Shown one piece after another: positions 1 to 42,846 of a stretch of 42,846 nt of DNA. Numbering within the stretch: position 1 is the stretch's first letter; the number at the start of each line of letters is the position of its first letter. A program made the translations under genes and the position numbers. This DNA is from Candidatus Eiseniibacteriota bacterium (GTDB lineage Bacteria; Eisenbacteria; RBG-16-71-46): positions 1 through 42,846 of the forward strand of contig DAIUEO010000007.1 of the NCBI GenBank assembly GCA_036845125.1, in the 5' to 3' direction. The notes below the pieces were generated by a model. That model was given only the letters and a program-made list of their open reading frames with translations. It was not told where the DNA came from and did not search any database.

Positions 1-15
1 TCGTGAGAAAGCACG

Positions 16-615
16 TTACATCACATCAGCCCTTTGTGAGACCACTTCTAGTGCGACTCGCTTTGCACGATCACCTTCAAATCCAAGGAGCGCAACGAGG
101 ACGGCCTCGTTCTCGTTCTCAGGACCCCGAAGATTGGCAAATCCGGGCAATGGCGCAATCCCGCGAATGTCCGCTGAGAGGAGAAACTCGGAGAGGGAGG
201 TCGGGCTCGGATGCTGCTTATACTTTCCTGGCTCCGCGTACATGACGTGGAAGGTTTCAAGGGCAGACAATCCAGCACGAACGAGCGGTGCCCATACACC
301 ATGCGGCACTCCAGAAATGTCGACGTATGCAACCCGGAACTCGGAGATCATATTCACGAGCGCCCCCTGATCGTTGAGGGCAACCACCTGGGGAGCACCG
401 CCGTCCCGCCGGTAGGTCAGAGTTGTGCTCGTAACTTCAGTAATCTCGAAGCAGTTGCGAGACCGGTGCGCGGCGCAAATGTTCCAGATGGGGGCTCGAG
501 CCCGTGGTTCAGGACTTGGAGCGCTAAAGACATAGGCAGCGTCAGGAGAGAGATCGGACAATCCCGGACTCTGAAGACGCAAGGTCTTCCCAGCCGAAGG
601 GCGTCGCGGTGTCAC
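16..615 (-). CDS. Hypothetical protein (199 aa), last gene of the island operon; no motif recognised
   Basis: ORF track 16..615. GTG start 615-613 overlaps the TGA stop 614-612 of the upstream ATPase gene (GTGA), which suggests translational coupling. TAA stop at 18-16. Same low G+C as its neighbours. The first ~45 residues are Pro/Ser/Arg-rich, so the exact start is uncertain. Confidence 0.55.
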   Translation of the reverse strand: MTPRRPSAGKTLRLQSPGLSDLSPDAAYVFSAPSPEPRARAPIWNICAAHRSRNCFEITEVTSTTLTYRRDGGAPQVVALNDQGALVNMISEFRVAYVDISGVPHGVWAPLVRAGLSALETFHVMYAEPGKYKQHPSPTSLSEFLLSADIRGIAPLPGFANLRGPENENEAVLVALLGFEGDRAKRVALEVVSQRADVM

Positions 616-2522
616 TCCGGTGCGTCCGAGGACTCGTAAAAAGCTGAGAACATCGCCATTTGCTGGGGCAGTTCGTCGACTGACGCGGGCTGACGTCCCA
701 GGAGTGCCCCAAGGGCCCGCGAGGGATTCGTGAGAACCTCCAATAGGGTCTCAGCCGCAAACGTTGAACGTCGCTTCCTTCGATGTGAATACTCAAAGAA
801 TGGGGCAAAGATTGGGTGAAGGCGGAACTCGTCGTCGCGCATTTCGTGTTGCGACGTGGCCTTGGTGCGAGGCGTAGCCTCAAAGGCAAGATTGGCAACT
901 CCCTCGTTCAGCAGAGTGAGAACTCTGTCCCGAGCATCTGCGCCGCCTGTTACAACGAAGGAGTTCCGCTCAGGACTCTTTCCCACGGGGTCTCTGGCAA
1001 ATTCGAAAAACACTTTTCCCAGAGCCAGGACAAGCCGCTTGATCTCCGAACCGTGATCCGTCAGTCCGTCGAGCTGATCAAGTCTACGCTTCCCTACAGT
1101 CCGCGCGGCCAGCGTTTGGTGCTTCGATGGTACCGAGCTTACGTTCATGAAGTTGCCATTGACGTCTGCAGTCAGCTCGCTCAGCGATTCATCTATCAGT
1201 TCTAGGAAGTACCTGATGTTTCCAGAGGCCAGGGCCACAAGGGTGCGAGCTCCCGCGTAGTACTTTCGAATCCGCGCACCCTTCCGCCCCTTCGATAACC
1301 AAAACAGGCTCGCGTACCCATAGTTACCGAGTCGTGTTGCCCACGCGTCTGGATCAGACATCCAACTTCCAGCGAGTGCCGTAATGCTCTCGGAAGTGCC
1401 CTCCGACCAATACTTCAGAAAGTAGATCTCGGTCGCGGGCATCCTCTCAGCCCACTCAACTAGCACTGTGTCTTTCGATGAAAGGATATTGGCCTTTACT
1501 TCGTCAGCAATGCGCTTGCAATCCAGGAGCTCAGCTTCTCGAGCGAAAGGCAACTCTGGCAGGAACTCGTCTAACGTCTCTGCGACATTGATACCTCTAC
1601 TTCGGGCGAGACCAAGACGATGTTCAACAACCTGGCGGGCAAAGAGCTCAAAGCTCTCCTCTGCAATATCGATTGCGACATAGTCATCTGGAGTCGACAG
1701 TACATCTGTGGTGTCAATTGTCGCTCGCGATCGAAGCCCGCCACGCTTGATGCCAATTTTGTACGACAGCGGTGGTTCAGAGTGCTTTATGTACGTATTC
1801 ACCAGTGCCTGTTGCGAATCGAGCAGGTTTTCATATTCATCAATACAGCAGAATATGTGGCGCCCCTGTAGGGGAGGGTGATTCCCGACGGTCTCAACGA
1901 AGGATCTCAGAGGCGCTTCCGCGATAGAGAGTATCGGCAACTCGAGACGGGACGGGTTGTTTACATATAGCTCGAGAGCTACAAGAGCCTCGGTAAGGGC
2001 TGGCAGCAGCTGCTCGGACCGGGCGCATTCGCGGATTCCAAACGTTGAGGCAAAGCCGCTGAGATCGAGGGCGAGTGATGCTTGACGGGACTCAAGCCAT
2101 TGCACCAGGCGGCAGAGTTCGATCGCGCATAACAGATTGAAATAGTGGGCGAAGACCTTGTCCCACCCCGACGGCGAAAGTCCCGGGCCCTGAAAGGCAA
2201 GGACACGGTTCTTGTTGATACGAAGGTAGATACCGTAATAGGCGACGGACTCCGGCGTGGCGTTCTGGTGGCCGCGGTCTATGTCCGATTGTGCTCGTGC
2301 GGCCGTCGCGTCGAATCTCATGGAGCGAAGAGTAGTGGTCTTTCCCGTACCTCTACCGCCTATCAAAAGACATGGCCGCGGGATTTCGAGCTTTGCGAAG
2401 TAAGGTGGTGCGATGAACAGTTTTGCAAACAGGTCGGAAGACCACTCAGCGCGATAGTCAGAAAAGAGGTCGCCAAGACCCCGCAGAGGCGTCGCGCCCT
2501 CCCCTAGTGCGGCCGCCGTCAT
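612..2522 (-). CDS. Large P-loop NTPase, 636 aa (AAA/ORC-Cdc6-like class suspected, unverified)
   Basis: ORF 612..2567. Walker A is LLIGGRGTGKTTTL and Walker B-like HIFCCIDEYENL lies about 190 residues later. Preferred start is ATG 2522-2520 (MTAAALGEG...), which overlaps the TGA 2521-2519 of the upstream ORF (ATGA). Confidence 0.85.
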   Translation of the reverse strand: MTAAALGEGATPLRGLGDLFSDYRAEWSSDLFAKLFIAPPYFAKLEIPRPCLLIGGRGTGKTTTLRSMRFDATAARAQSDIDRGHQNATPESVAYYGIYLRINKNRVLAFQGPGLSPSGWDKVFAHYFNLLCAIELCRLVQWLESRQASLALDLSGFASTFGIRECARSEQLLPALTEALVALELYVNNPSRLELPILSIAEAPLRSFVETVGNHPPLQGRHIFCCIDEYENLLDSQQALVNTYIKHSEPPLSYKIGIKRGGLRSRATIDTTDVLSTPDDYVAIDIAEESFELFARQVVEHRLGLARSRGINVAETLDEFLPELPFAREAELLDCKRIADEVKANILSSKDTVLVEWAERMPATEIYFLKYWSEGTSESITALAGSWMSDPDAWATRLGNYGYASLFWLSKGRKGARIRKYYAGARTLVALASGNIRYFLELIDESLSELTADVNGNFMNVSSVPSKHQTLAARTVGKRRLDQLDGLTDHGSEIKRLVLALGKVFFEFARDPVGKSPERNSFVVTGGADARDRVLTLLNEGVANLAFEATPRTKATSQHEMRDDEFRLHPIFAPFFEYSHRRKRRSTFAAETLLEVLTNPSRALGALLGRQPASVDELPQQMAMFSAFYESSDAPE

Positions 2523-3091
2523 TGTGGTCTCAGGAGCTGAGTCCAGTTGCCGATTCCCGGTGCCCACAATACGGGGAGAGTGCTATCAGGGACACCATGC
2601 TCGAAGGCCAGGGTGAGGCCGAGTGCGCTGAACCCAAAGAGCGGATGTTCGCCAACCTTCATGAAGGGTTCAAGCGTGAGCACCGCCGCATAACGTTGTA
2701 GGAACGATCTAAGAGTGGCCTGGAAATTTGAGATTGGTGGAGTTATCGAGGGTGAGTTGAGCGCTTGTACGGAGTACGTGAGATCAAGCACGTGGACCGG
2801 AAGTAGTGTGATAGGGATCGAGGCCGTAGTCACATTCTTGAGAGCAGTCTCGGTTGCAACGAGGGCGATACAGAAGACTGGAAAGCTTCGGAGGGCGTAG
2901 GCCTCCGCGAATGATTTCGGGGATGCAGAATTGTACGCGCGTCGCCATGTTTGTATTATCTGCTGACCGGTACCCAAGAAGTCGTCCACAAAGACAACGG
3001 GGGTTCCTGTTTGGACTTTGGACAGAGCCTCGCGTGGATCACAAAAACGGCCATCCTCGAGTTGTGCGACGGAACGGAGCTTCCGGCACAA
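2519..3091 (-). CDS. Phosphoribosyltransferase (PRTase)-like domain, C-terminal segment of an apparently frameshifted gene
   Basis: TPVVFVDDFLGTGQQ fits the PRPP-binding loop pattern of type I PRTases: hydrophobic run, two acidic residues, then T/S-G. The frame is open upstream of the TTG at 3091 back to a TAG at about 3151-3149. Stop is TGA 2521-2519. Confidence 0.65.
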   Translation of the reverse strand: MCRKLRSVAQLEDGRFCDPREALSKVQTGTPVVFVDDFLGTGQQIIQTWRRAYNSASPKSFAEAYALRSFPVFCIALVATETALKNVTTASIPITLLPVHVLDLTYSVQALNSPSITPPISNFQATLRSFLQRYAAVLTLEPFMKVGEHPLFGFSALGLTLAFEHGVPDSTLPVLWAPGIGNWTQLLRPQ

Positions 3092-3510
3092 GGTCTTGCC
3101 CGAGTCAGTGGGCGAGGATGCTCTCCCTCGACAGGAGTGAAGATCAAGCTATCAAGGAAAGCGCTCGGATCACCGCTTGAGGGTATTCGATTGGTGAGAA
3201 TGGCGTCCTCGAGACGTTGAAATGCGCACAACAGAAGACGATCGGAAGCGCGGTCGGAATAGAACACGAGATTGTCCAGCAGGACTGCCCCAAGAAGCCG
3301 GTCCTCGTTGTCTGCGAAATTGCCGAGCCAAGCGGATGGCCGGAGATTCGGCTCCTGTGACCACAGGCCTGCTCTCTTGAGGGCCTCAGCCTTTTCCATC
3401 ACGCTCTTGACGTAGAGGTCCGTGCGCACTTGAGCTCTGGAAAGGGGTGGCGTTGAAGGCACGACTCCTGAGCGACGTGGGAGAGTACCGCGGCGAACAA
3501 GAGCCTTCAA
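2956..3510 (-). CDS. N-terminal segment of the same PRTase-like gene (184-aa ORF)
   Basis: The first ~130 residues look protein-like (…WLGNFADNEDRLLGAVLLDNLVFYSDRASDRLLLCAFQRLEDAI…). The last ~55 residues are R/P/S/C-rich and look out of frame. It overlaps the next ORF by 136 nt in another frame. The start is uncertain: TTG 3510 or ATG 3399. Confidence 0.5.
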   Translation of the reverse strand: MKALVRRGTLPRRSGVVPSTPPLSRAQVRTDLYVKSVMEKAEALKRAGLWSQEPNLRPSAWLGNFADNEDRLLGAVLLDNLVFYSDRASDRLLLCAFQRLEDAILTNRIPSSGDPSAFLDSLIFTPVEGEHPRPLTRARPCAGSSVPSHNSRMAVFVIHARLCPKSKQEPPLSLWTTSWVPVSR

Positions 3511-3656
3511 ATGCTTAGGGACCCTGGCCTAGCGCAAGGGAGCTTTCTGCACTTCAGGACAGCATGCGCTTGAAAACCTTCCTGCGCGCGCTCCGGAGGG
3601 TACGGGTCCCTGGGACCGAACCGAACCGACCGCGTCGCCCCATTGAAAGGCAGAGC

Positions 3657-4204
3657 ATGCCGCTAACCACGATCGATCCCACCGCCGCCCTGGTCGTCAT
3701 CGACCTGCAGAAGGGCATTGTTGGGCTGCCGCTCGCACATCCGGCGGGCGAGGTCGTCCAGCGTGCCGATCGGCTGGCCAGCGCATTCCGCGCGCGTCGA
3801 TTGCCGGTCGTGCTCGTGAACGTGACCGGCGGCGCGCCGGGCCGCACTGATGCGGGGATGCCCGGGGCGCGCGCCCTCCGGATTGGGCGGAGCTCGTTCC
3901 CGAGCTGGAGCGGCACCCGGACGATCTCCTCATCAGCAAGCAGCGGTGGGGTGCGTTTCTCGGTACGACACTCGATGCCGATCTGCGGCAGCGTGGTGTC
4001 ACGCAGATCTTTCTCGTGGGGATCTCGACCACACGCGGCGTGGAGTCCACGGCGCGCAGCGCCTTCGAGCTGGGCTACAACGTGGTGCTGGTCGTGGACG
4101 CGATGACCGATCGCAACGGTGAAGCGCATCGCAACAGCGTCGCCAACGTCTTCCCCTCGCTGGGTGAGATCACCACGTGTGATGAGGTGCTGAAGCGGCT
4201 GTAG
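3657..4204 (+). pseudogene. Isochorismatase-family cysteine hydrolase, disrupted by a frameshift
   Basis: The N-terminal part (MPLTTIDPTAALVVIDLQKG…VVLVNVTGG) lies in the frame of ORF 3564..4106. The C-terminal part (RPPDWAELVPELERHPDDLLISKQRWGAFLGTTLDADLRQRGVTQIFLVGISTTRGVESTARSAFELGYNVVLVVDA…) lies in the frame of ORF 4016..4204, which is open from 3851. The frames switch within the GCGCGCGC run at 3867-3874. ATG 3657 is preceded by GAAAGG. Confidence 0.7.
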
Positions 4205-4211
4205 TGGTGCG

Positions 4212-4919
4212 TCACAGCTCCCGGCGTTTGCGGAACACCGAGGTTTGGCGGCGGGAGAATTCCACCGTGCCGCCGCCGCGCAGCCGGGCGATCAGCTCGC
4301 CGCGCACGCCGGTGTCGAAGCCCTCGACGTGATCGAGATTCACGATCGCGGCACGGCTTGCGCGGAAGAAGCGGTCGGGGTCGAGGCGGCGCTCGAGGGC
4401 GGCCATCGAATGGAGTAGCAGCGGGTGATTCTCGCCGAAATGGAGCTGCACGTAATTGCCGGCGGCTTCGATCCAGGCGACGTCCCGCAGGCGGACGAGC
4501 ACGGCACTCAGGCCGTCGCGCACCAGCAGCGGGCGGTCGGGGTCGAGCCACTCGCTGGGCGGAGCGGCGGTCACCCGCTCGCGTACCCGGCCCAGGGCGG
4601 CAGCGAGGCGCGCGGGAGCGATCGGCTTGAGCAGGTAGTCGATCGCTCCAACCTCGAACGCGTGGAGCGCGTGCTCGTCGTAGGCCGTGGTGAACACGAC
4701 CTGCGGCGCATCCTCCAGCGACTCGAGCAGCTCGAAGCCGGTGCGCTGGGGCATCTGGATGTCGAGGAACATCAGCTCGGGGGCGAGCGTCGCCATCGCG
4801 CGCTCGGCCTCGACGGCGCTTCCGGCTTCGCCGACGACCTCGATCTCGGGATGCGCGGCCAGCAGCCGGCGCAGCTCGCGACGCGCGAGAGGCTCGTCGT
4901 CGACGATCAGCGCCTTCAC
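4212..4919 (-). CDS. LytR/AlgR-family response regulator (receiver plus LytTR DNA-binding domain), 235 aa
   Basis: VKALIVDDEPLARRELRRLL…FLDIQMP is the receiver domain. The C-terminal …IEAAGNYVQLH…RASRAAIVNLDHV is LytTR-like. The GTG start overlaps the kinase stop (GTGA at 4916-4919). Confidence 0.9.
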   Translation of the reverse strand: MKALIVDDEPLARRELRRLLAAHPEIEVVGEAGSAVEAERAMATLAPELMFLDIQMPQRTGFELLESLEDAPQVVFTTAYDEHALHAFEVGAIDYLLKPIAPARLAAALGRVRERVTAAPPSEWLDPDRPLLVRDGLSAVLVRLRDVAWIEAAGNYVQLHFGENHPLLLHSMAALERRLDPDRFFRASRAAIVNLDHVEGFDTGVRGELIARLRGGGTVEFSRRQTSVFRKRREL

Positions 4920-5962
4920 GCGGGAGCACCCGCAGGCAGCGTGACCTCGGCCACGACGTGGCCATCGTGCTCGGCGAGCGCAAACGCGCTGCGCGCGCCG
5001 TAGATGAGCTGGAGGCGGCTCTTCGCGTTGGCGAGGCCGACGCCGGTATCCGCGGCTTTCCCCAAGCGTCCGGGGTTGGTGACGCGCAATCGCACGAGGT
5101 CGCCTTCGCGCCACGCCTTCACGTTCACTTCGCCGCCCCTCTCCCGCGCCGCGATGCCGTGCTTCACGGCGTTCTCGACCAGGGTCTGCAGCAGCATCGG
5201 CGGCAGGCGCGTCGCGCGCACCGCCTCGTCGGCCTCGATGCTCCACGTGAGCCGGTTCTCGAAGCGGGCGGACTCCACCCGCAGGTAGCTCTCGACCGCC
5301 GTCAGCTCTTCGCTCAGCGGCACCTGCTCGCGCCGGCCGGCCTGGAGCGCGTAGCGCAACAGCTCCGACAGCTCGGTGACGAGCTCGCGCGCGCGCGCGG
5401 GATCCTCGGGGATCAGCGCGCGCAGCACGTTCAGCGCGTTGAACAGGAAGTGTGGCTGGATCTGCGAGTGGAGCGCCTGGAGCTGGGTGTCGCGCGCAAC
5501 CACCTCGAACCGCAGACGCTGGATCTCGCTGTCGCGCCAGCGCGCGAACCACTGGGCGCCGATGTAGATCGCGGTCCATAGCAGCAGTGTGAAGATCCAG
5601 TTGAACGTGGTGGCGAACATCACCCCGGGCGTGCTGGTCTTCATTGTGTAGCCGCGGGTCACGAACAGCCCGACCGCCCACACCAGGAGCTCGGCAATGA
5701 CCGCCGCGACCACGACGCCCAGGACGAGGCGCGGCAGCAGCCTGCCGAAGCCGAGCCCGAGCCAGCCGCGTCGCAGCACGACGCCGCGCCAGAGGTGCGA
5801 GACCACTCCTCCGATCGTGGCGCCGAGCAGCGTGGTCGCATCCATCCGTACGCTGCCGTAGCCGAACGCACGGGACATCGCGACCCCGAGCAGTCCATAG
5901 GCGCCCCAGCCGAGAATCTGACACAGCACGTAGGCGCGGCTTACGCGCGGCACTTCGTTCAT
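4916..5962 (-). CDS. LytS/YehU-type sensor histidine kinase with N-terminal transmembrane segments, 348 aa
   Basis: …LQALHSQIQPHFLFNALNVLRALI… is the His_kinase-type H box. The HATPase region is LLQTLVENAVKHGI…GVGLAN. ATG 5962-5960 overlaps the upstream stop (ATGA). Confidence 0.9.
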   Translation of the reverse strand: MNEVPRVSRAYVLCQILGWGAYGLLGVAMSRAFGYGSVRMDATTLLGATIGGVVSHLWRGVVLRRGWLGLGFGRLLPRLVLGVVVAAVIAELLVWAVGLFVTRGYTMKTSTPGVMFATTFNWIFTLLLWTAIYIGAQWFARWRDSEIQRLRFEVVARDTQLQALHSQIQPHFLFNALNVLRALIPEDPARARELVTELSELLRYALQAGRREQVPLSEELTAVESYLRVESARFENRLTWSIEADEAVRATRLPPMLLQTLVENAVKHGIAARERGGEVNVKAWREGDLVRLRVTNPGRLGKAADTGVGLANAKSRLQLIYGARSAFALAEHDGHVVAEVTLPAGAPA

Positions 5963-6570
5963 GCAGGCGCCCCCGCGTGCGCGGTCAGCCGGCGCGCATG
6001 GAACAACAGCGCCGGCGCGGCCGCGAGATAGCAGGCGCTGACGTAGAACAGCACCGGCGAGAACGAATCGCGCCCGAGTGCGATCGCGAGTGCATACGCC
6101 CCGACCGAAACTCCGACTCCGAGGAAGATGTAGACCGGCGTGCGGTGGAGCCAGGCGTAGGGCAGGAAGTGTCCGCCGCCGACGGCCACCAGCGCCGCCG
6201 GCACGTAGGCGGGCTCGAGCGAGTAGACGAGCAGCACCGCCGGAAGCGCCACGATCTGCGACATCGCGAGCTGGATCGCCAGCGGCCGAAGCCGGTCCCC
6301 CTGCGAGGGCCGCGCGCGGAGCTTCCGCTCGAGCAGGAACGCGAGCGGCAACGCGAGGTTGCCCTGGAACAGCGTGATCAGCGCGGCCACGCGCACCGGA
6401 AGCATCTGACCGAGCACGGCGCAGATCGCGAGCGTCAGTCCGAAGGCGATCAGGAACGGCGCGCCACCGGCCGAGCTGGCGCTCACGTCGTCCAGCGCCC
6501 GTTCGATGTCGTCCATCGGCTTCCTCGTCACCGGCGGGGCCGCGCTCTCGACGGCGCTCAGGACGTTCAT
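5959..6570 (-). CDS. Integral membrane protein of unknown function, 203 aa
   Basis: This is the tail of ORF 5959..7320. It has several hydrophobic helices (FLIAFGLTLAICAVLGQMLPV…, IVALPAVLLVYSL…, VYIFLGVGVSVGAYALAIAL…). ATG 6570-6568 overlaps the TGA of the upstream hydrolase gene, and its own stop overlaps the kinase ATG. Confidence 0.6.
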   Translation of the reverse strand: MNVLSAVESAAPPVTRKPMDDIERALDDVSASSAGGAPFLIAFGLTLAICAVLGQMLPVRVAALITLFQGNLALPLAFLLERKLRARPSQGDRLRPLAIQLAMSQIVALPAVLLVYSLEPAYVPAALVAVGGGHFLPYAWLHRTPVYIFLGVGVSVGAYALAIALGRDSFSPVLFYVSACYLAAAPALLFHARRLTAHAGAPA

Positions 6571-7481
6571 TGCCCACCTCGGTTCGCCGCCGCAGCCTTG
6601 CCGCCGGCGAGGAATGCGTCCATCTGCGCCCACGTCCATTCTGGGGAGTCGAGCATCACGAAATGCCGCGCGGTGTCGGCCAGGGCCAGCGTGTAATTCG
6701 GTGCCTGCGCATACTGCCTGCGGAACGTAGCCTCGACCGCGGCGCGGGTCGAGTAATCCTTGTACGCGTACCACGAGCCCAGCACCAGCATGGGCGACCG
6801 CACGGCCGCGATCTTCGCGCGCAGGTCGCGCGTGCCGGTATCGAACATGGCGTCGGCGACCGACACCCGGTCCGCAGTCGTGGCCCACTCGACCACGCGC
6901 TCGTAATTGGGGCCGGGCGCCACCATGGATCGCAGCCACGGCGCCTGGCGCTGATACGCGGCGTAGGACTCCTGACTCTGACCGGCGATCATCTTGCGCA
7001 TCGGTTCCATCTGGGCACGCGCCGACTGTTCGGTGGCATTGGTGTCTCCGGCCGCGCCCAGGAACGGCAGCGCGTCCACGATCACCAGCGGACCGATCCG
7101 GGTCGGCGCCACGATTGCCATCTCCATCGCCAGTGTGCCGCCAAGCGAATGGCCGACGATCACCGGAGCCTCGAGCCGGGCGGTGCGCAGGTAGGCGAGC
7201 AGTGAATCCCGCGCCGAATCCAGGAACGGACCGTCGAAACGCGGCTTGCCCCCGAACCCGCCGAGCGTCACGACGTGGCACTCGTAGCGGCTCTGGAAGT
7301 GGGCCACGGCATCCCGCCACACGTCACCGCCGCAGGTGAGCCCGGGGATCAGCACCATGGGCCGGCCTTTGCCTGAGACCTCGACCTTGAGCACCGGGTT
7401 CTCGAAGACGCGCGGGGTCGGGGTCGCGGCGTTGGCGGTGACGGAGATGAGCAGCGCGGCAATCGTCAGATGGAGTTTCAT
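6567..7481 (-). CDS. Secreted alpha/beta-fold hydrolase, 304 aa
   Basis: Signal peptide [18 protein letters not shown]. Nucleophile elbow [12 protein letters not shown] 7481 is preceded by AAGGAGG. Confidence 0.85.
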
Positions 7482-7634
7482 CGGAAGCCTCCTTCGGTTG
7501 AGGGACACGAGCATTCAACGCGAGAAGGCGGCGCCGGGGTGCGCGAATGGGACGAGCGGTCGCGGGGGCAGGACGAGCGGTCGCCGCAAAGGGTGGAGCG
7601 TCGCGACGGAAGGCTCGTGCTAGGCTGCCGGGCC

Positions 7635-8942
7635 GTGCCGCGAACGCGCTGGAGCCCCGTGCGGGCGATCGAGGTCGCCCTGGCTTTCCTGATGGCGGTC
7701 GTGGCTCCGCAGGCGGTGCCAGCCGCGGAGCCGCCGCGTCCGATTGTGATCACGCCGGACGCGGTCTGGGACGGTGTGTCCGATGCGCCGCATCGCGGCT
7801 GGCTCGTGGTCGTGAGCGGGAATCGCATCGACGCGGTCGGCCCGGCGGACCGCATGACCTTTCCGGCGGACGCGCAGCACATCGAGCTTCCGGGGGCGAC
7901 GCTGATCCCCGGTCTCATCGAAGGGCATTCCCACCTCTTCCTTCATCCCTACAACGAGACGCTCTGGGATGATCAGGTCCTCAAGGAGCCGTTCGCGTAC
8001 CGGATGATCGAGGCGGTGGCGCACGCCCGCGCCACGCTCGAAGCAGGTGTCACCACGACGCGGGATCTCGGCACCGAGGGCGCATTCGACGGCGACGTAC
8101 AGCTCGAGCGCGCGATCGAGAAGGGTGTGGTCCCCGGCCCGCGGATCATCTCGACGACGCGCGCGATCGTCGCCACCGGAAGTTACGGACCGCATCGCAG
8201 CGCCTACGCCTTCGATCCCCCGCAGGGGGCCGAGGAGGCGAGCGGTGCGGAGGAAATCACCCGCGTCGTGCGCAGCCAGATCGGTCATGGCGCCGACTGG
8301 ATCAAGGTGTACGCCGACTACCGCTGGGGCCCGGGCGGCGAAGCGCGACCGACGTTCAGCCTCGGCGAGCTGCGGGTGCTGGTCGAGACGGCCCGCGGGA
8401 GCGGCCGGCCGGTCGCGGCACACGCCTCGACCCCGGAGGGAATGCGGCGCGCGACGCTGGCCGGCGTCGAGACCATCGAGCACGGCGACGCCGGCACCGC
8501 CGAGGTGTTTCGCCTCATGAAGAAACACGGCGTCGCGCTCTGTCCGACGATCGCGGCTGCGGAAGCGTATGCGACCTATTTCCATGGATGGGAGAAGGGC
8601 AAGAAGCCCGCGACGCCCGAGCTGGACGCGAAGCGCGCCAGCTTCAAGGCCGCGCTCGCCTCCGGCGTCACCATCAGCTTCGGCGGTGACGTCGGGGTCT
8701 TCCCGCACGGCGAGAACGTGCGCGAGATGGAGGACATGGTCGAGTACGGCATGACACCGCTCGCGGCGCTGCGCTCGGCCACCAGCATCAACGCCAGGGT
8801 GTTCCATCTCGAGGACCGGCTGGGGCGGATCGCGCCCGGCTACCTTGCCGACCTGGCGGCGTTCGACGGCGACCCGACGAAGGACATCCGCAGCCTGCGC
8901 CGCGTCCGCTTCGTGATGAAGGACGGCGCCCGCGTGCGCTAA
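7635..8942 (+). CDS. Amidohydrolase-family metallo-hydrolase with a signal-like N-terminus
   Basis: …[20 protein letters not shown] carries the HxH metal motif, followed by …[10 protein letters not shown]…IEHGD… and …[12 protein letters not shown]. The start is uncertain; GTG 7635 gives [30 protein letters not shown]. Confidence 0.8.
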
Positions 8943-9008
8943 CCGCGGCGTTTCAGCAGCCCGGCGCGGCCCTCCCCCGAGAACTCCCCCTTGACTCCCG
9001 ACTGCGTA

Positions 9009-9025
9009 TGCTGAAATATCAGCAC
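9009..9025 (+). promoter_or_regulatory. Candidate operator TGCTGAAATATCAGCAC (inverted repeat TGCTGA-N4-TCAGCA) upstream of the blaI-like gene
   Basis: An identical 17-mer recurs at 11631-11647. It overlaps a -10-like AAATAT placed 17 nt after TTGACT (8991-8996). It is an AT-rich dyad in an otherwise GC-rich genome. Confidence 0.5.
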
Positions 9026-9111
9026 TGCTGAAGGGCAGCAACCGAAACTTCGACACTGCAGCAGCTGGAAGTTTGATTCTCGTTCCTTTTCGTTCAGTCG
9101 CCCTTCTTTTT

Positions 9112-9129
9112 ACCCGCTCTGGAGCGGGT
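9112..9129 (+). promoter_or_regulatory. 8-2-8 inverted repeat ACCCGCTC-TG-GAGCGGGT in the blaI-like leader
   Basis: The arms are perfect. It ends 19 nt before ATG 9148 and is preceded by a T-rich run. Its function is unknown; it could be a protein site or a leader hairpin. Confidence 0.3.
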
Positions 9130-9147
9130 GAACCTGAGAGAACCCGC

Positions 9148-9549
9148 ATGCGCAAGCGACCCGTCACCGAGAGTCTCAGCCGCCGCGAACGCCAGGTCAT
9201 GGAGATCCTGCACCGCCGCGGACCATCCACGGTGGCCGAGATCATGCAGGCGATGCCCGACCCGCCGACCTACTCGGCGGTGCGCTCCATCCTCCGCATC
9301 CTCGGCGGGAAGGGCCTGGTGAGTCACCACGAAGACGGTCCGCGCTACGTCTATGCACCCGCCGGCTCGACCGAAAAGACGCGCGATGACGTCCTGGCGC
9401 ACGTGGTCCAGACCTACTTCTCGGGCTCGATCGAACACGCGGTGAGCGCGCTGCTGCTGCTTTCGGACACGAAGCTGAACGACACCGATCTCAAACGGCT
9501 GCGCGAGAAGATCCGTCGCGCGCGCCAGAGTGAAGGGAGCCGGCCATGA
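9148..9549 (+). CDS. BlaI/MecI/CopY-family transcriptional repressor, 133 aa
   Basis: MRKRPVTESLSRRERQVMEILHRRGPSTVAEIMQAMPDPPTYSAVRSILRILGGKGLVSHHEDGPRYVYAP… is a winged-helix penicillinase-repressor pattern. Its stop overlaps the next ATG (ATGA at 9546-9549). Confidence 0.9.
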   Translation: MRKRPVTESLSRRERQVMEILHRRGPSTVAEIMQAMPDPPTYSAVRSILRILGGKGLVSHHEDGPRYVYAPAGSTEKTRDDVLAHVVQTYFSGSIEHAVSALLLLSDTKLNDTDLKRLREKIRRARQSEGSRP

Positions 9550-11576
9550 ACCTGGGGCCAGAACCGCTGACGGGCCCGCCCTCCGCCGCCACGCTGGCCG
9601 CGGGGCTCGCGCTGCTCAAGGTGACGCTCGTCCTGCTGACGGCGCTTGCCCTCACTTTCTCGCTGCGGCGCGCGTCGGCGGGTGTCCGGCACCTGGTGTG
9701 GTTCGTGACGTTCGGCGCCATGCTCGTGATGCCGTTCGTGTCGGCCTGGGGACCGGTCTCCTGGCGCGTCCTCCCGCAGATGGCGAGCGTGACGCACGAG
9801 ACTCAGACCACGGAGTCGGCTGCGTCCCCGGTGCTCACTGAAACCGCGAAGCCCTCCGTTCCCGCGGTCTCGAGCACGGCACCGATGGAACCGGTTCGGG
9901 CTCACGCCATGCCGCTCATGGTGAGCACTGGCGCGCTGCTGCTCGCGGCGTGGGTCCTGGGTGTTCTCTTCCTGCTCGGCCGACTGGCGCTCGGTGCGTG
10001 GTCGGTGCGTCGCATCGTGCGGAGCGCGCGGGTTCTCGACCACGACGCGTGGCGGCAGCCGCTCTACGAGATTGCCGACCGCCTGGGGCTGCGCGATGCG
10101 CCCGAGCTGCTGCAGAGCGACCGCATCTCGATCCCGTTCGCCTCGGGGCTCTGGCACTGCCACATCGTGCTCCCGGCCGAGAGCGAGGAGTGGAGTGCGG
10201 AGCGGCGCAGTGCCGTCCTGATGCACGAGCTGGGACACGTACGCCGGCGCGATCTCGTCGGCCACACCCTGAGCCGGATCGTGTGCGCCCTCTACTGGTT
10301 CCACCCGCTGGTGTGGACCGGTGCGCAGCGCCTGCGCGCCGAGAGCGAGCGGGCCTGCGACGACCTCGTTCTCGGGCTCGGGGCGCGGCCGGCCGACTAC
10401 GCGGAGCACCTGCTCGACATCGTCTCGACGGTGCGCGATCACCGCACGCCGGCGGTGGCGCTCGCGATGGCGAATCCGAACGAGTTCGAGGGGCGCATGC
10501 TCGCGATCCTCGACCCGCGGGTCCGGCGTCGCGGCCCGGGTCGCGCGCAGGCCGCGGGACTCGCCGGCTCGCTGGCCCTGCTGGCCCTGATCGTCGGTGC
10601 CACCACGCCCACGCCGCGGACCACGGCGATGGCCGCGGAGCCGGCGCGTGCTTCAGAGTCGAAACCCGTCACGAGAACGGTCACGAGCACGGTCGAACAC
10701 ACTTCCAGGACGCAAGTCACTCACGAGCGCAAGCAGACCTACACCCCGAAGCCGGGCAAGGACAGCCGAGATTGGATCGCGGAAACCGACGCGTCCTACG
10801 ACGAAGCCCTGGCGCTGGCCGCCAAAGGCTCGAACGCGCAGGAGAGCCAGGAGGCCGACGCAAGCCAGCGCGTCGCCGTGCTCGCGAAGACCCTGCGGAC
10901 CGACACCAGCCCGGAAGTCCGTCGTGTCGCGGCGTGGGGCCTCGAGCGCTATGCGGATTCCGACCCGGCGGTGACGGCGCTCGCGGCGGCAGTCGAGACC
11001 GACGCCGCTGAGGAGGTTCGCGAGATGTCCGCGTGGGCGTTGTCGGGGAGTTACCACAACGCCGCCGCAGTCGCCGCGCTCCAGAAGGCGATACAGAAGG
11101 ACAAGAGCCGCGCGGTGCGCCGCACGGCGACCTGGGCTTGTGGAGAGACGGGAGATCCTTCCTCGGTCGCGGTGCTGGTCGGCGTTCTCGCCGACGCCGA
11201 CCCGGAGATTCGCGAGATGGCGGCGTGGTCGATCGGCAGCTGCGAGCCCGAAAAAGCCCCGCCGGCGCTGGTGCGACTGCTCTCCGATCCCCATCGCGAC
11301 GTGCGGCTCTCGACCGCCTGGGCCCTGATGGAGATCGGCGACGAGGAGACGGCCGACGAGCTCGAAGCGGCGTTCAGCAAGGAAAAGGACTCCGAGGTAC
11401 AGCACGGCCTGATCCGCGCGCTCGGCTCGATGGGGGACGTGTCGGTCGCGACGCTCACGCGTCTCGTCGGCTCGCCCGATCCCGAGATCCGCGCGGTGGC
11501 GATCACCGCGCTCGCGGGAGGGCACACCACGGGCCCCTGGCCGTGGCCCCGCCCCGAGCCGCGCCCGTACCCCTGA
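9546..11576 (+). CDS. BlaR1-like M56 membrane metalloprotease with C-terminal HEAT repeats, 676 aa
   Basis: It has N-terminal TM helices and the HExxH motif VLMHELGHVRRRDL. The C-terminal half has repeated …VRRVAAWGL…, …VREMSAWAL…, …VRRTATWACGE…, …IREMAAWSIG…, …VRLSTAWALMEIGD… units. It ends in GPWPWPRPEPRPYP. Confidence 0.9.
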   Translation: MNLGPEPLTGPPSAATLAAGLALLKVTLVLLTALALTFSLRRASAGVRHLVWFVTFGAMLVMPFVSAWGPVSWRVLPQMASVTHETQTTESAASPVLTETAKPSVPAVSSTAPMEPVRAHAMPLMVSTGALLLAAWVLGVLFLLGRLALGAWSVRRIVRSARVLDHDAWRQPLYEIADRLGLRDAPELLQSDRISIPFASGLWHCHIVLPAESEEWSAERRSAVLMHELGHVRRRDLVGHTLSRIVCALYWFHPLVWTGAQRLRAESERACDDLVLGLGARPADYAEHLLDIVSTVRDHRTPAVALAMANPNEFEGRMLAILDPRVRRRGPGRAQAAGLAGSLALLALIVGATTPTPRTTAMAAEPARASESKPVTRTVTSTVEHTSRTQVTHERKQTYTPKPGKDSRDWIAETDASYDEALALAAKGSNAQESQEADASQRVAVLAKTLRTDTSPEVRRVAAWGLERYADSDPAVTALAAAVETDAAEEVREMSAWALSGSYHNAAAVAALQKAIQKDKSRAVRRTATWACGETGDPSSVAVLVGVLADADPEIREMAAWSIGSCEPEKAPPALVRLLSDPHRDVRLSTAWALMEIGDEETADELEAAFSKEKDSEVQHGLIRALGSMGDVSVATLTRLVGSPDPEIRAVAITALAGGHTTGPWPWPRPEPRPYP

Positions 11577-11629
11577 GCCCGCTCGAAGCCCACGTGATCG
11601 ATTCGAAGCGCGTTCGATGCTGCGCTCAA

Positions 11630-11647
11630 GTGCTGAAATATCAGCAC
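11630..11647 (+). promoter_or_regulatory. Second copy of the operator-like dyad, GTGCTGAAATATCAGCAC (7-4-7), upstream of the HEAT-repeat gene
   Basis: It shares an identical 17-mer with 9009-9025. The geometry is the same: AAATAT lies 17 nt after TTCGAT (11613-11618). It ends 30 nt before ATG 11677. Confidence 0.5.
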
Positions 11648-11676
11648 GCGACCAGAGCCCCGATTGGAGGCGGATC

Positions 11677-13005
11677 ATGAACCTCTGTGCCCTCAACGTC
11701 GTCCTTCTCGTGTTGCTGATGACGGACGGTAACGCCGCGACGTCCGCTCCGGACCCGAACCTCACCCGGGAGATCCGCGCCCTGATCGAGTCGGCGCGTG
11801 GCGCCCCGACTGTCCTCTGCGAATACGCGGCGCGCTCGCTTCAGAACGGCTGGGGCTGGACGGATGCTCCGGCGTCTCCGCTCGGCACCCGCTCGCGCCG
11901 CATTCACAAGCGGCAGATGTCGGCGGCCGACATCCAGTTCCTGCTCGGGAGCCTCGATACTCCCGACCCCTGCGTTCGTGAGCTGGCCGTTCGACTGGTC
12001 GCCAGCGTCGATCGCGAAGAGGTCACGACCGGGCTCATCCAGCGACTCGCCTCGAGCGATTCGGCGATCCGTGTGGTGGCCGCACTCGGCCTCGGGATCT
12101 CACAGCCCGAAAAGGCGGTCGACCCGCTGATCCGCGCGACGGGCGACGCTTCGTCCAGCGTGCGCGCGAACGCGGTGTGGGCGCTGGGCCGGATCGGAGA
12201 CCGTCGCGCAACGGCATCCGTCACCAGATGCCTCGACGACAAGTCGGCGCTGGTGCGTCGCACCGCCGCCGGAGCGCTGGGGCATCTCGAAGCGACCAGC
12301 GCACTGCCCGGCCTGGTGCGGGCGCTCCAGATCGACCGCGAGCCCCAGGTCCGGCGCGTCGCGGCGTGGGCCATCGTCCAGGTCGACGATCACGGATCCG
12401 CCCCGGACCTTGCCGTGGCGCTCAAGAAGGATTCCGACGCTGAGGTCCGCGAGATGTGTGCGTGGGGCCTCGGCAACCTCGACGACGGCAGCTCGTCGAT
12501 GGCTGCGCTGATCGCGGCCGCGAAGAGCGACGCCGATGAAGACGTGCGCGAGGCCGCGACCTGGTCGCTCGGCGAGCACGGCGAGGCATCCGCCGCCGCG
12601 GTGCTGGGGGAACTGGTCGCGCACGATGCTAGCGACGAAGTCCGGCGCACGGCGGCGTGGGGGCTCGGTCAGCTCGGTCTCGACTCGGCGCCCAAAGGGT
12701 TGATCGACGCCATCGCTTCACCGGATGCCGAGATGCGGCTCACCGCCGCCTGGGCGCTCTCCGAGATCGGCGACCCGGCGGCGCTGCCGGCACTGCGAAC
12801 CGCGCTGTCGAAGGAGAAGAACGACCGCGTGCGCAAAGCGATCCTGCGGGCACTCGTCCACTCGGGAGAGCGCGCGGAGCGCATGAGCGAGCTGCTCGAG
12901 TCGAAGGACCCCGAGGTGCGGAAGATCGCGGTGCAGGCGGTCGCTGGCAAGGACGGCATGGACCCGTGGCCGTGGCCGCAGCCACGCCCGCGTCCATTTC
13001 CCTAG
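11677..13005 (+). CDS. Secreted HEAT-repeat protein, 442 aa
   Basis: ATG 11677 is preceded by GGAGG. Signal peptide MNLCALNVVLLVLLMTDGNAATSA. There are about ten HEAT-like units (…SVRANAVWALGRIGD…, …VRRTAAGALGHL…, …VRRVAAWAIVQ…, …VREMCAWGLGNL…). It ends in DPWPWPQPRPRPFP. Confidence 0.85.
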   Translation: MNLCALNVVLLVLLMTDGNAATSAPDPNLTREIRALIESARGAPTVLCEYAARSLQNGWGWTDAPASPLGTRSRRIHKRQMSAADIQFLLGSLDTPDPCVRELAVRLVASVDREEVTTGLIQRLASSDSAIRVVAALGLGISQPEKAVDPLIRATGDASSSVRANAVWALGRIGDRRATASVTRCLDDKSALVRRTAAGALGHLEATSALPGLVRALQIDREPQVRRVAAWAIVQVDDHGSAPDLAVALKKDSDAEVREMCAWGLGNLDDGSSSMAALIAAAKSDADEDVREAATWSLGEHGEASAAAVLGELVAHDASDEVRRTAAWGLGQLGLDSAPKGLIDAIASPDAEMRLTAAWALSEIGDPAALPALRTALSKEKNDRVRKAILRALVHSGERAERMSELLESKDPEVRKIAVQAVAGKDGMDPWPWPQPRPRPFP

Positions 13006-13014
13006 ATCACGCCC

Positions 13015-16000
13015 CTACTCGACCTGGACCTGGAAGGTGACGCTGCCGGTGGCGCCCGGATCGAGCGGGCCGCTGAGCGTCCAGCGCAGTGGGCCCGTGC
13101 CGTTGACCGGGGGCTGCACGGTGACGCCACAGGCGGAGAGGCCGGTGCCGAGGGAACCGCATGAGGCCGACTGGAAGCGCGAATAGGGCGGCACCATGTC
13201 CTGGATCTCGATCGCGGTCAGCGGCGCCGCGCCCATGTTCGTGTAGGCGATGGTGTAGGTGATCACGTCGCCCGGCAGCACGGTGGCGGCGCTCACGCTC
13301 TTGACGAGGCGCAGGCTGCCGGCGTCGAGCACGGTGGTCCGGTCGTCGAGCTGCACCAGGGTGGCAAGCGCGGGAGCGGCTCCGGTGTAGCTCATGCTCG
13401 CCGACAGCGTCACCTGCTCGAGCGCTCCGTCGGGTGCACCCGCCGGGGTCGTATGGTGGAGTACGAGGCACACGATCTGTCCCCCGGTCACGGCGAGCGG
13501 GCCGCTGATCGCGGGCTCGCCCGCGTCCACTGTGCCGTCGCAGTCGAGATCGCGATACAGCACGGCGCCCCATCCGGGGAGCACCGGCAGCGGGGCCTGG
13601 GTGAGTGTGAACGTCACGTTGCCCGCGCTGCCTGCCACGAAGTTGTGCGGGTGGTAGACGGCCGCCCCGGCTGCCGCCGACTGCATGCCGGGCGGCACCA
13701 GCTGGTTGGGTGGCACGTCGCCGAAGTTCACACCCGTGTACGCGTTTCCACTCGCGGGCGTGAACGTGATGCGATCCGTCGCCCGCGTGTACGTCCCTCC
13801 CGTGGTCCCGACGCCGCCTCCGGTCGAGATCCAGCCGGACGCATTGGTCTCGAACACCGCCGCCGCCGATCCCGAGGCCGCGTGCTCGATCCACAGCGTG
13901 TAGGAGCCACCGCCGCCGGTGAGGGTGCTGTCGCAGACGCCGCCGGCGCACGCGGCGCTCTCGATGCGCACGTGGATTCCGGTGAGGCCGGACTCACCGG
14001 CCTGCGGGATGCCGTCGTTGGCGGCGGCGCCACCCGCGCCGTCGTCGCGGAACGCGAGCCCAACGATCCGGCTGCCGTGCCAGAGACCGAAGTCCTGGTC
14101 CACCACGTTGGTGGCGACGACAGTGAGTGACCGCGTGCCGGCCGGGGCCTCGGTTCCGATCCAGCCCGCCGGATACGTGGCCGTCACGTCGGTGGCCACG
14201 GCGTTGTCGTCGAGCACGAGCGTGTAGTTGCCGGCCGGCACGAACCCGATGCTCCAGACGCCGGTGACCGGATCCACCGCGACCACCGTCTGGGCGGTCG
14301 CCGGTGAGGTGGATGCCACGAGCTTCACGAACAGCGCGGAGCTGGTGCCGACTTCCGTGCCGTCGCGGTTCATGCTGTGGTTCAGGTCTTCGTAGCCGAA
14401 GCCGCTCACCATGATTCCGCCGGTCACCTGGACGAGTCCCGAGAACTCGGAGGTCGCTAGCGCCACGGTTGCGGTCGCGGTTAGCCGCGCGCCCGACGTG
14501 ACGGCGCCCGGCGTCGGAATCGTGAACCGGAACCGGTTCGTGTTGTCGCTGCCCTGGTCCACCCCGTTGATCGGACCCGAGTAGGCGCCGGTCGTGGCAT
14601 CGAGATCGGCGCCCGAGCCCTCCGTGAGGGACGCCGCCCAGGTCTCGCCTTCGCCGAACCCCGAGGGATCGGGGTTGGCGACGAAGAGCTCGATCTCCGA
14701 GCCGGGGCGCGCCCAGCCGGTGAGCGTGATGCTGCCGGCCGCGATCACCGCCGACTCGATCACCGGGAAGTTCAGGAGGCCGTTGCCGCCGGCGTCGCCG
14801 TCCGCGTTGTCGTTGAGCGTGACGAACGGGCTGGTGCCGCGTGCGGCATCGTTCGCGGCGGCGAGCAGGTCGATGCCGAGCTGGCCGCTCGGGCCGCCGA
14901 GCCCGCCGGCGATCGTGCCGTTGCCGCGCATCGAATTGCGCGTGAGACGCGAGGTCGAGGCGGTCGACGCCACCATCACGCCAGCGCCGTAGTTGTCCAG
15001 CAGCACGCAGCGGTCCACCGTGTTCGCCGTCCCTCCCAGGCGGATGCCCGGAGTCTCGACGCTTCCCGCACCGAGTCCGCTGCGGGTGACCGTGTTGTTC
15101 TGGAGCGTGTTGGAGCCGGCGCTGGTCGCCGCATCGATGCCGGGCCCCTCGTGGTTCGCGATCCGGTTGCCGCGCACGGTGGCGACGCCGCTCGCCTCGA
15201 GGCCGAGCCCATCGCGCGTCGGATTCCCGATCGCGTTGCCGAGGATTTCGTTGGCGAGCACCTGCCAGCCATCCGAGCCGCCGGTGAGCGCGATCCCGGA
15301 ACCCGCCGCGAAGCCGACGAGCCCGTTGCGCACGATGCCGTCGTCACCGCCGGTCGCGCGCACCAGATCGCCGCCCGAGCGCGCACCCGCGCCGGGATCG
15401 GTGAACCCGGTGGCGGGCGTGCCGAGCGCGCAGCCATCGAGGAACGCACGATGGGCGACCGCGCCGATGCGCACCACCGCGTTCGCGTCGCTGCCGGCGG
15501 CGTTGCCGAATCCCCAGGCGGAGAGGCGCGCGATCGTGATGTCGGTCGCCTGGAGATCGAGCCCGATCGCGAGGCCCGCGCCGTCCCGGATCTCGACCTC
15601 GGGTCCGGCCACCGACGGCATCGCGAGCGCGTCGACGCCCGCGGTGCCGCCGGCGCCGAGTGTGACGCCGTTGGTGTTGCCGATGTTGAGGGTCTGGAGC
15701 GAGCCATCCACGGTCGTCAACGCCCCGGTGATCGCCGGGAGCGCCGACAGCACGGTCACCCGCACCACACCGCCCGTCAGGAGGCTCGGCAGTCCGGCGC
15801 GCAGGCCCGGATGGGCCGCGCCGTCGGTGACCATGAAGATCGCGTTTTCGGTTCCCGCGGTGAGTCCCGCCTGGGCGAGGCCGGCGTTCCCGAGCGCGTT
15901 CGAGTTGAGCAGGAACTGCCGCAGGCTGCCCTGGGCGGCGTCGTTCGCATTCACCACCGTGCTGAAGTTGAAGCCAAAGTCCATGCCCGCAAGGTCGGCG

Positions 16001-17934
16001 GTGCCGAGCGTGAGCGGGGCCTGCGACTGCGCGGTGGTGGTCACCGTCGTCAGCGAAGCGAGCGATGCGTTCGAGAGGTTGGAACCCGCGTCCACGAGCC
16101 CCGGGCTCTCGCCGCCCACGCGCGTGACGTCGTTCACGGCAGCGCCGCTCGTCGCATCGGTCCGGAAGGTCAGCACCGGCACGAGACCCGGAGCCGCGCC
16201 CGGCCGCGAAGAGGTCACGGTGCCGTCCACCACGCGCACCGTGTAGTTGCCGGGAGTCCAGCCGCCGAAGCTGAAGTCGCCGGCGGCGCCGGTGGTGGCG
16301 AATGCCCGGTAGGCGCCAGTCGCGTCGTAGAGCTCGACCCGTGCGCCCGGCCGTCCCACGCCGCCCGATGCCAGGCGCGCGCGGCCGGCGCCGCCTCCGT
16401 AGTTCACGTCCTCGAACACGATGCCCGAAATCGTCGGGGCGGTGACGCTGAGGTTGGTGCGCTGGGCGCTCGTGACCGTGGTGTCGGCGTCGCTCAACGC
16501 GGTCAGCGCCGTGCCGAGTTGCGCGGCGTTGAAGTCGGTGACCGCCTGGTTCGAGACGACCGTGCCGGTCGGGGATGGCGCGGTGACCGCGACCCGGAAC
16601 CGGAACGAGGTCTGGACGCCGGGGTTGATCTGTCCGCCGGCCGCAGCGGTGGCGCCGACGCCGAGCCGGAAGAGGACGCGGTTGCCGGCGGCGTCGAAAT
16701 TGGCCTGGTCGTCACCGCCCGCGTCCGACTTGGCCCCGGCGTTCGGACCGTTGAGGACGACCAGCGAACCCGGCACGTAAGCGGTGTTGGCCGGGATCGT
16801 GTCGCGGGCCACCGTGTTCACCGACGCGTCGTTGCCGGTGTTGAGGACGCGCACGGTGTACTCGAGAACGTCACCCGGACGGGCCGGCGCGCCGTTCAGG
16901 TCGACGACCGACTTGAAGTTACCGTTGCCGATCAGCACCGGCTGGTAGAGCTCGGTCGAGAACGCCACCGCGCTCGGGTAGTAGCGGTCGTTGGTCGAGG
17001 TGAGCTGGATGGTGGCGCTGGTGGCGCCGTTGGCGAGGACGCCGTTCGCGCTCACGAGGTCGGCGTCGAAGCCGAGCTGGTTCAGGTAGTTCGGGTTCTT
17101 GGCCGTGAAGCTCGCGCCGAGCAGCGAGACCGAGCTGTTGAAGAAGTTGTCCGCCGGATTGGTGGCATCGGTGAGCACGGTGGCGTTGAGCCGGAACGCG
17201 TCACCGTTGAAGTCGCGGTCGCCTTCGTAGGCCACGACGCCGAGGCTGGTGTTGACCGCCCCCGCCGGCGGCGTGAGGAATCCGCTCACGGGGATGTTGA
17301 CCGAGGCACCGGGGTCGATCTCGGCGTAGCCGTCGAACACCGTCAGGTTGCGCGGCGGATCGGCGGCGCGACGGTAGACGACGACCAGCGACCACCCTGC
17401 GTAGTTGTTGGCGCCGGTCGTGGAGGAGACGCCGCCGACCGTGTACTGGCCGCTGCCGCCCGCCTGGACCCGCACCGTGACGTCGTCGAACGCCGAGTAG
17501 GCCTGGGCGGTGGCGTCGAGCTGGTCGGCGGTCAGCGTGACGTAGGCGGCAGCCGGGGTGGCGAAGCGGCACGTGTTGCGTGCGGCAGCGTTGCTGAAGC
17601 CGCCCCAGTAGAGTCCGGCCCACAGCACGGTCGCGCCCGCGGGCAGCGTGAGCGTGGCCTGGCTCGAATTGAGCGTGGCGATGTCCCCGTCCACGTCCAC
17701 GTACTGCATGTCCCAGTCGTTGTTGTTCTGGTTGTTTCCGTTGCCGTTGCGGGCGTTGTTGCAGTTGCCGCCGCCCGTGCAGCTCATGAGGGTGTTGCCG
17801 ACCAGCGTGATGCCGCCGTTGTCGTTGGTCGTGTAACGCGGGGTGAAGCCGCGGAAGATCTGGGCATTCGCCGGCGCCGCCGCGAGGAACACGGCGAACA
17901 CCGCGAGGACGAGCGCCAGCGGGCGGCGGATCAT
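13015..17934 (-). CDS. Giant secreted adhesin-like protein, 1639 aa
   Basis: ATG 17934-17932 (MIRRPLALVLAVFAVFLAAAPANA) overlaps the upstream stop (ATGA). Domains in order:
- an N-terminal lectin/jelly-roll-like domain
- a DUF11 domain
- an SdrD-B/Cna-B-like domain: ISGIVFEDVNYGGG…GARVELYD…GNYTVRVV
- parallel beta-helix repeats: …RGNRIANHEGPGIDA…NNTVTRSG…DNYGAGVMV…
- a terminal DUF11 domain: LRLVKSVSAATVLPGDVITYTIAYTNMGAAPL…SVTFQVQVE. Confidence 0.9.
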   Translation of the reverse strand: MIRRPLALVLAVFAVFLAAAPANAQIFRGFTPRYTTNDNGGITLVGNTLMSCTGGGNCNNARNGNGNNQNNNDWDMQYVDVDGDIATLNSSQATLTLPAGATVLWAGLYWGGFSNAAARNTCRFATPAAAYVTLTADQLDATAQAYSAFDDVTVRVQAGGSGQYTVGGVSSTTGANNYAGWSLVVVYRRAADPPRNLTVFDGYAEIDPGASVNIPVSGFLTPPAGAVNTSLGVVAYEGDRDFNGDAFRLNATVLTDATNPADNFFNSSVSLLGASFTAKNPNYLNQLGFDADLVSANGVLANGATSATIQLTSTNDRYYPSAVAFSTELYQPVLIGNGNFKSVVDLNGAPARPGDVLEYTVRVLNTGNDASVNTVARDTIPANTAYVPGSLVVLNGPNAGAKSDAGGDDQANFDAAGNRVLFRLGVGATAAAGGQINPGVQTSFRFRVAVTAPSPTGTVVSNQAVTDFNAAQLGTALTALSDADTTVTSAQRTNLSVTAPTISGIVFEDVNYGGGAGRARLASGGVGRPGARVELYDATGAYRAFATTGAAGDFSFGGWTPGNYTVRVVDGTVTSSRPGAAPGLVPVLTFRTDATSGAAVNDVTRVGGESPGLVDAGSNLSNASLASLTTVTTTAQSQAPLTLGTADLAGMDFGFNFSTVVNANDAAQGSLRQFLLNSNALGNAGLAQAGLTAGTENAIFMVTDGAAHPGLRAGLPSLLTGGVVRVTVLSALPAITGALTTVDGSLQTLNIGNTNGVTLGAGGTAGVDALAMPSVAGPEVEIRDGAGLAIGLDLQATDITIARLSAWGFGNAAGSDANAVVRIGAVAHRAFLDGCALGTPATGFTDPGAGARSGGDLVRATGGDDGIVRNGLVGFAAGSGIALTGGSDGWQVLANEILGNAIGNPTRDGLGLEASGVATVRGNRIANHEGPGIDAATSAGSNTLQNNTVTRSGLGAGSVETPGIRLGGTANTVDRCVLLDNYGAGVMVASTASTSRLTRNSMRGNGTIAGGLGGPSGQLGIDLLAAANDAARGTSPFVTLNDNADGDAGGNGLLNFPVIESAVIAAGSITLTGWARPGSEIELFVANPDPSGFGEGETWAASLTEGSGADLDATTGAYSGPINGVDQGSDNTNRFRFTIPTPGAVTSGARLTATATVALATSEFSGLVQVTGGIMVSGFGYEDLNHSMNRDGTEVGTSSALFVKLVASTSPATAQTVVAVDPVTGVWSIGFVPAGNYTLVLDDNAVATDVTATYPAGWIGTEAPAGTRSLTVVATNVVDQDFGLWHGSRIVGLAFRDDGAGGAAANDGIPQAGESGLTGIHVRIESAACAGGVCDSTLTGGGGSYTLWIEHAASGSAAAVFETNASGWISTGGGVGTTGGTYTRATDRITFTPASGNAYTGVNFGDVPPNQLVPPGMQSAAAGAAVYHPHNFVAGSAGNVTFTLTQAPLPVLPGWGAVLYRDLDCDGTVDAGEPAISGPLAVTGGQIVCLVLHHTTPAGAPDGALEQVTLSASMSYTGAAPALATLVQLDDRTTVLDAGSLRLVKSVSAATVLPGDVITYTIAYTNMGAAPLTAIEIQDMVPPYSRFQSASCGSLGTGLSACGVTVQPPVNGTGPLRWTLSGPLDPGATGSVTFQVQVE

Positions 17935-20900
17935 CGTCCACCTCCCGCGAAGCCGCCGAGAATGGATTCGTCGAAGCGCGCGCGCACGCGCAGGTAGACG
18001 CCGGCCCGCGTGTACGCCTCGTCGGGCAGGTCGCGATCGTAGTAGCCGAACCGGTTCCATCCCGCCGACATCCACGCGCCCTGCTGGATCTGGTAGCCGA
18101 GCTCGCATCCGAGCCCGTTGTCGTGGGACCCGGGGCCGAACAGCGTGCTGGCGTGGACGCCCGCGTCCCACTGCTTCGCGAAGGTGCGCGAGAGTCGGCC
18201 GTGCAGCCACTGCGCGCCCGTGCGGGTGTCGAGCCCATCGGAGCTCTCCCCCGCCAGCTTGCCCGCCCATCCCAAGGAGGCCTGGAGCGACCGGGCGAGG
18301 CGGCCGGTTGAGTTCAGGGCCACCATGTGTGCGAGGTGACGGGTGCGATGCGTGGCATCGGTTGGCTCGCGATCGATCCTCAGCTCGTAGCGGCCGAGCG
18401 CATCGAACGCCTCGCGATCCGGGTTCCGGTACGCGAAGCCGAGCTGGGTGCGCATCCGCACCGCATTGCCGCGGTCGTGGCCGCGATTGATGTCGGTGAG
18501 GGTGCGGCCGATCACGCTCCAGGCACGGTTGGCCCGGAACGCGCCCGCCATCGTCATCAAGTAGCCGTCGCTCGCGCGCGACGTGCGGAGCTCCATGCGG
18601 GTGGACACCTTGACGTTGGGGTCATCGAGGGATTCGAGGCCGCCGGTCACCGCCGTGGTCGGGCCGTTTCCGTCTGCCTCGAACGAGGTCAGCCGCTCGA
18701 AGCTGGTATTGATCCGATAGGCACCCACCCGCCACGCGTTGCGCAGACCCATCACCGCTTCGGCTTCGCGGGCGGCGAACGCGTCGGCCAGGCGGTATTC
18801 GCTGAAGACACGCGAGCTGCGGGTGATGTCGGCGTCCACGCCGAGCACGGTGGCGAGGCGCCGTTGCGCCGCGTCGAAGGCGTAGGGGCCCGTGAGCGTC
18901 GAGGCCAGCTCGTGACGGGCGTAAAGGCGGCCGCGCGTGGAGAAGCGGTACTCCCCGCCGACTGCGGCCAGCCGGCGGTCGGTATCGACCACGTCCTGCT
19001 CGAGCTCGGCGAAGCCGCTCAGCTCCGGAAACCTCGGCAACTGCGACGTGAGCTTGGCGCGCAGTGCGAGGCTCGGCGGATCCTGGACGGCTCCCGGGGT
19101 CCGCGTCGAGGACGCGCGCACGCCGAATTCGCCGCGGCTGCCGCCGCCGAGGCGGCGATCGAGCGCGATCAGCATGCCGCCGCGCAACGCACCGGCGGCT
19201 TCCGACGTGAACATGCCCTCGGAAAGCAGCTGCAGGCGCTCGTCCACGCGGCTCGTCCAGCGCATGCCGAACTCGGCGCGGCCCGGGGCGTAGCCCGAGT
19301 GCGGGTTGGAGAAACCGGTGTCGGTGTTCGCCGCCCAGAAGCGGCCCTGCGCGTCCGGCCGATCGTGCACCGCCTCGAAACGCCAGCCGCCGGCCGGAAC
19401 CCCGCCGGCCGCGGTGCGTGCGAACTCGGCTTCGAGGCGCGTGGACTCGCCCATCCGGGTCGCCGCGAACACGCTGCCGAGCCGGTAGGGGCGCGTCAGG
19501 TCGTCGTCGGCCACCACGCTGCCGCCGAGCTCGACCCGGCGCGCCACCTGGGCGCGGCCTTCGACACCGCCGACCCAGTAGGGGTCGCCTCCATCACGCG
19601 TCTCGTAGCCGATGCGGACCGACACCGGGTTGAGCTCGGCGTCGTAGCCCGGCACCGGCTGCTTGAACAGCAGCCGCCCGGTGTACGGATCGAGCTCGTA
19701 GTCCACGAACCGCGTCTGCGGGGTCGCCGACCGCACGATGCCCGGCTGGTTGCGATCCCGCACCAGGATCTCGACCTGCTCGCTGTTCTCGATGATCGGC
19801 GCGCGCGACACGGTGTAGGGACCCGAGACGCCGAGCCCGCGCAGCTCGTCCACGGTGCGCTGCGCGCGGCCGCGGCTCGCGAACGCGTCCATGCGCATGC
19901 GGCGGTTCTCGAAGTGCTGCTGGACGCCGGTGAGGCTGCGGCTGTAGGCGCCCAGGCTGCGCCCGCCGCCGGAAGGGTTGGTGACGAAGTCGCCGTAGAG
20001 CAGCGAAGCGCCCGGACGATCGAGGCGCGCATACAGGCTCCCGGTCGACTGCGCGGTGTAGCCGCGCACCGACCCGTCGCCGTAGAGCGGATAGAACGCG
20101 TCGGGCTGGATGTCGCGGAAGCGCCGCAGATCCTGCGGCCGGTCGGAGTCGTAGCCGAGCGTCAGCAGCAGATCGCCGGCCACCCGCCCGCGCGCGAACA
20201 GCGAGCCGCGCGCGCCACCGGCGAGCCGGCCATCGCTGCTTTCGGTGGCCAGGTCCTGGAACGGCTGCTCGAACCCGCTGCGCGCCCGGTACGGGGTGGA
20301 GACGCCGGTCAGGCGTTGGTTCCAGCCGACCTTCCACTCGAGCGAGCCGACCATGAACAGCGGACGCAGGTCGGGCAGGAAGTCGACCGAAGTCCGGGCG
20401 CGCAGGCCGGCGACGGTCGCCGTGATCGTCGCGGTTCCGGGCTGTGCGGGGGCGCGCAGCCGGAACTCGGCGAGGCCGCCCTCGACCACGGTCTGGACGC
20501 CGGGCGTCACCGGGTCGGCATCGTCGACCAGCAGCTCGCCGGCGCCGGCTTCGAGCGTCGCGGGCAGCCGGCCGGCGACCGGCACGCCGTTCTCGTCGAG
20601 CGCGCGCACGCGCACCGTGGTGATGCTGCGCCCGTCGGCGGCGAACACGGCGGGGGCGTCGATCTCCACGCGCGCCAGGCGGTCGGGCACGATCAGCGTG
20701 ATGGACCCGCGCGTGCCTTCGCTGCCGTCCGCGGTGCGCTCGACCAGCTCGAGCGTGTTCACGCCCGGCCGCAGACGAACGCCGATGTAGTCCCAGGTCT
20801 GGAGCCCGGCCGCGGCATTGAGCCGGCGCATGCCGACCCGGGAGAGCGACACCAGCTCGCTGTTGACCCGGAGCTCGAGGACGCAGGCACTGTTTCCGGC

Positions 20901-22658
20901 GACCCGCAGCGTCGCCTGGTCGGTGGTGAGCGTGTCGCCGTCCTTCCGGCCGACGAAGCCGAACCACTGCCAGGTGTCGGGCGGAGCGGTTCCGTCCTCG
21001 GCGCCCGCCGGAGGCGGCTGCACGTACGGCGGAATCACACCCGCGTATCCGCCCGGACCGGGGGCCGCCAGCGTGGGACCGGAGGGCCCTGGCGATGACG
21101 GTCGCGACGGAGCGTCGGCCTCACCCCACTGCGCGGACGTCGGCCGCGAGCGCGGATCGCCCGGCAGCGTGCCGGTTTCTTCCGCGTTCAGCGGGCGCCT
21201 CACGACGGCCCCGAGCGGTCCGTCGCGGGCGATCATCTCGCGGCGCTCCTGGGGCGCGACGCGCGTGACCGAGTCGGCGGCGATCGCGAAGTCGGCCCGC
21301 TGGAAATCGCCGCGCTGGAGATCCACGAACCGGAAGCCCGGCGTTCCGGCATCCCGGTGGTCGAGCGAAATCAGCTTCGCGCCGTCCGGCAGCGAGGTCG
21401 GATCGACCCGGAGCCCGTGCGTGCGCGGGGTGAGGCCGTAGAGGCTGTACTGGCCGAATCCGTCAGTGATCGCGAACGTGCCGTCGTCGAGCACGATCCG
21501 CACGCCGGCCAGTCCCGCGTCGCCGGCGCCGCGCCGGCCGTCGGAGTCGAGGTCCACGAACACCGTGCCGAGCAGGCCCGCCTCGTCGGCGAAGATCCGG
21601 TCCAGGATCACGACGGACGCCGTCGCGACGTTGGACTGGGCGATGAGCGCCACGGCGCTCGCCCGCGAGATGGCTTCGCCGGGCTCGGCGCCTGGGCCGA
21701 CGCGAACGCGGTAGCGCAGCGTCACGATCTGCGCGGGCGCGAGCGCGCCGATGTCGAACGCGAGCGTCGGTCCGGCACCGCCCGCGGGATCGGGCAGGAC
21801 GAGCGAATCGCCGCGCGTCGTGCCGGTCAGGTAGGCGAACCCGGGCGGCAGGGAGACGCTCGCGAGCGTCGGCCCGATCAAAAGGCTCGAGGTGTTGGTC
21901 ACGCGCGCCGTGAAGTCCAGCGCATCGCCGATCTCCGCGGTGTTCCGCGATGGCACCAGCTCGATCCGCAGTGCCGCCGGTCCGTCGGGGTCGGTGCTCG
22001 CGGTGTCCACGACCATCGCCGGCACGGCCTGGCCGACGGTGGTGGCGGACAGCCGGAACCGGGCCACCGAGCCGGCCGGCGCCGAGAGATCCACGTCGAA
22101 GCCGATCAGGACGCGCACCGTGCCGTCGAGCGGCAGGTGCACGACTCCGCCGGGGGTGATCGTGCTGTCGCCCGGACTCGGGAGACCGTCGGTGTCGTCG
22201 TCGCGCACGAGCGCGAACCCGGAGAGATCGAATCCGTCACCGGGTTCGTTCGCGACGTCGAGGCGCACGTCGACCGGGACGTTGCTCGCGTTGGTGAGCC
22301 GGTGCAGGAACACACCCCTCAGGCCGCGGCCGAAGCGCGCGCCCTGCGGTGCGTCCCACGCGATCGACTCCAGCGCGTCGACCCGGGCGCGGACGGTGTT
22401 CGAGGTCACGGTGATCGGAACCGCCAGCGTGTCGAGACCGTCGGCGGTCGCGGTGTTGTCTACGAACGACCCGGGCGCGGGCCCGGCGGTGGGCGCCGGG
22501 TTCCGGCCGGAACCCGCCGACTGGGAATTTGCGCGCGCGCGCGTATAAGTAAGCGACACCCCGGCGAGCACACACAGGAACACCACGGCACACCAGGTGC
22601 GTGTGCGTGGCGTTCGCTTGCGCGGCTTCTGCTGTTTCCCGTCCGGAGATGTCGTCAT
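17931..22658 (-). CDS. 1575-aa outer-membrane protein: N-terminal DUF11/Cna-B/Big_1-like domains plus a very large predicted C-terminal beta-barrel
   Basis: The start is ATG 22658 (MTTSPDGKQQKPRKRTPRTRTWCAVVFLCVLAGVSLTYTRARA). DUF11-like repeats are followed by LLGTVFVDLDSDGRRG…GVRIVLDDG…GQYSLYGLTP, then an invasin-like Ig unit (…TATITATVAGLRARTSVDFLP). The remaining ~800 residues have alternating beta-strand-like sequence rich in Y/F/R/G and end in …AGVYLRVRARFDESIL…. Confidence 0.85.
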   Translation of the reverse strand: MTTSPDGKQQKPRKRTPRTRTWCAVVFLCVLAGVSLTYTRARANSQSAGSGRNPAPTAGPAPGSFVDNTATADGLDTLAVPITVTSNTVRARVDALESIAWDAPQGARFGRGLRGVFLHRLTNASNVPVDVRLDVANEPGDGFDLSGFALVRDDDTDGLPSPGDSTITPGGVVHLPLDGTVRVLIGFDVDLSAPAGSVARFRLSATTVGQAVPAMVVDTASTDPDGPAALRIELVPSRNTAEIGDALDFTARVTNTSSLLIGPTLASVSLPPGFAYLTGTTRGDSLVLPDPAGGAGPTLAFDIGALAPAQIVTLRYRVRVGPGAEPGEAISRASAVALIAQSNVATASVVILDRIFADEAGLLGTVFVDLDSDGRRGAGDAGLAGVRIVLDDGTFAITDGFGQYSLYGLTPRTHGLRVDPTSLPDGAKLISLDHRDAGTPGFRFVDLQRGDFQRADFAIAADSVTRVAPQERREMIARDGPLGAVVRRPLNAEETGTLPGDPRSRPTSAQWGEADAPSRPSSPGPSGPTLAAPGPGGYAGVIPPYVQPPPAGAEDGTAPPDTWQWFGFVGRKDGDTLTTDQATLRVAGNSACVLELRVNSELVSLSRVGMRRLNAAAGLQTWDYIGVRLRPGVNTLELVERTADGSEGTRGSITLIVPDRLARVEIDAPAVFAADGRSITTVRVRALDENGVPVAGRLPATLEAGAGELLVDDADPVTPGVQTVVEGGLAEFRLRAPAQPGTATITATVAGLRARTSVDFLPDLRPLFMVGSLEWKVGWNQRLTGVSTPYRARSGFEQPFQDLATESSDGRLAGGARGSLFARGRVAGDLLLTLGYDSDRPQDLRRFRDIQPDAFYPLYGDGSVRGYTAQSTGSLYARLDRPGASLLYGDFVTNPSGGGRSLGAYSRSLTGVQQHFENRRMRMDAFASRGRAQRTVDELRGLGVSGPYTVSRAPIIENSEQVEILVRDRNQPGIVRSATPQTRFVDYELDPYTGRLLFKQPVPGYDAELNPVSVRIGYETRDGGDPYWVGGVEGRAQVARRVELGGSVVADDDLTRPYRLGSVFAATRMGESTRLEAEFARTAAGGVPAGGWRFEAVHDRPDAQGRFWAANTDTGFSNPHSGYAPGRAEFGMRWTSRVDERLQLLSEGMFTSEAAGALRGGMLIALDRRLGGGSRGEFGVRASSTRTPGAVQDPPSLALRAKLTSQLPRFPELSGFAELEQDVVDTDRRLAAVGGEYRFSTRGRLYARHELASTLTGPYAFDAAQRRLATVLGVDADITRSSRVFSEYRLADAFAAREAEAVMGLRNAWRVGAYRINTSFERLTSFEADGNGPTTAVTGGLESLDDPNVKVSTRMELRTSRASDGYLMTMAGAFRANRAWSVIGRTLTDINRGHDRGNAVRMRTQLGFAYRNPDREAFDALGRYELRIDREPTDATHRTRHLAHMVALNSTGRLARSLQASLGWAGKLAGESSDGLDTRTGAQWLHGRLSRTFAKQWDAGVHASTLFGPGSHDNGLGCELGYQIQQGAWMSAGWNRFGYYDRDLPDEAYTRAGVYLRVRARFDESILGGFAGGGR

Positions 22659-22743
22659 GAAGCCGATCCCCGCCGCTCCCCCGGGCGTCGCCTGGCGGCG
22701 ACGCCCGTGCGGGAACGGTCGGATGGGGCTGTGGGATGTCGTG

Positions 22744-25344
22744 CTACGGATCGATCCGGACGCCGAACGTGATCGTCGCCGAGGCTCCCGGCGCGAGCAC
22801 CCCGACCGTGGCGGTGATGGTTCCGGTGGCTCCGTTGGCCGGGGCCACGATGAGTCCCTGGGTGGTCGCCGCCGGCACCGTCGCCGAGTACGTCGTGTTG
22901 GCGGGCGTGGCGTCACTCAGGACCACGTTCGACACCGACGCGGTGCCGACGTTGGTCACGACGATCTCGTAGCGGATGCACGCTCCGGGGAGCGCCCCGG
23001 TCGTGATGTCCGTGATCGCGAAGGCGCCGTCGGGAAGACCGTCGCATCCGGCGTCGATCACGTGACTCTTCACCACCTGGAGCTGGCCGTTCAGCACCGT
23101 GGTCAGGTCGGTGGCGTTGACCACCGCCGGGACCGGCGAGACATAGGTGACGTTGGTCGTGGGCGCGGACAGCGTGGTCAGGTTGGTCGCCACGAGCGGA
23201 GCGCCGGCCGGCGAGAAGGCGCGCACGAACAGTCGCACGCTGGCGCCCGGCGCGAGCCCGCCGATCGAACCCAGATCGGCGATCAAAGCGTCGCCGCCGT
23301 CGAGCGAGCCGTTGTTGTTGGTGTCCACGTAGAGCGCCGAGTTCCACGAGGCGCCGCTGTTGCCCATGGTCAGCGAGACCACGCTCGCCACCCCGTCGCC
23401 TTCCGCCACGTTGCCGGAGTTCGACAGGATGTGCGTGTAGACGGTCGAGCCGCCCGGCGTCACCTGCCCGCTGTTGTTGGGCACCAGCGTCAGGCTGCGG
23501 GTGGCGTTCACCGTCACGGCATCGTGGATGGGGTCCTGGGCGAACGACACCGGTGAACGCGAGCGGAAGAAGATGCTCGTCGTGCCCGCCGCGTTGCCGG
23601 CCGGCACCGTGACGTCGGCGTACACCAGCATGTTGGCCGCGGAGGCGATGTTGCCGGTGCTCGTGATCGGCGTGTTGGCCCCGTCGCGGAAGGTCACCGA
23701 CCAGCCGGCAGGCAGCGTGAACGCCCCGAACGTATTGTCGGTGCTGGCCTGCAGGTCGAAGTTGTCCGCGACGGCGCTGTTGTTGTTGACGTACAGCGTG
23801 AACCGGGCGGTCGCTCCCGGATTGGTGGCGACGGTGACGACGGCGAAGGCTTCCGGGCCGGGTCCATTGCCGGGGCCGCCCGGGGTGGTGTTCGTGAGGT
23901 CCACGGCACTGGGAATGATGTTGGTCAGGTTGTCGAACGCCGTGGCATTGATGGCCGGATTGACGACCGAGGTCGCGATCTTCTGGACCATGTACGGTCC
24001 GCCGGTCGCGGTCGGCGCGAGGGTGACGCGCAGCACGACGTTGTACCCGACCCCGGGAGCGAGCGGACCCGTGTCGGGGGTGCCGTTGGCGTTGGTGTCG
24101 GTGAGCGGCGTGACGCCGTCGCTCTGGTAGAGCGCGTAACCGGTGCCGCCCGGGAACGTCGAGAACCCGAACGTGATGTCGAAGCGGTCGGTGCCATTGC
24201 CGGTGTTGGTCACCATGTTCGAGAACGACACCGTCGCGCCCTGGGGCGCGGACGCGATCGACTGGCCGCTGAAGTTGAGCGAGACCGTCTGATCGACCGT
24301 GAACGGCGCGAAGTTGGTCGCGAACGGACCGACGTTGGCGGCGCCGTCGTTGTACGAGTAGCTGGCGTTGTTGTTGATCGTCTGCGGCCCGAGGCCGGGG
24401 CTGACGTTGACCTGGAACGTCACCGTGCCGTTCGAGCCCGGGGTCACCTGAGCGATGGTGGCCGTCATGGTCCCGCCGGCGGTGGCGCCGAAGTCGTAGA
24501 AGATCTGATTGGGTGCCACGCCCTGGCCGTCCGCTGCGCTCGCATCGGTCAGCACGGTGGCGCCGGTCACGCTCCACCTTCCGCTGCCCGCCACGTAGGT
24601 CATGCCGGGGGGAAGCACGTCGGTGAGGAGCACGTTGGTCGCGGTGCTGTTGCCCGTGTTCGTGTAGGACAGGGTGTAGGTGTAGGGACCGCTCGGCGAG
24701 GCGCCGTTCGGCTGGTTGATCCCCTTCGTGACGCTCACCACCGCGTTCCCCGTCACGGTGACGACGTCGAGGTTCGCGCCGGTCTGGCCGGCATCGAAGG
24801 TGCTCAGCGCGCTGATCTGCATGCGGCCGATCTGACCGCCGATCTGCGTGCCCGGAACGCTTCCCACCACGACGAAGCGGAAGTCCGCGCCTGCCGCGAG
24901 AGCGCCGGTGGTGTTGAGCGCGACGAAGTTGTCGGGAACCCCGTCGCCGTTGAAGTCGGCGTAGATCGCGAGCCCGGTCAGGTCGAAATCGTCCGCCACC
25001 TGGTTGGCCAGCGTCAGCGGGAAGGTGTCGGTGCCGTTGCCCGTGTTGGAGAGAGTGTGGGGGAACGTCACCTGGCCGCCGGGCGCCGTGGTGGCGTTGC
25101 CGTTCGCGGTCAGCGAGAAGCTCGCCACCTGCTGGACGATCGTGTTGACGACGTTCGACGTCGCGGTGCGCGGTGTTGCGGTCGCGTCCAGGTACTGGGC
25201 CGAGGCCTGGTTACCGATGGTCGTGCCGGCGGGCGGCGCGGCCGCGGCCGGAGCCGCGACCATCGCAACGCCGAGCGCGAAACACGCCGCCGACACCGCC
25301 GCGAGCGCGACGGCGCGCGCGCGTTCGAATGAAGAGGACTTCAT
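22744..25344 (-). CDS. DUF11 (conserved repeat domain) multi-repeat surface protein, 866 aa
   Basis: ATG 25344 is preceded by GGGAG. Signal peptide MKSSSFERARAVALAAVSAACFALGVAMVAAPAAA. The protein has tandem units of about 110 aa with N-T-G-N motifs (HTLSNTGNGTDTF, LSYTNTGNSTATNVLLTDVLPPGMTYVAGSG, MVTNTGNGTDRF, IVVTNVGTASVSNVVLSDATPANTTY). Confidence 0.9.
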   Translation of the reverse strand: MKSSSFERARAVALAAVSAACFALGVAMVAAPAAAAPPAGTTIGNQASAQYLDATATPRTATSNVVNTIVQQVASFSLTANGNATTAPGGQVTFPHTLSNTGNGTDTFPLTLANQVADDFDLTGLAIYADFNGDGVPDNFVALNTTGALAAGADFRFVVVGSVPGTQIGGQIGRMQISALSTFDAGQTGANLDVVTVTGNAVVSVTKGINQPNGASPSGPYTYTLSYTNTGNSTATNVLLTDVLPPGMTYVAGSGRWSVTGATVLTDASAADGQGVAPNQIFYDFGATAGGTMTATIAQVTPGSNGTVTFQVNVSPGLGPQTINNNASYSYNDGAANVGPFATNFAPFTVDQTVSLNFSGQSIASAPQGATVSFSNMVTNTGNGTDRFDITFGFSTFPGGTGYALYQSDGVTPLTDTNANGTPDTGPLAPGVGYNVVLRVTLAPTATGGPYMVQKIATSVVNPAINATAFDNLTNIIPSAVDLTNTTPGGPGNGPGPEAFAVVTVATNPGATARFTLYVNNNSAVADNFDLQASTDNTFGAFTLPAGWSVTFRDGANTPITSTGNIASAANMLVYADVTVPAGNAAGTTSIFFRSRSPVSFAQDPIHDAVTVNATRSLTLVPNNSGQVTPGGSTVYTHILSNSGNVAEGDGVASVVSLTMGNSGASWNSALYVDTNNNGSLDGGDALIADLGSIGGLAPGASVRLFVRAFSPAGAPLVATNLTTLSAPTTNVTYVSPVPAVVNATDLTTVLNGQLQVVKSHVIDAGCDGLPDGAFAITDITTGALPGACIRYEIVVTNVGTASVSNVVLSDATPANTTYSATVPAATTQGLIVAPANGATGTITATVGVLAPGASATITFGVRIDP

Positions 25345-25438
25345 GGGGACACTCCCTGTGTGTGCTACGGGGTTCACGGGCGTCCGTGCCGGGCGGGGGT
25401 GGGCACTGACGAGCTTGATCAAGGAAGACGTCACGGGA

Positions 25439-25945
25439 TCACTTCGCGGCGGCGGCCGACAGGATCGGCGTCACACGAACGCGGGCCTTCACGGTCTTTT
25501 CCTGCTCCGGACCGAGCGTGCCGAGAGACCAGCGCAGGTAGCGGTACTCGGAGAGCGGGACGTCGCGCGTCACTTCGCGACCGTCGGCGAGCCGCACCTT
25601 CCGCCGGAGCGGCATCGGCGCGTAGCTCGAGCCGTCGAGACTCGCCATCGGACCCGCCGGGGCGGCCGTGCTGGCCACCAGCTCGGTGCCCGCGGGGATC
25701 GGCAGCGTGGCGAGCAGCTTCTCGACGCCCTTCGCGCCCTGGTTCGTGTAGACGGCGCGGTACTCGACGAGCTGGCCGGGCTTGATCTCCTCGGCCGGCG
25801 CCAGCACCTCGATCCCGCGGTCGTTCTTCTGCACGCGGTGAGCGGTGAGCTGGATCTGGACCTCTGCGTGCGCCGCGACGACACCCGCGATGGTCAGCAG
25901 TAGGGCCATGACCGCGCCAAGACGGCGAGGTGGGGTCAGACGCAT
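25439..25945 (-). CDS. Small secreted single-domain DUF11-like beta-sandwich protein, 168 aa
   Basis: ATG 25945 is preceded by a strong AAGGAG. Signal peptide MRLTPPRRLGAVMALLLTIAGVVAAHA. The pattern …IKPGQLVEYRAVYTNQGAKGVEKLLATLPIPAGTELV…WSLGTLGPEQEKTVKARVRV is DUF11-like. The longer track ORF adds an Arg-rich extension that I reject. Confidence 0.75.
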   Translation of the reverse strand: MRLTPPRRLGAVMALLLTIAGVVAAHAEVQIQLTAHRVQKNDRGIEVLAPAEEIKPGQLVEYRAVYTNQGAKGVEKLLATLPIPAGTELVASTAAPAGPMASLDGSSYAPMPLRRKVRLADGREVTRDVPLSEYRYLRWSLGTLGPEQEKTVKARVRVTPILSAAAAK

Positions 25946-26052
25946 CGCTGGTCTCCTTCGTTGTGTCCCTGGTCGCTTACGTCGGCGTCGCCGGGACGAC
26001 AGCGGCACCACGCGTGAGGGGCGAAACGCAATGCGCTGCGCCAAATGACCGT

Positions 26053-26077
26053 GCCTGCCTCGATCCTTCGGGCAGGC
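26053..26077 (-). terminator. Hairpin GCCTGCC-N11-GGCAGGC between the beta-helix gene and the DUF11 operon
   Basis: It has a perfect 7-bp GC-rich stem. It lies 137 nt after the stop at 26214 and 108 nt before ATG 25945. No U-tract follows on the minus strand, so its role as terminator or attenuator is tentative. Confidence 0.3.
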
Positions 26078-26213
26078 TTCCTCGACGCGGGTTATCGGAA
26101 GAGAGGGCGGGGGGATTTAGCCCGGTTTACGGGCAGGGGAAGCGGGGGGCGTTTCGGGGGAAATGGCGCGGCAGGGCGCCGCGCCGGTTCGAATTCGGGA
26201 CTCCAGGCTGAGG

Positions 26214-27773
26214 TCAGCCTCCGATGAGCACGATCCGCTGGGTCTCCCGCAGGGGTCCGGCTTCCAGGCGCAGGAGATAGACGCCTGGAACGACGCGATC
26301 GCCCTGCTGGTTCAAGCCGTCCCACGTGCGCCGGTGGCGGCCGGTATCGAGGGTCTCATCGGCCAGCACCCGCACGCGCCGGCCGGCGGCATCGAACACT
26401 TCGAGCCGGACGGGCGAGCGCGAGGCCAGCTCGAAGCGAACCGCCGTCCGCTCCGCAGCGGGGTTGGGCTCGGGAGCGAACAGGACCGTGCGCGTGGGAG
26501 CCAGGAGCTGCTCATTGCCGGGAGCGACGTCGACCACCGCGGTGACCACCAGGGTGAGGGACGTGTCGTCGTAGATGGGGGCGAACTGCGGCATGGTGTA
26601 CGGGTTCCCCGGCACCACCACGATGCGCTGGAAGGTCGCGTTGCGTGAGCCGAACGACAGGACGTGGAACTGGTCGCCCACGTTCGGCGTGTACGGGCCG
26701 ATCATCACGACCCGCAGCGTGTCCCTCATCTTGAAGTTGCCGGTGACGACCAGGCGGTCGTGCTCGGTCACCGGGTGGATTCCCGCGATCTCGATCTCGA
26801 TGGCGCCGTTCACCTGCTGATTGAGGGCGCCCTCCACCACCAGCCGCCCGGGCGAAGCGCCGGGCTCGATCCTCCCCCGGTTCACCAGAGCGCTGGCCGG
26901 GAGCATCGCGGTCTCGCTGCCGCGCAGCACGCCACCGGGCGAGACGTGGAACGGGAACCCCGTGACCAGGACGACGTTGTTGAGGAGATCGAACGTGCCT
27001 TCGACGAGAATGGATGCGTCGATCGGAATGAGGGCCTCGGTGACACGGGTCACACCGCTGGCCACGAGCAGAGGCACGCCGTAGGTCCCGGCGTTCAGCT
27101 GCAGCTCGCTCGCGCCCTGTGTGCGGAGGGTGCCGGCGCCCGTCACCACGCCCGGCGCCAGGAAGGGTTCTCCCACGATGAGCTGGGCGCTCTCCAGGGT
27201 GAGCGTCAGGCCCACGTCGACGATCAGTTCGCCCATCACACGCACCACGAAGGGTCCACCCGCCGACGGACCCAGCGTGATGTCGTTGGACGGCACCAGG
27301 ACCGAGGCCGCGTCGACGAAGATCCCGAGTCCGGTCCACGCCCCCGCACCGCTCACGTTCTGAAATCCGGTGCCGGCGAACTCCACCGCGGGAAGCGAAA
27401 TCGTTCCATGGTTCGCGAGCGAGGTGCCGGCATACACCAGCCGCGTGGTGAACGGGCCCGTCCCGCTCACGGTGCCCTTGTTGGTCAGATCCGCATCGAC
27501 CTGCAGCGTGATGCCGGTTCCTACCCGCAGATCCGCACCCTCGTCGACGATCAGGTCCCGGATTTCTGTGTTCGCCGTCACCACGACGGGCTGGAACCCC
27601 AGGTTGAAGACGATGGCCTGGTCGCCGACCTTCGGCACCCCGGCGGGATCCCAGTTGGAGGGCTCGTGCCAGTCGTCACTGGTGCCGCCCACCCACTTGA
27701 GCGTGGCGGCGGTCGCGAATCCGGGGAGGAGAAGCAGCGCAAGGAGGACGGGTAGGGCTCGAGCAAAGGGCAT
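26214..27773 (-). CDS. Secreted beta-helix/autotransporter-repeat-like protein with a T9SS/FlgD-Ig-like C-terminal domain, 519 aa
   Basis: ATG 27773. Signal peptide MPFARALPVLLALLLLPGFATA. TLKWVGGTSDDWHEPSNWDP is a PATR-like opener. The C-terminus …AVRFELASRSPVRLEVFDAAGRRVRVLADETLDTGRHRRTWDGLNQQGDRVVPGVYLLRLEAG… matches the usual C-terminal sorting-domain pattern. Confidence 0.85.
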   Translation of the reverse strand: MPFARALPVLLALLLLPGFATAATLKWVGGTSDDWHEPSNWDPAGVPKVGDQAIVFNLGFQPVVVTANTEIRDLIVDEGADLRVGTGITLQVDADLTNKGTVSGTGPFTTRLVYAGTSLANHGTISLPAVEFAGTGFQNVSGAGAWTGLGIFVDAASVLVPSNDITLGPSAGGPFVVRVMGELIVDVGLTLTLESAQLIVGEPFLAPGVVTGAGTLRTQGASELQLNAGTYGVPLLVASGVTRVTEALIPIDASILVEGTFDLLNNVVLVTGFPFHVSPGGVLRGSETAMLPASALVNRGRIEPGASPGRLVVEGALNQQVNGAIEIEIAGIHPVTEHDRLVVTGNFKMRDTLRVVMIGPYTPNVGDQFHVLSFGSRNATFQRIVVVPGNPYTMPQFAPIYDDTSLTLVVTAVVDVAPGNEQLLAPTRTVLFAPEPNPAAERTAVRFELASRSPVRLEVFDAAGRRVRVLADETLDTGRHRRTWDGLNQQGDRVVPGVYLLRLEAGPLRETQRIVLIGG

Positions 27774-27872
27774 GGTGGCGGACCTCGGAGGAGGGAATCG
27801 TGCTTGGGACGATTCGAGAGCATCCATGGTACGCGCCGGCAACGGGGGCGCGAAGGGTTTTCTAGGCTGAAA

Positions 27873-29165
27873 TCACTGCAGCAAAAAGAGTCCCCAGGCC
27901 ATCAGCGCCGAAACCGCGAGCGTCCGATGCACGCTCCAGCGGAGCCGGAGCAGCAGGATCGCGCACACGACTGCGAGCACCACGGCGCGCAGGTCGAACG
28001 TCGCGGGATCGGGCAATGTCCAGCGCAGGATCCCCGCGCGGCCTTCGCGCGTGGCCGCGAACAGCACGTGCACCGCGAACCAGAACCCGAGGCTCGCGAT
28101 GACGCCGACCACGGCGGCCGTGATCCCCTCGAGGGCACCCCGCAGCCGCGGCTCGGAGGCCAGCCGCTCCACGTGCGGCGCGCCCGCGAAGATCCAGAGG
28201 AAGCACGGTATAAAGGTGGACCACAGCGCCACGGCAGCGGCGGCGAACCCGATCCCGAGCCCCTGGAGCGGATGTGCATTGGTCCCCGCCACGAAGGCGA
28301 CGAACAGGTTGACGAGGATCAGTGGCCCCGGCGTGGTCTCGGCGAGACCGAGTGCATCCACCATCTGTCGCGCGTTCAGCCAGCCGTGGCGGACGACGAC
28401 GTCCTGCGCCATGTAGGCGAGCACCGCGTAGGCGCCCCCGAAGGTGACGACCGCGAGCTTCGAGAAGAACGCGCCGAGCCGCACCAGGATGTGATCGGGG
28501 CCAAGCCATCCCCGCAACGCCAGCAGAGGACCGAACCAGGCCACGCCCCATGCGAGAATCGCGGTGACCGAAGCTCTCCACGAGCCTCCGGAAGGGCGGG
28601 GCCCGTCATCGGGAGCGCGACTCCGGTTGGCCATCGCGCCGATCGCTCCGGCGCCGATCACCACCGCCGGGAACGGCAGCGCGGTCGCCGACAGGGCGAC
28701 GAAGGCGGCCGCCGCCAGAACGCGATGCCAGGTCTGCCGGAGCGCACGGTGCGAGAGCCGGACGACCGCCTGCAGCACGAGCACCAGCACGGCGGCCTTG
28801 ATGCCGAGGAACGCCGCGGCCAGCGCGGGCAGATGCCCGAACGCGACGTAGAGCGCGGCGAGTGCCGAGATCACGACCGCGCCCGGCATCACGAACCAGA
28901 GCCCGGCACTGAGCCCGCCCGCGACGCCGCCCAGGCGCCACCCCGCATAGGTCGCGAGCTGCATGGCCTCGGGCCCCGGCAGCAGCATGCAGAAGCCGAG
29001 CGCGCGGGTGAACTGGGACTCGTCGAGCCAGCGCCGCTCCTCGACCAGCACGCGGTGCATGAGCGCGATCTGTGCCGCCGGTCCGCCGAACGACTGCAGC
29101 CCGATGCGCGCCCAGGTCCGCCAGGTCGCGGACGGCGAGGGCGGTGTTTCGCCCTCGCCGCTCAC
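27873..29165 (-). CDS. chrA: Chromate ion transporter ChrA, 430 aa
   Basis: …WARIGLQSFGGPAAQIALMHRVLVEERRWLDESQFTRALGFCMLLPGPEAMQLATYAGW… is one CHR half. The second is …VVTFGGAYAVLAYMAQDVVVRHGWLNARQMVDALGLAETTPGPL…. GTG 29165 was chosen as the first start after the upstream gene. Confidence 0.9.
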   Translation of the reverse strand: MSGEGETPPSPSATWRTWARIGLQSFGGPAAQIALMHRVLVEERRWLDESQFTRALGFCMLLPGPEAMQLATYAGWRLGGVAGGLSAGLWFVMPGAVVISALAALYVAFGHLPALAAAFLGIKAAVLVLVLQAVVRLSHRALRQTWHRVLAAAAFVALSATALPFPAVVIGAGAIGAMANRSRAPDDGPRPSGGSWRASVTAILAWGVAWFGPLLALRGWLGPDHILVRLGAFFSKLAVVTFGGAYAVLAYMAQDVVVRHGWLNARQMVDALGLAETTPGPLILVNLFVAFVAGTNAHPLQGLGIGFAAAAVALWSTFIPCFLWIFAGAPHVERLASEPRLRGALEGITAAVVGVIASLGFWFAVHVLFAATREGRAGILRWTLPDPATFDLRAVVLAVVCAILLLRLRWSVHRTLAVSALMAWGLFLLQ

Positions 29166-29188
29166 CTGGTGTTCAACCGCCGAAGCGG

Positions 29189-30007
29189 TCACGTCGTCGG
29201 CTTGGCTGCCGGCCAGTTGTGAGTCTCCTCGGTCGCGTCGCGGCACCAGCGGTACATCGCGTCGTAGAGACCCATCCCGGCTTCGAGCTGCGGAAGATCC
29301 TCGCGGTACATGCGCGAGAGACCCAGCGACACCGCGAGCAACCCGGCGCTCTCGGGCGCCAGGTCCGACCGTGCGGTGTCGGCGCCGCGCACGATGGTGG
29401 CGAGGCGCCGCAACGGCGGGTGGTCGAGTCCGAATTCGTCGAGCATGATGTCGAAGCTGCAGCGATCGCCACGATGGCTGAAGAACTCGCCCTCGACGTC
29501 GAACGGTGTCGCGCCGAAGCGCTGTCCGACCGCGACCACCTCGGACGCCGGCACGAACAGGAACATCGCCCCCGCGTCGACGAAGCGGCGGATCAGCCAC
29601 GGGCAGGCGATGCGGTCGACCTTGGGACGCGCGCGCGTCACCCAGCGGGTGCGGCCCTGCTCGTCGCGCGGCGGCACACGATCCGGCTTGACGAGCACCT
29701 CGCCGGCGTCGCGCCACGCGGCGTGGCCGCCTTCGAGCGACTCGGCCGAAACACCGGTGCCGCGCAGCCACGCGGCGACCCCGTGGCTGACCTTCTGGCC
29801 GCGCTCGCACACCACGACGGCCGCGCGGCCCGCGAACTGCGGCGCCCATTCGGCCACGGTGCGGTGGTCGCGGCGCACGGCGCACGGAATCGACCGTGGG
29901 TCTTCGGCGTGATGCTCCGCGGTCCGGACATCCACGACGGCGGGTGCTTCGGACGTGCCGACGAGACGCGAGAGCTGGGGGATGGAGATTTCGGAGAGAG
30001 ATGGCAT
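29189..30007 (-). CDS. Rhodanese-domain / ChrB C-terminal-domain fusion (sulfurtransferase/chromate-resistance protein type), 272 aa
   Basis: ATG 30007 is preceded by GGAGG. The rhodanese-like N-terminus is …VVDVRTAEHHAEDPRSIPCAVRRD…VVVCERGQKVSHGVAAWLR…. The ChrB-C-like half is …VTRARPKVDRIACPWLIRRFVD…FDIMLDEFGL…. Confidence 0.85.
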   Translation of the reverse strand: MPSLSEISIPQLSRLVGTSEAPAVVDVRTAEHHAEDPRSIPCAVRRDHRTVAEWAPQFAGRAAVVVCERGQKVSHGVAAWLRGTGVSAESLEGGHAAWRDAGEVLVKPDRVPPRDEQGRTRWVTRARPKVDRIACPWLIRRFVDAGAMFLFVPASEVVAVGQRFGATPFDVEGEFFSHRGDRCSFDIMLDEFGLDHPPLRRLATIVRGADTARSDLAPESAGLLAVSLGLSRMYREDLPQLEAGMGLYDAMYRWCRDATEETHNWPAAKPTT

Positions 30008-30255
30008 GACGTCCTCCAGGTGGGAATGGAACAGAGGACGCGATGTTTCGGCTGTCGCCTCACGAGGTACTCGCGAAGAACCCCTCGCCGCGAAGTATCG
30101 AGGGCCGATCTTCCGCGAGTCAAGCCCCATTTCGCCGGCAGGCCTTGGGGCCGCTGCCATTGAAAACGCGCCGGACCGCGACGTAGGCTGGGGTCCCCTT
30201 TCCGGAGGCGGACCTGAGCAAGCACGAAAAGACCTACGCCAGCGGCGCCATCGCG

Positions 30256-30861
30256 GTGCGCTTCGAGCCGCGGCGCTGTATCCATGCCGCCGAGTGCGTG
30301 TTCGGTCTCCAGGCCGTCTTCGATCCCGAGCGCCGCCCGTGGATCGACCCGCAGGCCGCAGCGGCCGACGCGATCGCCCGGGTCGTCGAGCGCTGTCCGA
30401 CCGGGGCGCTCCACCACGAGCGGAAGGACGGCGGACCCGCGGAGGAGCCGGACGAGTCGAACCGCGTCCGCGTCACCCGGAACGGCCCGCTCTACCTCCG
30501 CGGCCGGATCGAGGTGATCGGTGAGGATGCAACGGTCCTCGCTCGCGATGTGCGGCTCGCGCTCTGCCGCTGCGGGGCCTCCGCCAGCAAGCCCTACTGC
30601 GACAACAGCCATCGCGCGATCCGTTTCGTCGACCGCGGCGAAGTGTTCGAAGGTGGCGTGAAGGCGGACGCCGCCGGGGACGGCACGATGCGGGTGACGG
30701 TGGAGGCCGCCGGGCCTTATCGGGTGCGGGGCCGGCTCGAGGTGGAGAGCGCCGATGGCCGGGTGCGACTCGCCGGCGACAATGCCGCGCTCTGCCGGTG
30801 CGGTGCATCGCGCAACAAGCCGTTCTGCGACGGCAGCCACATCGAGCAGGACCTGGGCTGA
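30256..30861 (+). CDS. Fe-S protein: 4Fe-4S mono-cluster-like N-terminal domain plus two CDGSH motifs
   Basis: …RCIHAAECVFGL…VVERCPTGALHHE is followed by CRCGASASKPYCDNSH and CRCGASRNKPFCDGSH. The track start is GTG 30256. An in-frame CTG at 30214, 5 nt after GGAGG, would add LSKHEKTYASGAIA. Confidence 0.85.
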   Translation: MRFEPRRCIHAAECVFGLQAVFDPERRPWIDPQAAAADAIARVVERCPTGALHHERKDGGPAEEPDESNRVRVTRNGPLYLRGRIEVIGEDATVLARDVRLALCRCGASASKPYCDNSHRAIRFVDRGEVFEGGVKADAAGDGTMRVTVEAAGPYRVRGRLEVESADGRVRLAGDNAALCRCGASRNKPFCDGSHIEQDLG

Positions 30862-30868
30862 CGTTGCG

Positions 30869-32263
30869 ATGACCGGGCCCGGTTACCTCAGCACGGTGAG
30901 TGGCGCATACGCGCTTGCGTGCTGCTTGGTTGGCGTTTCCGCGGCCCCGACCGACGCCGCGCCGTATCGTGTCACCGGTACCGGCTACGTGACGACTTCC
31001 GGTCACATGATGCACCCGGGTTGGTTTTTCAAGTACCACCTCAACGCGAGCATCACCTTCGATCCGGTGCCGGGCGAAGCCGTCATCGTTCTCGAGTACG
31101 CAGGGACGGACACCTCGACGCAGCGCTCGACCAACCGGTATCACGTGCGCCGCGGGCGCATCTTCCAGGTGGACGACAAGGGCGCCGAGATCCTTCCCGG
31201 CTCGACTGGCGACGTCCATGGAGCCACGGTGGCCGCACTCCATCCCGCCCTGGTCCTCAACGCGATGCGCGAGCGTCCCGAGTGCGTTCGGCGCGTCGAC
31301 GACGGCCTGGTGTTCGCATGGAACGACGAGCTGTGGACGGTTAGCCGGGATCCCGCTGCGGCCGATCGCGTGGCCGGGTTGCGCTTCGAGCACGCGAGCT
31401 ACGTTTACGGCGACCAGGCGCAGGAGGTTCGTTACGAAGGCTGGCCCCGCGATTCGTCCGCGACCTCACCCGGGAGCGTCGTGGTGAACACGCTCGGCCG
31501 CGAAGTGCTGCGGATCGATTTCGCCACCAGCGAGAAGGCCGACAGCGTGGGCATCGCGGCGGGCGACCGGAAGCGCGATCGCCAGTGGGTTGCGCCGGTG
31601 TCGGAGATCGTGCCGCGCGAGATCGCGCCGCACGTCTTCTCGATCGATCTCGTGTCCCTCAACATGCGGGTCTTCGTCGCCGAGTTCAGCGACCACCTGA
31701 TGGTGTTCGAGGGCGCCTGGGATTCGCGGAACTCCGACCCGATTGTCACGCGCCTTCACGAGCACTTCAGGAAGCCGGTGCGCTACTACGCCTTCAGCCA
31801 CATCCACAGCCAGTACGTCGCTGGGACGAGAAGCTATGTCCACGAAGGAGCCACTGTGCTCGTCCCGCCGACCACGGCGCCCCTGATGGAGACCATGGTC
31901 CAGGAAGGTCGCCGGCTGCGCCCCGACGCGCTCGCTGCCGAGCCGCGGGCGCTGCGCATGGAATCCGTGTCCAAGCGGCGCACGCTGAAGGACCGGATGA
32001 ACACCGCGGAGGTCTACAACGTCGAGTCCGATCACACGGACGAGTATTTGATCGTCTACTTCCCTCGGCAGAAGGTGCTGCTCACTGGCGACCTCCTCTT
32101 CTATTACCCCGGGAAGCCGCTCTCCGGCCGCTCGAGGAAGCTGTGCGAAACGGTGCGCAAGCTCGGACTCGACGTCGAAACCTATGTCCCGACATGGCCC
32201 TTGGACGGCTATGGCACCAAGAACGTGGTGACCCGCGAGGAGATGCGAACCGCCTGCCCTTGA
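30869..32263 (+). CDS. Exported hypothetical protein, possibly a degenerate MBL fold, 464 aa
   Basis: ATG 30869 (MTGPGYLSTVSGAYALACCLVGVSAAP). YYAFSHIHSQYVAG resembles a degraded HxHxDH region, and …LLTGDLLFY… lies downstream. The function call is weak. Confidence 0.6.
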   Translation: MTGPGYLSTVSGAYALACCLVGVSAAPTDAAPYRVTGTGYVTTSGHMMHPGWFFKYHLNASITFDPVPGEAVIVLEYAGTDTSTQRSTNRYHVRRGRIFQVDDKGAEILPGSTGDVHGATVAALHPALVLNAMRERPECVRRVDDGLVFAWNDELWTVSRDPAAADRVAGLRFEHASYVYGDQAQEVRYEGWPRDSSATSPGSVVVNTLGREVLRIDFATSEKADSVGIAAGDRKRDRQWVAPVSEIVPREIAPHVFSIDLVSLNMRVFVAEFSDHLMVFEGAWDSRNSDPIVTRLHEHFRKPVRYYAFSHIHSQYVAGTRSYVHEGATVLVPPTTAPLMETMVQEGRRLRPDALAAEPRALRMESVSKRRTLKDRMNTAEVYNVESDHTDEYLIVYFPRQKVLLTGDLLFYYPGKPLSGRSRKLCETVRKLGLDVETYVPTWPLDGYGTKNVVTREEMRTACP

Positions 32264-32382
32264 GGGGTCGACACACCGGGCGTTGCACGGGGGTGGACCC
32301 TCCGGGGGCCGATCCTGTAGCCTTTGTCTCCGTTCGCTGGCTCGTGCTCCTGCGTTCGTCCGACCCTCCATGGGAGCACACT

Positions 32383-33750
32383 GTGTCCGACTCGACCCTT
32401 CCCCGGCATTCCGCGGCGATCCACCCGCACGACTCCAGCCCGCCGGACTCCCCTTCCGATTTCGGGCGTGAAGCAGATCAGCTCCTGCACGACCGGGAGC
32501 GCGAGAACGAGCTGCTGCGCCGGGAGCTGGAGTTCACCCGCGCCCAGCTGCAGCGCGCCGAGGCCGGCCTGCGCGAAGCCGACCGTCGCAAGGACGATTT
32601 CCTCGCGACCCTCGCGCACGGGCTGCGCAACCCGATCGCACCGATCCGGAACGCCATCGAGATCATGCGGCTCTCCGAGGACCCGCAGAACGTGGGCCTC
32701 GCGCGCGACGTGCTCGACCGCCAGGTCCGCCAGCTTTCGCGGATCGTCGACGATCTGATCGACGTGAACCGGATCGTGGAGCGGAAGATCGACCTGCGCC
32801 GGACCCGCATCGTCCTCGACACCATCATCGGCATGGCGGTCGAAGCGTCTCGGGTCTACATCGAGTCCTGCCGTCACCGGCTGGTGGTGTCGCTGCCGCC
32901 GCGGCCGGTCTACGTGAACGCCGATGCCGGGCGGCTCGCCCAGGCGCTCATCAACCTGCTCAACAACGCGGCGAAGTACATGAACCCGGGGGGCAGGATC
33001 TGGATCACGGCCGAGCGCGTGCGGCGCGACGGCGACCCGCTGAGCGCGCCGTCCGAGGTGCGCATTTCCGTTCGCGATATCGGCATTGGCGTCGACCCGA
33101 CGCTGCTCCCCCGCGTGTTCGATACGTTCGGCCAGAGCGGGGCGGGCCAGCCGCGCGGCGGACTCGGCACCGGGCTCACGCTCGCGCGCAGCCTGGTGGA
33201 GATGCACGGCGGCCGCATCGAGGCGCACAGCGCCGGACTCGGCCGCGGAAGCGAATTCGCCATCCATCTGCCGGCGGTGCCGCCGGTGCCGTCGGTGCTG
33301 CACGACGAGGCGGAGCTCGGGCCGCCGACCAGCGTGACGGTCGGCACCCGGCTGCGCGTGCTGGTGGTGGACGACAACGCCGACCAGGTGCGAAGCCTGA
33401 GCACGCTGCTCACGCTGCTGGGGCACGACGTGGATGTCGCCGCCGACGGTCCCACCGCGCTCGAAGCCGTGGAGCGCATCCGGCCGGACGTCGCCCTGAT
33501 CGACATCGGCCTCCCCGGGATGAGCGGCAACGAGGTCGCGCGCAGCATCCGTGAGCGCCCCGAGCTCGCAGGAGTGTTCCTGGTCGCCCAGACCGGATGG
33601 GGGCAGGAGTCCGACCGCGAGCAGTCCGAGCAGGCCGGCTTCGCGGAGCACATCGTGAAACCGGTGACGATGGAGGAGCTGCAGCGCATCCTGGCGCGCG
33701 CGGAGTCCCGCAAGCGCGACCGCCGGACGCCGGAGCGCCGGGACGTGTAA
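32383..33750 (+). CDS. Hybrid sensor histidine kinase (coiled coil, HisKA, HATPase_c, receiver), 455 aa
   Basis: GTG 32383 lies 6 nt after GGGAG. H box DDFLATLAHGLRNPIAPI. N box LLNNAAKYM. G boxes DIGIGV and GLGTGLTLA. Receiver RVLVVDDNADQ…DVALIDIGLPGMSG…VKP. Confidence 0.85.
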   Translation: MSDSTLPRHSAAIHPHDSSPPDSPSDFGREADQLLHDRERENELLRRELEFTRAQLQRAEAGLREADRRKDDFLATLAHGLRNPIAPIRNAIEIMRLSEDPQNVGLARDVLDRQVRQLSRIVDDLIDVNRIVERKIDLRRTRIVLDTIIGMAVEASRVYIESCRHRLVVSLPPRPVYVNADAGRLAQALINLLNNAAKYMNPGGRIWITAERVRRDGDPLSAPSEVRISVRDIGIGVDPTLLPRVFDTFGQSGAGQPRGGLGTGLTLARSLVEMHGGRIEAHSAGLGRGSEFAIHLPAVPPVPSVLHDEAELGPPTSVTVGTRLRVLVVDDNADQVRSLSTLLTLLGHDVDVAADGPTALEAVERIRPDVALIDIGLPGMSGNEVARSIRERPELAGVFLVAQTGWGQESDREQSEQAGFAEHIVKPVTMEELQRILARAESRKRDRRTPERRDV

Positions 33751-33775
33751 GACGAGGCCGGCATGAGGAGGCGAC

Positions 33776-34078
33776 ATGACCGGCCTCCGTGCAACGAGTT
33801 CCAGGGTGATCCGTGCGAACGTCCGTGCGGTGTGGCGCGCGTTGACCACGCCCGACCTGATCAAGAAATGGTTCTTCGGAGTGGAAACCGAAAGCGAATG
33901 GAAGGTGGGAAGCCCGATCGTCCATCGCGGCGAGTACGAGGGCAGACCCTACGTGGACAAGGGCGTCATCCTCCGCTTCGAGCCGCCCCGCCGCCTGTCC
34001 GAGGAGTCCTGGAACCTGGTGCTCCAGAACCTCAAGGAGTACCTCGAGAGCGCCGGACCTCCCCACGCGCCTCCGTGA
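33776..34078 (+). CDS. SRPBCC/AHSA1-like protein, unusually short (100 aa)
   Basis: …VIRANVRAVWRALTTPDLIKKWFFGVETESEWKVGSPIVHRGEYEGRPYVDKGVILRFEPPRRLS runs directly into …WNLVLQNLKEYLES, skipping the usual central segment. Confidence 0.65.
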   Translation: MTGLRATSSRVIRANVRAVWRALTTPDLIKKWFFGVETESEWKVGSPIVHRGEYEGRPYVDKGVILRFEPPRRLSEESWNLVLQNLKEYLESAGPPHAPP

Positions 34079-34120
34079 CGCTATGATGCCGGCCGCGGCG
34101 GCTCAGGAGGCGCCCATTGC

Positions 34121-35059
34121 ATGGAACTGCTCGAGGCCATCGGGAACACCTCGCTCGTGCGACTGCGGCGGATCGTACCGCCGGACGCCGCGGAGATCTT
34201 CGTCAAGCTCGAGTGGGAGAATCCGACCGGCAGCGTCAAGGACCGGATGGCGCACGCGGTGATCTCGGCTGCTGAAAACGACGGCCGGCTGAAGCCCGGC
34301 GGCACCGTGGTGGAGTACACCGGGGGCAGCACCGGCGCCTCGCTCGCCCTGGTCTGCGCGGCCCGCGGCTATCGGATCCGCATCGTCAGCTCCGATGCAT
34401 TCAGCCGCGAGAAGCTCGACCAGATGGCGGCGCTCGGCGCCGAGATCACGCTGGTCGCGAGTGAAGACGGCCGGACCACGAAGCAGCTCATCCTGAACAT
34501 GATCGAGAAGGCGCGCGAGCTGAGCCGCGAGCCCGGCGTCTACTGGACCGACCAGCTCAACAACCACGACAGCATCGCGGGCTACTTCCCGCTGGCCGAG
34601 GAGATCTGGCGCCAGACCGACGGCCGGGTGGACGCGTTCGTCCACTGCGTCGGAACCGCGGCGTCCTCGCGCGGCGTCGCCACCGTGCTCAAGCGCCATC
34701 GGCCCGGCGTGCGGATCGTCGCCGTCGAGCCGGGCGAATCCCCGGTGCTGAGCGGGAAACCGCCCGGGCCCCACAAGATCGAAGGCGTGGGCATCGGCTA
34801 TACGCCGCCGCTCTGGGAACCCTCGCTCGTGGACGAAGTAATCGCGGTGCCCACCGCCGAGGCGAAGGAAATGGCCCGCCAGCTGGCCCGCGAAGAGGCG
34901 CTGTTCGCGGGCACCTCGTCGGGGGCCAATGTCGTCGCGGCGATCGAGGTGGCGAAACGGCTCGGGCCCGGCCGCACGGTCGTCACGCTGATGGCCGACT
35001 CCGGACTCAAGTACCTCAATACCGACATCTATCGCCGCTCGACTGCCGGCGTCGGCTAG
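34121..35059 (+). CDS. Cysteine synthase family PLP enzyme (CysK/CysM-like), 312 aa
   Basis: …FVKLEWENPTGSVKDRMA… carries the PLP lysine. …VEYTGGSTGASLALVCAARGY… and …FAGTSSGANVVAA… are also present. Confidence 0.9.
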   Translation: MELLEAIGNTSLVRLRRIVPPDAAEIFVKLEWENPTGSVKDRMAHAVISAAENDGRLKPGGTVVEYTGGSTGASLALVCAARGYRIRIVSSDAFSREKLDQMAALGAEITLVASEDGRTTKQLILNMIEKARELSREPGVYWTDQLNNHDSIAGYFPLAEEIWRQTDGRVDAFVHCVGTAASSRGVATVLKRHRPGVRIVAVEPGESPVLSGKPPGPHKIEGVGIGYTPPLWEPSLVDEVIAVPTAEAKEMARQLAREEALFAGTSSGANVVAAIEVAKRLGPGRTVVTLMADSGLKYLNTDIYRRSTAGVG

Positions 35060-35367
35060 CCTTCGATCTTGTAGATCTCGCGACGGCCGTGATCCACGAG
35101 GTCGTGGTAGCCCTTCATGAGCGCTTCCATTTCCTTCATGGCGGTCTCGTTCTGCCCGCGCCCCTCGAACATGGCCTCGAGGTCCTGGAGGTCCTTCGCT
35201 TCCATCTCCGCGACGACGGTCCAGTAGCGCTCCGCACAGAAGTCCGTCATCACCTTCATGCGCGGCATGCCCATCGTTTCGCCGAGCTTGGACATGGCGA
35301 GGAACTTCTCGACGAGAGGCTTCACTTTGCCGGGCTTACAGAACATGATCTCGCGAACCAGAATCAT
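35056..35367 (-). CDS. Small hypothetical cytoplasmic protein, 103 aa
   Basis: ATG 35367 is preceded by AGGAG. The sequence MILVREIMFCKPGKVKPLVEKF…HGRREIYKIEG has good coding character. It is convergent with cysteine synthase and overlaps it by 4 nt. Confidence 0.6.
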   Translation of the reverse strand: MILVREIMFCKPGKVKPLVEKFLAMSKLGETMGMPRMKVMTDFCAERYWTVVAEMEAKDLQDLEAMFEGRGQNETAMKEMEALMKGYHDLVDHGRREIYKIEG

Positions 35368-35572
35368 GGCGCTCTCCTGTTTCGGGTAGGGGGTCAATGC
35401 GGACGACATCAACCGTAGCGCCGGCATCCTTTCACGGGCAAACAACGAGCCCCAGGGGCACCGCATCCGCATGGACGCGATGCCGAACACGTGACCTGGT
35501 CCCTCCTGGTGACCCAGGCCAGCGTTCAAACCCTGGGGCCGTACATCGAGCCCCATCCGTGGAGCTCTTATC

Positions 35573-35596
35573 AAAAGGGCGGGATCGAAAGCCGCC
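35573..35596 (-). terminator. Possible intrinsic terminator after the CsbD-like gene
   Basis: The minus-strand RNA reads GGCGG-CUUUCGAUC-CCGCC followed by CUUUUGAU. It starts 8 nt after the stop at 35604. The stem is short (5 bp). Confidence 0.3.
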
Positions 35597-35603
35597 TCGT
35601 GAT

Positions 35604-35813
35604 CTATTGCATGGTGCTCAGCGGAAGCAGCCAGTCGTCGACCGCGCGCTCCGCCTGTTCCGCGGCCATTGCGTAGCGCACCTGCAGGCGCCCGACGAGA
35701 CGCTCCCGGCGGCCGTCGATGATGTCCAGATCATCGTCGGTCAGCCTGCCCCAGCGCTCTTTCGCGGTGCCTCGAATCTCGTTCCAGTGTCCCTGGATCT
35801 GATCCCAGTTCAT
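35604..35813 (-). CDS. CsbD-family general stress protein, 69 aa
   Basis: MNWDQIQGHWNEIRGTAKERWGRLTDDDLDIIDGRRERLVGRLQVRY matches the CsbD pattern. Confidence 0.85.
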   Translation of the reverse strand: MNWDQIQGHWNEIRGTAKERWGRLTDDDLDIIDGRRERLVGRLQVRYAMAAEQAERAVDDWLLPLSTMQ

Positions 35814-35905
35814 GAAACTTCACCTCCTCGAATCTCACGCGGCCTCGTGTTGCATGAATGCCGGGGTCCGGCAGGCATTCACCGGGTCGGCGTGTTTTCC
35901 GACCG

Positions 35906-36055
35906 TCAGACCGGTCTGCGACCCTCGATCACCCGGATCAGGATCGACGCCAGTGCGAGCAGCAGCAGCACGTGAATGAAGCCGCCGAGCGTGTACGACG
36001 TGACCATGCCGAGCAGCCAGAGGAAGAGCAGGACGACTACGAGTGTCCACAGCAT
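35906..36055 (-). CDS. lmo0937-family small membrane protein, 49 aa
   Basis: MLWTLVVVLLFLWLLGMVTSYTLGGFIHVLLLLALASILIRVIEGRRPV. ATG 36055 is preceded by GGAGG. It is the only credible part of the 572-aa shadow ORF 35906..37624. Confidence 0.7.
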   Translation of the reverse strand: MLWTLVVVLLFLWLLGMVTSYTLGGFIHVLLLLALASILIRVIEGRRPV

Positions 36056-36240
36056 GATGGGTCCTCCTACCAGTTCGCGGACAACCGAATCCCCGATGCG
36101 ATCGTCCGTCGAGGCTGCAAGGGCAATGGTCGTGCCACGTGCGCGCGTCGGGTGAAACCCATGTGGTTCAAGCTGCAGCGCCGTTCGGCGTCGCGGGAGG
36201 GCGCGCGAACGTTGTAGGACGGGGCTCGGATTTGTAGCCA

Positions 36241-37941
36241 TTACATCCGGTTCACGATCGCGCGGAGGAGTTCGAGCAGGCCCGCGGCCAACCCGGTTCC
36301 AATCGCCGCGCCGACCAGGACGTCGCCGGGGTAGTGCACCCCGAGGTAGACGCGAGAGAATCCCACGATCGCTGCGAGCAGATAATACGCGGGCCATGTG
36401 CCGGGCAGGTTCGCGCTGAACAGCAGCGCGCCGGCGAAAGCGGCCGCCGTGTGGCCGGACGGGAAGGAGTAGTCCTCGGGCTGGGGGCCGGTCACCCGCG
36501 CGTGCACGTAGGCGCGGAACGGGCGCTTGCGCCGGAAGATCCGCTTGAGCGGATAGTTCACGATCAGCATCGTTCCCCACAGCACCGGAAGCGCCTCGGC
36601 GGCGGCGCGGATTCCGCCCGGAAAATCCTGGGTCATGTGGAGCGCGGCCACGATCGCCCAGCCCTCTCCGTAGTGCATCACCCGCGAGACAAGGAGCAGC
36701 CCGCGGTCCGCCCACGGGCCCAGCTGCATCTCGTTGATGCGCAGGAAGAGCGCGGCGTCGAGGGCGCCGAGAAACGTGGCCGGATGTCGCCACCAGCCCT
36801 GCAGGATCCAGGTCCGCGATCGCTGCGCGACCATCGTCTCCACGTTCTCGACCACCGCCTCGGGCGGAGGCCCGCCCTGCAGCGGGGCGGGCAGCAGGGG
36901 TTTCGGCGGCCCGGCCATCGCTGCTTCGGCTTCCACGAGTGCGACCTCGGGATCGGGCGGCGGCGGCACCGGACGAGGCACGCAGACGCGCAGCGCATGC
37001 GGCTTGAAGTCGAGCGTGACCGGGGTCCGGCCGAGCACCTCGCCATCCCCTTGAACCAGCATCGGTCCGTGGGTGCGAATGACCACACGCTCGCGGGCCT
37101 TGAGGAAATCCGATGCGGCATCGCGGCGATGCCGCCCGCTCAGGACACGCGGGACGAGCTTCAGGCTCTCGCGGAGTCCGCGCGCGCGGTAGATGCACAC
37201 GTCGAGGATGCCGTCCGAAGGATCGATCGCGGGACCCCAAGTGAAGGACGGTGCGCCCAGCGCCCCGACGTTCGCCACCACCACCTGCCAGGCGCGGAAA
37301 CGATGCTCCTCCCCGTCGATCGAGATTTCGAACCGGGCCGGACTCGCGCGCAGGAAGCGTTTCAGGAATTCGCGGGCATAGGCGAGCCGTCCGTGGCGGT
37401 TCCGCGCCTCGCGGGAGGTGTGGCGGATCATCTGGGCATCGACACCGATCCCGACCTGGGTCAGGACCGGCCGGTCGCCGGCGACCATCACGTCGAGCTC
37501 GAGCGTGTGATCGCCGCCGAGCGCCAGCGCGATCGCTGCCGGAAGGGAGAGCGGCAGCCCGAGATCGCGGGCGAGCACGTTGGCGGTCCCGGCGGGCACG
37601 ATGCCGAGCACGGCGCTCGGACAACGCGGGCGCGCCCGCAACAGTGCGCCCGCGACCTGCGCGACCGTGCCGTCACCGCCCACCGCCACGAAGCGGCGGC
37701 AGCCGGCGGCGAGGGCATCGTGGATCCCGGACTCGATGCGCCGGCCGGATCCGGGATCGGAGCGCGTCTCGAGCAGCCGGTGCCCGTGATCGAGCGCGCT
37801 CAGCGCCACATCGAGCGTACTCCGCTCGTCGGGCCCGAGACGCGATGCGCCGGGGTTCACGACGACGAGGATCGGTTCCGGGTGCGGTGACGGTGCGGGC
37901 TCTGACGAAGCGGGCGTCATGGAGGTGTGTTCCGCGGCCAT
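36241..37941 (-). CDS. Fusion of a diacylglycerol/lipid kinase catalytic domain with a PAP2 phosphatase domain
   Basis: The kinase part has ILVVVNPGASRLG, FVAVGGDGTVAQV and GIVPAGTANVLARDLGLP. The PAP2 motifs are KRIFRRKRPF, FPSGHTAAAF and SRVYLGVHYPGDV, in a multi-TM C-terminus. The start is ambiguous: TTG 37947, ATG 37941 or ATG 37920. Confidence 0.85.
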   Translation of the reverse strand: MAAEHTSMTPASSEPAPSPHPEPILVVVNPGASRLGPDERSTLDVALSALDHGHRLLETRSDPGSGRRIESGIHDALAAGCRRFVAVGGDGTVAQVAGALLRARPRCPSAVLGIVPAGTANVLARDLGLPLSLPAAIALALGGDHTLELDVMVAGDRPVLTQVGIGVDAQMIRHTSREARNRHGRLAYAREFLKRFLRASPARFEISIDGEEHRFRAWQVVVANVGALGAPSFTWGPAIDPSDGILDVCIYRARGLRESLKLVPRVLSGRHRRDAASDFLKARERVVIRTHGPMLVQGDGEVLGRTPVTLDFKPHALRVCVPRPVPPPPDPEVALVEAEAAMAGPPKPLLPAPLQGGPPPEAVVENVETMVAQRSRTWILQGWWRHPATFLGALDAALFLRINEMQLGPWADRGLLLVSRVMHYGEGWAIVAALHMTQDFPGGIRAAAEALPVLWGTMLIVNYPLKRIFRRKRPFRAYVHARVTGPQPEDYSFPSGHTAAAFAGALLFSANLPGTWPAYYLLAAIVGFSRVYLGVHYPGDVLVGAAIGTGLAAGLLELLRAIVNRM

Positions 37942-38032
37942 GTTCAAGGCCGCGGCCCGGGTTGAACGGGGCCGCGGCCGGGGGAATGTGCTGTGAGGTC
38001 CGGGCGCCGTGTGGAAGGCGCCCTCGCCTTTT

Positions 38033-38635
38033 TCAGAAACCGAATCCGAGACCCACGTTCATCGTCCAGAAGTCCGGATCGAAACTGCCGGTCGGGATGA
38101 GCGTGGTGTCCTGGTCCCTCAGCATCACGTAGCGGGCGCCGAGGTCGACCGTGGCCCCGGGTGTGAGCGGAATCCGGAAGCCTCCGCCCAGATGAACGCC
38201 GAATTCCTGCTCCGTCCTGTCGCTCGGGAGGGCGAGCACGTCCTGGTCGAAGTCGAAGGTGATGTTGTACATGCCCACACCTCCGCCCACATACAGGTAC
38301 TGCACCGGCGCCGCATACAGGGACGCCGTGAGCGGCCACATCCGGAGCCTCAGCTGGTCGCCGAAGCGTGATTCGGTCCGGTACGACCCCTGGACCTCGC
38401 CCAACAGAAAGGGGGTTCCCAGCGGTGCGCGCAGAGCGAGTCCCGCCGAGAGTTCGGTTTCGTCGGTGTCGCTGTCCACCGGCCGCGAGAAGCCCACGGA
38501 CGGAATGATCTCGGCACTGTGTGCCTCACGCGCCCCGACCCAGGCCAGCCCGATGACGACGAACGCCGCCATGATGAGGAAAACGAGCGCCGCGCTCGCG
38601 CTGAAATGACGAGTGTTCGAAGAATGAGTTGTCAT
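38033..38635 (-). CDS. Small outer-membrane beta-barrel protein, 200 aa
   Basis: ATG 38635 is preceded by GGAGG. It has a signal/TM segment ending AHSA and alternating beta-strand pattern. The C-terminus is …FWTMNVGLGFGF, ending in Phe. Confidence 0.8.
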   Translation of the reverse strand: MTTHSSNTRHFSASAALVFLIMAAFVVIGLAWVGAREAHSAEIIPSVGFSRPVDSDTDETELSAGLALRAPLGTPFLLGEVQGSYRTESRFGDQLRLRMWPLTASLYAAPVQYLYVGGGVGMYNITFDFDQDVLALPSDRTEQEFGVHLGGGFRIPLTPGATVDLGARYVMLRDQDTTLIPTGSFDPDFWTMNVGLGFGF

Positions 38636-38910
38636 GTTCCGCCTCCTACTCGGCCGTGTGGTTGCTGCTTCGTCCACGGACGTCCATGCGACGTGGACGA
38701 TCCACCATCCTTCAGCAATGCGCAGGCCAGCCCGGGCGGATCGGACGGAAGCCGATGCGGCGCGGGCTTCTCGGGGGCGGAATGAGGAGAACACGACGGC
38801 CCGGGGCGGAGGGAAACCCGTGGTCGAATGCAGAACCTACAACGGCTGCCGCCCCCTCCCGGTCACCGTTCCGTGCATGGAATCGGTGCAGGCGGCGGAG
38901 TTGCGGGCGC

Positions 38911-38925
38911 GGCCTTCAAGTTGCA
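38911..38925 (+). promoter_or_regulatory. Candidate sigma-54 promoter GGCCTTCAAGTTGCA (-24 GG / -12 TTGCA spacing)
   Basis: GGC-N7-TTGCA has the canonical spacing and lies about 100 nt upstream of ATG 39025. A second weaker match, GGCGGCGGAGTTGC, is at 38891-38904. A sigma-54-dependent activator is encoded 1.4 kb downstream. Confidence 0.25.
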
Positions 38926-39024
38926 GAGGGCCAGGGTGGTCGCCGCGACGCAGGCATCTCCCCGACTCCCAGGATGCAGGTGGCGCGGCGACCCACTGAC
39001 AACGAACGCACAAGGAGGCATCTC

Positions 39025-39504
39025 ATGAAACTCAAGGCTTCGAACTCGGCAACAATGGTCGCGACGTTCGCGCTCGCGGTCCTGGGCGTGACGGCCTCGC
39101 ACGCCCCCGTGCATGCCGAAACCACAAGACACATGGACGCAGACCTTCGTGCCGGCGTGTATACGGATGCGGAGGGACTCGCGATCGGTGGAGGGCTGTT
39201 GACCCCTCTGGGCTTGCAGTCCGGCTGGTTCTTCAATCCCAACATCGAGGTCGTGATGCCGGACGGCGATAACGTCCTCGCCCTGAACGGGGACTTCCAC
39301 TACGACTTCCCGACGTCGGGGAGTCTCTCGCCCTATGTCGGCGGAGGCCCTGCGCTGCTTCACCGGAGCGGGGACACCAACCTCGGGTTGAATGTGCTCG
39401 CCGGCCTGGCCGGCCTGCAGGGAGAGGTTCGCCCGTTCGTTCAGCTCAAGGGTGTCTTCTCGGACAACAGCGACGTCGCCCTGATGGGAGGCGTGCGCTT
39501 CTAA
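39025..39504 (+). CDS. Small outer-membrane beta-barrel protein, 159 aa
   Basis: ATG 39025 is preceded by AAGGAGG. Signal peptide MKLKASNSATMVATFALAVLGVTASHAPVHA. The C-terminus is …DVALMGGVRF. Confidence 0.8.
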   Translation: MKLKASNSATMVATFALAVLGVTASHAPVHAETTRHMDADLRAGVYTDAEGLAIGGGLLTPLGLQSGWFFNPNIEVVMPDGDNVLALNGDFHYDFPTSGSLSPYVGGGPALLHRSGDTNLGLNVLAGLAGLQGEVRPFVQLKGVFSDNSDVALMGGVRF

Positions 39505-39624
39505 GCAGAGCATGGTGATGCAAGACCTGGGCGGTGAGTCTATCGCAGGCAGCGGCTACCCTATCCGTGCCGATAACCGGTAGATTTCACCGCCCTTATT
39601 TCTTCATGGGGACCGGAGGTCTCA

Positions 39625-40350
39625 ATGGACGTGTCGGCCGCGGGTGGCCACGACCGCTCCGCGGAGCTGGCTCGCGCGCTGCGCGAAATGGAGACGTTCA
39701 ACAAGTCCGTTTCGCACGACCTGCGATCGCCGATCGGCGCCATCCTCAATTTCTGCGCGGTCCTCGAGGAGGACTACGGGTCGCGGCTGGATCCCGAGGG
39801 CCGCCGGTTGCTCGATCGCATCCGCGGCGCGGCCGGACGCGCCAACCATCTGCTCGATTCCCTGGCCGAGTATTCCGCGACCGACGCCGGACCCCGGAAC
39901 GTGCGGCAGCTCGACATGAACGACCTCGCCGACCGGGCCTTCGCCGAAGCCCTTGGCCGCGATCCCTCGCCCGGCGTGCAGTTCATCCGCGAGAACCTGC
40001 CGGCCGCCATGGGAGACCCCGACCTCGTGGAACGAGCCCTGATCAGCCTGTTCGGCAGCGCTCTCCGCTTTTCCCGGAACGACACACCTCGCCTGATCCG
40101 GGTCGGGGCCTCGCCGGGCGATGGCGAGATCGTCTACCGGGTGGCCGGGAGCGGCGCCGCCGATTCCGAGCCCCGCACGGAACTGTCCGAGGCCTTCCGG
40201 CGGGTGCATGGTCATGACGTCGAGGGCGCGGGGCTCGGCCTGGCGATCGCCTCCAAGATCGTAGGCCGCCTCGGCGGCCGGGTCTGGGGGGAGAGCGACG
40301 GCGCCCGGGCCACCCTCTATTTCACCCTTCCTTCTCCGAGCATCCCGTAA
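39625..40350 (+). CDS. Soluble histidine kinase (HisKA plus HATPase_c only), 241 aa
   Basis: ATG 39625 lies 5 nt after GGAGG. H box FNKSVSHDLRSPIGAI. G2 box GAGLGLAIASKIV. Confidence 0.85.
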   Translation: MDVSAAGGHDRSAELARALREMETFNKSVSHDLRSPIGAILNFCAVLEEDYGSRLDPEGRRLLDRIRGAAGRANHLLDSLAEYSATDAGPRNVRQLDMNDLADRAFAEALGRDPSPGVQFIRENLPAAMGDPDLVERALISLFGSALRFSRNDTPRLIRVGASPGDGEIVYRVAGSGAADSEPRTELSEAFRRVHGHDVEGAGLGLAIASKIVGRLGGRVWGESDGARATLYFTLPSPSIP

Positions 40351-40453
40351 CGGGCCGGGTTATGCTTCTGGGCGGCATTGCCCCAGACCAACCGCTTTCG
40401 GACCGTGGGGGCACGCTCGGGAGGAGACCCCCCATGCAGTTCGGAAGGACGAC

Positions 40454-41875
40454 ATGACCCCCCGTGAAGGGCCGAGGACAGCGGCCGACACGCAACCCCG
40501 GCGGGTCGCACTGCTCGTCGACGACGACGCCGATTTCCGGGAATCGCTGGCGATCCTCGTGAGCCGCGAGAACTTCGAAGTGCGCCAGGCGTCGAGCCTG
40601 GCCGAGGCACGCGGGCACCTTAAAGATTCGGTCGACGTGGTGTTCGTCGACCTCGGTCTGCCGGACGGGCGCGGTCTCGACCTGCTCGAGGGCGAGCCGG
40701 CCGGCGACTCGCGGCCCGAGATGGTGGTGATCACGGGGAACGTCACCGCGGAGTCGGCGGTGGCGGCACTCCGCCAGGGCGTGCTCGACTACCTCAGCAA
40801 GCCGGTCGACCGGAACCGCCTCCGCGCGACGCTCGTGCACGTCGAGCGCACCCGCAACCTGCGGAGCGAGGTCGGCGAACTGCGCGAGGAGCTGCGCGAG
40901 CTCGGGCACTTCGGCCTGCTGGTCGGCCGCTCGGCGGGCATGACGCGTCTCTTCGACCTGATCGAGCGCGTGGCGCCCACGCGGGTCGCCGTGCTGGTGC
41001 TCGGCGAGAGCGGCGTCGGCAAGGAGCTCGTGGCCGAGACGGTGCACCGGATGAGCGCGCGCGCGCGGGAGCGCTTCCTCGCCGTCAACTGCGGAGCGGT
41101 GGCGCCCAACGTGATCGAGAGCGAGTTGTTCGGCCACGAGAAGGGCAGCTTCACAGGCGCCGACAAGGTGCGGCGCGGGTACTTCGAGGAGGCGAGCGGC
41201 GGCACGCTGTTCCTCGACGAGATCACCGAGATGTCGCCGGAGCTCCAGGTGAAGCTGCTGCGGGTGCTCGAGACCGGGAACGTGATGCGCGTCGGCGGCT
41301 CGGAAGCGATCCCGGTCGACGTGCGGCTGATCGCGGCGTCGAACCGCGACCCGGAACAGGCCGTGCGCGAAGGAAAGCTGCGTGAGGACCTCTACTATCG
41401 CCTCAACGTGTTCCCGATCGTGATCCCGCCGCTCCGCGACCGGCCGGACGACATGGAGCCGCTCGCGACTCATTTCCTCGCGATGTTCAACGAGCGCGAA
41501 GGCACCGAGAAGCGCTGGTCGCCGGAGGCGCTGCGGAAGCTCCGGAACTATTCGTGGCCGGGCAACGTCCGCGAGCTGAGGAACGTGGTCGATCGCGCCG
41601 CCATCCTTTCGGAGAGCGTGATCTACGACCCGCCACTTCCCCAGGGCGCCCCTCTGACCACCTCCGATCCGGAGACCGGGCCCAACCTCACCATTTCGCT
41701 CTCCGAGAGTCTCGAAGAGATCGAGCGGCGCGTGATCCTCGCGACGCTTCGCCTCACCGAGGGCGACAAGAAGGAGACCGCGCGCCGGCTCGGCATCAGC
41801 CTCAAGACGCTCTATAACCGGCTCAACGTCTACGAAGCAGCGGGTCGGATGGAGCCCGTGAAACCCGGCGCCTAA
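40454..41875 (+). CDS. Sigma-54-dependent response regulator (NtrC family), 473 aa
   Basis: Receiver VALLVDDDADF…VVFVDLGLPDG. AAA+ core with GESGVGKELVA, ESELFGHEKGSFTGA and LFLDEI. C-terminal Fis-type HTH ETARRLGISLKTLYNRL. Confidence 0.92.
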   Translation: MTPREGPRTAADTQPRRVALLVDDDADFRESLAILVSRENFEVRQASSLAEARGHLKDSVDVVFVDLGLPDGRGLDLLEGEPAGDSRPEMVVITGNVTAESAVAALRQGVLDYLSKPVDRNRLRATLVHVERTRNLRSEVGELREELRELGHFGLLVGRSAGMTRLFDLIERVAPTRVAVLVLGESGVGKELVAETVHRMSARARERFLAVNCGAVAPNVIESELFGHEKGSFTGADKVRRGYFEEASGGTLFLDEITEMSPELQVKLLRVLETGNVMRVGGSEAIPVDVRLIAASNRDPEQAVREGKLREDLYYRLNVFPIVIPPLRDRPDDMEPLATHFLAMFNEREGTEKRWSPEALRKLRNYSWPGNVRELRNVVDRAAILSESVIYDPPLPQGAPLTTSDPETGPNLTISLSESLEEIERRVILATLRLTEGDKKETARRLGISLKTLYNRLNVYEAAGRMEPVKPGA

Positions 41876-41941
41876 CGGCGACTTCGCAGCGGCGCGCCTA
41901 TCGCCGCTCGCCGCGCCTGTGGCAAGCTGAGAGCTTCTCTC

Positions 41942-42846
41942 ATGGCGCCCGATTCTCCCATCGAAGCCCCTCGCCGCCGGCTTCCGGCATTCCTCCGCAT
42001 CCTGGGGCTGACGGCAGCCGTCCTGATCCTGTTGCCGGTACTGGCTCTCGTCATCCTCCAGTTCCCGTTGCCGGCCCGCGGCGCCGCCACCGCGCTGATC
42101 CGCGCGCTGCCGACTTCGCGCGGCGCGCGCGTCGAACTGGCCGGGGTGCGCGGGAGCTGGATCACGTCGCTCGCGCTGACCGGGCTCCGCGTGACGCGCG
42201 GCGACACGCTGCTGCTCGCGGCCGACACCCTCGCGATCTCTTACTCCCCGCTCGAGCTGCTGCGACGGCGCATCGTCCTGGGCCGGGTCGAGATCCACGG
42301 CGGGCACTACGCGCTCGCGCCGCCCGACTCCTCGGAGAAGAAGGAGCCGTCGCCGCCACGCCCCCCGGCGAGCTGGCTCACCGGCGGCTTCTACCTGGGC
42401 CTGCCGATCCGGGTCGGACGGATTTCGGTCTCGCGCTCGACGTTCGTCCGGCTCGACGATTCGACCGGCGCGCGCGCCGAGCAGATCCGCCTCGAGGCGC
42501 GCGGCTTGGCACTCGGCGGCGGCCCGGCCGCGGTCACGCTCGACACGCTGGGCGCGCGGCTCCGCCCCCCCGGCCCCCTCGACCGCTGGTGCACGCTCGG
42601 CGCCCGCGCGGATCTGAGCGCGGAACGGCTGGAGCTGCGATCGCTCCACCTCCTCAGCGACTCGAGCACCGTCCAGGGCTCCGGCACCGTGATGCTCGCC
42701 CGCGCGCCGCGCGACACCATCCGCGACGCGGTGTTCGTGCTCGACGCCCGGCCGCTCGATCTAGCGGTCCTCGCGCTCTTCGGACCCGGCCTCTGCGCGC
42801 ACGGCCGGGTCTTGACGCACGACGAGTTGCGCGGCGCCCGGGTCGA
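41942..42846 (+). CDS. N-terminal part of a TamB/AsmA-like membrane-anchored protein (partial, runs off the window)
   Basis: My own translation from ATG 41942 is open to the window end. It starts MAPDSPIEAPRRRLPAFLRILGLTAAVLILLPVLALVILQF (TM anchor), then …LAISYSPLELLRRRIVLGRVEIHGG…, a pattern typical of TamB N-termini. Third codon positions are strongly G/C. It is absent from the ORF track because no stop is reached. Confidence 0.55.
   Translation, partial: MAPDSPIEAPRRRLPAFLRILGLTAAVLILLPVLALVILQFPLPARGAATALIRALPTSRGARVELAGVRGSWITSLALTGLRVTRGDTLLLAADTLAISYSPLELLRRRIVLGRVEIHGGHYALAPPDSSEKKEPSPPRPPASWLTGGFYLGLPIRVGRISVSRSTFVRLDDSTGARAEQIRLEARGLALGGGPAAVTLDTLGARLRPPGPLDRWCTLGARADLSAERLELRSLHLLSDSSTVQGSGTVMLARAPRDTIRDAVFVLDARPLDLAVLALFGPGLCAHGRVLTHDELRGARV

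What the first reader, a model, noticed from the sequence alone, without database searches (positions are those of the whole stretch)
16..3510. Coupled PRTase-like / 636-aa P-loop ATPase / orphan-protein operon: candidate conflict (anti-phage) system
What the sequence shows directly:
- Three reading units lie head to tail on the minus strand with 4-nt overlaps at both junctions (ATGA at 2519-2522, GTGA at 612-615).
- The first unit carries a PRPP-loop-like motif, VVFVDDFLGTGQQ.
- The second has Walker A GGRGTGKTT and Walker B CCIDEYENL, plus about 400 further residues with no motif I recognise.
- The third unit (199 aa) has no motif I recognise.

Established background: PRTase-like proteins act as effectors in some retron defence systems. 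Large STAND/AAA-type NTPases paired with small effectors on low-G+C islands are a recurrent design of prokaryotic immune systems.

Inference: this is a self-contained NTPase-controlled conflict module. No reverse transcriptase ORF is present upstream; only 146 nt separate the operon from a host-composition gene. So it is not a standard retron arrangement. I cannot place the trio in any named system from memory, and that needs a search.
Basis: partly seen in the sequence, partly recalled or inferred. Interest (0 to 1): 0.85.

Follow-up and report, generated by a model that had tools for sequence, protein, structure and literature searches.

The report
Broken copy of predicted PRTase–ATPase defence operon
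This is a decayed, insertion-interrupted copy of a widespread four-gene bacterial cassette (nucleotide-attacking enzyme, ORC/Cdc6-like ATPase, CARF-type sensor, DNA methylase) that is already catalogued as a predicted immune system but, as far as I could find, has never been tested.

Summary
In detail: the coordinates, both 4-nt overlaps, the PRPP loop, Walker A/B and the low G+C are all as described.

The trio is not self-contained or unplaced.
- Gene 1 is Pfam PRTase-CE (PF24390).
- Gene 2 is Pfam ORC-CDC6-like (PF24389, E 6e-114).
- The "orphan" is the N-terminal 189 residues of a ~313-aa protein of the PADLOC CARF6 family.

In 76 of 80 species-level genomes from about 10 phyla these three genes are joined by a fourth, an N6-adenine-type methyltransferase. 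The usual order is PRTase, ATPase, CARF6-like, MTase, with abutting genes.

The window copy is dead.
- The PRTase gene has a 1-nt deletion in a C run near 3110.
- Gene 3 is cut at codon 189 by a multi-copy IS4/5-family element (window 1-47), which also ends the contig.
- The MTase gene is not in the window.
- An independent metagenome contig is 100% identical, so these are real lesions.

Best reading: a relic of a methylation-linked immune module. In that module an AAA+ switch and a CARF-type sensor would control a PRPP- or nucleotide-depleting effector related to retron III-A PRTases. The mechanism is inferred, not shown.

It is a new member of a known, experimentally untested kind. Interest is moderate to low.

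The parts
1..47 (-). Terminal 47 nt of a multi-copy IS4/5-family insertion sequence. It includes the 16-nt inverted repeat GAAGTGGTCTCACAAA. The transposase gene continues beyond the window and contig end.
   Evidence: The same 40-mer lies about 50-110 nt from the ends of 11 further metagenome contigs and inside 2 others, followed by 7 different flanks besides the window's own. A complete copy of about 0.86 kb with perfect inverted repeats lies at about L098 469-1323. Its ORFs hit DUF4096 (2e-30) and DDE_Tnp_1 (1.8e-16).
48..51 (.). CTAG target site at the IS/gene 3 junction.
   Evidence: The flanks of all other copies diverge immediately after CTAG (CTAA in one copy). CTAG also flanks both ends of the complete copy in L098.
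16..615 (-). Truncated gene 3. Codons 1-189 (615-49) are the N-terminal domain of a CARF6-family protein. Codons 190-199 and the TAA stop (18-16) are read from the IS. The CARF domain is lost.
   Evidence: PADLOC PDLC01913 gives E 1.8e-33 over profile positions 12-188 of 305. tblastn against a 315-aa homologue aligns residues 1-189 only. Homologues continue with '...DPxPxVxPVVGVPGF...' where the window does not.
612..2522 (-). Gene 2: intact 636-aa ORC-CDC6-like AAA+ ATPase. Walker A is at 2360-2334 and Walker B at 1850-1824.
   Evidence: Pfam PF24389 gives E 5.7e-114 over profile positions 2-568 of 571. The window protein has every residue that is invariant across the other 21 sequences of alignment A1. 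The AF2 model has pLDDT 85.7, and its top PDB matches are Cdc6/Orc1, MalT, NLRP9 and BrxC.
2519..3429 (-). Gene 1: PRTase-CE pseudogene. The probable start is GTG 3429. A 1-nt deletion in the C run at 3112-3110 shifts the frame. The PRPP loop VVFVDDFLGTGQQ is at 2998-2960.
   Evidence: Pfam PF24390 hits both halves: E 3.6e-05 for profile positions 2-73 and 1.2e-26 for 80-252. tblastn with a 304-aa homologue gives two segments in different frames that meet at 'VEGEHPRP|TDSGKT'. PADLOC PRTase_III-A gives 3.6e-14.
3430..3656 (.). Divergent intergenic region between the operon and the isochorismatase-like gene. It marks the right-hand boundary of the low-G+C island.
   Evidence: The composition step is. 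No sigma-70-like promoter and no Rfam match were found, so the regulatory content is unknown.

Best explanation
**What it is.** Window 1-3429 holds the decayed remnant of a horizontally acquired four-gene cassette. The intact cassette reads PRTase-CE, ORC/Cdc6-like AAA+ ATPase, a protein with an N-terminal domain plus a CARF domain (CARF6 family), and an N6-adenine-type methyltransferase.

**How the intact system most likely works (inferred).**
- The methyltransferase marks the host's own DNA.
- The ATPase acts as an ATP-driven switch or scaffold, probably DNA-binding. Together with the CARF-type nucleotide-binding partner it detects invading DNA, or a nucleotide signal of infection.
- It then unleashes the PRTase-CE effector. 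The effector collapses PRPP or nucleotide pools and stops phage replication. Experimentally studied relatives do this: the retron III-A3 PRTase effector and ShosT.

**State of this copy (shown).**
- The effector gene carries a 1-nt deletion.
- An IS4/5-family element has cut the third gene at codon 189, just ahead of the region shared by the CARF6 models, and separates the operon from whatever lies downstream.
- No methyltransferase gene is in the window.
- Only the ATPase gene is intact.
- Linkage of the four genes across phyla is also shown.

**Confidence split.** The immune role and the order of events are inferred. I put about 0.9 on 'decayed member of this cassette', about 0.75 on 'the cassette is an anti-invader system', and about 0.35 on the specific methylation-gated PRPP/nucleotide-depletion mechanism.
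For: **Family assignments.**
- Pfam PRTase-CE and ORC-CDC6-like.
- PADLOC CARF6 and retron III-A PRTase models.

**Fourth gene in homologues.**
- It carries FxGxG and NPPF motifs.
- Its best PDB relatives are M.BseCI (1.1e-15) and the type I HsdM of EcoR124II (2.5e-14).
- It hits PADLOC mad2 and MTase_II models.

**Linkage.**
- 76 of 80 genome loci from about 10 phyla have all four genes. The order is PRT-ATP-CARF6-MT in 70, MT first on the same strand in 5, and MT on the opposite strand in 1.
- Projected inter-gene gaps have a median of zero or less. Called genes overlap by 4-14 nt.
- A 28%-identical ATPase relative on an IMG/VR contig keeps the same four-gene order.

**Structure.**
- The CARF6-like model (pLDDT 89.5) matches the CARF proteins Card1, Can2, Csm6, Cdn1 and Csa3 at probability 0.96-1.0.
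- The ATPase model matches Cdc6/Orc1 and BrxC.

**Mobility and patchiness.**
- The region is a low-G+C island.
- The closest homologue is only 66% identical and sits in an Acidobacteriota MAG.
- Integrases, resolvases and transposases are the commonest neighbours.
- Restriction and toxin genes lie next to it in Cupriavidus and Pseudomonas.

**Effector precedent.**
- The ShosT PRTase disrupts purine metabolism (PMC11961720, abstract).

**Decay.** Frameshift; IS junction; IS identity; 100% identical independent contig L100.
Against: - I found no experimental test of this cassette. The two papers that I believe describe it (Nicastro et al. 2023, NAR 51:11479; Makarova et al. 2020, NAR 48:8828) are not in the library, so their content is from memory only.
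- PADLOC v2 has no system-level model that the ATPase hits; its best match is a P-loop-only hit at 1.5e-4.
- The neighbour survey shows mobile-element genes but no strong enrichment of known defence families.
- No nucleotide cyclase is linked, so the CARF ligand is unknown.
- The methyltransferase's substrate is not proven. NPPF-type enzymes also include the rRNA and protein methylases METTL5 and HemK, which score at 1.5e-10 and 1.6e-06.
- One genome (Azospirillum, L053) has an apparently intact three-gene version without the methyltransferase. This argues against the methylase being strictly required to protect the host.
Confidence: 0.75

Rival explanations
1. One reading: an intact, self-contained three-gene NTPase-controlled module (PRTase, ATPase and a small orphan protein) that functions as it stands.
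For: The three ORFs have 4-nt overlaps and intact catalytic motifs. One natural three-gene version exists without the methylase (L053).
Against: - The PRTase is split by a frameshift, with no slippery site. The PRTase gene is a single ORF in 78 of the 80 census loci.
- The third ORF stops after 189 of about 313 residues, inside an IS.
- The L053 three-gene version still has a full-length 308-aa third gene.
Confidence: 0.04
2. The frameshift and the truncation are assembly or sequencing artefacts at a contig end, and the real genome carries an intact operon.
For: The lesions lie within 3.1 kb of a contig end. The deletion is in a homopolymer. A neighbouring isochorismatase gene is also split between frames.
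Against: - Contig Ga0208685_1004377, from a different sample, is 100% identical over 3924 nt, including the frameshift and the IS junction, and reads 49 nt further into the IS.
- The terminal sequence is a bona fide IS end seen at many other loci.
Confidence: 0.05
3. The cassette is primarily a selfish addiction module of restriction-modification type. Methylase plus toxic effector would ensure its own maintenance on mobile elements, with little or no net anti-phage role.
For: - A methylase is linked to a potentially toxic nucleotide-targeting enzyme.
- The cassette is associated with integrases, resolvases and transposases.
- Gene decay recurs, including of the effector: the window, L016 and L066.
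Against: This is not exclusive of defence, since R-M systems do both. Homologous PRTase effectors are demonstrably anti-phage in retrons and ShosTA. The presence of a CARF-type sensor suggests regulated rather than constitutive action.
Confidence: 0.12
4. The genes serve housekeeping functions: nucleotide salvage by the PRTase, and replication initiation or partition by the ORC/Cdc6-like ATPase.
For: The PRTase fold and the ORC/Cdc6 fold both have housekeeping members.
Against: - The family is rare and patchy. Only 208 50%-identity clusters reach E<=1e-30 among 1.84 billion representatives, scattered over about 10 phyla without regard to taxonomy.
- G+C is foreign to the host.
- The genes are always linked to a CARF-like protein and a methylase.
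- NCBIfam salvage and PRPP-synthetase models do not match; the best is E 0.31.
- The host tolerates inactivation.
Confidence: 0.03

Closest known systems
PRTase-CE / ORC-CDC6-like cassette as catalogued in Pfam (PF24390, PF24389). To my recollection it was described computationally by Nicastro, Burroughs, Iyer and Aravind (NAR 2023, 51:11479), with the third gene corresponding to the 'CARF6' clade of Makarova et al. (NAR 2020, 48:8828).
   Same: The families, gene order and gene overlaps are the same. The window ATPase covers the whole Pfam model.
   Different: This copy is degraded: frameshifted effector, IS-truncated CARF6-like gene, no methylase in the window. I could not read either paper, so what they say about the four-gene unit is unverified here.
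Type III-A retrons with a PRTase-like effector (for example Retron-Eco11, PMC12746101)
   Same: The effector is homologous: PADLOC PRTase_III-A models hit at 3.6e-14. The PRPP loop is similar (VVILTDTIGSGNQ against VVFVDDFLGTGQQ). The experimentally shown output is PRPP depletion with abortive infection.
   Different: There is no reverse transcriptase, no msr/msd RNA and no wHTH partner. Control here is by an AAA+ ATPase, a CARF-like protein and a methylase.
BREX (BrxC ORC/Cdc6-clade ATPase with PglX N6-adenine methylase)
   Same: An ORC/Cdc6-like AAA+ ATPase is encoded with an N6-adenine-type methylase. BrxC is among the structural matches (9zll_A, 9zdx_C). BREX logic is described in PMC12839542.
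   Different: There is no PglZ, BrxA, BrxB or BrxL. The ATPase is about half the size of BrxC. No PADLOC BrxC model is hit. The effector is a PRTase.
CARF sensor-effectors of type III CRISPR-Cas and CBASS (Card1, Can2, Csm6, Csa3)
   Same: The third protein of the cassette contains a CARF-like Rossmann domain (Foldseek probability 0.96-1.0) with a conserved GTKPH loop.
   Different: No Cas10 or CD-NTase cyclase is linked. The CARF protein has no fused nuclease. Its ligand is unknown. In the window the CARF domain itself is deleted.
ShosTA / PsyrTA toxin-antitoxin defence (PRTase toxin)
   Same: A PRTase-family toxin acts on purine and PRPP metabolism (PMC11961720, abstract; bioRxiv 2025.09.30.679545).
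   Different: No DprA-like antitoxin is present in the operon, and the partner set is different.
MADS (methylation-associated defence system)
   Same: The fourth gene of homologues hits the mad2 methylase model (3.4e-13).
   Different: Only the methylase domain is shared. The mad8 hit on the ATPase covers 24 residues at the P-loop. NCBIfam MAD2 scores 17 bits against a cutoff of 720. The other mad genes are absent.

Membership tests
PRTase-CE / ORC-CDC6-like / CARF6-like / MTase four-gene cassette | PRTase-CE domain protein (PF24390) as the first gene | tested here: met
   Both halves hit PF24390 (3.6e-05 and 1.2e-26). The PRPP-loop DD and GxG residues are conserved. However, the gene is frameshifted at about 3110.
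PRTase-CE / ORC-CDC6-like / CARF6-like / MTase four-gene cassette | ORC-CDC6-like AAA+ ATPase (PF24389) immediately downstream, with overlapping stop and start | tested here: met
   E 5.7e-114 over the full-length model. ATGA overlap at 2522-2519.
PRTase-CE / ORC-CDC6-like / CARF6-like / MTase four-gene cassette | Full-length (~313 aa) CARF6-family protein as the third gene | tested here: not met
   Only residues 1-189 are present. The region shared by the CARF6 models (about 168-291 in homologues) is cut off by the IS. The feature is ancestral but now destroyed.
PRTase-CE / ORC-CDC6-like / CARF6-like / MTase four-gene cassette | N6-adenine-type methyltransferase as the fourth gene | tested here: not met
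   No MT hit in window 1-6000 with the family HMM. The contig ends inside the IS. Whether the gene survives beyond the IS is unknown.
Retron type III-A | Reverse transcriptase gene plus msr/msd ncRNA adjacent to the PRTase effector | tested here: not met
   No RT among the called genes next to the operon, nor among the commonest Pfam families of 137 neighbours in 42 loci. No Rfam hit in 1-4500.
BREX | PglZ plus BrxC (about 1200 aa) plus PglX, with BrxA/B/L | tested here: not met
   PADLOC gives no BrxC, PglZ or BrxA/B/L hit for the operon proteins. Only weak PglX-domain hits (2.6e-03) occur, on a homologue's methylase.
Cyclic-oligonucleotide signalling (type III CRISPR / CBASS) with a CARF effector | Linked nucleotide cyclase (Cas10 or CD-NTase) and a CARF domain fused to an effector | tested here: not met
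   No such family appears among the neighbours. The CARF6-like protein has only an N-terminal domain of unknown function.
Experimentally validated anti-phage defence system | Demonstrated protection against phage or plasmid challenge | not testable with these tools
   No paper in the searchable library mentions PRTase-CE or this cassette.

The most novel reading that the evidence does not exclude
The intact four-gene cassette, of which this is a relic, could be a new logic of immunity. In it a methylase-marked genome and a cyclase-less CARF sensor jointly gate a PRPP/nucleotide-depleting PRTase through an ORC/Cdc6-like ATPase. For example, the CARF domain might sense a nucleotide by-product of infection, or the PRTase's or methylase's own product, rather than a dedicated second messenger. 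Nothing here excludes this, and nothing shows it.
Probability: 0.2. Interest if true: 0.75.

Novelty: new member of a known kind. Interest (0 to 1): 0.35.

Why it matters
The window copy itself matters little, because it is an inactivated relic. The family behind it is more interesting.

- It is a strictly linked four-gene cassette found in at least 10 bacterial phyla.
- It combines four themes of prokaryotic immunity in one operon: epigenetic marking, an ORC/Cdc6-like AAA+ switch, a CARF sensor, and a nucleotide-pool effector.
- As far as the searchable literature shows, it has never been tested experimentally.

The census made here gives concrete intact, culturable sources for such a test: Pseudomonas, Cupriavidus taiwanensis, Paraburkholderia dilworthii, Sphingomonas faeni, Prevotella koreensis.

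The window and three other loci (L016, L066, L081) carry broken effector or ATPase genes. This hints that the system is costly when unbalanced.

Tried and rejected
**Literature.**
- 'PRTase-CE', 'CARF6', 'ORC-CDC6-like' and PF24389/PF24390 returned nothing useful.
- Makarova 2020, Burroughs 2015 and Nicastro 2023 are not held under any identifier.
- The 2026 BREX survey does not mention this cassette.

**Searches that found nothing.**
- Profile searches of PDB sequences with the PRTase-CE, ATPase and CARF6-like alignments gave nothing significant.
- A Foldseek search of the CARF6-like model against viral structures gave nothing meaningful.
- NCBIfam gave no family-level names.
- The Rfam and promoter scans of 1-4500 were empty.

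**Defence-island test.** I scanned 137 neighbour ORFs against PADLOC and Pfam. The result was only weakly informative: mobile-element genes and a few R-M methylases, with no dominant defence family.

**Ideas considered and rejected.**
- Programmed frameshifting in the PRTase gene. There is no slippery sequence, homologues are single ORFs, and the one other frame-split copy (L016) breaks elsewhere.
- Retron, BREX, MADS, CBASS/type III CRISPR and ShosTA membership (see the membership tests).
- Effector swapping among distant ATPase relatives. It was not seen: even a 28%-identical relative keeps the PRTase. Contexts of the most distant relatives could not be looked up.

Full report
**1. Observation**

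- The ATGA overlap is at 2522-2519 and the GTGA overlap at 615-612.
- The PRPP-type loop VVFVDDFLGTGQQ is encoded at 2998-2960, Walker A GGRGTGKTT at 2360-2334 and Walker B CCIDEYENL at 1850-1824.
- With the ATG at 2522, gene 2 encodes 636 aa.
- G+C is 0.53-0.58 over the first 3.5 kb, against 0.68-0.73 for most of the remaining window.
- Profile hits show that these are real genes, not chance ORFs.

**2. What the genes are**

- Gene 1 is a Pfam PRTase-CE protein (PF24390). Its two halves, in different frames, hit profile positions 2-73 and 80-252. It also hits the PADLOC models of retron type III-A PRTase effectors (3.6e-14).
- Gene 2 is a full-length member of Pfam ORC-CDC6-like (PF24389, E 5.7e-114). 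Databases name its homologues 'ORC-CDC6 family AAA ATPase'.
- An AlphaFold2 model of the window ATPase (pLDDT 85.7) is most similar to Cdc6/Orc1. The next matches include MalT, NLRP9 and BrxC.
- Gene 3, the 'orphan', matches the PADLOC model 'CARF6--CARF_CARF_CARF' (PDLC01913) at 1.8e-33, but only over profile positions 12-188 of 305.
- A model of a full-length homologue of gene 3 (P0124, pLDDT 89.5) has Card1, Can2, Csm6, Cdn1 and Csa3 as its best PDB matches. All are CARF proteins, matched at probability 0.96-1.0 over about 130-170 columns.
- The region shared by the several CARF6 models is residues about 168-291 of the full-length protein. It contains a nearly invariant GTKPH loop.

**3. 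The real unit has four genes**

Gene calls around three homologues show a fourth, overlapping gene of about 358 aa after the CARF6-like gene. The homologues are in an Acidobacteriota MAG, Cupriavidus taiwanensis and Pseudomonas.

The fourth gene looks like a gamma-class N6-adenine DNA methyltransferase.
- It has FxGxG and NPPF motifs in that order.
- It hits PADLOC mad2 and MTase_II models (about 1e-13).
- Its best solved relatives are M.BseCI and type I HsdM subunits (1.1e-15 and 2.5e-14).
- RNA and protein NPPF-type methylases score lower and are not formally excluded.

I then ran a census. One scan of 185,579 species genomes returned 80 loci, and I searched them with HMMs built from the three seed operons.
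- 76 of 80 loci have all four genes.
- The order is PRTase-ATPase-CARF6-MTase in 70, MTase first on the same strand in 5, and MTase on the opposite strand in 1.
- Three of the remaining loci are cut by contig ends.
- One locus (Azospirillum, L053) truly lacks the methylase.
- Genes abut or overlap.

The hosts span Acidobacteriota, Alpha-, Beta- and Gammaproteobacteria, Myxococcota, Planctomycetota, Chloroflexota, Nitrospirota, Actinomycetota, Bacteroidota, Spirochaetota and Bacillota. ATPase identities do not follow taxonomy.

A 28%-identical relative on an IMG/VR contig keeps the same four genes in the same order.

The ATPase family is modest in size. It has 208 clusters at E<=1e-30 among 1.84 billion representatives.

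**4. This copy is broken, and the breaks are real**

- *Frameshift.* Alignment with a 304-aa homologue shows the frame change at 'VEGEHPRP|TDSGKT'. The cause is a missing base in the C run at 3112-3110. The likely start is GTG 3429 rather than TTG 3510.
- *Truncation.* Homology of gene 3 stops at Leu189 (codon 51-49). The last 10 codons and the stop are foreign.
- *Insertion sequence.* Window position 1 is the end of a 166-kb JGI contig. The terminal 40-mer recurs near the ends of 11 other metagenome contigs and inside 2. It is always followed by CTAG (CTAA in one copy) and then by unrelated flanks.
- *IS identity.* A complete copy in L098 is about 0.86 kb long, has 16-nt perfect inverted repeats and is flanked by CTAG. 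It encodes DUF4096 and DDE_Tnp_1 transposase parts. It is therefore an IS4/5-family element, and by its size and two overlapping ORFs it resembles IS427-like members (the last point from my own knowledge). The IS thus interrupts gene 3 and also explains the contig break.
- *Independent confirmation.* A contig from a different sample (3300027513) is 100% identical to window 1-3924, including the frameshift and the IS junction, and continues into the IS. Assembly error is therefore unlikely.
- *What survives.* The methylase gene is not in the window. Only the ATPase gene is intact. The window ATPase has every residue that is invariant across the other 21 sequences of the alignment.

**5. How the intact system probably works**

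Shown:
- The four genes are linked.
- The catalytic motifs are conserved: PRPP-loop DD and GxGxQ, Walker A/B, NPPF and the CARF GTKPH loop.
- The cassette is distributed horizontally.
- Integrases, resolvases and transposases are its commonest neighbours.
- Restriction, toxin or SMC-like genes lie next to it in two genomes.

From the literature:
- Homologous PRTase effectors act by perturbing PRPP and purine metabolism. They cause abortive infection in Retron-Eco11 (PMC12746101) and in ShosTA (PMC11961720).
- ORC/Cdc6-clade ATPases scaffold the methylation-dependent BREX system (PMC12839542).

Inference:
- The methylase marks self DNA.
- The ATPase, together with the CARF-type partner, senses unmarked DNA or a nucleotide cue.
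- It then licenses the PRTase-CE to deplete PRPP or nucleotides.

What the CARF domain binds is unknown, since no cyclase is linked. Whether the methylase protects the host or generates a signal is also unknown.

Effector or ATPase genes are inactivated in the window, L016, L066 (where the inserted segment encodes an IS1595-like transposase, judged by eye) and L081. This is compatible with a costly or toxic system, but it is only suggestive.

**6. Comparison and novelty**

The families are already in Pfam, NCBI naming and PADLOC. I recall, but could not verify, that the cassette was described computationally by the Aravind group (PRTase-CE) and the Koonin/Makarova group (CARF6).

The cassette is not a retron, BREX, MADS, CBASS/type III CRISPR or ShosTA system. 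Each fails a defining feature.

I found no experimental study of it.

The window locus is therefore a new, degraded member of a known, computationally predicted kind.

**7. Verdict**

A conflict-system origin is likely. 'Self-contained trio', 'orphan' and 'unplaced' are wrong, and this copy is non-functional.
- Interest is 0.35. The locus itself is ordinary decay. The untested four-gene family behind it is a reasonable experimental target.

Noticed in passing
window 1-47 (and L087-L099): A multi-copy IS4/5-family element of about 0.86 kb, with 16-nt perfect inverted repeats and a CTAG target, is active in this population. It sits at 7 or more other distinct sites and breaks many assemblies, including a 201-kb contig of the same sample.
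   Followed up: yes
window 3657-4204 (+): The isochorismatase-family gene next to the operon is also split between reading frames. Pfam profile positions 1-53 lie in one frame and 119-174 in another, and the middle part was not recovered. The gene looks like a second pseudogene at the island border.
   Followed up: partly
L053:7083-10812: Azospirillum sp. TSH64 has an apparently intact three-gene version (PRTase, ATPase, full-length CARF6-like) with no methylase. A convergent hybrid histidine-kinase gene follows directly.
   Followed up: partly
L066:4956-7983; L016:7059-7972; L022:9860-10828; L081:7863-9893: Other genomes also carry damaged copies. In L066 the PRTase gene is interrupted by a ~2-kb insertion that encodes an IS1595-like transposase (judged by eye). 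L016 has a split PRTase, L022 a split CARF6-like gene and L081 a split ATPase.
   Followed up: partly
L005:12008-17872 (Pseudomonas): Immediately downstream of the cassette lie an FRG-domain gene, a DprA-like gene paired with a HAD-PRTase fusion gene, and a 950-aa SMC/AAA_23 protein. This looks like a defence island, with a second PRTase-containing two-gene module.
   Followed up: no
L003:1370-5652 (Cupriavidus taiwanensis): Upstream of the cassette are H-NS, an HNH/ScoMcrA-like nuclease, SSB and a RES-domain protein, all close to the end of a ~327-kb sequence record. This suggests a mobile or accessory region.
   Followed up: no
window 8500-9500, 31500-32500, 35000-36000, 38500-40000: There are further dips in G+C (0.62-0.66 against about 0.70) elsewhere in the window. 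They might mark other acquired segments.
   Followed up: no
L101:4988-10068 (IMGVR_UViG_3300013105_000096): The only relative found in IMG/VR is a divergent copy (28% ATPase identity, 49% G+C) of the same four-gene cassette, on an 18-kb contig classed as viral. Its MTase-like ORF is longer, at 434 aa.
   Followed up: partly

Follow-up and report, generated by a model that had tools for sequence, protein, structure and literature searches.

Our analysis revealed a widespread, undescribed cassette of four genes, here called A, B, C and D, in the window (the whole stretch of DNA that was analysed, 42,846 nucleotides). On balance, we favour a model in which D is the tip, B (in at least one copy) the shaft and C the anchor and probable pore of a cell-surface fibre whose proteins are joined by strand complementation and a probable intermolecular isopeptide bond, with A serving as a non-covalent cap or chaperone; neither a complex nor a bond has been modelled. 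More tentatively, the cassette may represent an undescribed class of fibre assembly and secretion in diderms, present in thousands of lineages. This class would rely on autocatalytic ligation through a naturally split CLIPPER domain, without sortase or classical chaperone, and on export through, and anchoring to, a plugged barrel of about 40 strands that equals or exceeds SprA in size. This broader claim we hold to be possible, not established.

The four genes and their distribution

The first-pass annotation had read this region as four co-directional genes of 168, 866, 1575 and 1639 aa. These ORFs were recovered with identical coordinates, all on the minus strand. Their GC3 (0.82-0.92) matches that of real genes in a 70% GC genome, and a Sec-type signal peptide is present at the N-terminus of each of the four proteins.

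25946 to 26213, minus strand: leader or promoter region 5' of gene A, ending in AGGAG; the stop of the upstream gene is at 26214
25439 to 25945, minus strand: gene A (168 aa), secreted, one truncated DUF11-like domain, acceptor-like, without N-terminal extension (Nte)
22744 to 25344, minus strand: gene B (866 aa), string of Ig-like domains with an N-terminal donor and a C-terminal acceptor, the proposed shaft
17931 to 22658, minus strand: gene C (1575 aa), proposed outer-membrane anchor and probable translocon (the pore function is inferred)
13015 to 17934, minus strand: gene D (1639 aa), variable head, stalk and C-terminal acceptor DUF11 domain, without Nte, the proposed tip adhesin
16945 to 17856, minus strand: N-terminal head of D, residues ~27-330, without Pfam or PDB match
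14917 to 15306, minus strand: right-handed beta-helix of D (NosD/Beta_helix, E 6.4e-11), residues 877-1006

The strong Shine-Dalgarno sequence attributed to A corresponds to the AGGAG located 7 nt 5' of its ATG. A search for a sigma-70 consensus in the region 5' of A found none, and the promoter was not located. The overlap between C and D, also annotated previously, was seen in the sequence as an ATGA at 17931-17934 that holds the C stop and the D start, with a GGAGG within the 3' end of C; translation of D is coupled to that of C. No expression or proteomic data are available for the cassette, the sequencing runs that hold the locus being all DNA. The organism from which this DNA derives was from freshwater sediment or groundwater, and the closest homologues are from Eisenbacteria.

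In about 50 loci from many diderm phyla, the genes keep the A-B-C order and D adjoins them, usually on the downstream side of C. Moreover, search patterns that included the motifs of the barrel insert described below gave more than 590 genome matches. The ~50 loci are from Beta- and Gammaproteobacteria (including Acinetobacter and Moraxella osloensis), Geobacteraceae, Verrucomicrobiota, Acidobacteriota, Abditibacteriota, Nitrospiraceae and Eisenbacteria. Acinetobacter spp., Moraxella osloensis, Polaromonas, Ramlibacter and Noviherbaspirillum are cultured carriers, which makes our hypothesis directly testable. In the nearest relative, the four genes recur (169, 866, 1830 and 1650 aa) with other genes around them, and clustering of all flank ORFs found no conserved gene beyond the cassette, the flanks differing between loci. 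Thus, the synteny that the first-pass annotation had left to be checked extends across many phyla, and the conservation of the cassette is far beyond chance. Note that the D head follows C in only a subset of the loci and is thus a variable module, and that homologues from Gemmatimonadota present the tip-to-barrel architecture as one polypeptide of 4,200-4,700 aa.

Family searches placed B and D clearly with the DUF11 proteins. B matched DUF11 and TIGR01451 (E 4.6e-11 and 9e-16, respectively; PF01345 43.5 bits, gathering cut-off 24.6), and its AF2 model (pLDDT 86.2) had multi-Ig proteins as Foldseek neighbours. The description of B as tandem DUF11 repeats was correct for two clear DUF11 domains and has to be amended for the remainder, which consists of other Ig-like domains and forms no uniform array. 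D matched DUF11 (PF01345, 36.8 bits against the same cut-off), SdrD_B and Beta_helix/NosD. The match of A to DUF11 was under that cut-off (E 6.8e-4, 20.4 bits, profile positions 6-84 of 114), and the N-terminal half of C gave only sub-threshold matches to Invasin_D3, SdrD_B and DUF11 (17.0 bits against 24.6). Neither an LPXTG motif nor a membrane anchor is present at the C-terminus of A, B or D (B ends in ...GVRIDP and D in ...QVQVE), and no SLH domain was matched in the Pfam search.

A DUF11 domain split between neighbouring proteins

The last domain of A, B and D is in each case an Ig domain of the DUF11/CLIPPER (CnaA-like) type, cut exactly before its last two strands, the Pfam DUF11 match ending in all three at profile position 84 of 114. 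Among B and D homologues, almost every complete ORF terminates 0-4 residues past the '...tFgVkI' strand, apart from a few B ORFs that appear to be fragmented; in the window, the B acceptor ends right after '...ITFGVRIDP'. B and C carry, directly after the signal peptide, an Nte of about 35 residues that is homologous to the two missing strands.

25129 to 25236, minus strand: Nte of B, residues ~37-72, PPAGTTIGNQASAQYLDATATPRTATSNVVNTIVQQV, supported by the Nte HMM, AF2 strands 42-69 and the complementation score
22747 to 23121, minus strand: C-terminal acceptor of B, residues ~742-866, DUF11 ending at Pfam profile position 84/114
22362 to 22481, minus strand: Nte of C, residues ~60-99, ...GSFVDNTATADGLDTLAVPITVTSNTVRARV, donor motif as in B, Nte HMM 27 bits
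13018 to 13362, minus strand: C-terminal acceptor of D, residues ~1525-1639, DUF11 ending at profile position 84/114 ('...VTFQVQVE')

An HMM of the Nte matched the N-terminus of 49 of the 51 B ORFs (31-74 bits) and 37 C ORFs at 15 bits or more, in all cases N-terminally; against A and D it gave nothing above 8 bits. Weaker matches were obtained at the ends of internal DUF11 domains that are complete, and some C homologues (e.g. L004-L007 and L015) have no Nte above the score threshold. In the AF2 model of B, Nte residues 42-69 form confident strands (pLDDT 83-89), and their four-strand pattern is that found at the end of an internal domain (residues 321-350).

Complementation was scored with an independent HMM of a complete internal domain (149 positions). 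The acceptors alone align to positions ~1-112 of this HMM, and addition of the cognate Nte carries the alignment to position 149, with the following gains:

B acceptor with B Nte: median +18.0 bits, positive in 48 of 49 pairs
D acceptor with B Nte: median +15.1 bits, positive in 28 of 28 pairs
B acceptor with C Nte: median +11.5 bits, positive in 33 of 33 pairs
D acceptor with C Nte: median +10.1 bits, positive in 23 of 23 pairs
A with B Nte: median +16.3 bits, 45 of 47 above the reversed control

On the B or D acceptors, a B Nte that had been reversed or shuffled gained about 0 bits. When the generic Pfam DUF11 model was used in the same test, however, the reversed control scored as high as the real Nte for B. 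At the level of sequence, the Nte and the acceptor are strongly complementary, with no structure of a complex behind this. The gain in HMM score mainly reflects the homology of the Nte to the missing strands, and does not indicate which donor pairs with which acceptor.

The division of the domain also divides its isopeptide triad, the Lys (in the first strand) and the Asp being in the acceptors of B and D and the Asn, a residue of the penultimate strand in this family, in the Nte of B and C. Conservation across phyla is 90% or more for each of the three residues. N45, K759 and D811 do not vary among 56 B homologues, and equally invariant are the Cys pair of the acceptor (C767/C789) and the complete triad that B holds within one internal domain (K207/D242/N325). 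Two conserved residues of the D acceptor, Lys in 'LRLVKSV' and Asp in 'IQDMVP', are aligned with the isopeptide Lys and catalytic Asp of PDB 9IFR, whose isopeptide triad is Lys715/Asp748/Asn806 (PMC12617251). A, which is present in about 50 loci, lacks both the isopeptide Lys and the Asp: the consensus of 50 homologues reads ATLPIP where B and D have sDatP, Thr replacing Asp.

Another possibility could be that the domains are completed in trans to give a donor-strand fibre with no intermolecular isopeptide bond, Lys, Asp and Asn being mere structural relics. Some DUF11 domains do lack isopeptide bonds (PMC12617251), BsaA oligomers are SDS-stable even without the bond (10.1101/2024.11.04.621531), and A is conserved despite its missing Lys and Asp, so that binding an Nte non-covalently is evidently of use. 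However, relics would be expected to drift, as in A, and the conservation across phyla falls exactly on the split pair, whose triad is as invariant as the intact internal one. We consider a purely non-covalent fibre unlikely and retain the covalent joint as the preferred reading.

The giant probable barrel domain of C

C is ordered as signal peptide, Nte, Ig-like domains, Pro-rich disordered linker, two beta-sandwiches and a terminal domain of about 810 residues.

20376 to 20933, minus strand: two beta-sandwich domains before the barrel, C residues 576-761 (AF2 pLDDT 82-93; intimin D00-D0 among the Foldseek matches)
17934 to 20363, minus strand: giant beta-barrel domain, C residues 766-1575 (AF2, Foldseek and family matches)
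19629 to 19862, minus strand: plug-like beta insert in the barrel domain, C residues ~933-1010 (model strands 358-423; conserved motifs)

The second sandwich is Invasin_D3/Big_1-like (E 5e-7, under the gathering score). The last ~810 residues gave no match in Pfam or NCBIfam, neither of which has a model for the domain, and no sequence relative in the PDB. At 50% identity, its family comprises 2,665 clusters, matched in nearly all cases over the full length of the domain, and is by itself a large family of probable outer-membrane proteins that those collections do not cover. Its members are probably absent from surveys of the AlphaFold DB because their length is above the 1,280-residue limit.

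AF2 modelling of C residues 576-1575 from a 62-sequence alignment (mean pLDDT 80.6, pTM 0.65) produced the two beta-sandwiches followed by an unbroken antiparallel meander of approximately 38-41 strands and a beta insert of ~75 residues. Foldseek returned only generic outer-membrane barrels with low TM, summarised as at most 0.25 (SlpA, TonB-dependent transporters, LptD, MtrB and FimD), headed by the SlpA complexes 8agd, 7zgx and 8ae1 (TM 0.18-0.23), FimD being a weak match (TM 0.16-0.30). The last strand, GVYLRVRARF, is conserved, ends in Phe and is followed by a conserved DE tail. Some homologues carry OmpA peptidoglycan-binding domains, and in one fused homologue the OmpA domain lies C-terminal to the barrel, an arrangement that speaks for a location in the outer membrane with the C-terminus in the periplasm. 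The barrel-like character previously ascribed to the C-terminal ~800 residues is borne out by this very large all-beta meander and its neighbours. The domain is probably an outer-membrane barrel according to the model, its closure as a single barrel and its strand count being unverified.

The first-pass annotation had named clear homology to a known receptor class as a point against its reading. None emerged: no homology to a receptor, usher, Omp85/TpsB, autotransporter or other known class was detectable in Pfam, NCBIfam, PDB profile or Foldseek searches. Pfam and NCBIfam found no Usher or PapC domain in C, the PDB profile search found no usher, and Pfam found no PapD_N or PapD_C in A. Nor was there any Pfam or NCBIfam match in the cassette to the 12-strand autotransporter barrel (PF03797), Omp85/TpsB or a POTRA domain. 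The cassette holds no sortase gene, only A, B, C and D being conserved around the barrel gene. The absence of sortase, usher, TpsB/POTRA and autotransporter motifs, noted in the first-pass annotation, thus stands in these family collections.

Within the barrel domain, conservation is highest in the plug-like insert and an adjacent loop. Two motifs of the insert (VENSExVEIxVRDRNQP ... TGRLLFKxPVPSxDADLNPV), with invariant and near-invariant columns, rank among the best conserved in the family and were picked automatically as genome search patterns. This peak of conservation suggests an active or gated channel. It also bears on whether C serves instead chiefly as a porin or structural part of the envelope to which a surface layer is tethered, as in Deinococcus SlpA, with B and D reaching the surface via T2SS or BAM/TAM and only anchored to C. 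The SlpA complexes at the top of the Foldseek list and the OmpA domains of some homologues are in line with such a role. However, the TM values of those complexes are very low, no SLH domain accompanies them, and the cassette occurs in unrelated neighbourhoods and phyla without any other conserved gene, which argues that it is self-sufficient for export. A purely structural barrel therefore appears improbable to us, and a translocon that also anchors the fibre remains the reading we prefer.

Proposed fibre and comparison with known systems

After Sec export, the Nte of one protein would complete the truncated domain of the next by donor-strand complementation. A spontaneous Lys-Asn isopeptide bond is then inferred to lock the joint, as in SpyTag/SpyCatcher, the engineered counterpart of a split isopeptide domain. 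D, with an acceptor only and a variable adhesin head, would be the distal tip; B, with donor and acceptor, the shaft, as a single copy or a homopolymer; and C, with donor and barrel, the proximal end fixed in the outer membrane. This grammar of donors and acceptors allows a single polarity, in which the N-to-C direction would run unbroken from tip to barrel, as it does in the fused Gemmatimonadota polypeptides. The wide plugged barrel probably passes folded, cross-linked Ig domains across the outer membrane in the manner of an usher or autotransporter, and would then hold the fibre. A most likely binds the Nte reversibly, as a periplasmic capping chaperone, an assembly regulator or an alternative non-covalent cap; its role as a chaperone is unproven. 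The ATGA coupling of C and D is consistent with one tip per anchor. Note that polymerisation of B with itself is a guess, and that a 1:1:1 D-B-C chain fits equally well. A further point speaks against the model: an acceptor short of two strands should be unstable before assembly, and the cassette offers no obvious protector, since A is itself acceptor-like and not a strand donor.

We give very little credence to C being a self-contained giant autotransporter-like adhesin or envelope protein, with A, B and D as independent secreted or periplasmic Ig-repeat proteins that share its operon and half-domains left over from gene fission: the fused Gemmatimonadota forms make fission a plausible history and no physical interaction has been demonstrated, but unused half-domains should decay, whereas break point, donor motif and triad are kept in ~50 loci from many phyla, and the same grammar (an acceptor alone, a donor with an acceptor, a donor with the barrel) holds without variation even in Acinetobacter and Moraxella, where the gene order is altered.

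If the fibre model is true, the cassette would be a new pilus or fibrillar-adhesin pathway for Gram-negatives beside chaperone-usher, type IV, type V, curli and T1SS/T5SS adhesins. It would also provide a route for folded, internally cross-linked Ig domains across the outer membrane, and covalent isopeptide-linked fibres would not be limited to the sortase systems of Gram-positives. The split CLIPPER pair is, in addition, a possible source of new orthogonal protein-ligation tags.

The original proposal of a fibre or adhesin assembly system with chaperone-usher-like logic, built from unrelated parts, is supported here, and the split Ig-like domain with its matching Nte deepens the analogy. The defining logic of donor-strand pili is an incomplete Ig-like domain and the N-terminal extension of a neighbour. 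As in the Fim and Pap systems (FimD/PapC, FimC/PapD), one operon encodes a small periplasmic Ig-like protein, a shaft, a large outer-membrane barrel with a plug-like insert and a tip adhesin in two parts; the tip subunit bears an acceptor without an extension, and the grammar fixes the polarity. However, Usher, PapC_N/C and PapD homology is missing. The usher (PF00577) is a 24-strand barrel with PapC_N and PapC_C domains, whereas the cassette barrel is part of the proximal subunit and numbers about 40 strands in the AF2 model. Its subunits have a CnaA-like DUF11 fold in which two strands would be supplied in trans, and the joint is probably covalent. Finally, the small protein is acceptor-like, while a PapD-like chaperone is a two-domain strand donor.

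Sortase pili are likewise covalent, isopeptide-linked fibres of CnaA/CnaB-type Ig domains; in the cassette, which has no sortase or LPXTG and belongs to diderms, the linkage would be autocatalytic. Type V secretion (classical and inverse autotransporters, intimin/invasin) shares with C, and with the fused Gemmatimonadota forms, a single polypeptide in which an N-terminal passenger of Ig repeats is joined to a C-terminal barrel, and a Big_1/Invasin_D3-like domain adjoins the C barrel. Type V barrels, in contrast, have 12 strands (16 in Omp85/TpsB) against about 40 in the AF2 model of C, which lacks POTRA, and the fibre would be made from separate proteins.

'Exchange-and-lock' filaments have been described for the threads of Sulfolobus (PMC9715654) and the BsaA/TasA-family fibres of Clostridium perfringens (10.1101/2024.11.04.621531). 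In these, too, an N-terminal donor strand enters the beta-sheet of the neighbour, and the joint is locked when an Asn/Lys/acid triad split between the subunits spontaneously forms an intermolecular isopeptide bond. The analogy is limited to the mechanism: the folds are others, there is no sequence relationship, and A-D gave no Pfam matches to the TasA/BsaA family or the thread subunit. Those systems are from archaea or monoderms, with small single-domain subunits and no outer-membrane component, whereas the cassette has a bona fide DUF11/CLIPPER domain split at the ends of large multi-domain proteins, and a dedicated barrel.

DUF11/CLIPPER domains (PF01345; PDB 9IFR) form the stalks of Gram-negative surface adhesins, with the same Lys/Asp/Asn chemistry (PMC12617251). 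In the cases described, each adhesin is one polypeptide, its isopeptide bonds are intramolecular and its anchor is of the OmpA, T9SS or LPXTG kind (PMC12617251); in the cassette, the terminal domain is split between polypeptides, and the bond would be intermolecular. SprA, the T9SS translocon, is a 36-strand barrel called the largest known (10.64898/2026.03.07.710327) and, as proposed for C, a very large single-chain outer-membrane barrel able to pass folded substrates. It has no sequence match to C, and the cassette comes without T9SS genes; at an estimated 38-41 strands, the barrel of C would be similar in size to SprA or larger.

The cassette and its neighbourhood

ORF calling recovered four co-directional genes, A to D, of the sizes proposed in the first-pass annotation:

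25439-25945 (-): A, 168 aa, the most upstream gene
22744-25344 (-): B, 866 aa
17931-22658 (-): C, 1575 aa
13015-17934 (-): D, 1639 aa, the last gene

Since their GC3 is 0.82-0.92 in a genome of ~70% GC, A-D are real coding frames. The Shine-Dalgarno sequence noted earlier for A (AGGAG, 7 nt before the ATG) and the ATGA overlap of C and D (17931-17934) are both present, and a GGAGG lies within the 3' end of C, ahead of the D start. A promoter and terminator scan of the cassette gave nothing exceeding the shuffled expectation, and there is no RNA evidence for the locus, which is contained only in DNA metagenome runs. All four products carry Sec-type signal peptides at their N-terminus. DUF11/TIGR01451 was matched in B and D (Pfam, NCBIfam), D also having SdrD_B and a NosD-like beta-helix, while A has only a sub-threshold DUF11 match (Pfam). 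In C, the N-terminal half has matches to Invasin_D3, SdrD_B and DUF11, all of them weak, and the last ~810 residues have no family match in Pfam or NCBIfam.

Homologues of C were found, from close to distant, in Eisenbacteria, Polaromonas, Rhodoferax, Steroidobacteraceae and Usitatibacter, with protein names that are absent or generic. A scan of one genome per species, seeded with a 12-sequence alignment of the C family, returned more than 590 genomes with a relative. The 80 loci kept from it include Acinetobacter, Moraxella osloensis, Alkanindiges, Geobacteraceae, Verrucomicrobiota, Acidobacteriota, Abditibacteriota, Nitrospiraceae and Gemmatimonadota. When the window proteins were searched against these loci (tblastn), the order A-B-C was observed in practically all loci whose upstream DNA was long enough. 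Downstream of C there is usually a protein that shares the C-terminal ~500 residues of D but has a variable head; Acinetobacter and Moraxella instead carry the D-like gene upstream of A. In the closest relative, whose C is 67% identical, these four genes adjoin suf genes, not the neighbours seen in the window. All-against-all clustering of the flank ORFs found no further conserved gene. From its conserved order amid unlike flanks, the cassette is an autonomous module, mobile in evolution. Note that B is under much tighter constraint than C: among the top 120 homologues of B, identity is 60-74% and length 846-894 aa, whereas C homologues fall to 45-50% identity and range from 1,500 to 2,600 aa. 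In three loci (L016, L032 and L040) the B-like gene seems divided over two or three ORFs, so that its donor and acceptor parts, described below, are apart; this could reflect assembly or frameshift error or a true further splitting.

The genes that flank the cassette in the window were rejected as parts of it. In other genomes the cassette has beside it no counterpart of the upstream co-directional gene (26214-27842, -, 542 aa, with a C-terminal FlgD_ig domain), and the HEAT/BlaR1 genes downstream are likewise not conserved with it. The latter (9546-13005, +) encode a BlaR1/M56 peptidase fused to HEAT repeats and then a 462-aa all-HEAT protein; they converge on D, with 9 bp between the stop codons and no recognisable terminator. 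Further upstream, a chrB-a RNA motif (30005-30089, -; Rfam, 56.1 bits against a gathering score of 43.9) lies directly 5' of a chromate transporter gene (27873-29885, -; Pfam Chromate_transp). At the other end, positions 1-4000 have a GC content of 0.56-0.60, compared to ~0.70, and look like an acquired conflict or defence module:

612-2567 (-): ORC-CDC6-like ATPase (PF24389, E 6e-114)
2519-3091 and 2956-3510 (-): adjoining PRTase-CE protein (PF24390) in two overlapping ORFs, so that it may be frameshifted

The split DUF11 domain

In A, B and D alike, Pfam matches DUF11 only as far as profile position 84 of 114, and the protein end coincides with it. Of the complete ORFs homologous to B and D, nearly all terminate 0-4 residues past the strand '...tFgVkI'. 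These C-terminal domains, which lack the last two strands, will be called acceptors. The N-terminus of B after the signal peptide reads AAPPAG-TxIGNQASATYTDxSGxxRTxTSNxVxTxVQQV, and C starts with a form of the same motif, TxIxNxAxAxYxD......SNTVxVxV. The same sequence comes after '...tFqVnV' within complete internal DUF11 domains. This N-terminal extension (Nte), the donor, is homologous to the missing two strands. An Nte HMM matched the N-terminus in 49/51 B ORFs (31-74 bits) and in 37 C ORFs at 15 bits or more, the C of the window scoring 27 bits; it also matched the ends of complete internal domains, more weakly, and gave no match above 8 bits in the A and D ORFs.

To score the joining of both parts, an independent 149-position HMM was built from a complete internal domain of the B family (residues 199-352 of the window B), and chimeras of each acceptor with the Nte of the same locus were compared with it. 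Acceptors alone align only to positions ~1-112; once the same-locus Nte is added, the alignment reaches position 149. Reversed or shuffled B Nte joined to the B and D acceptors gained about 0 bits. With the generic Pfam DUF11 model there was no clear answer, the reversed Nte scoring as well as the real one on the B acceptor (37.4 vs 36.2 bits); the family-specific HMM gave a clean separation.

Gain in score on joining acceptors to the Nte of the same locus (149-position HMM)
B acceptor + B Nte: median gain +18.0 bits; positive in 48/49
D acceptor + B Nte: median gain +15.1 bits; positive in 28/28
B acceptor + C Nte: median gain +11.5 bits; positive in 33/33
D acceptor + C Nte: median gain +10.1 bits; positive in 23/23
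A + B Nte: median gain +16.3 bits; better than the reversed control in 45/47

The AlphaFold2 model of B (pLDDT 86.2) folds the Nte, residues 42-69, as four short confident strands (pLDDT 83-89), in the pattern of the internal-domain end at residues 321-350. Assuming a mature start at P37, the loop that leads from the final acceptor strand into the Nte Asn (I864 to N45) would have 11 residues, equal to the internal V314 to N325 loop; the position of cleavage may be off by a few residues. Foldseek with this model returned only generic multi-Ig proteins and assigned no function, and PDB sequence searches with whole B and whole D found nothing beyond the DUF11 domain (9IFR).

DUF11 was recently renamed CLIPPER, and 9IFR contains an intramolecular isopeptide bond, Lys715-Asn806, with Asp748 (PMC12617251). 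The corresponding internal triad of B, K207/D242/N325, is invariant among 56 B homologues, and so are K759 and D811 of the acceptor and N45 of the Nte. In the phylogenetically broad set of loci, conservation reaches at least 90% for the Nte Asn of B (n=49) and C (n=37) and for the acceptor Lys and Asp of B (n=51) and D (n=38). The D acceptor aligns only weakly with 9IFR (E 3.6); in that alignment its Lys and Asp fall on the Lys and the conserved Asp of the structure. A (n=50) has no Lys at the triad position and carries 'ATLPIP' in place of the 'sDatP' of B and D; the A-like domain is catalytically dead. Taken at the level of sequence, the evidence for a domain split among A-D is solid.

We also observed an invariant Cys pair, 767/789 (window ~22978-23046, -), in an insertion of the B acceptor, and a different conserved pair, 'SASCG...LSACG', in that of D. 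Both are probably disulfides, which is consistent with periplasmic folding.

The predicted barrel of C

An AlphaFold2 model of C residues 576-1575, built on a 62-sequence alignment (mean pLDDT 80.6, pTM 0.65), consists of two beta-sandwich domains followed by an unbroken antiparallel meander of about 38-41 strands. Foldseek against the PDB returned outer-membrane barrels only (Deinococcus SlpA, TonB-dependent transporters, LptD, MtrB and FimD), every TM being 0.25 or less; these generic barrels give no functional assignment. The C-family profile matched in the PDB only through its N-terminal part, to the DUF11 domain 9IFR and to SdrD, and not through the barrel. Of the very large barrel that had been proposed for the C-terminal ~800 residues, the all-beta meander and its outer-membrane-barrel neighbours stand, while closure and the exact strand count are unconfirmed. 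In the 62-sequence alignment the last strand is conserved, GxYLRLRxKF, ending in Phe and followed by DE. In one fused homologue an OmpA domain follows the barrel, which speaks for a C-terminus in the periplasm and a place in the outer membrane.

The meander carries a plug-like beta insert of ~75 residues (residues ~933-1010) with two of the family's best-conserved motifs. Adjoining it is a very strongly conserved segment, FRDIQPDxFYPxYGD (C ~847-868; window ~20055-20120, -), with several invariant residues, for which the model has very little confidence (pLDDT 28-40). This loop may have a function, in gating or in the binding of Ca2+ or substrate.

With only the barrel domain as query, an exhaustive phmmer search gave 2,665 clusters (50% identity) at E up to 1e-3 and 1,181 at E up to 1e-30. 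The matches nearly always span all 810 residues, and the barrel is usually at or near the C-terminus of proteins of 1,500-4,600 aa. According to a 2026 preprint (10.64898/2026.03.07.710327), no known barrel is larger than the 36-strand SprA, and the AlphaFold DB omits proteins of more than 1,280 residues, a limit that would hide the C barrel family.

Proposed assembly and relation to known systems

Every cassette has one A-like, acceptor-like protein, one donor-plus-acceptor protein of ~900 aa (B), one donor-plus-barrel protein (C) and one D, which has a variable head and an acceptor but no donor. All donors and acceptors find a partner in one chain only, D <- B(n) <- C, which runs N-to-C from tip to barrel. 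Two Gemmatimonadota/Longimicrobiales MAG loci (L050:2-14047 and L070:2-12694) have the D-B-C architecture in a single polypeptide: the barrel is the C-terminal part of one ORF of >4,200-4,680 aa that extends past the locus edge, and no A or B genes were found there. In L050, 27 DUF11 domains precede a DUF11/SdrD_B/Ig/barrel unit, homologous to C from residue ~228, and a terminal OmpA. From this donor/acceptor grammar and the fused form we infer a modular fibre.

In the proposed fibre, the joints would form by strand complementation, the Nte completing a truncated acceptor, and intermolecular Lys-Asn bonds would probably lock them. D would be the tip adhesin, B the shaft, either as a polymer or in a 1:1:1 chain, and C the covalent outer-membrane anchor. 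The wide, plugged barrel of C is the likely route of folded, cross-linked Ig domains across the outer membrane, and A probably binds an Nte reversibly, serving as chaperone, cap or regulator. That the joints are locked covalently, that the barrel is a pore and what A does are all inferred. Ligation could take place either at the cell surface or in the periplasm, and in the latter case export could begin with the base or with the tip. Nothing in the cassette obviously shields the incomplete acceptors before assembly, A being acceptor-like itself. We favour the overall D-B-C fibre, with its split domain and barrel, with moderate confidence. The observation in the first-pass annotation is confirmed, and the fibre or adhesin assembly suggested there is supported and sharpened.

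The absence of sortase, usher, TpsB/POTRA or autotransporter elements remarked on there was borne out by Pfam and NCBIfam. Membership of the usher, autotransporter, TpsB/POTRA and T9SS systems was rejected for lack of family matches, and so was a sortase pathway, LPXTG being absent as well. No published description of the cassette was found in the full-text literature, subscription-only literature being outside the search. None of the parts of the cassette is homologous to a known pilus or secretion machine, although its principle has analogues. The cassette is widespread, and the model can be tested directly in carriers that are in culture, such as Acinetobacter, Moraxella osloensis and Polaromonas. 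Chaperone-usher pili follow a like logic, but no component of the cassette is homologous to theirs (Pfam, NCBIfam, PDB profile, Foldseek). The 'exchange-and-lock' filaments, namely the Sulfolobus threads and C. perfringens BsaA, and the engineered SpyTag/SpyCatcher pair have similar chemistry, but differ from the cassette in fold, host envelope and machinery.
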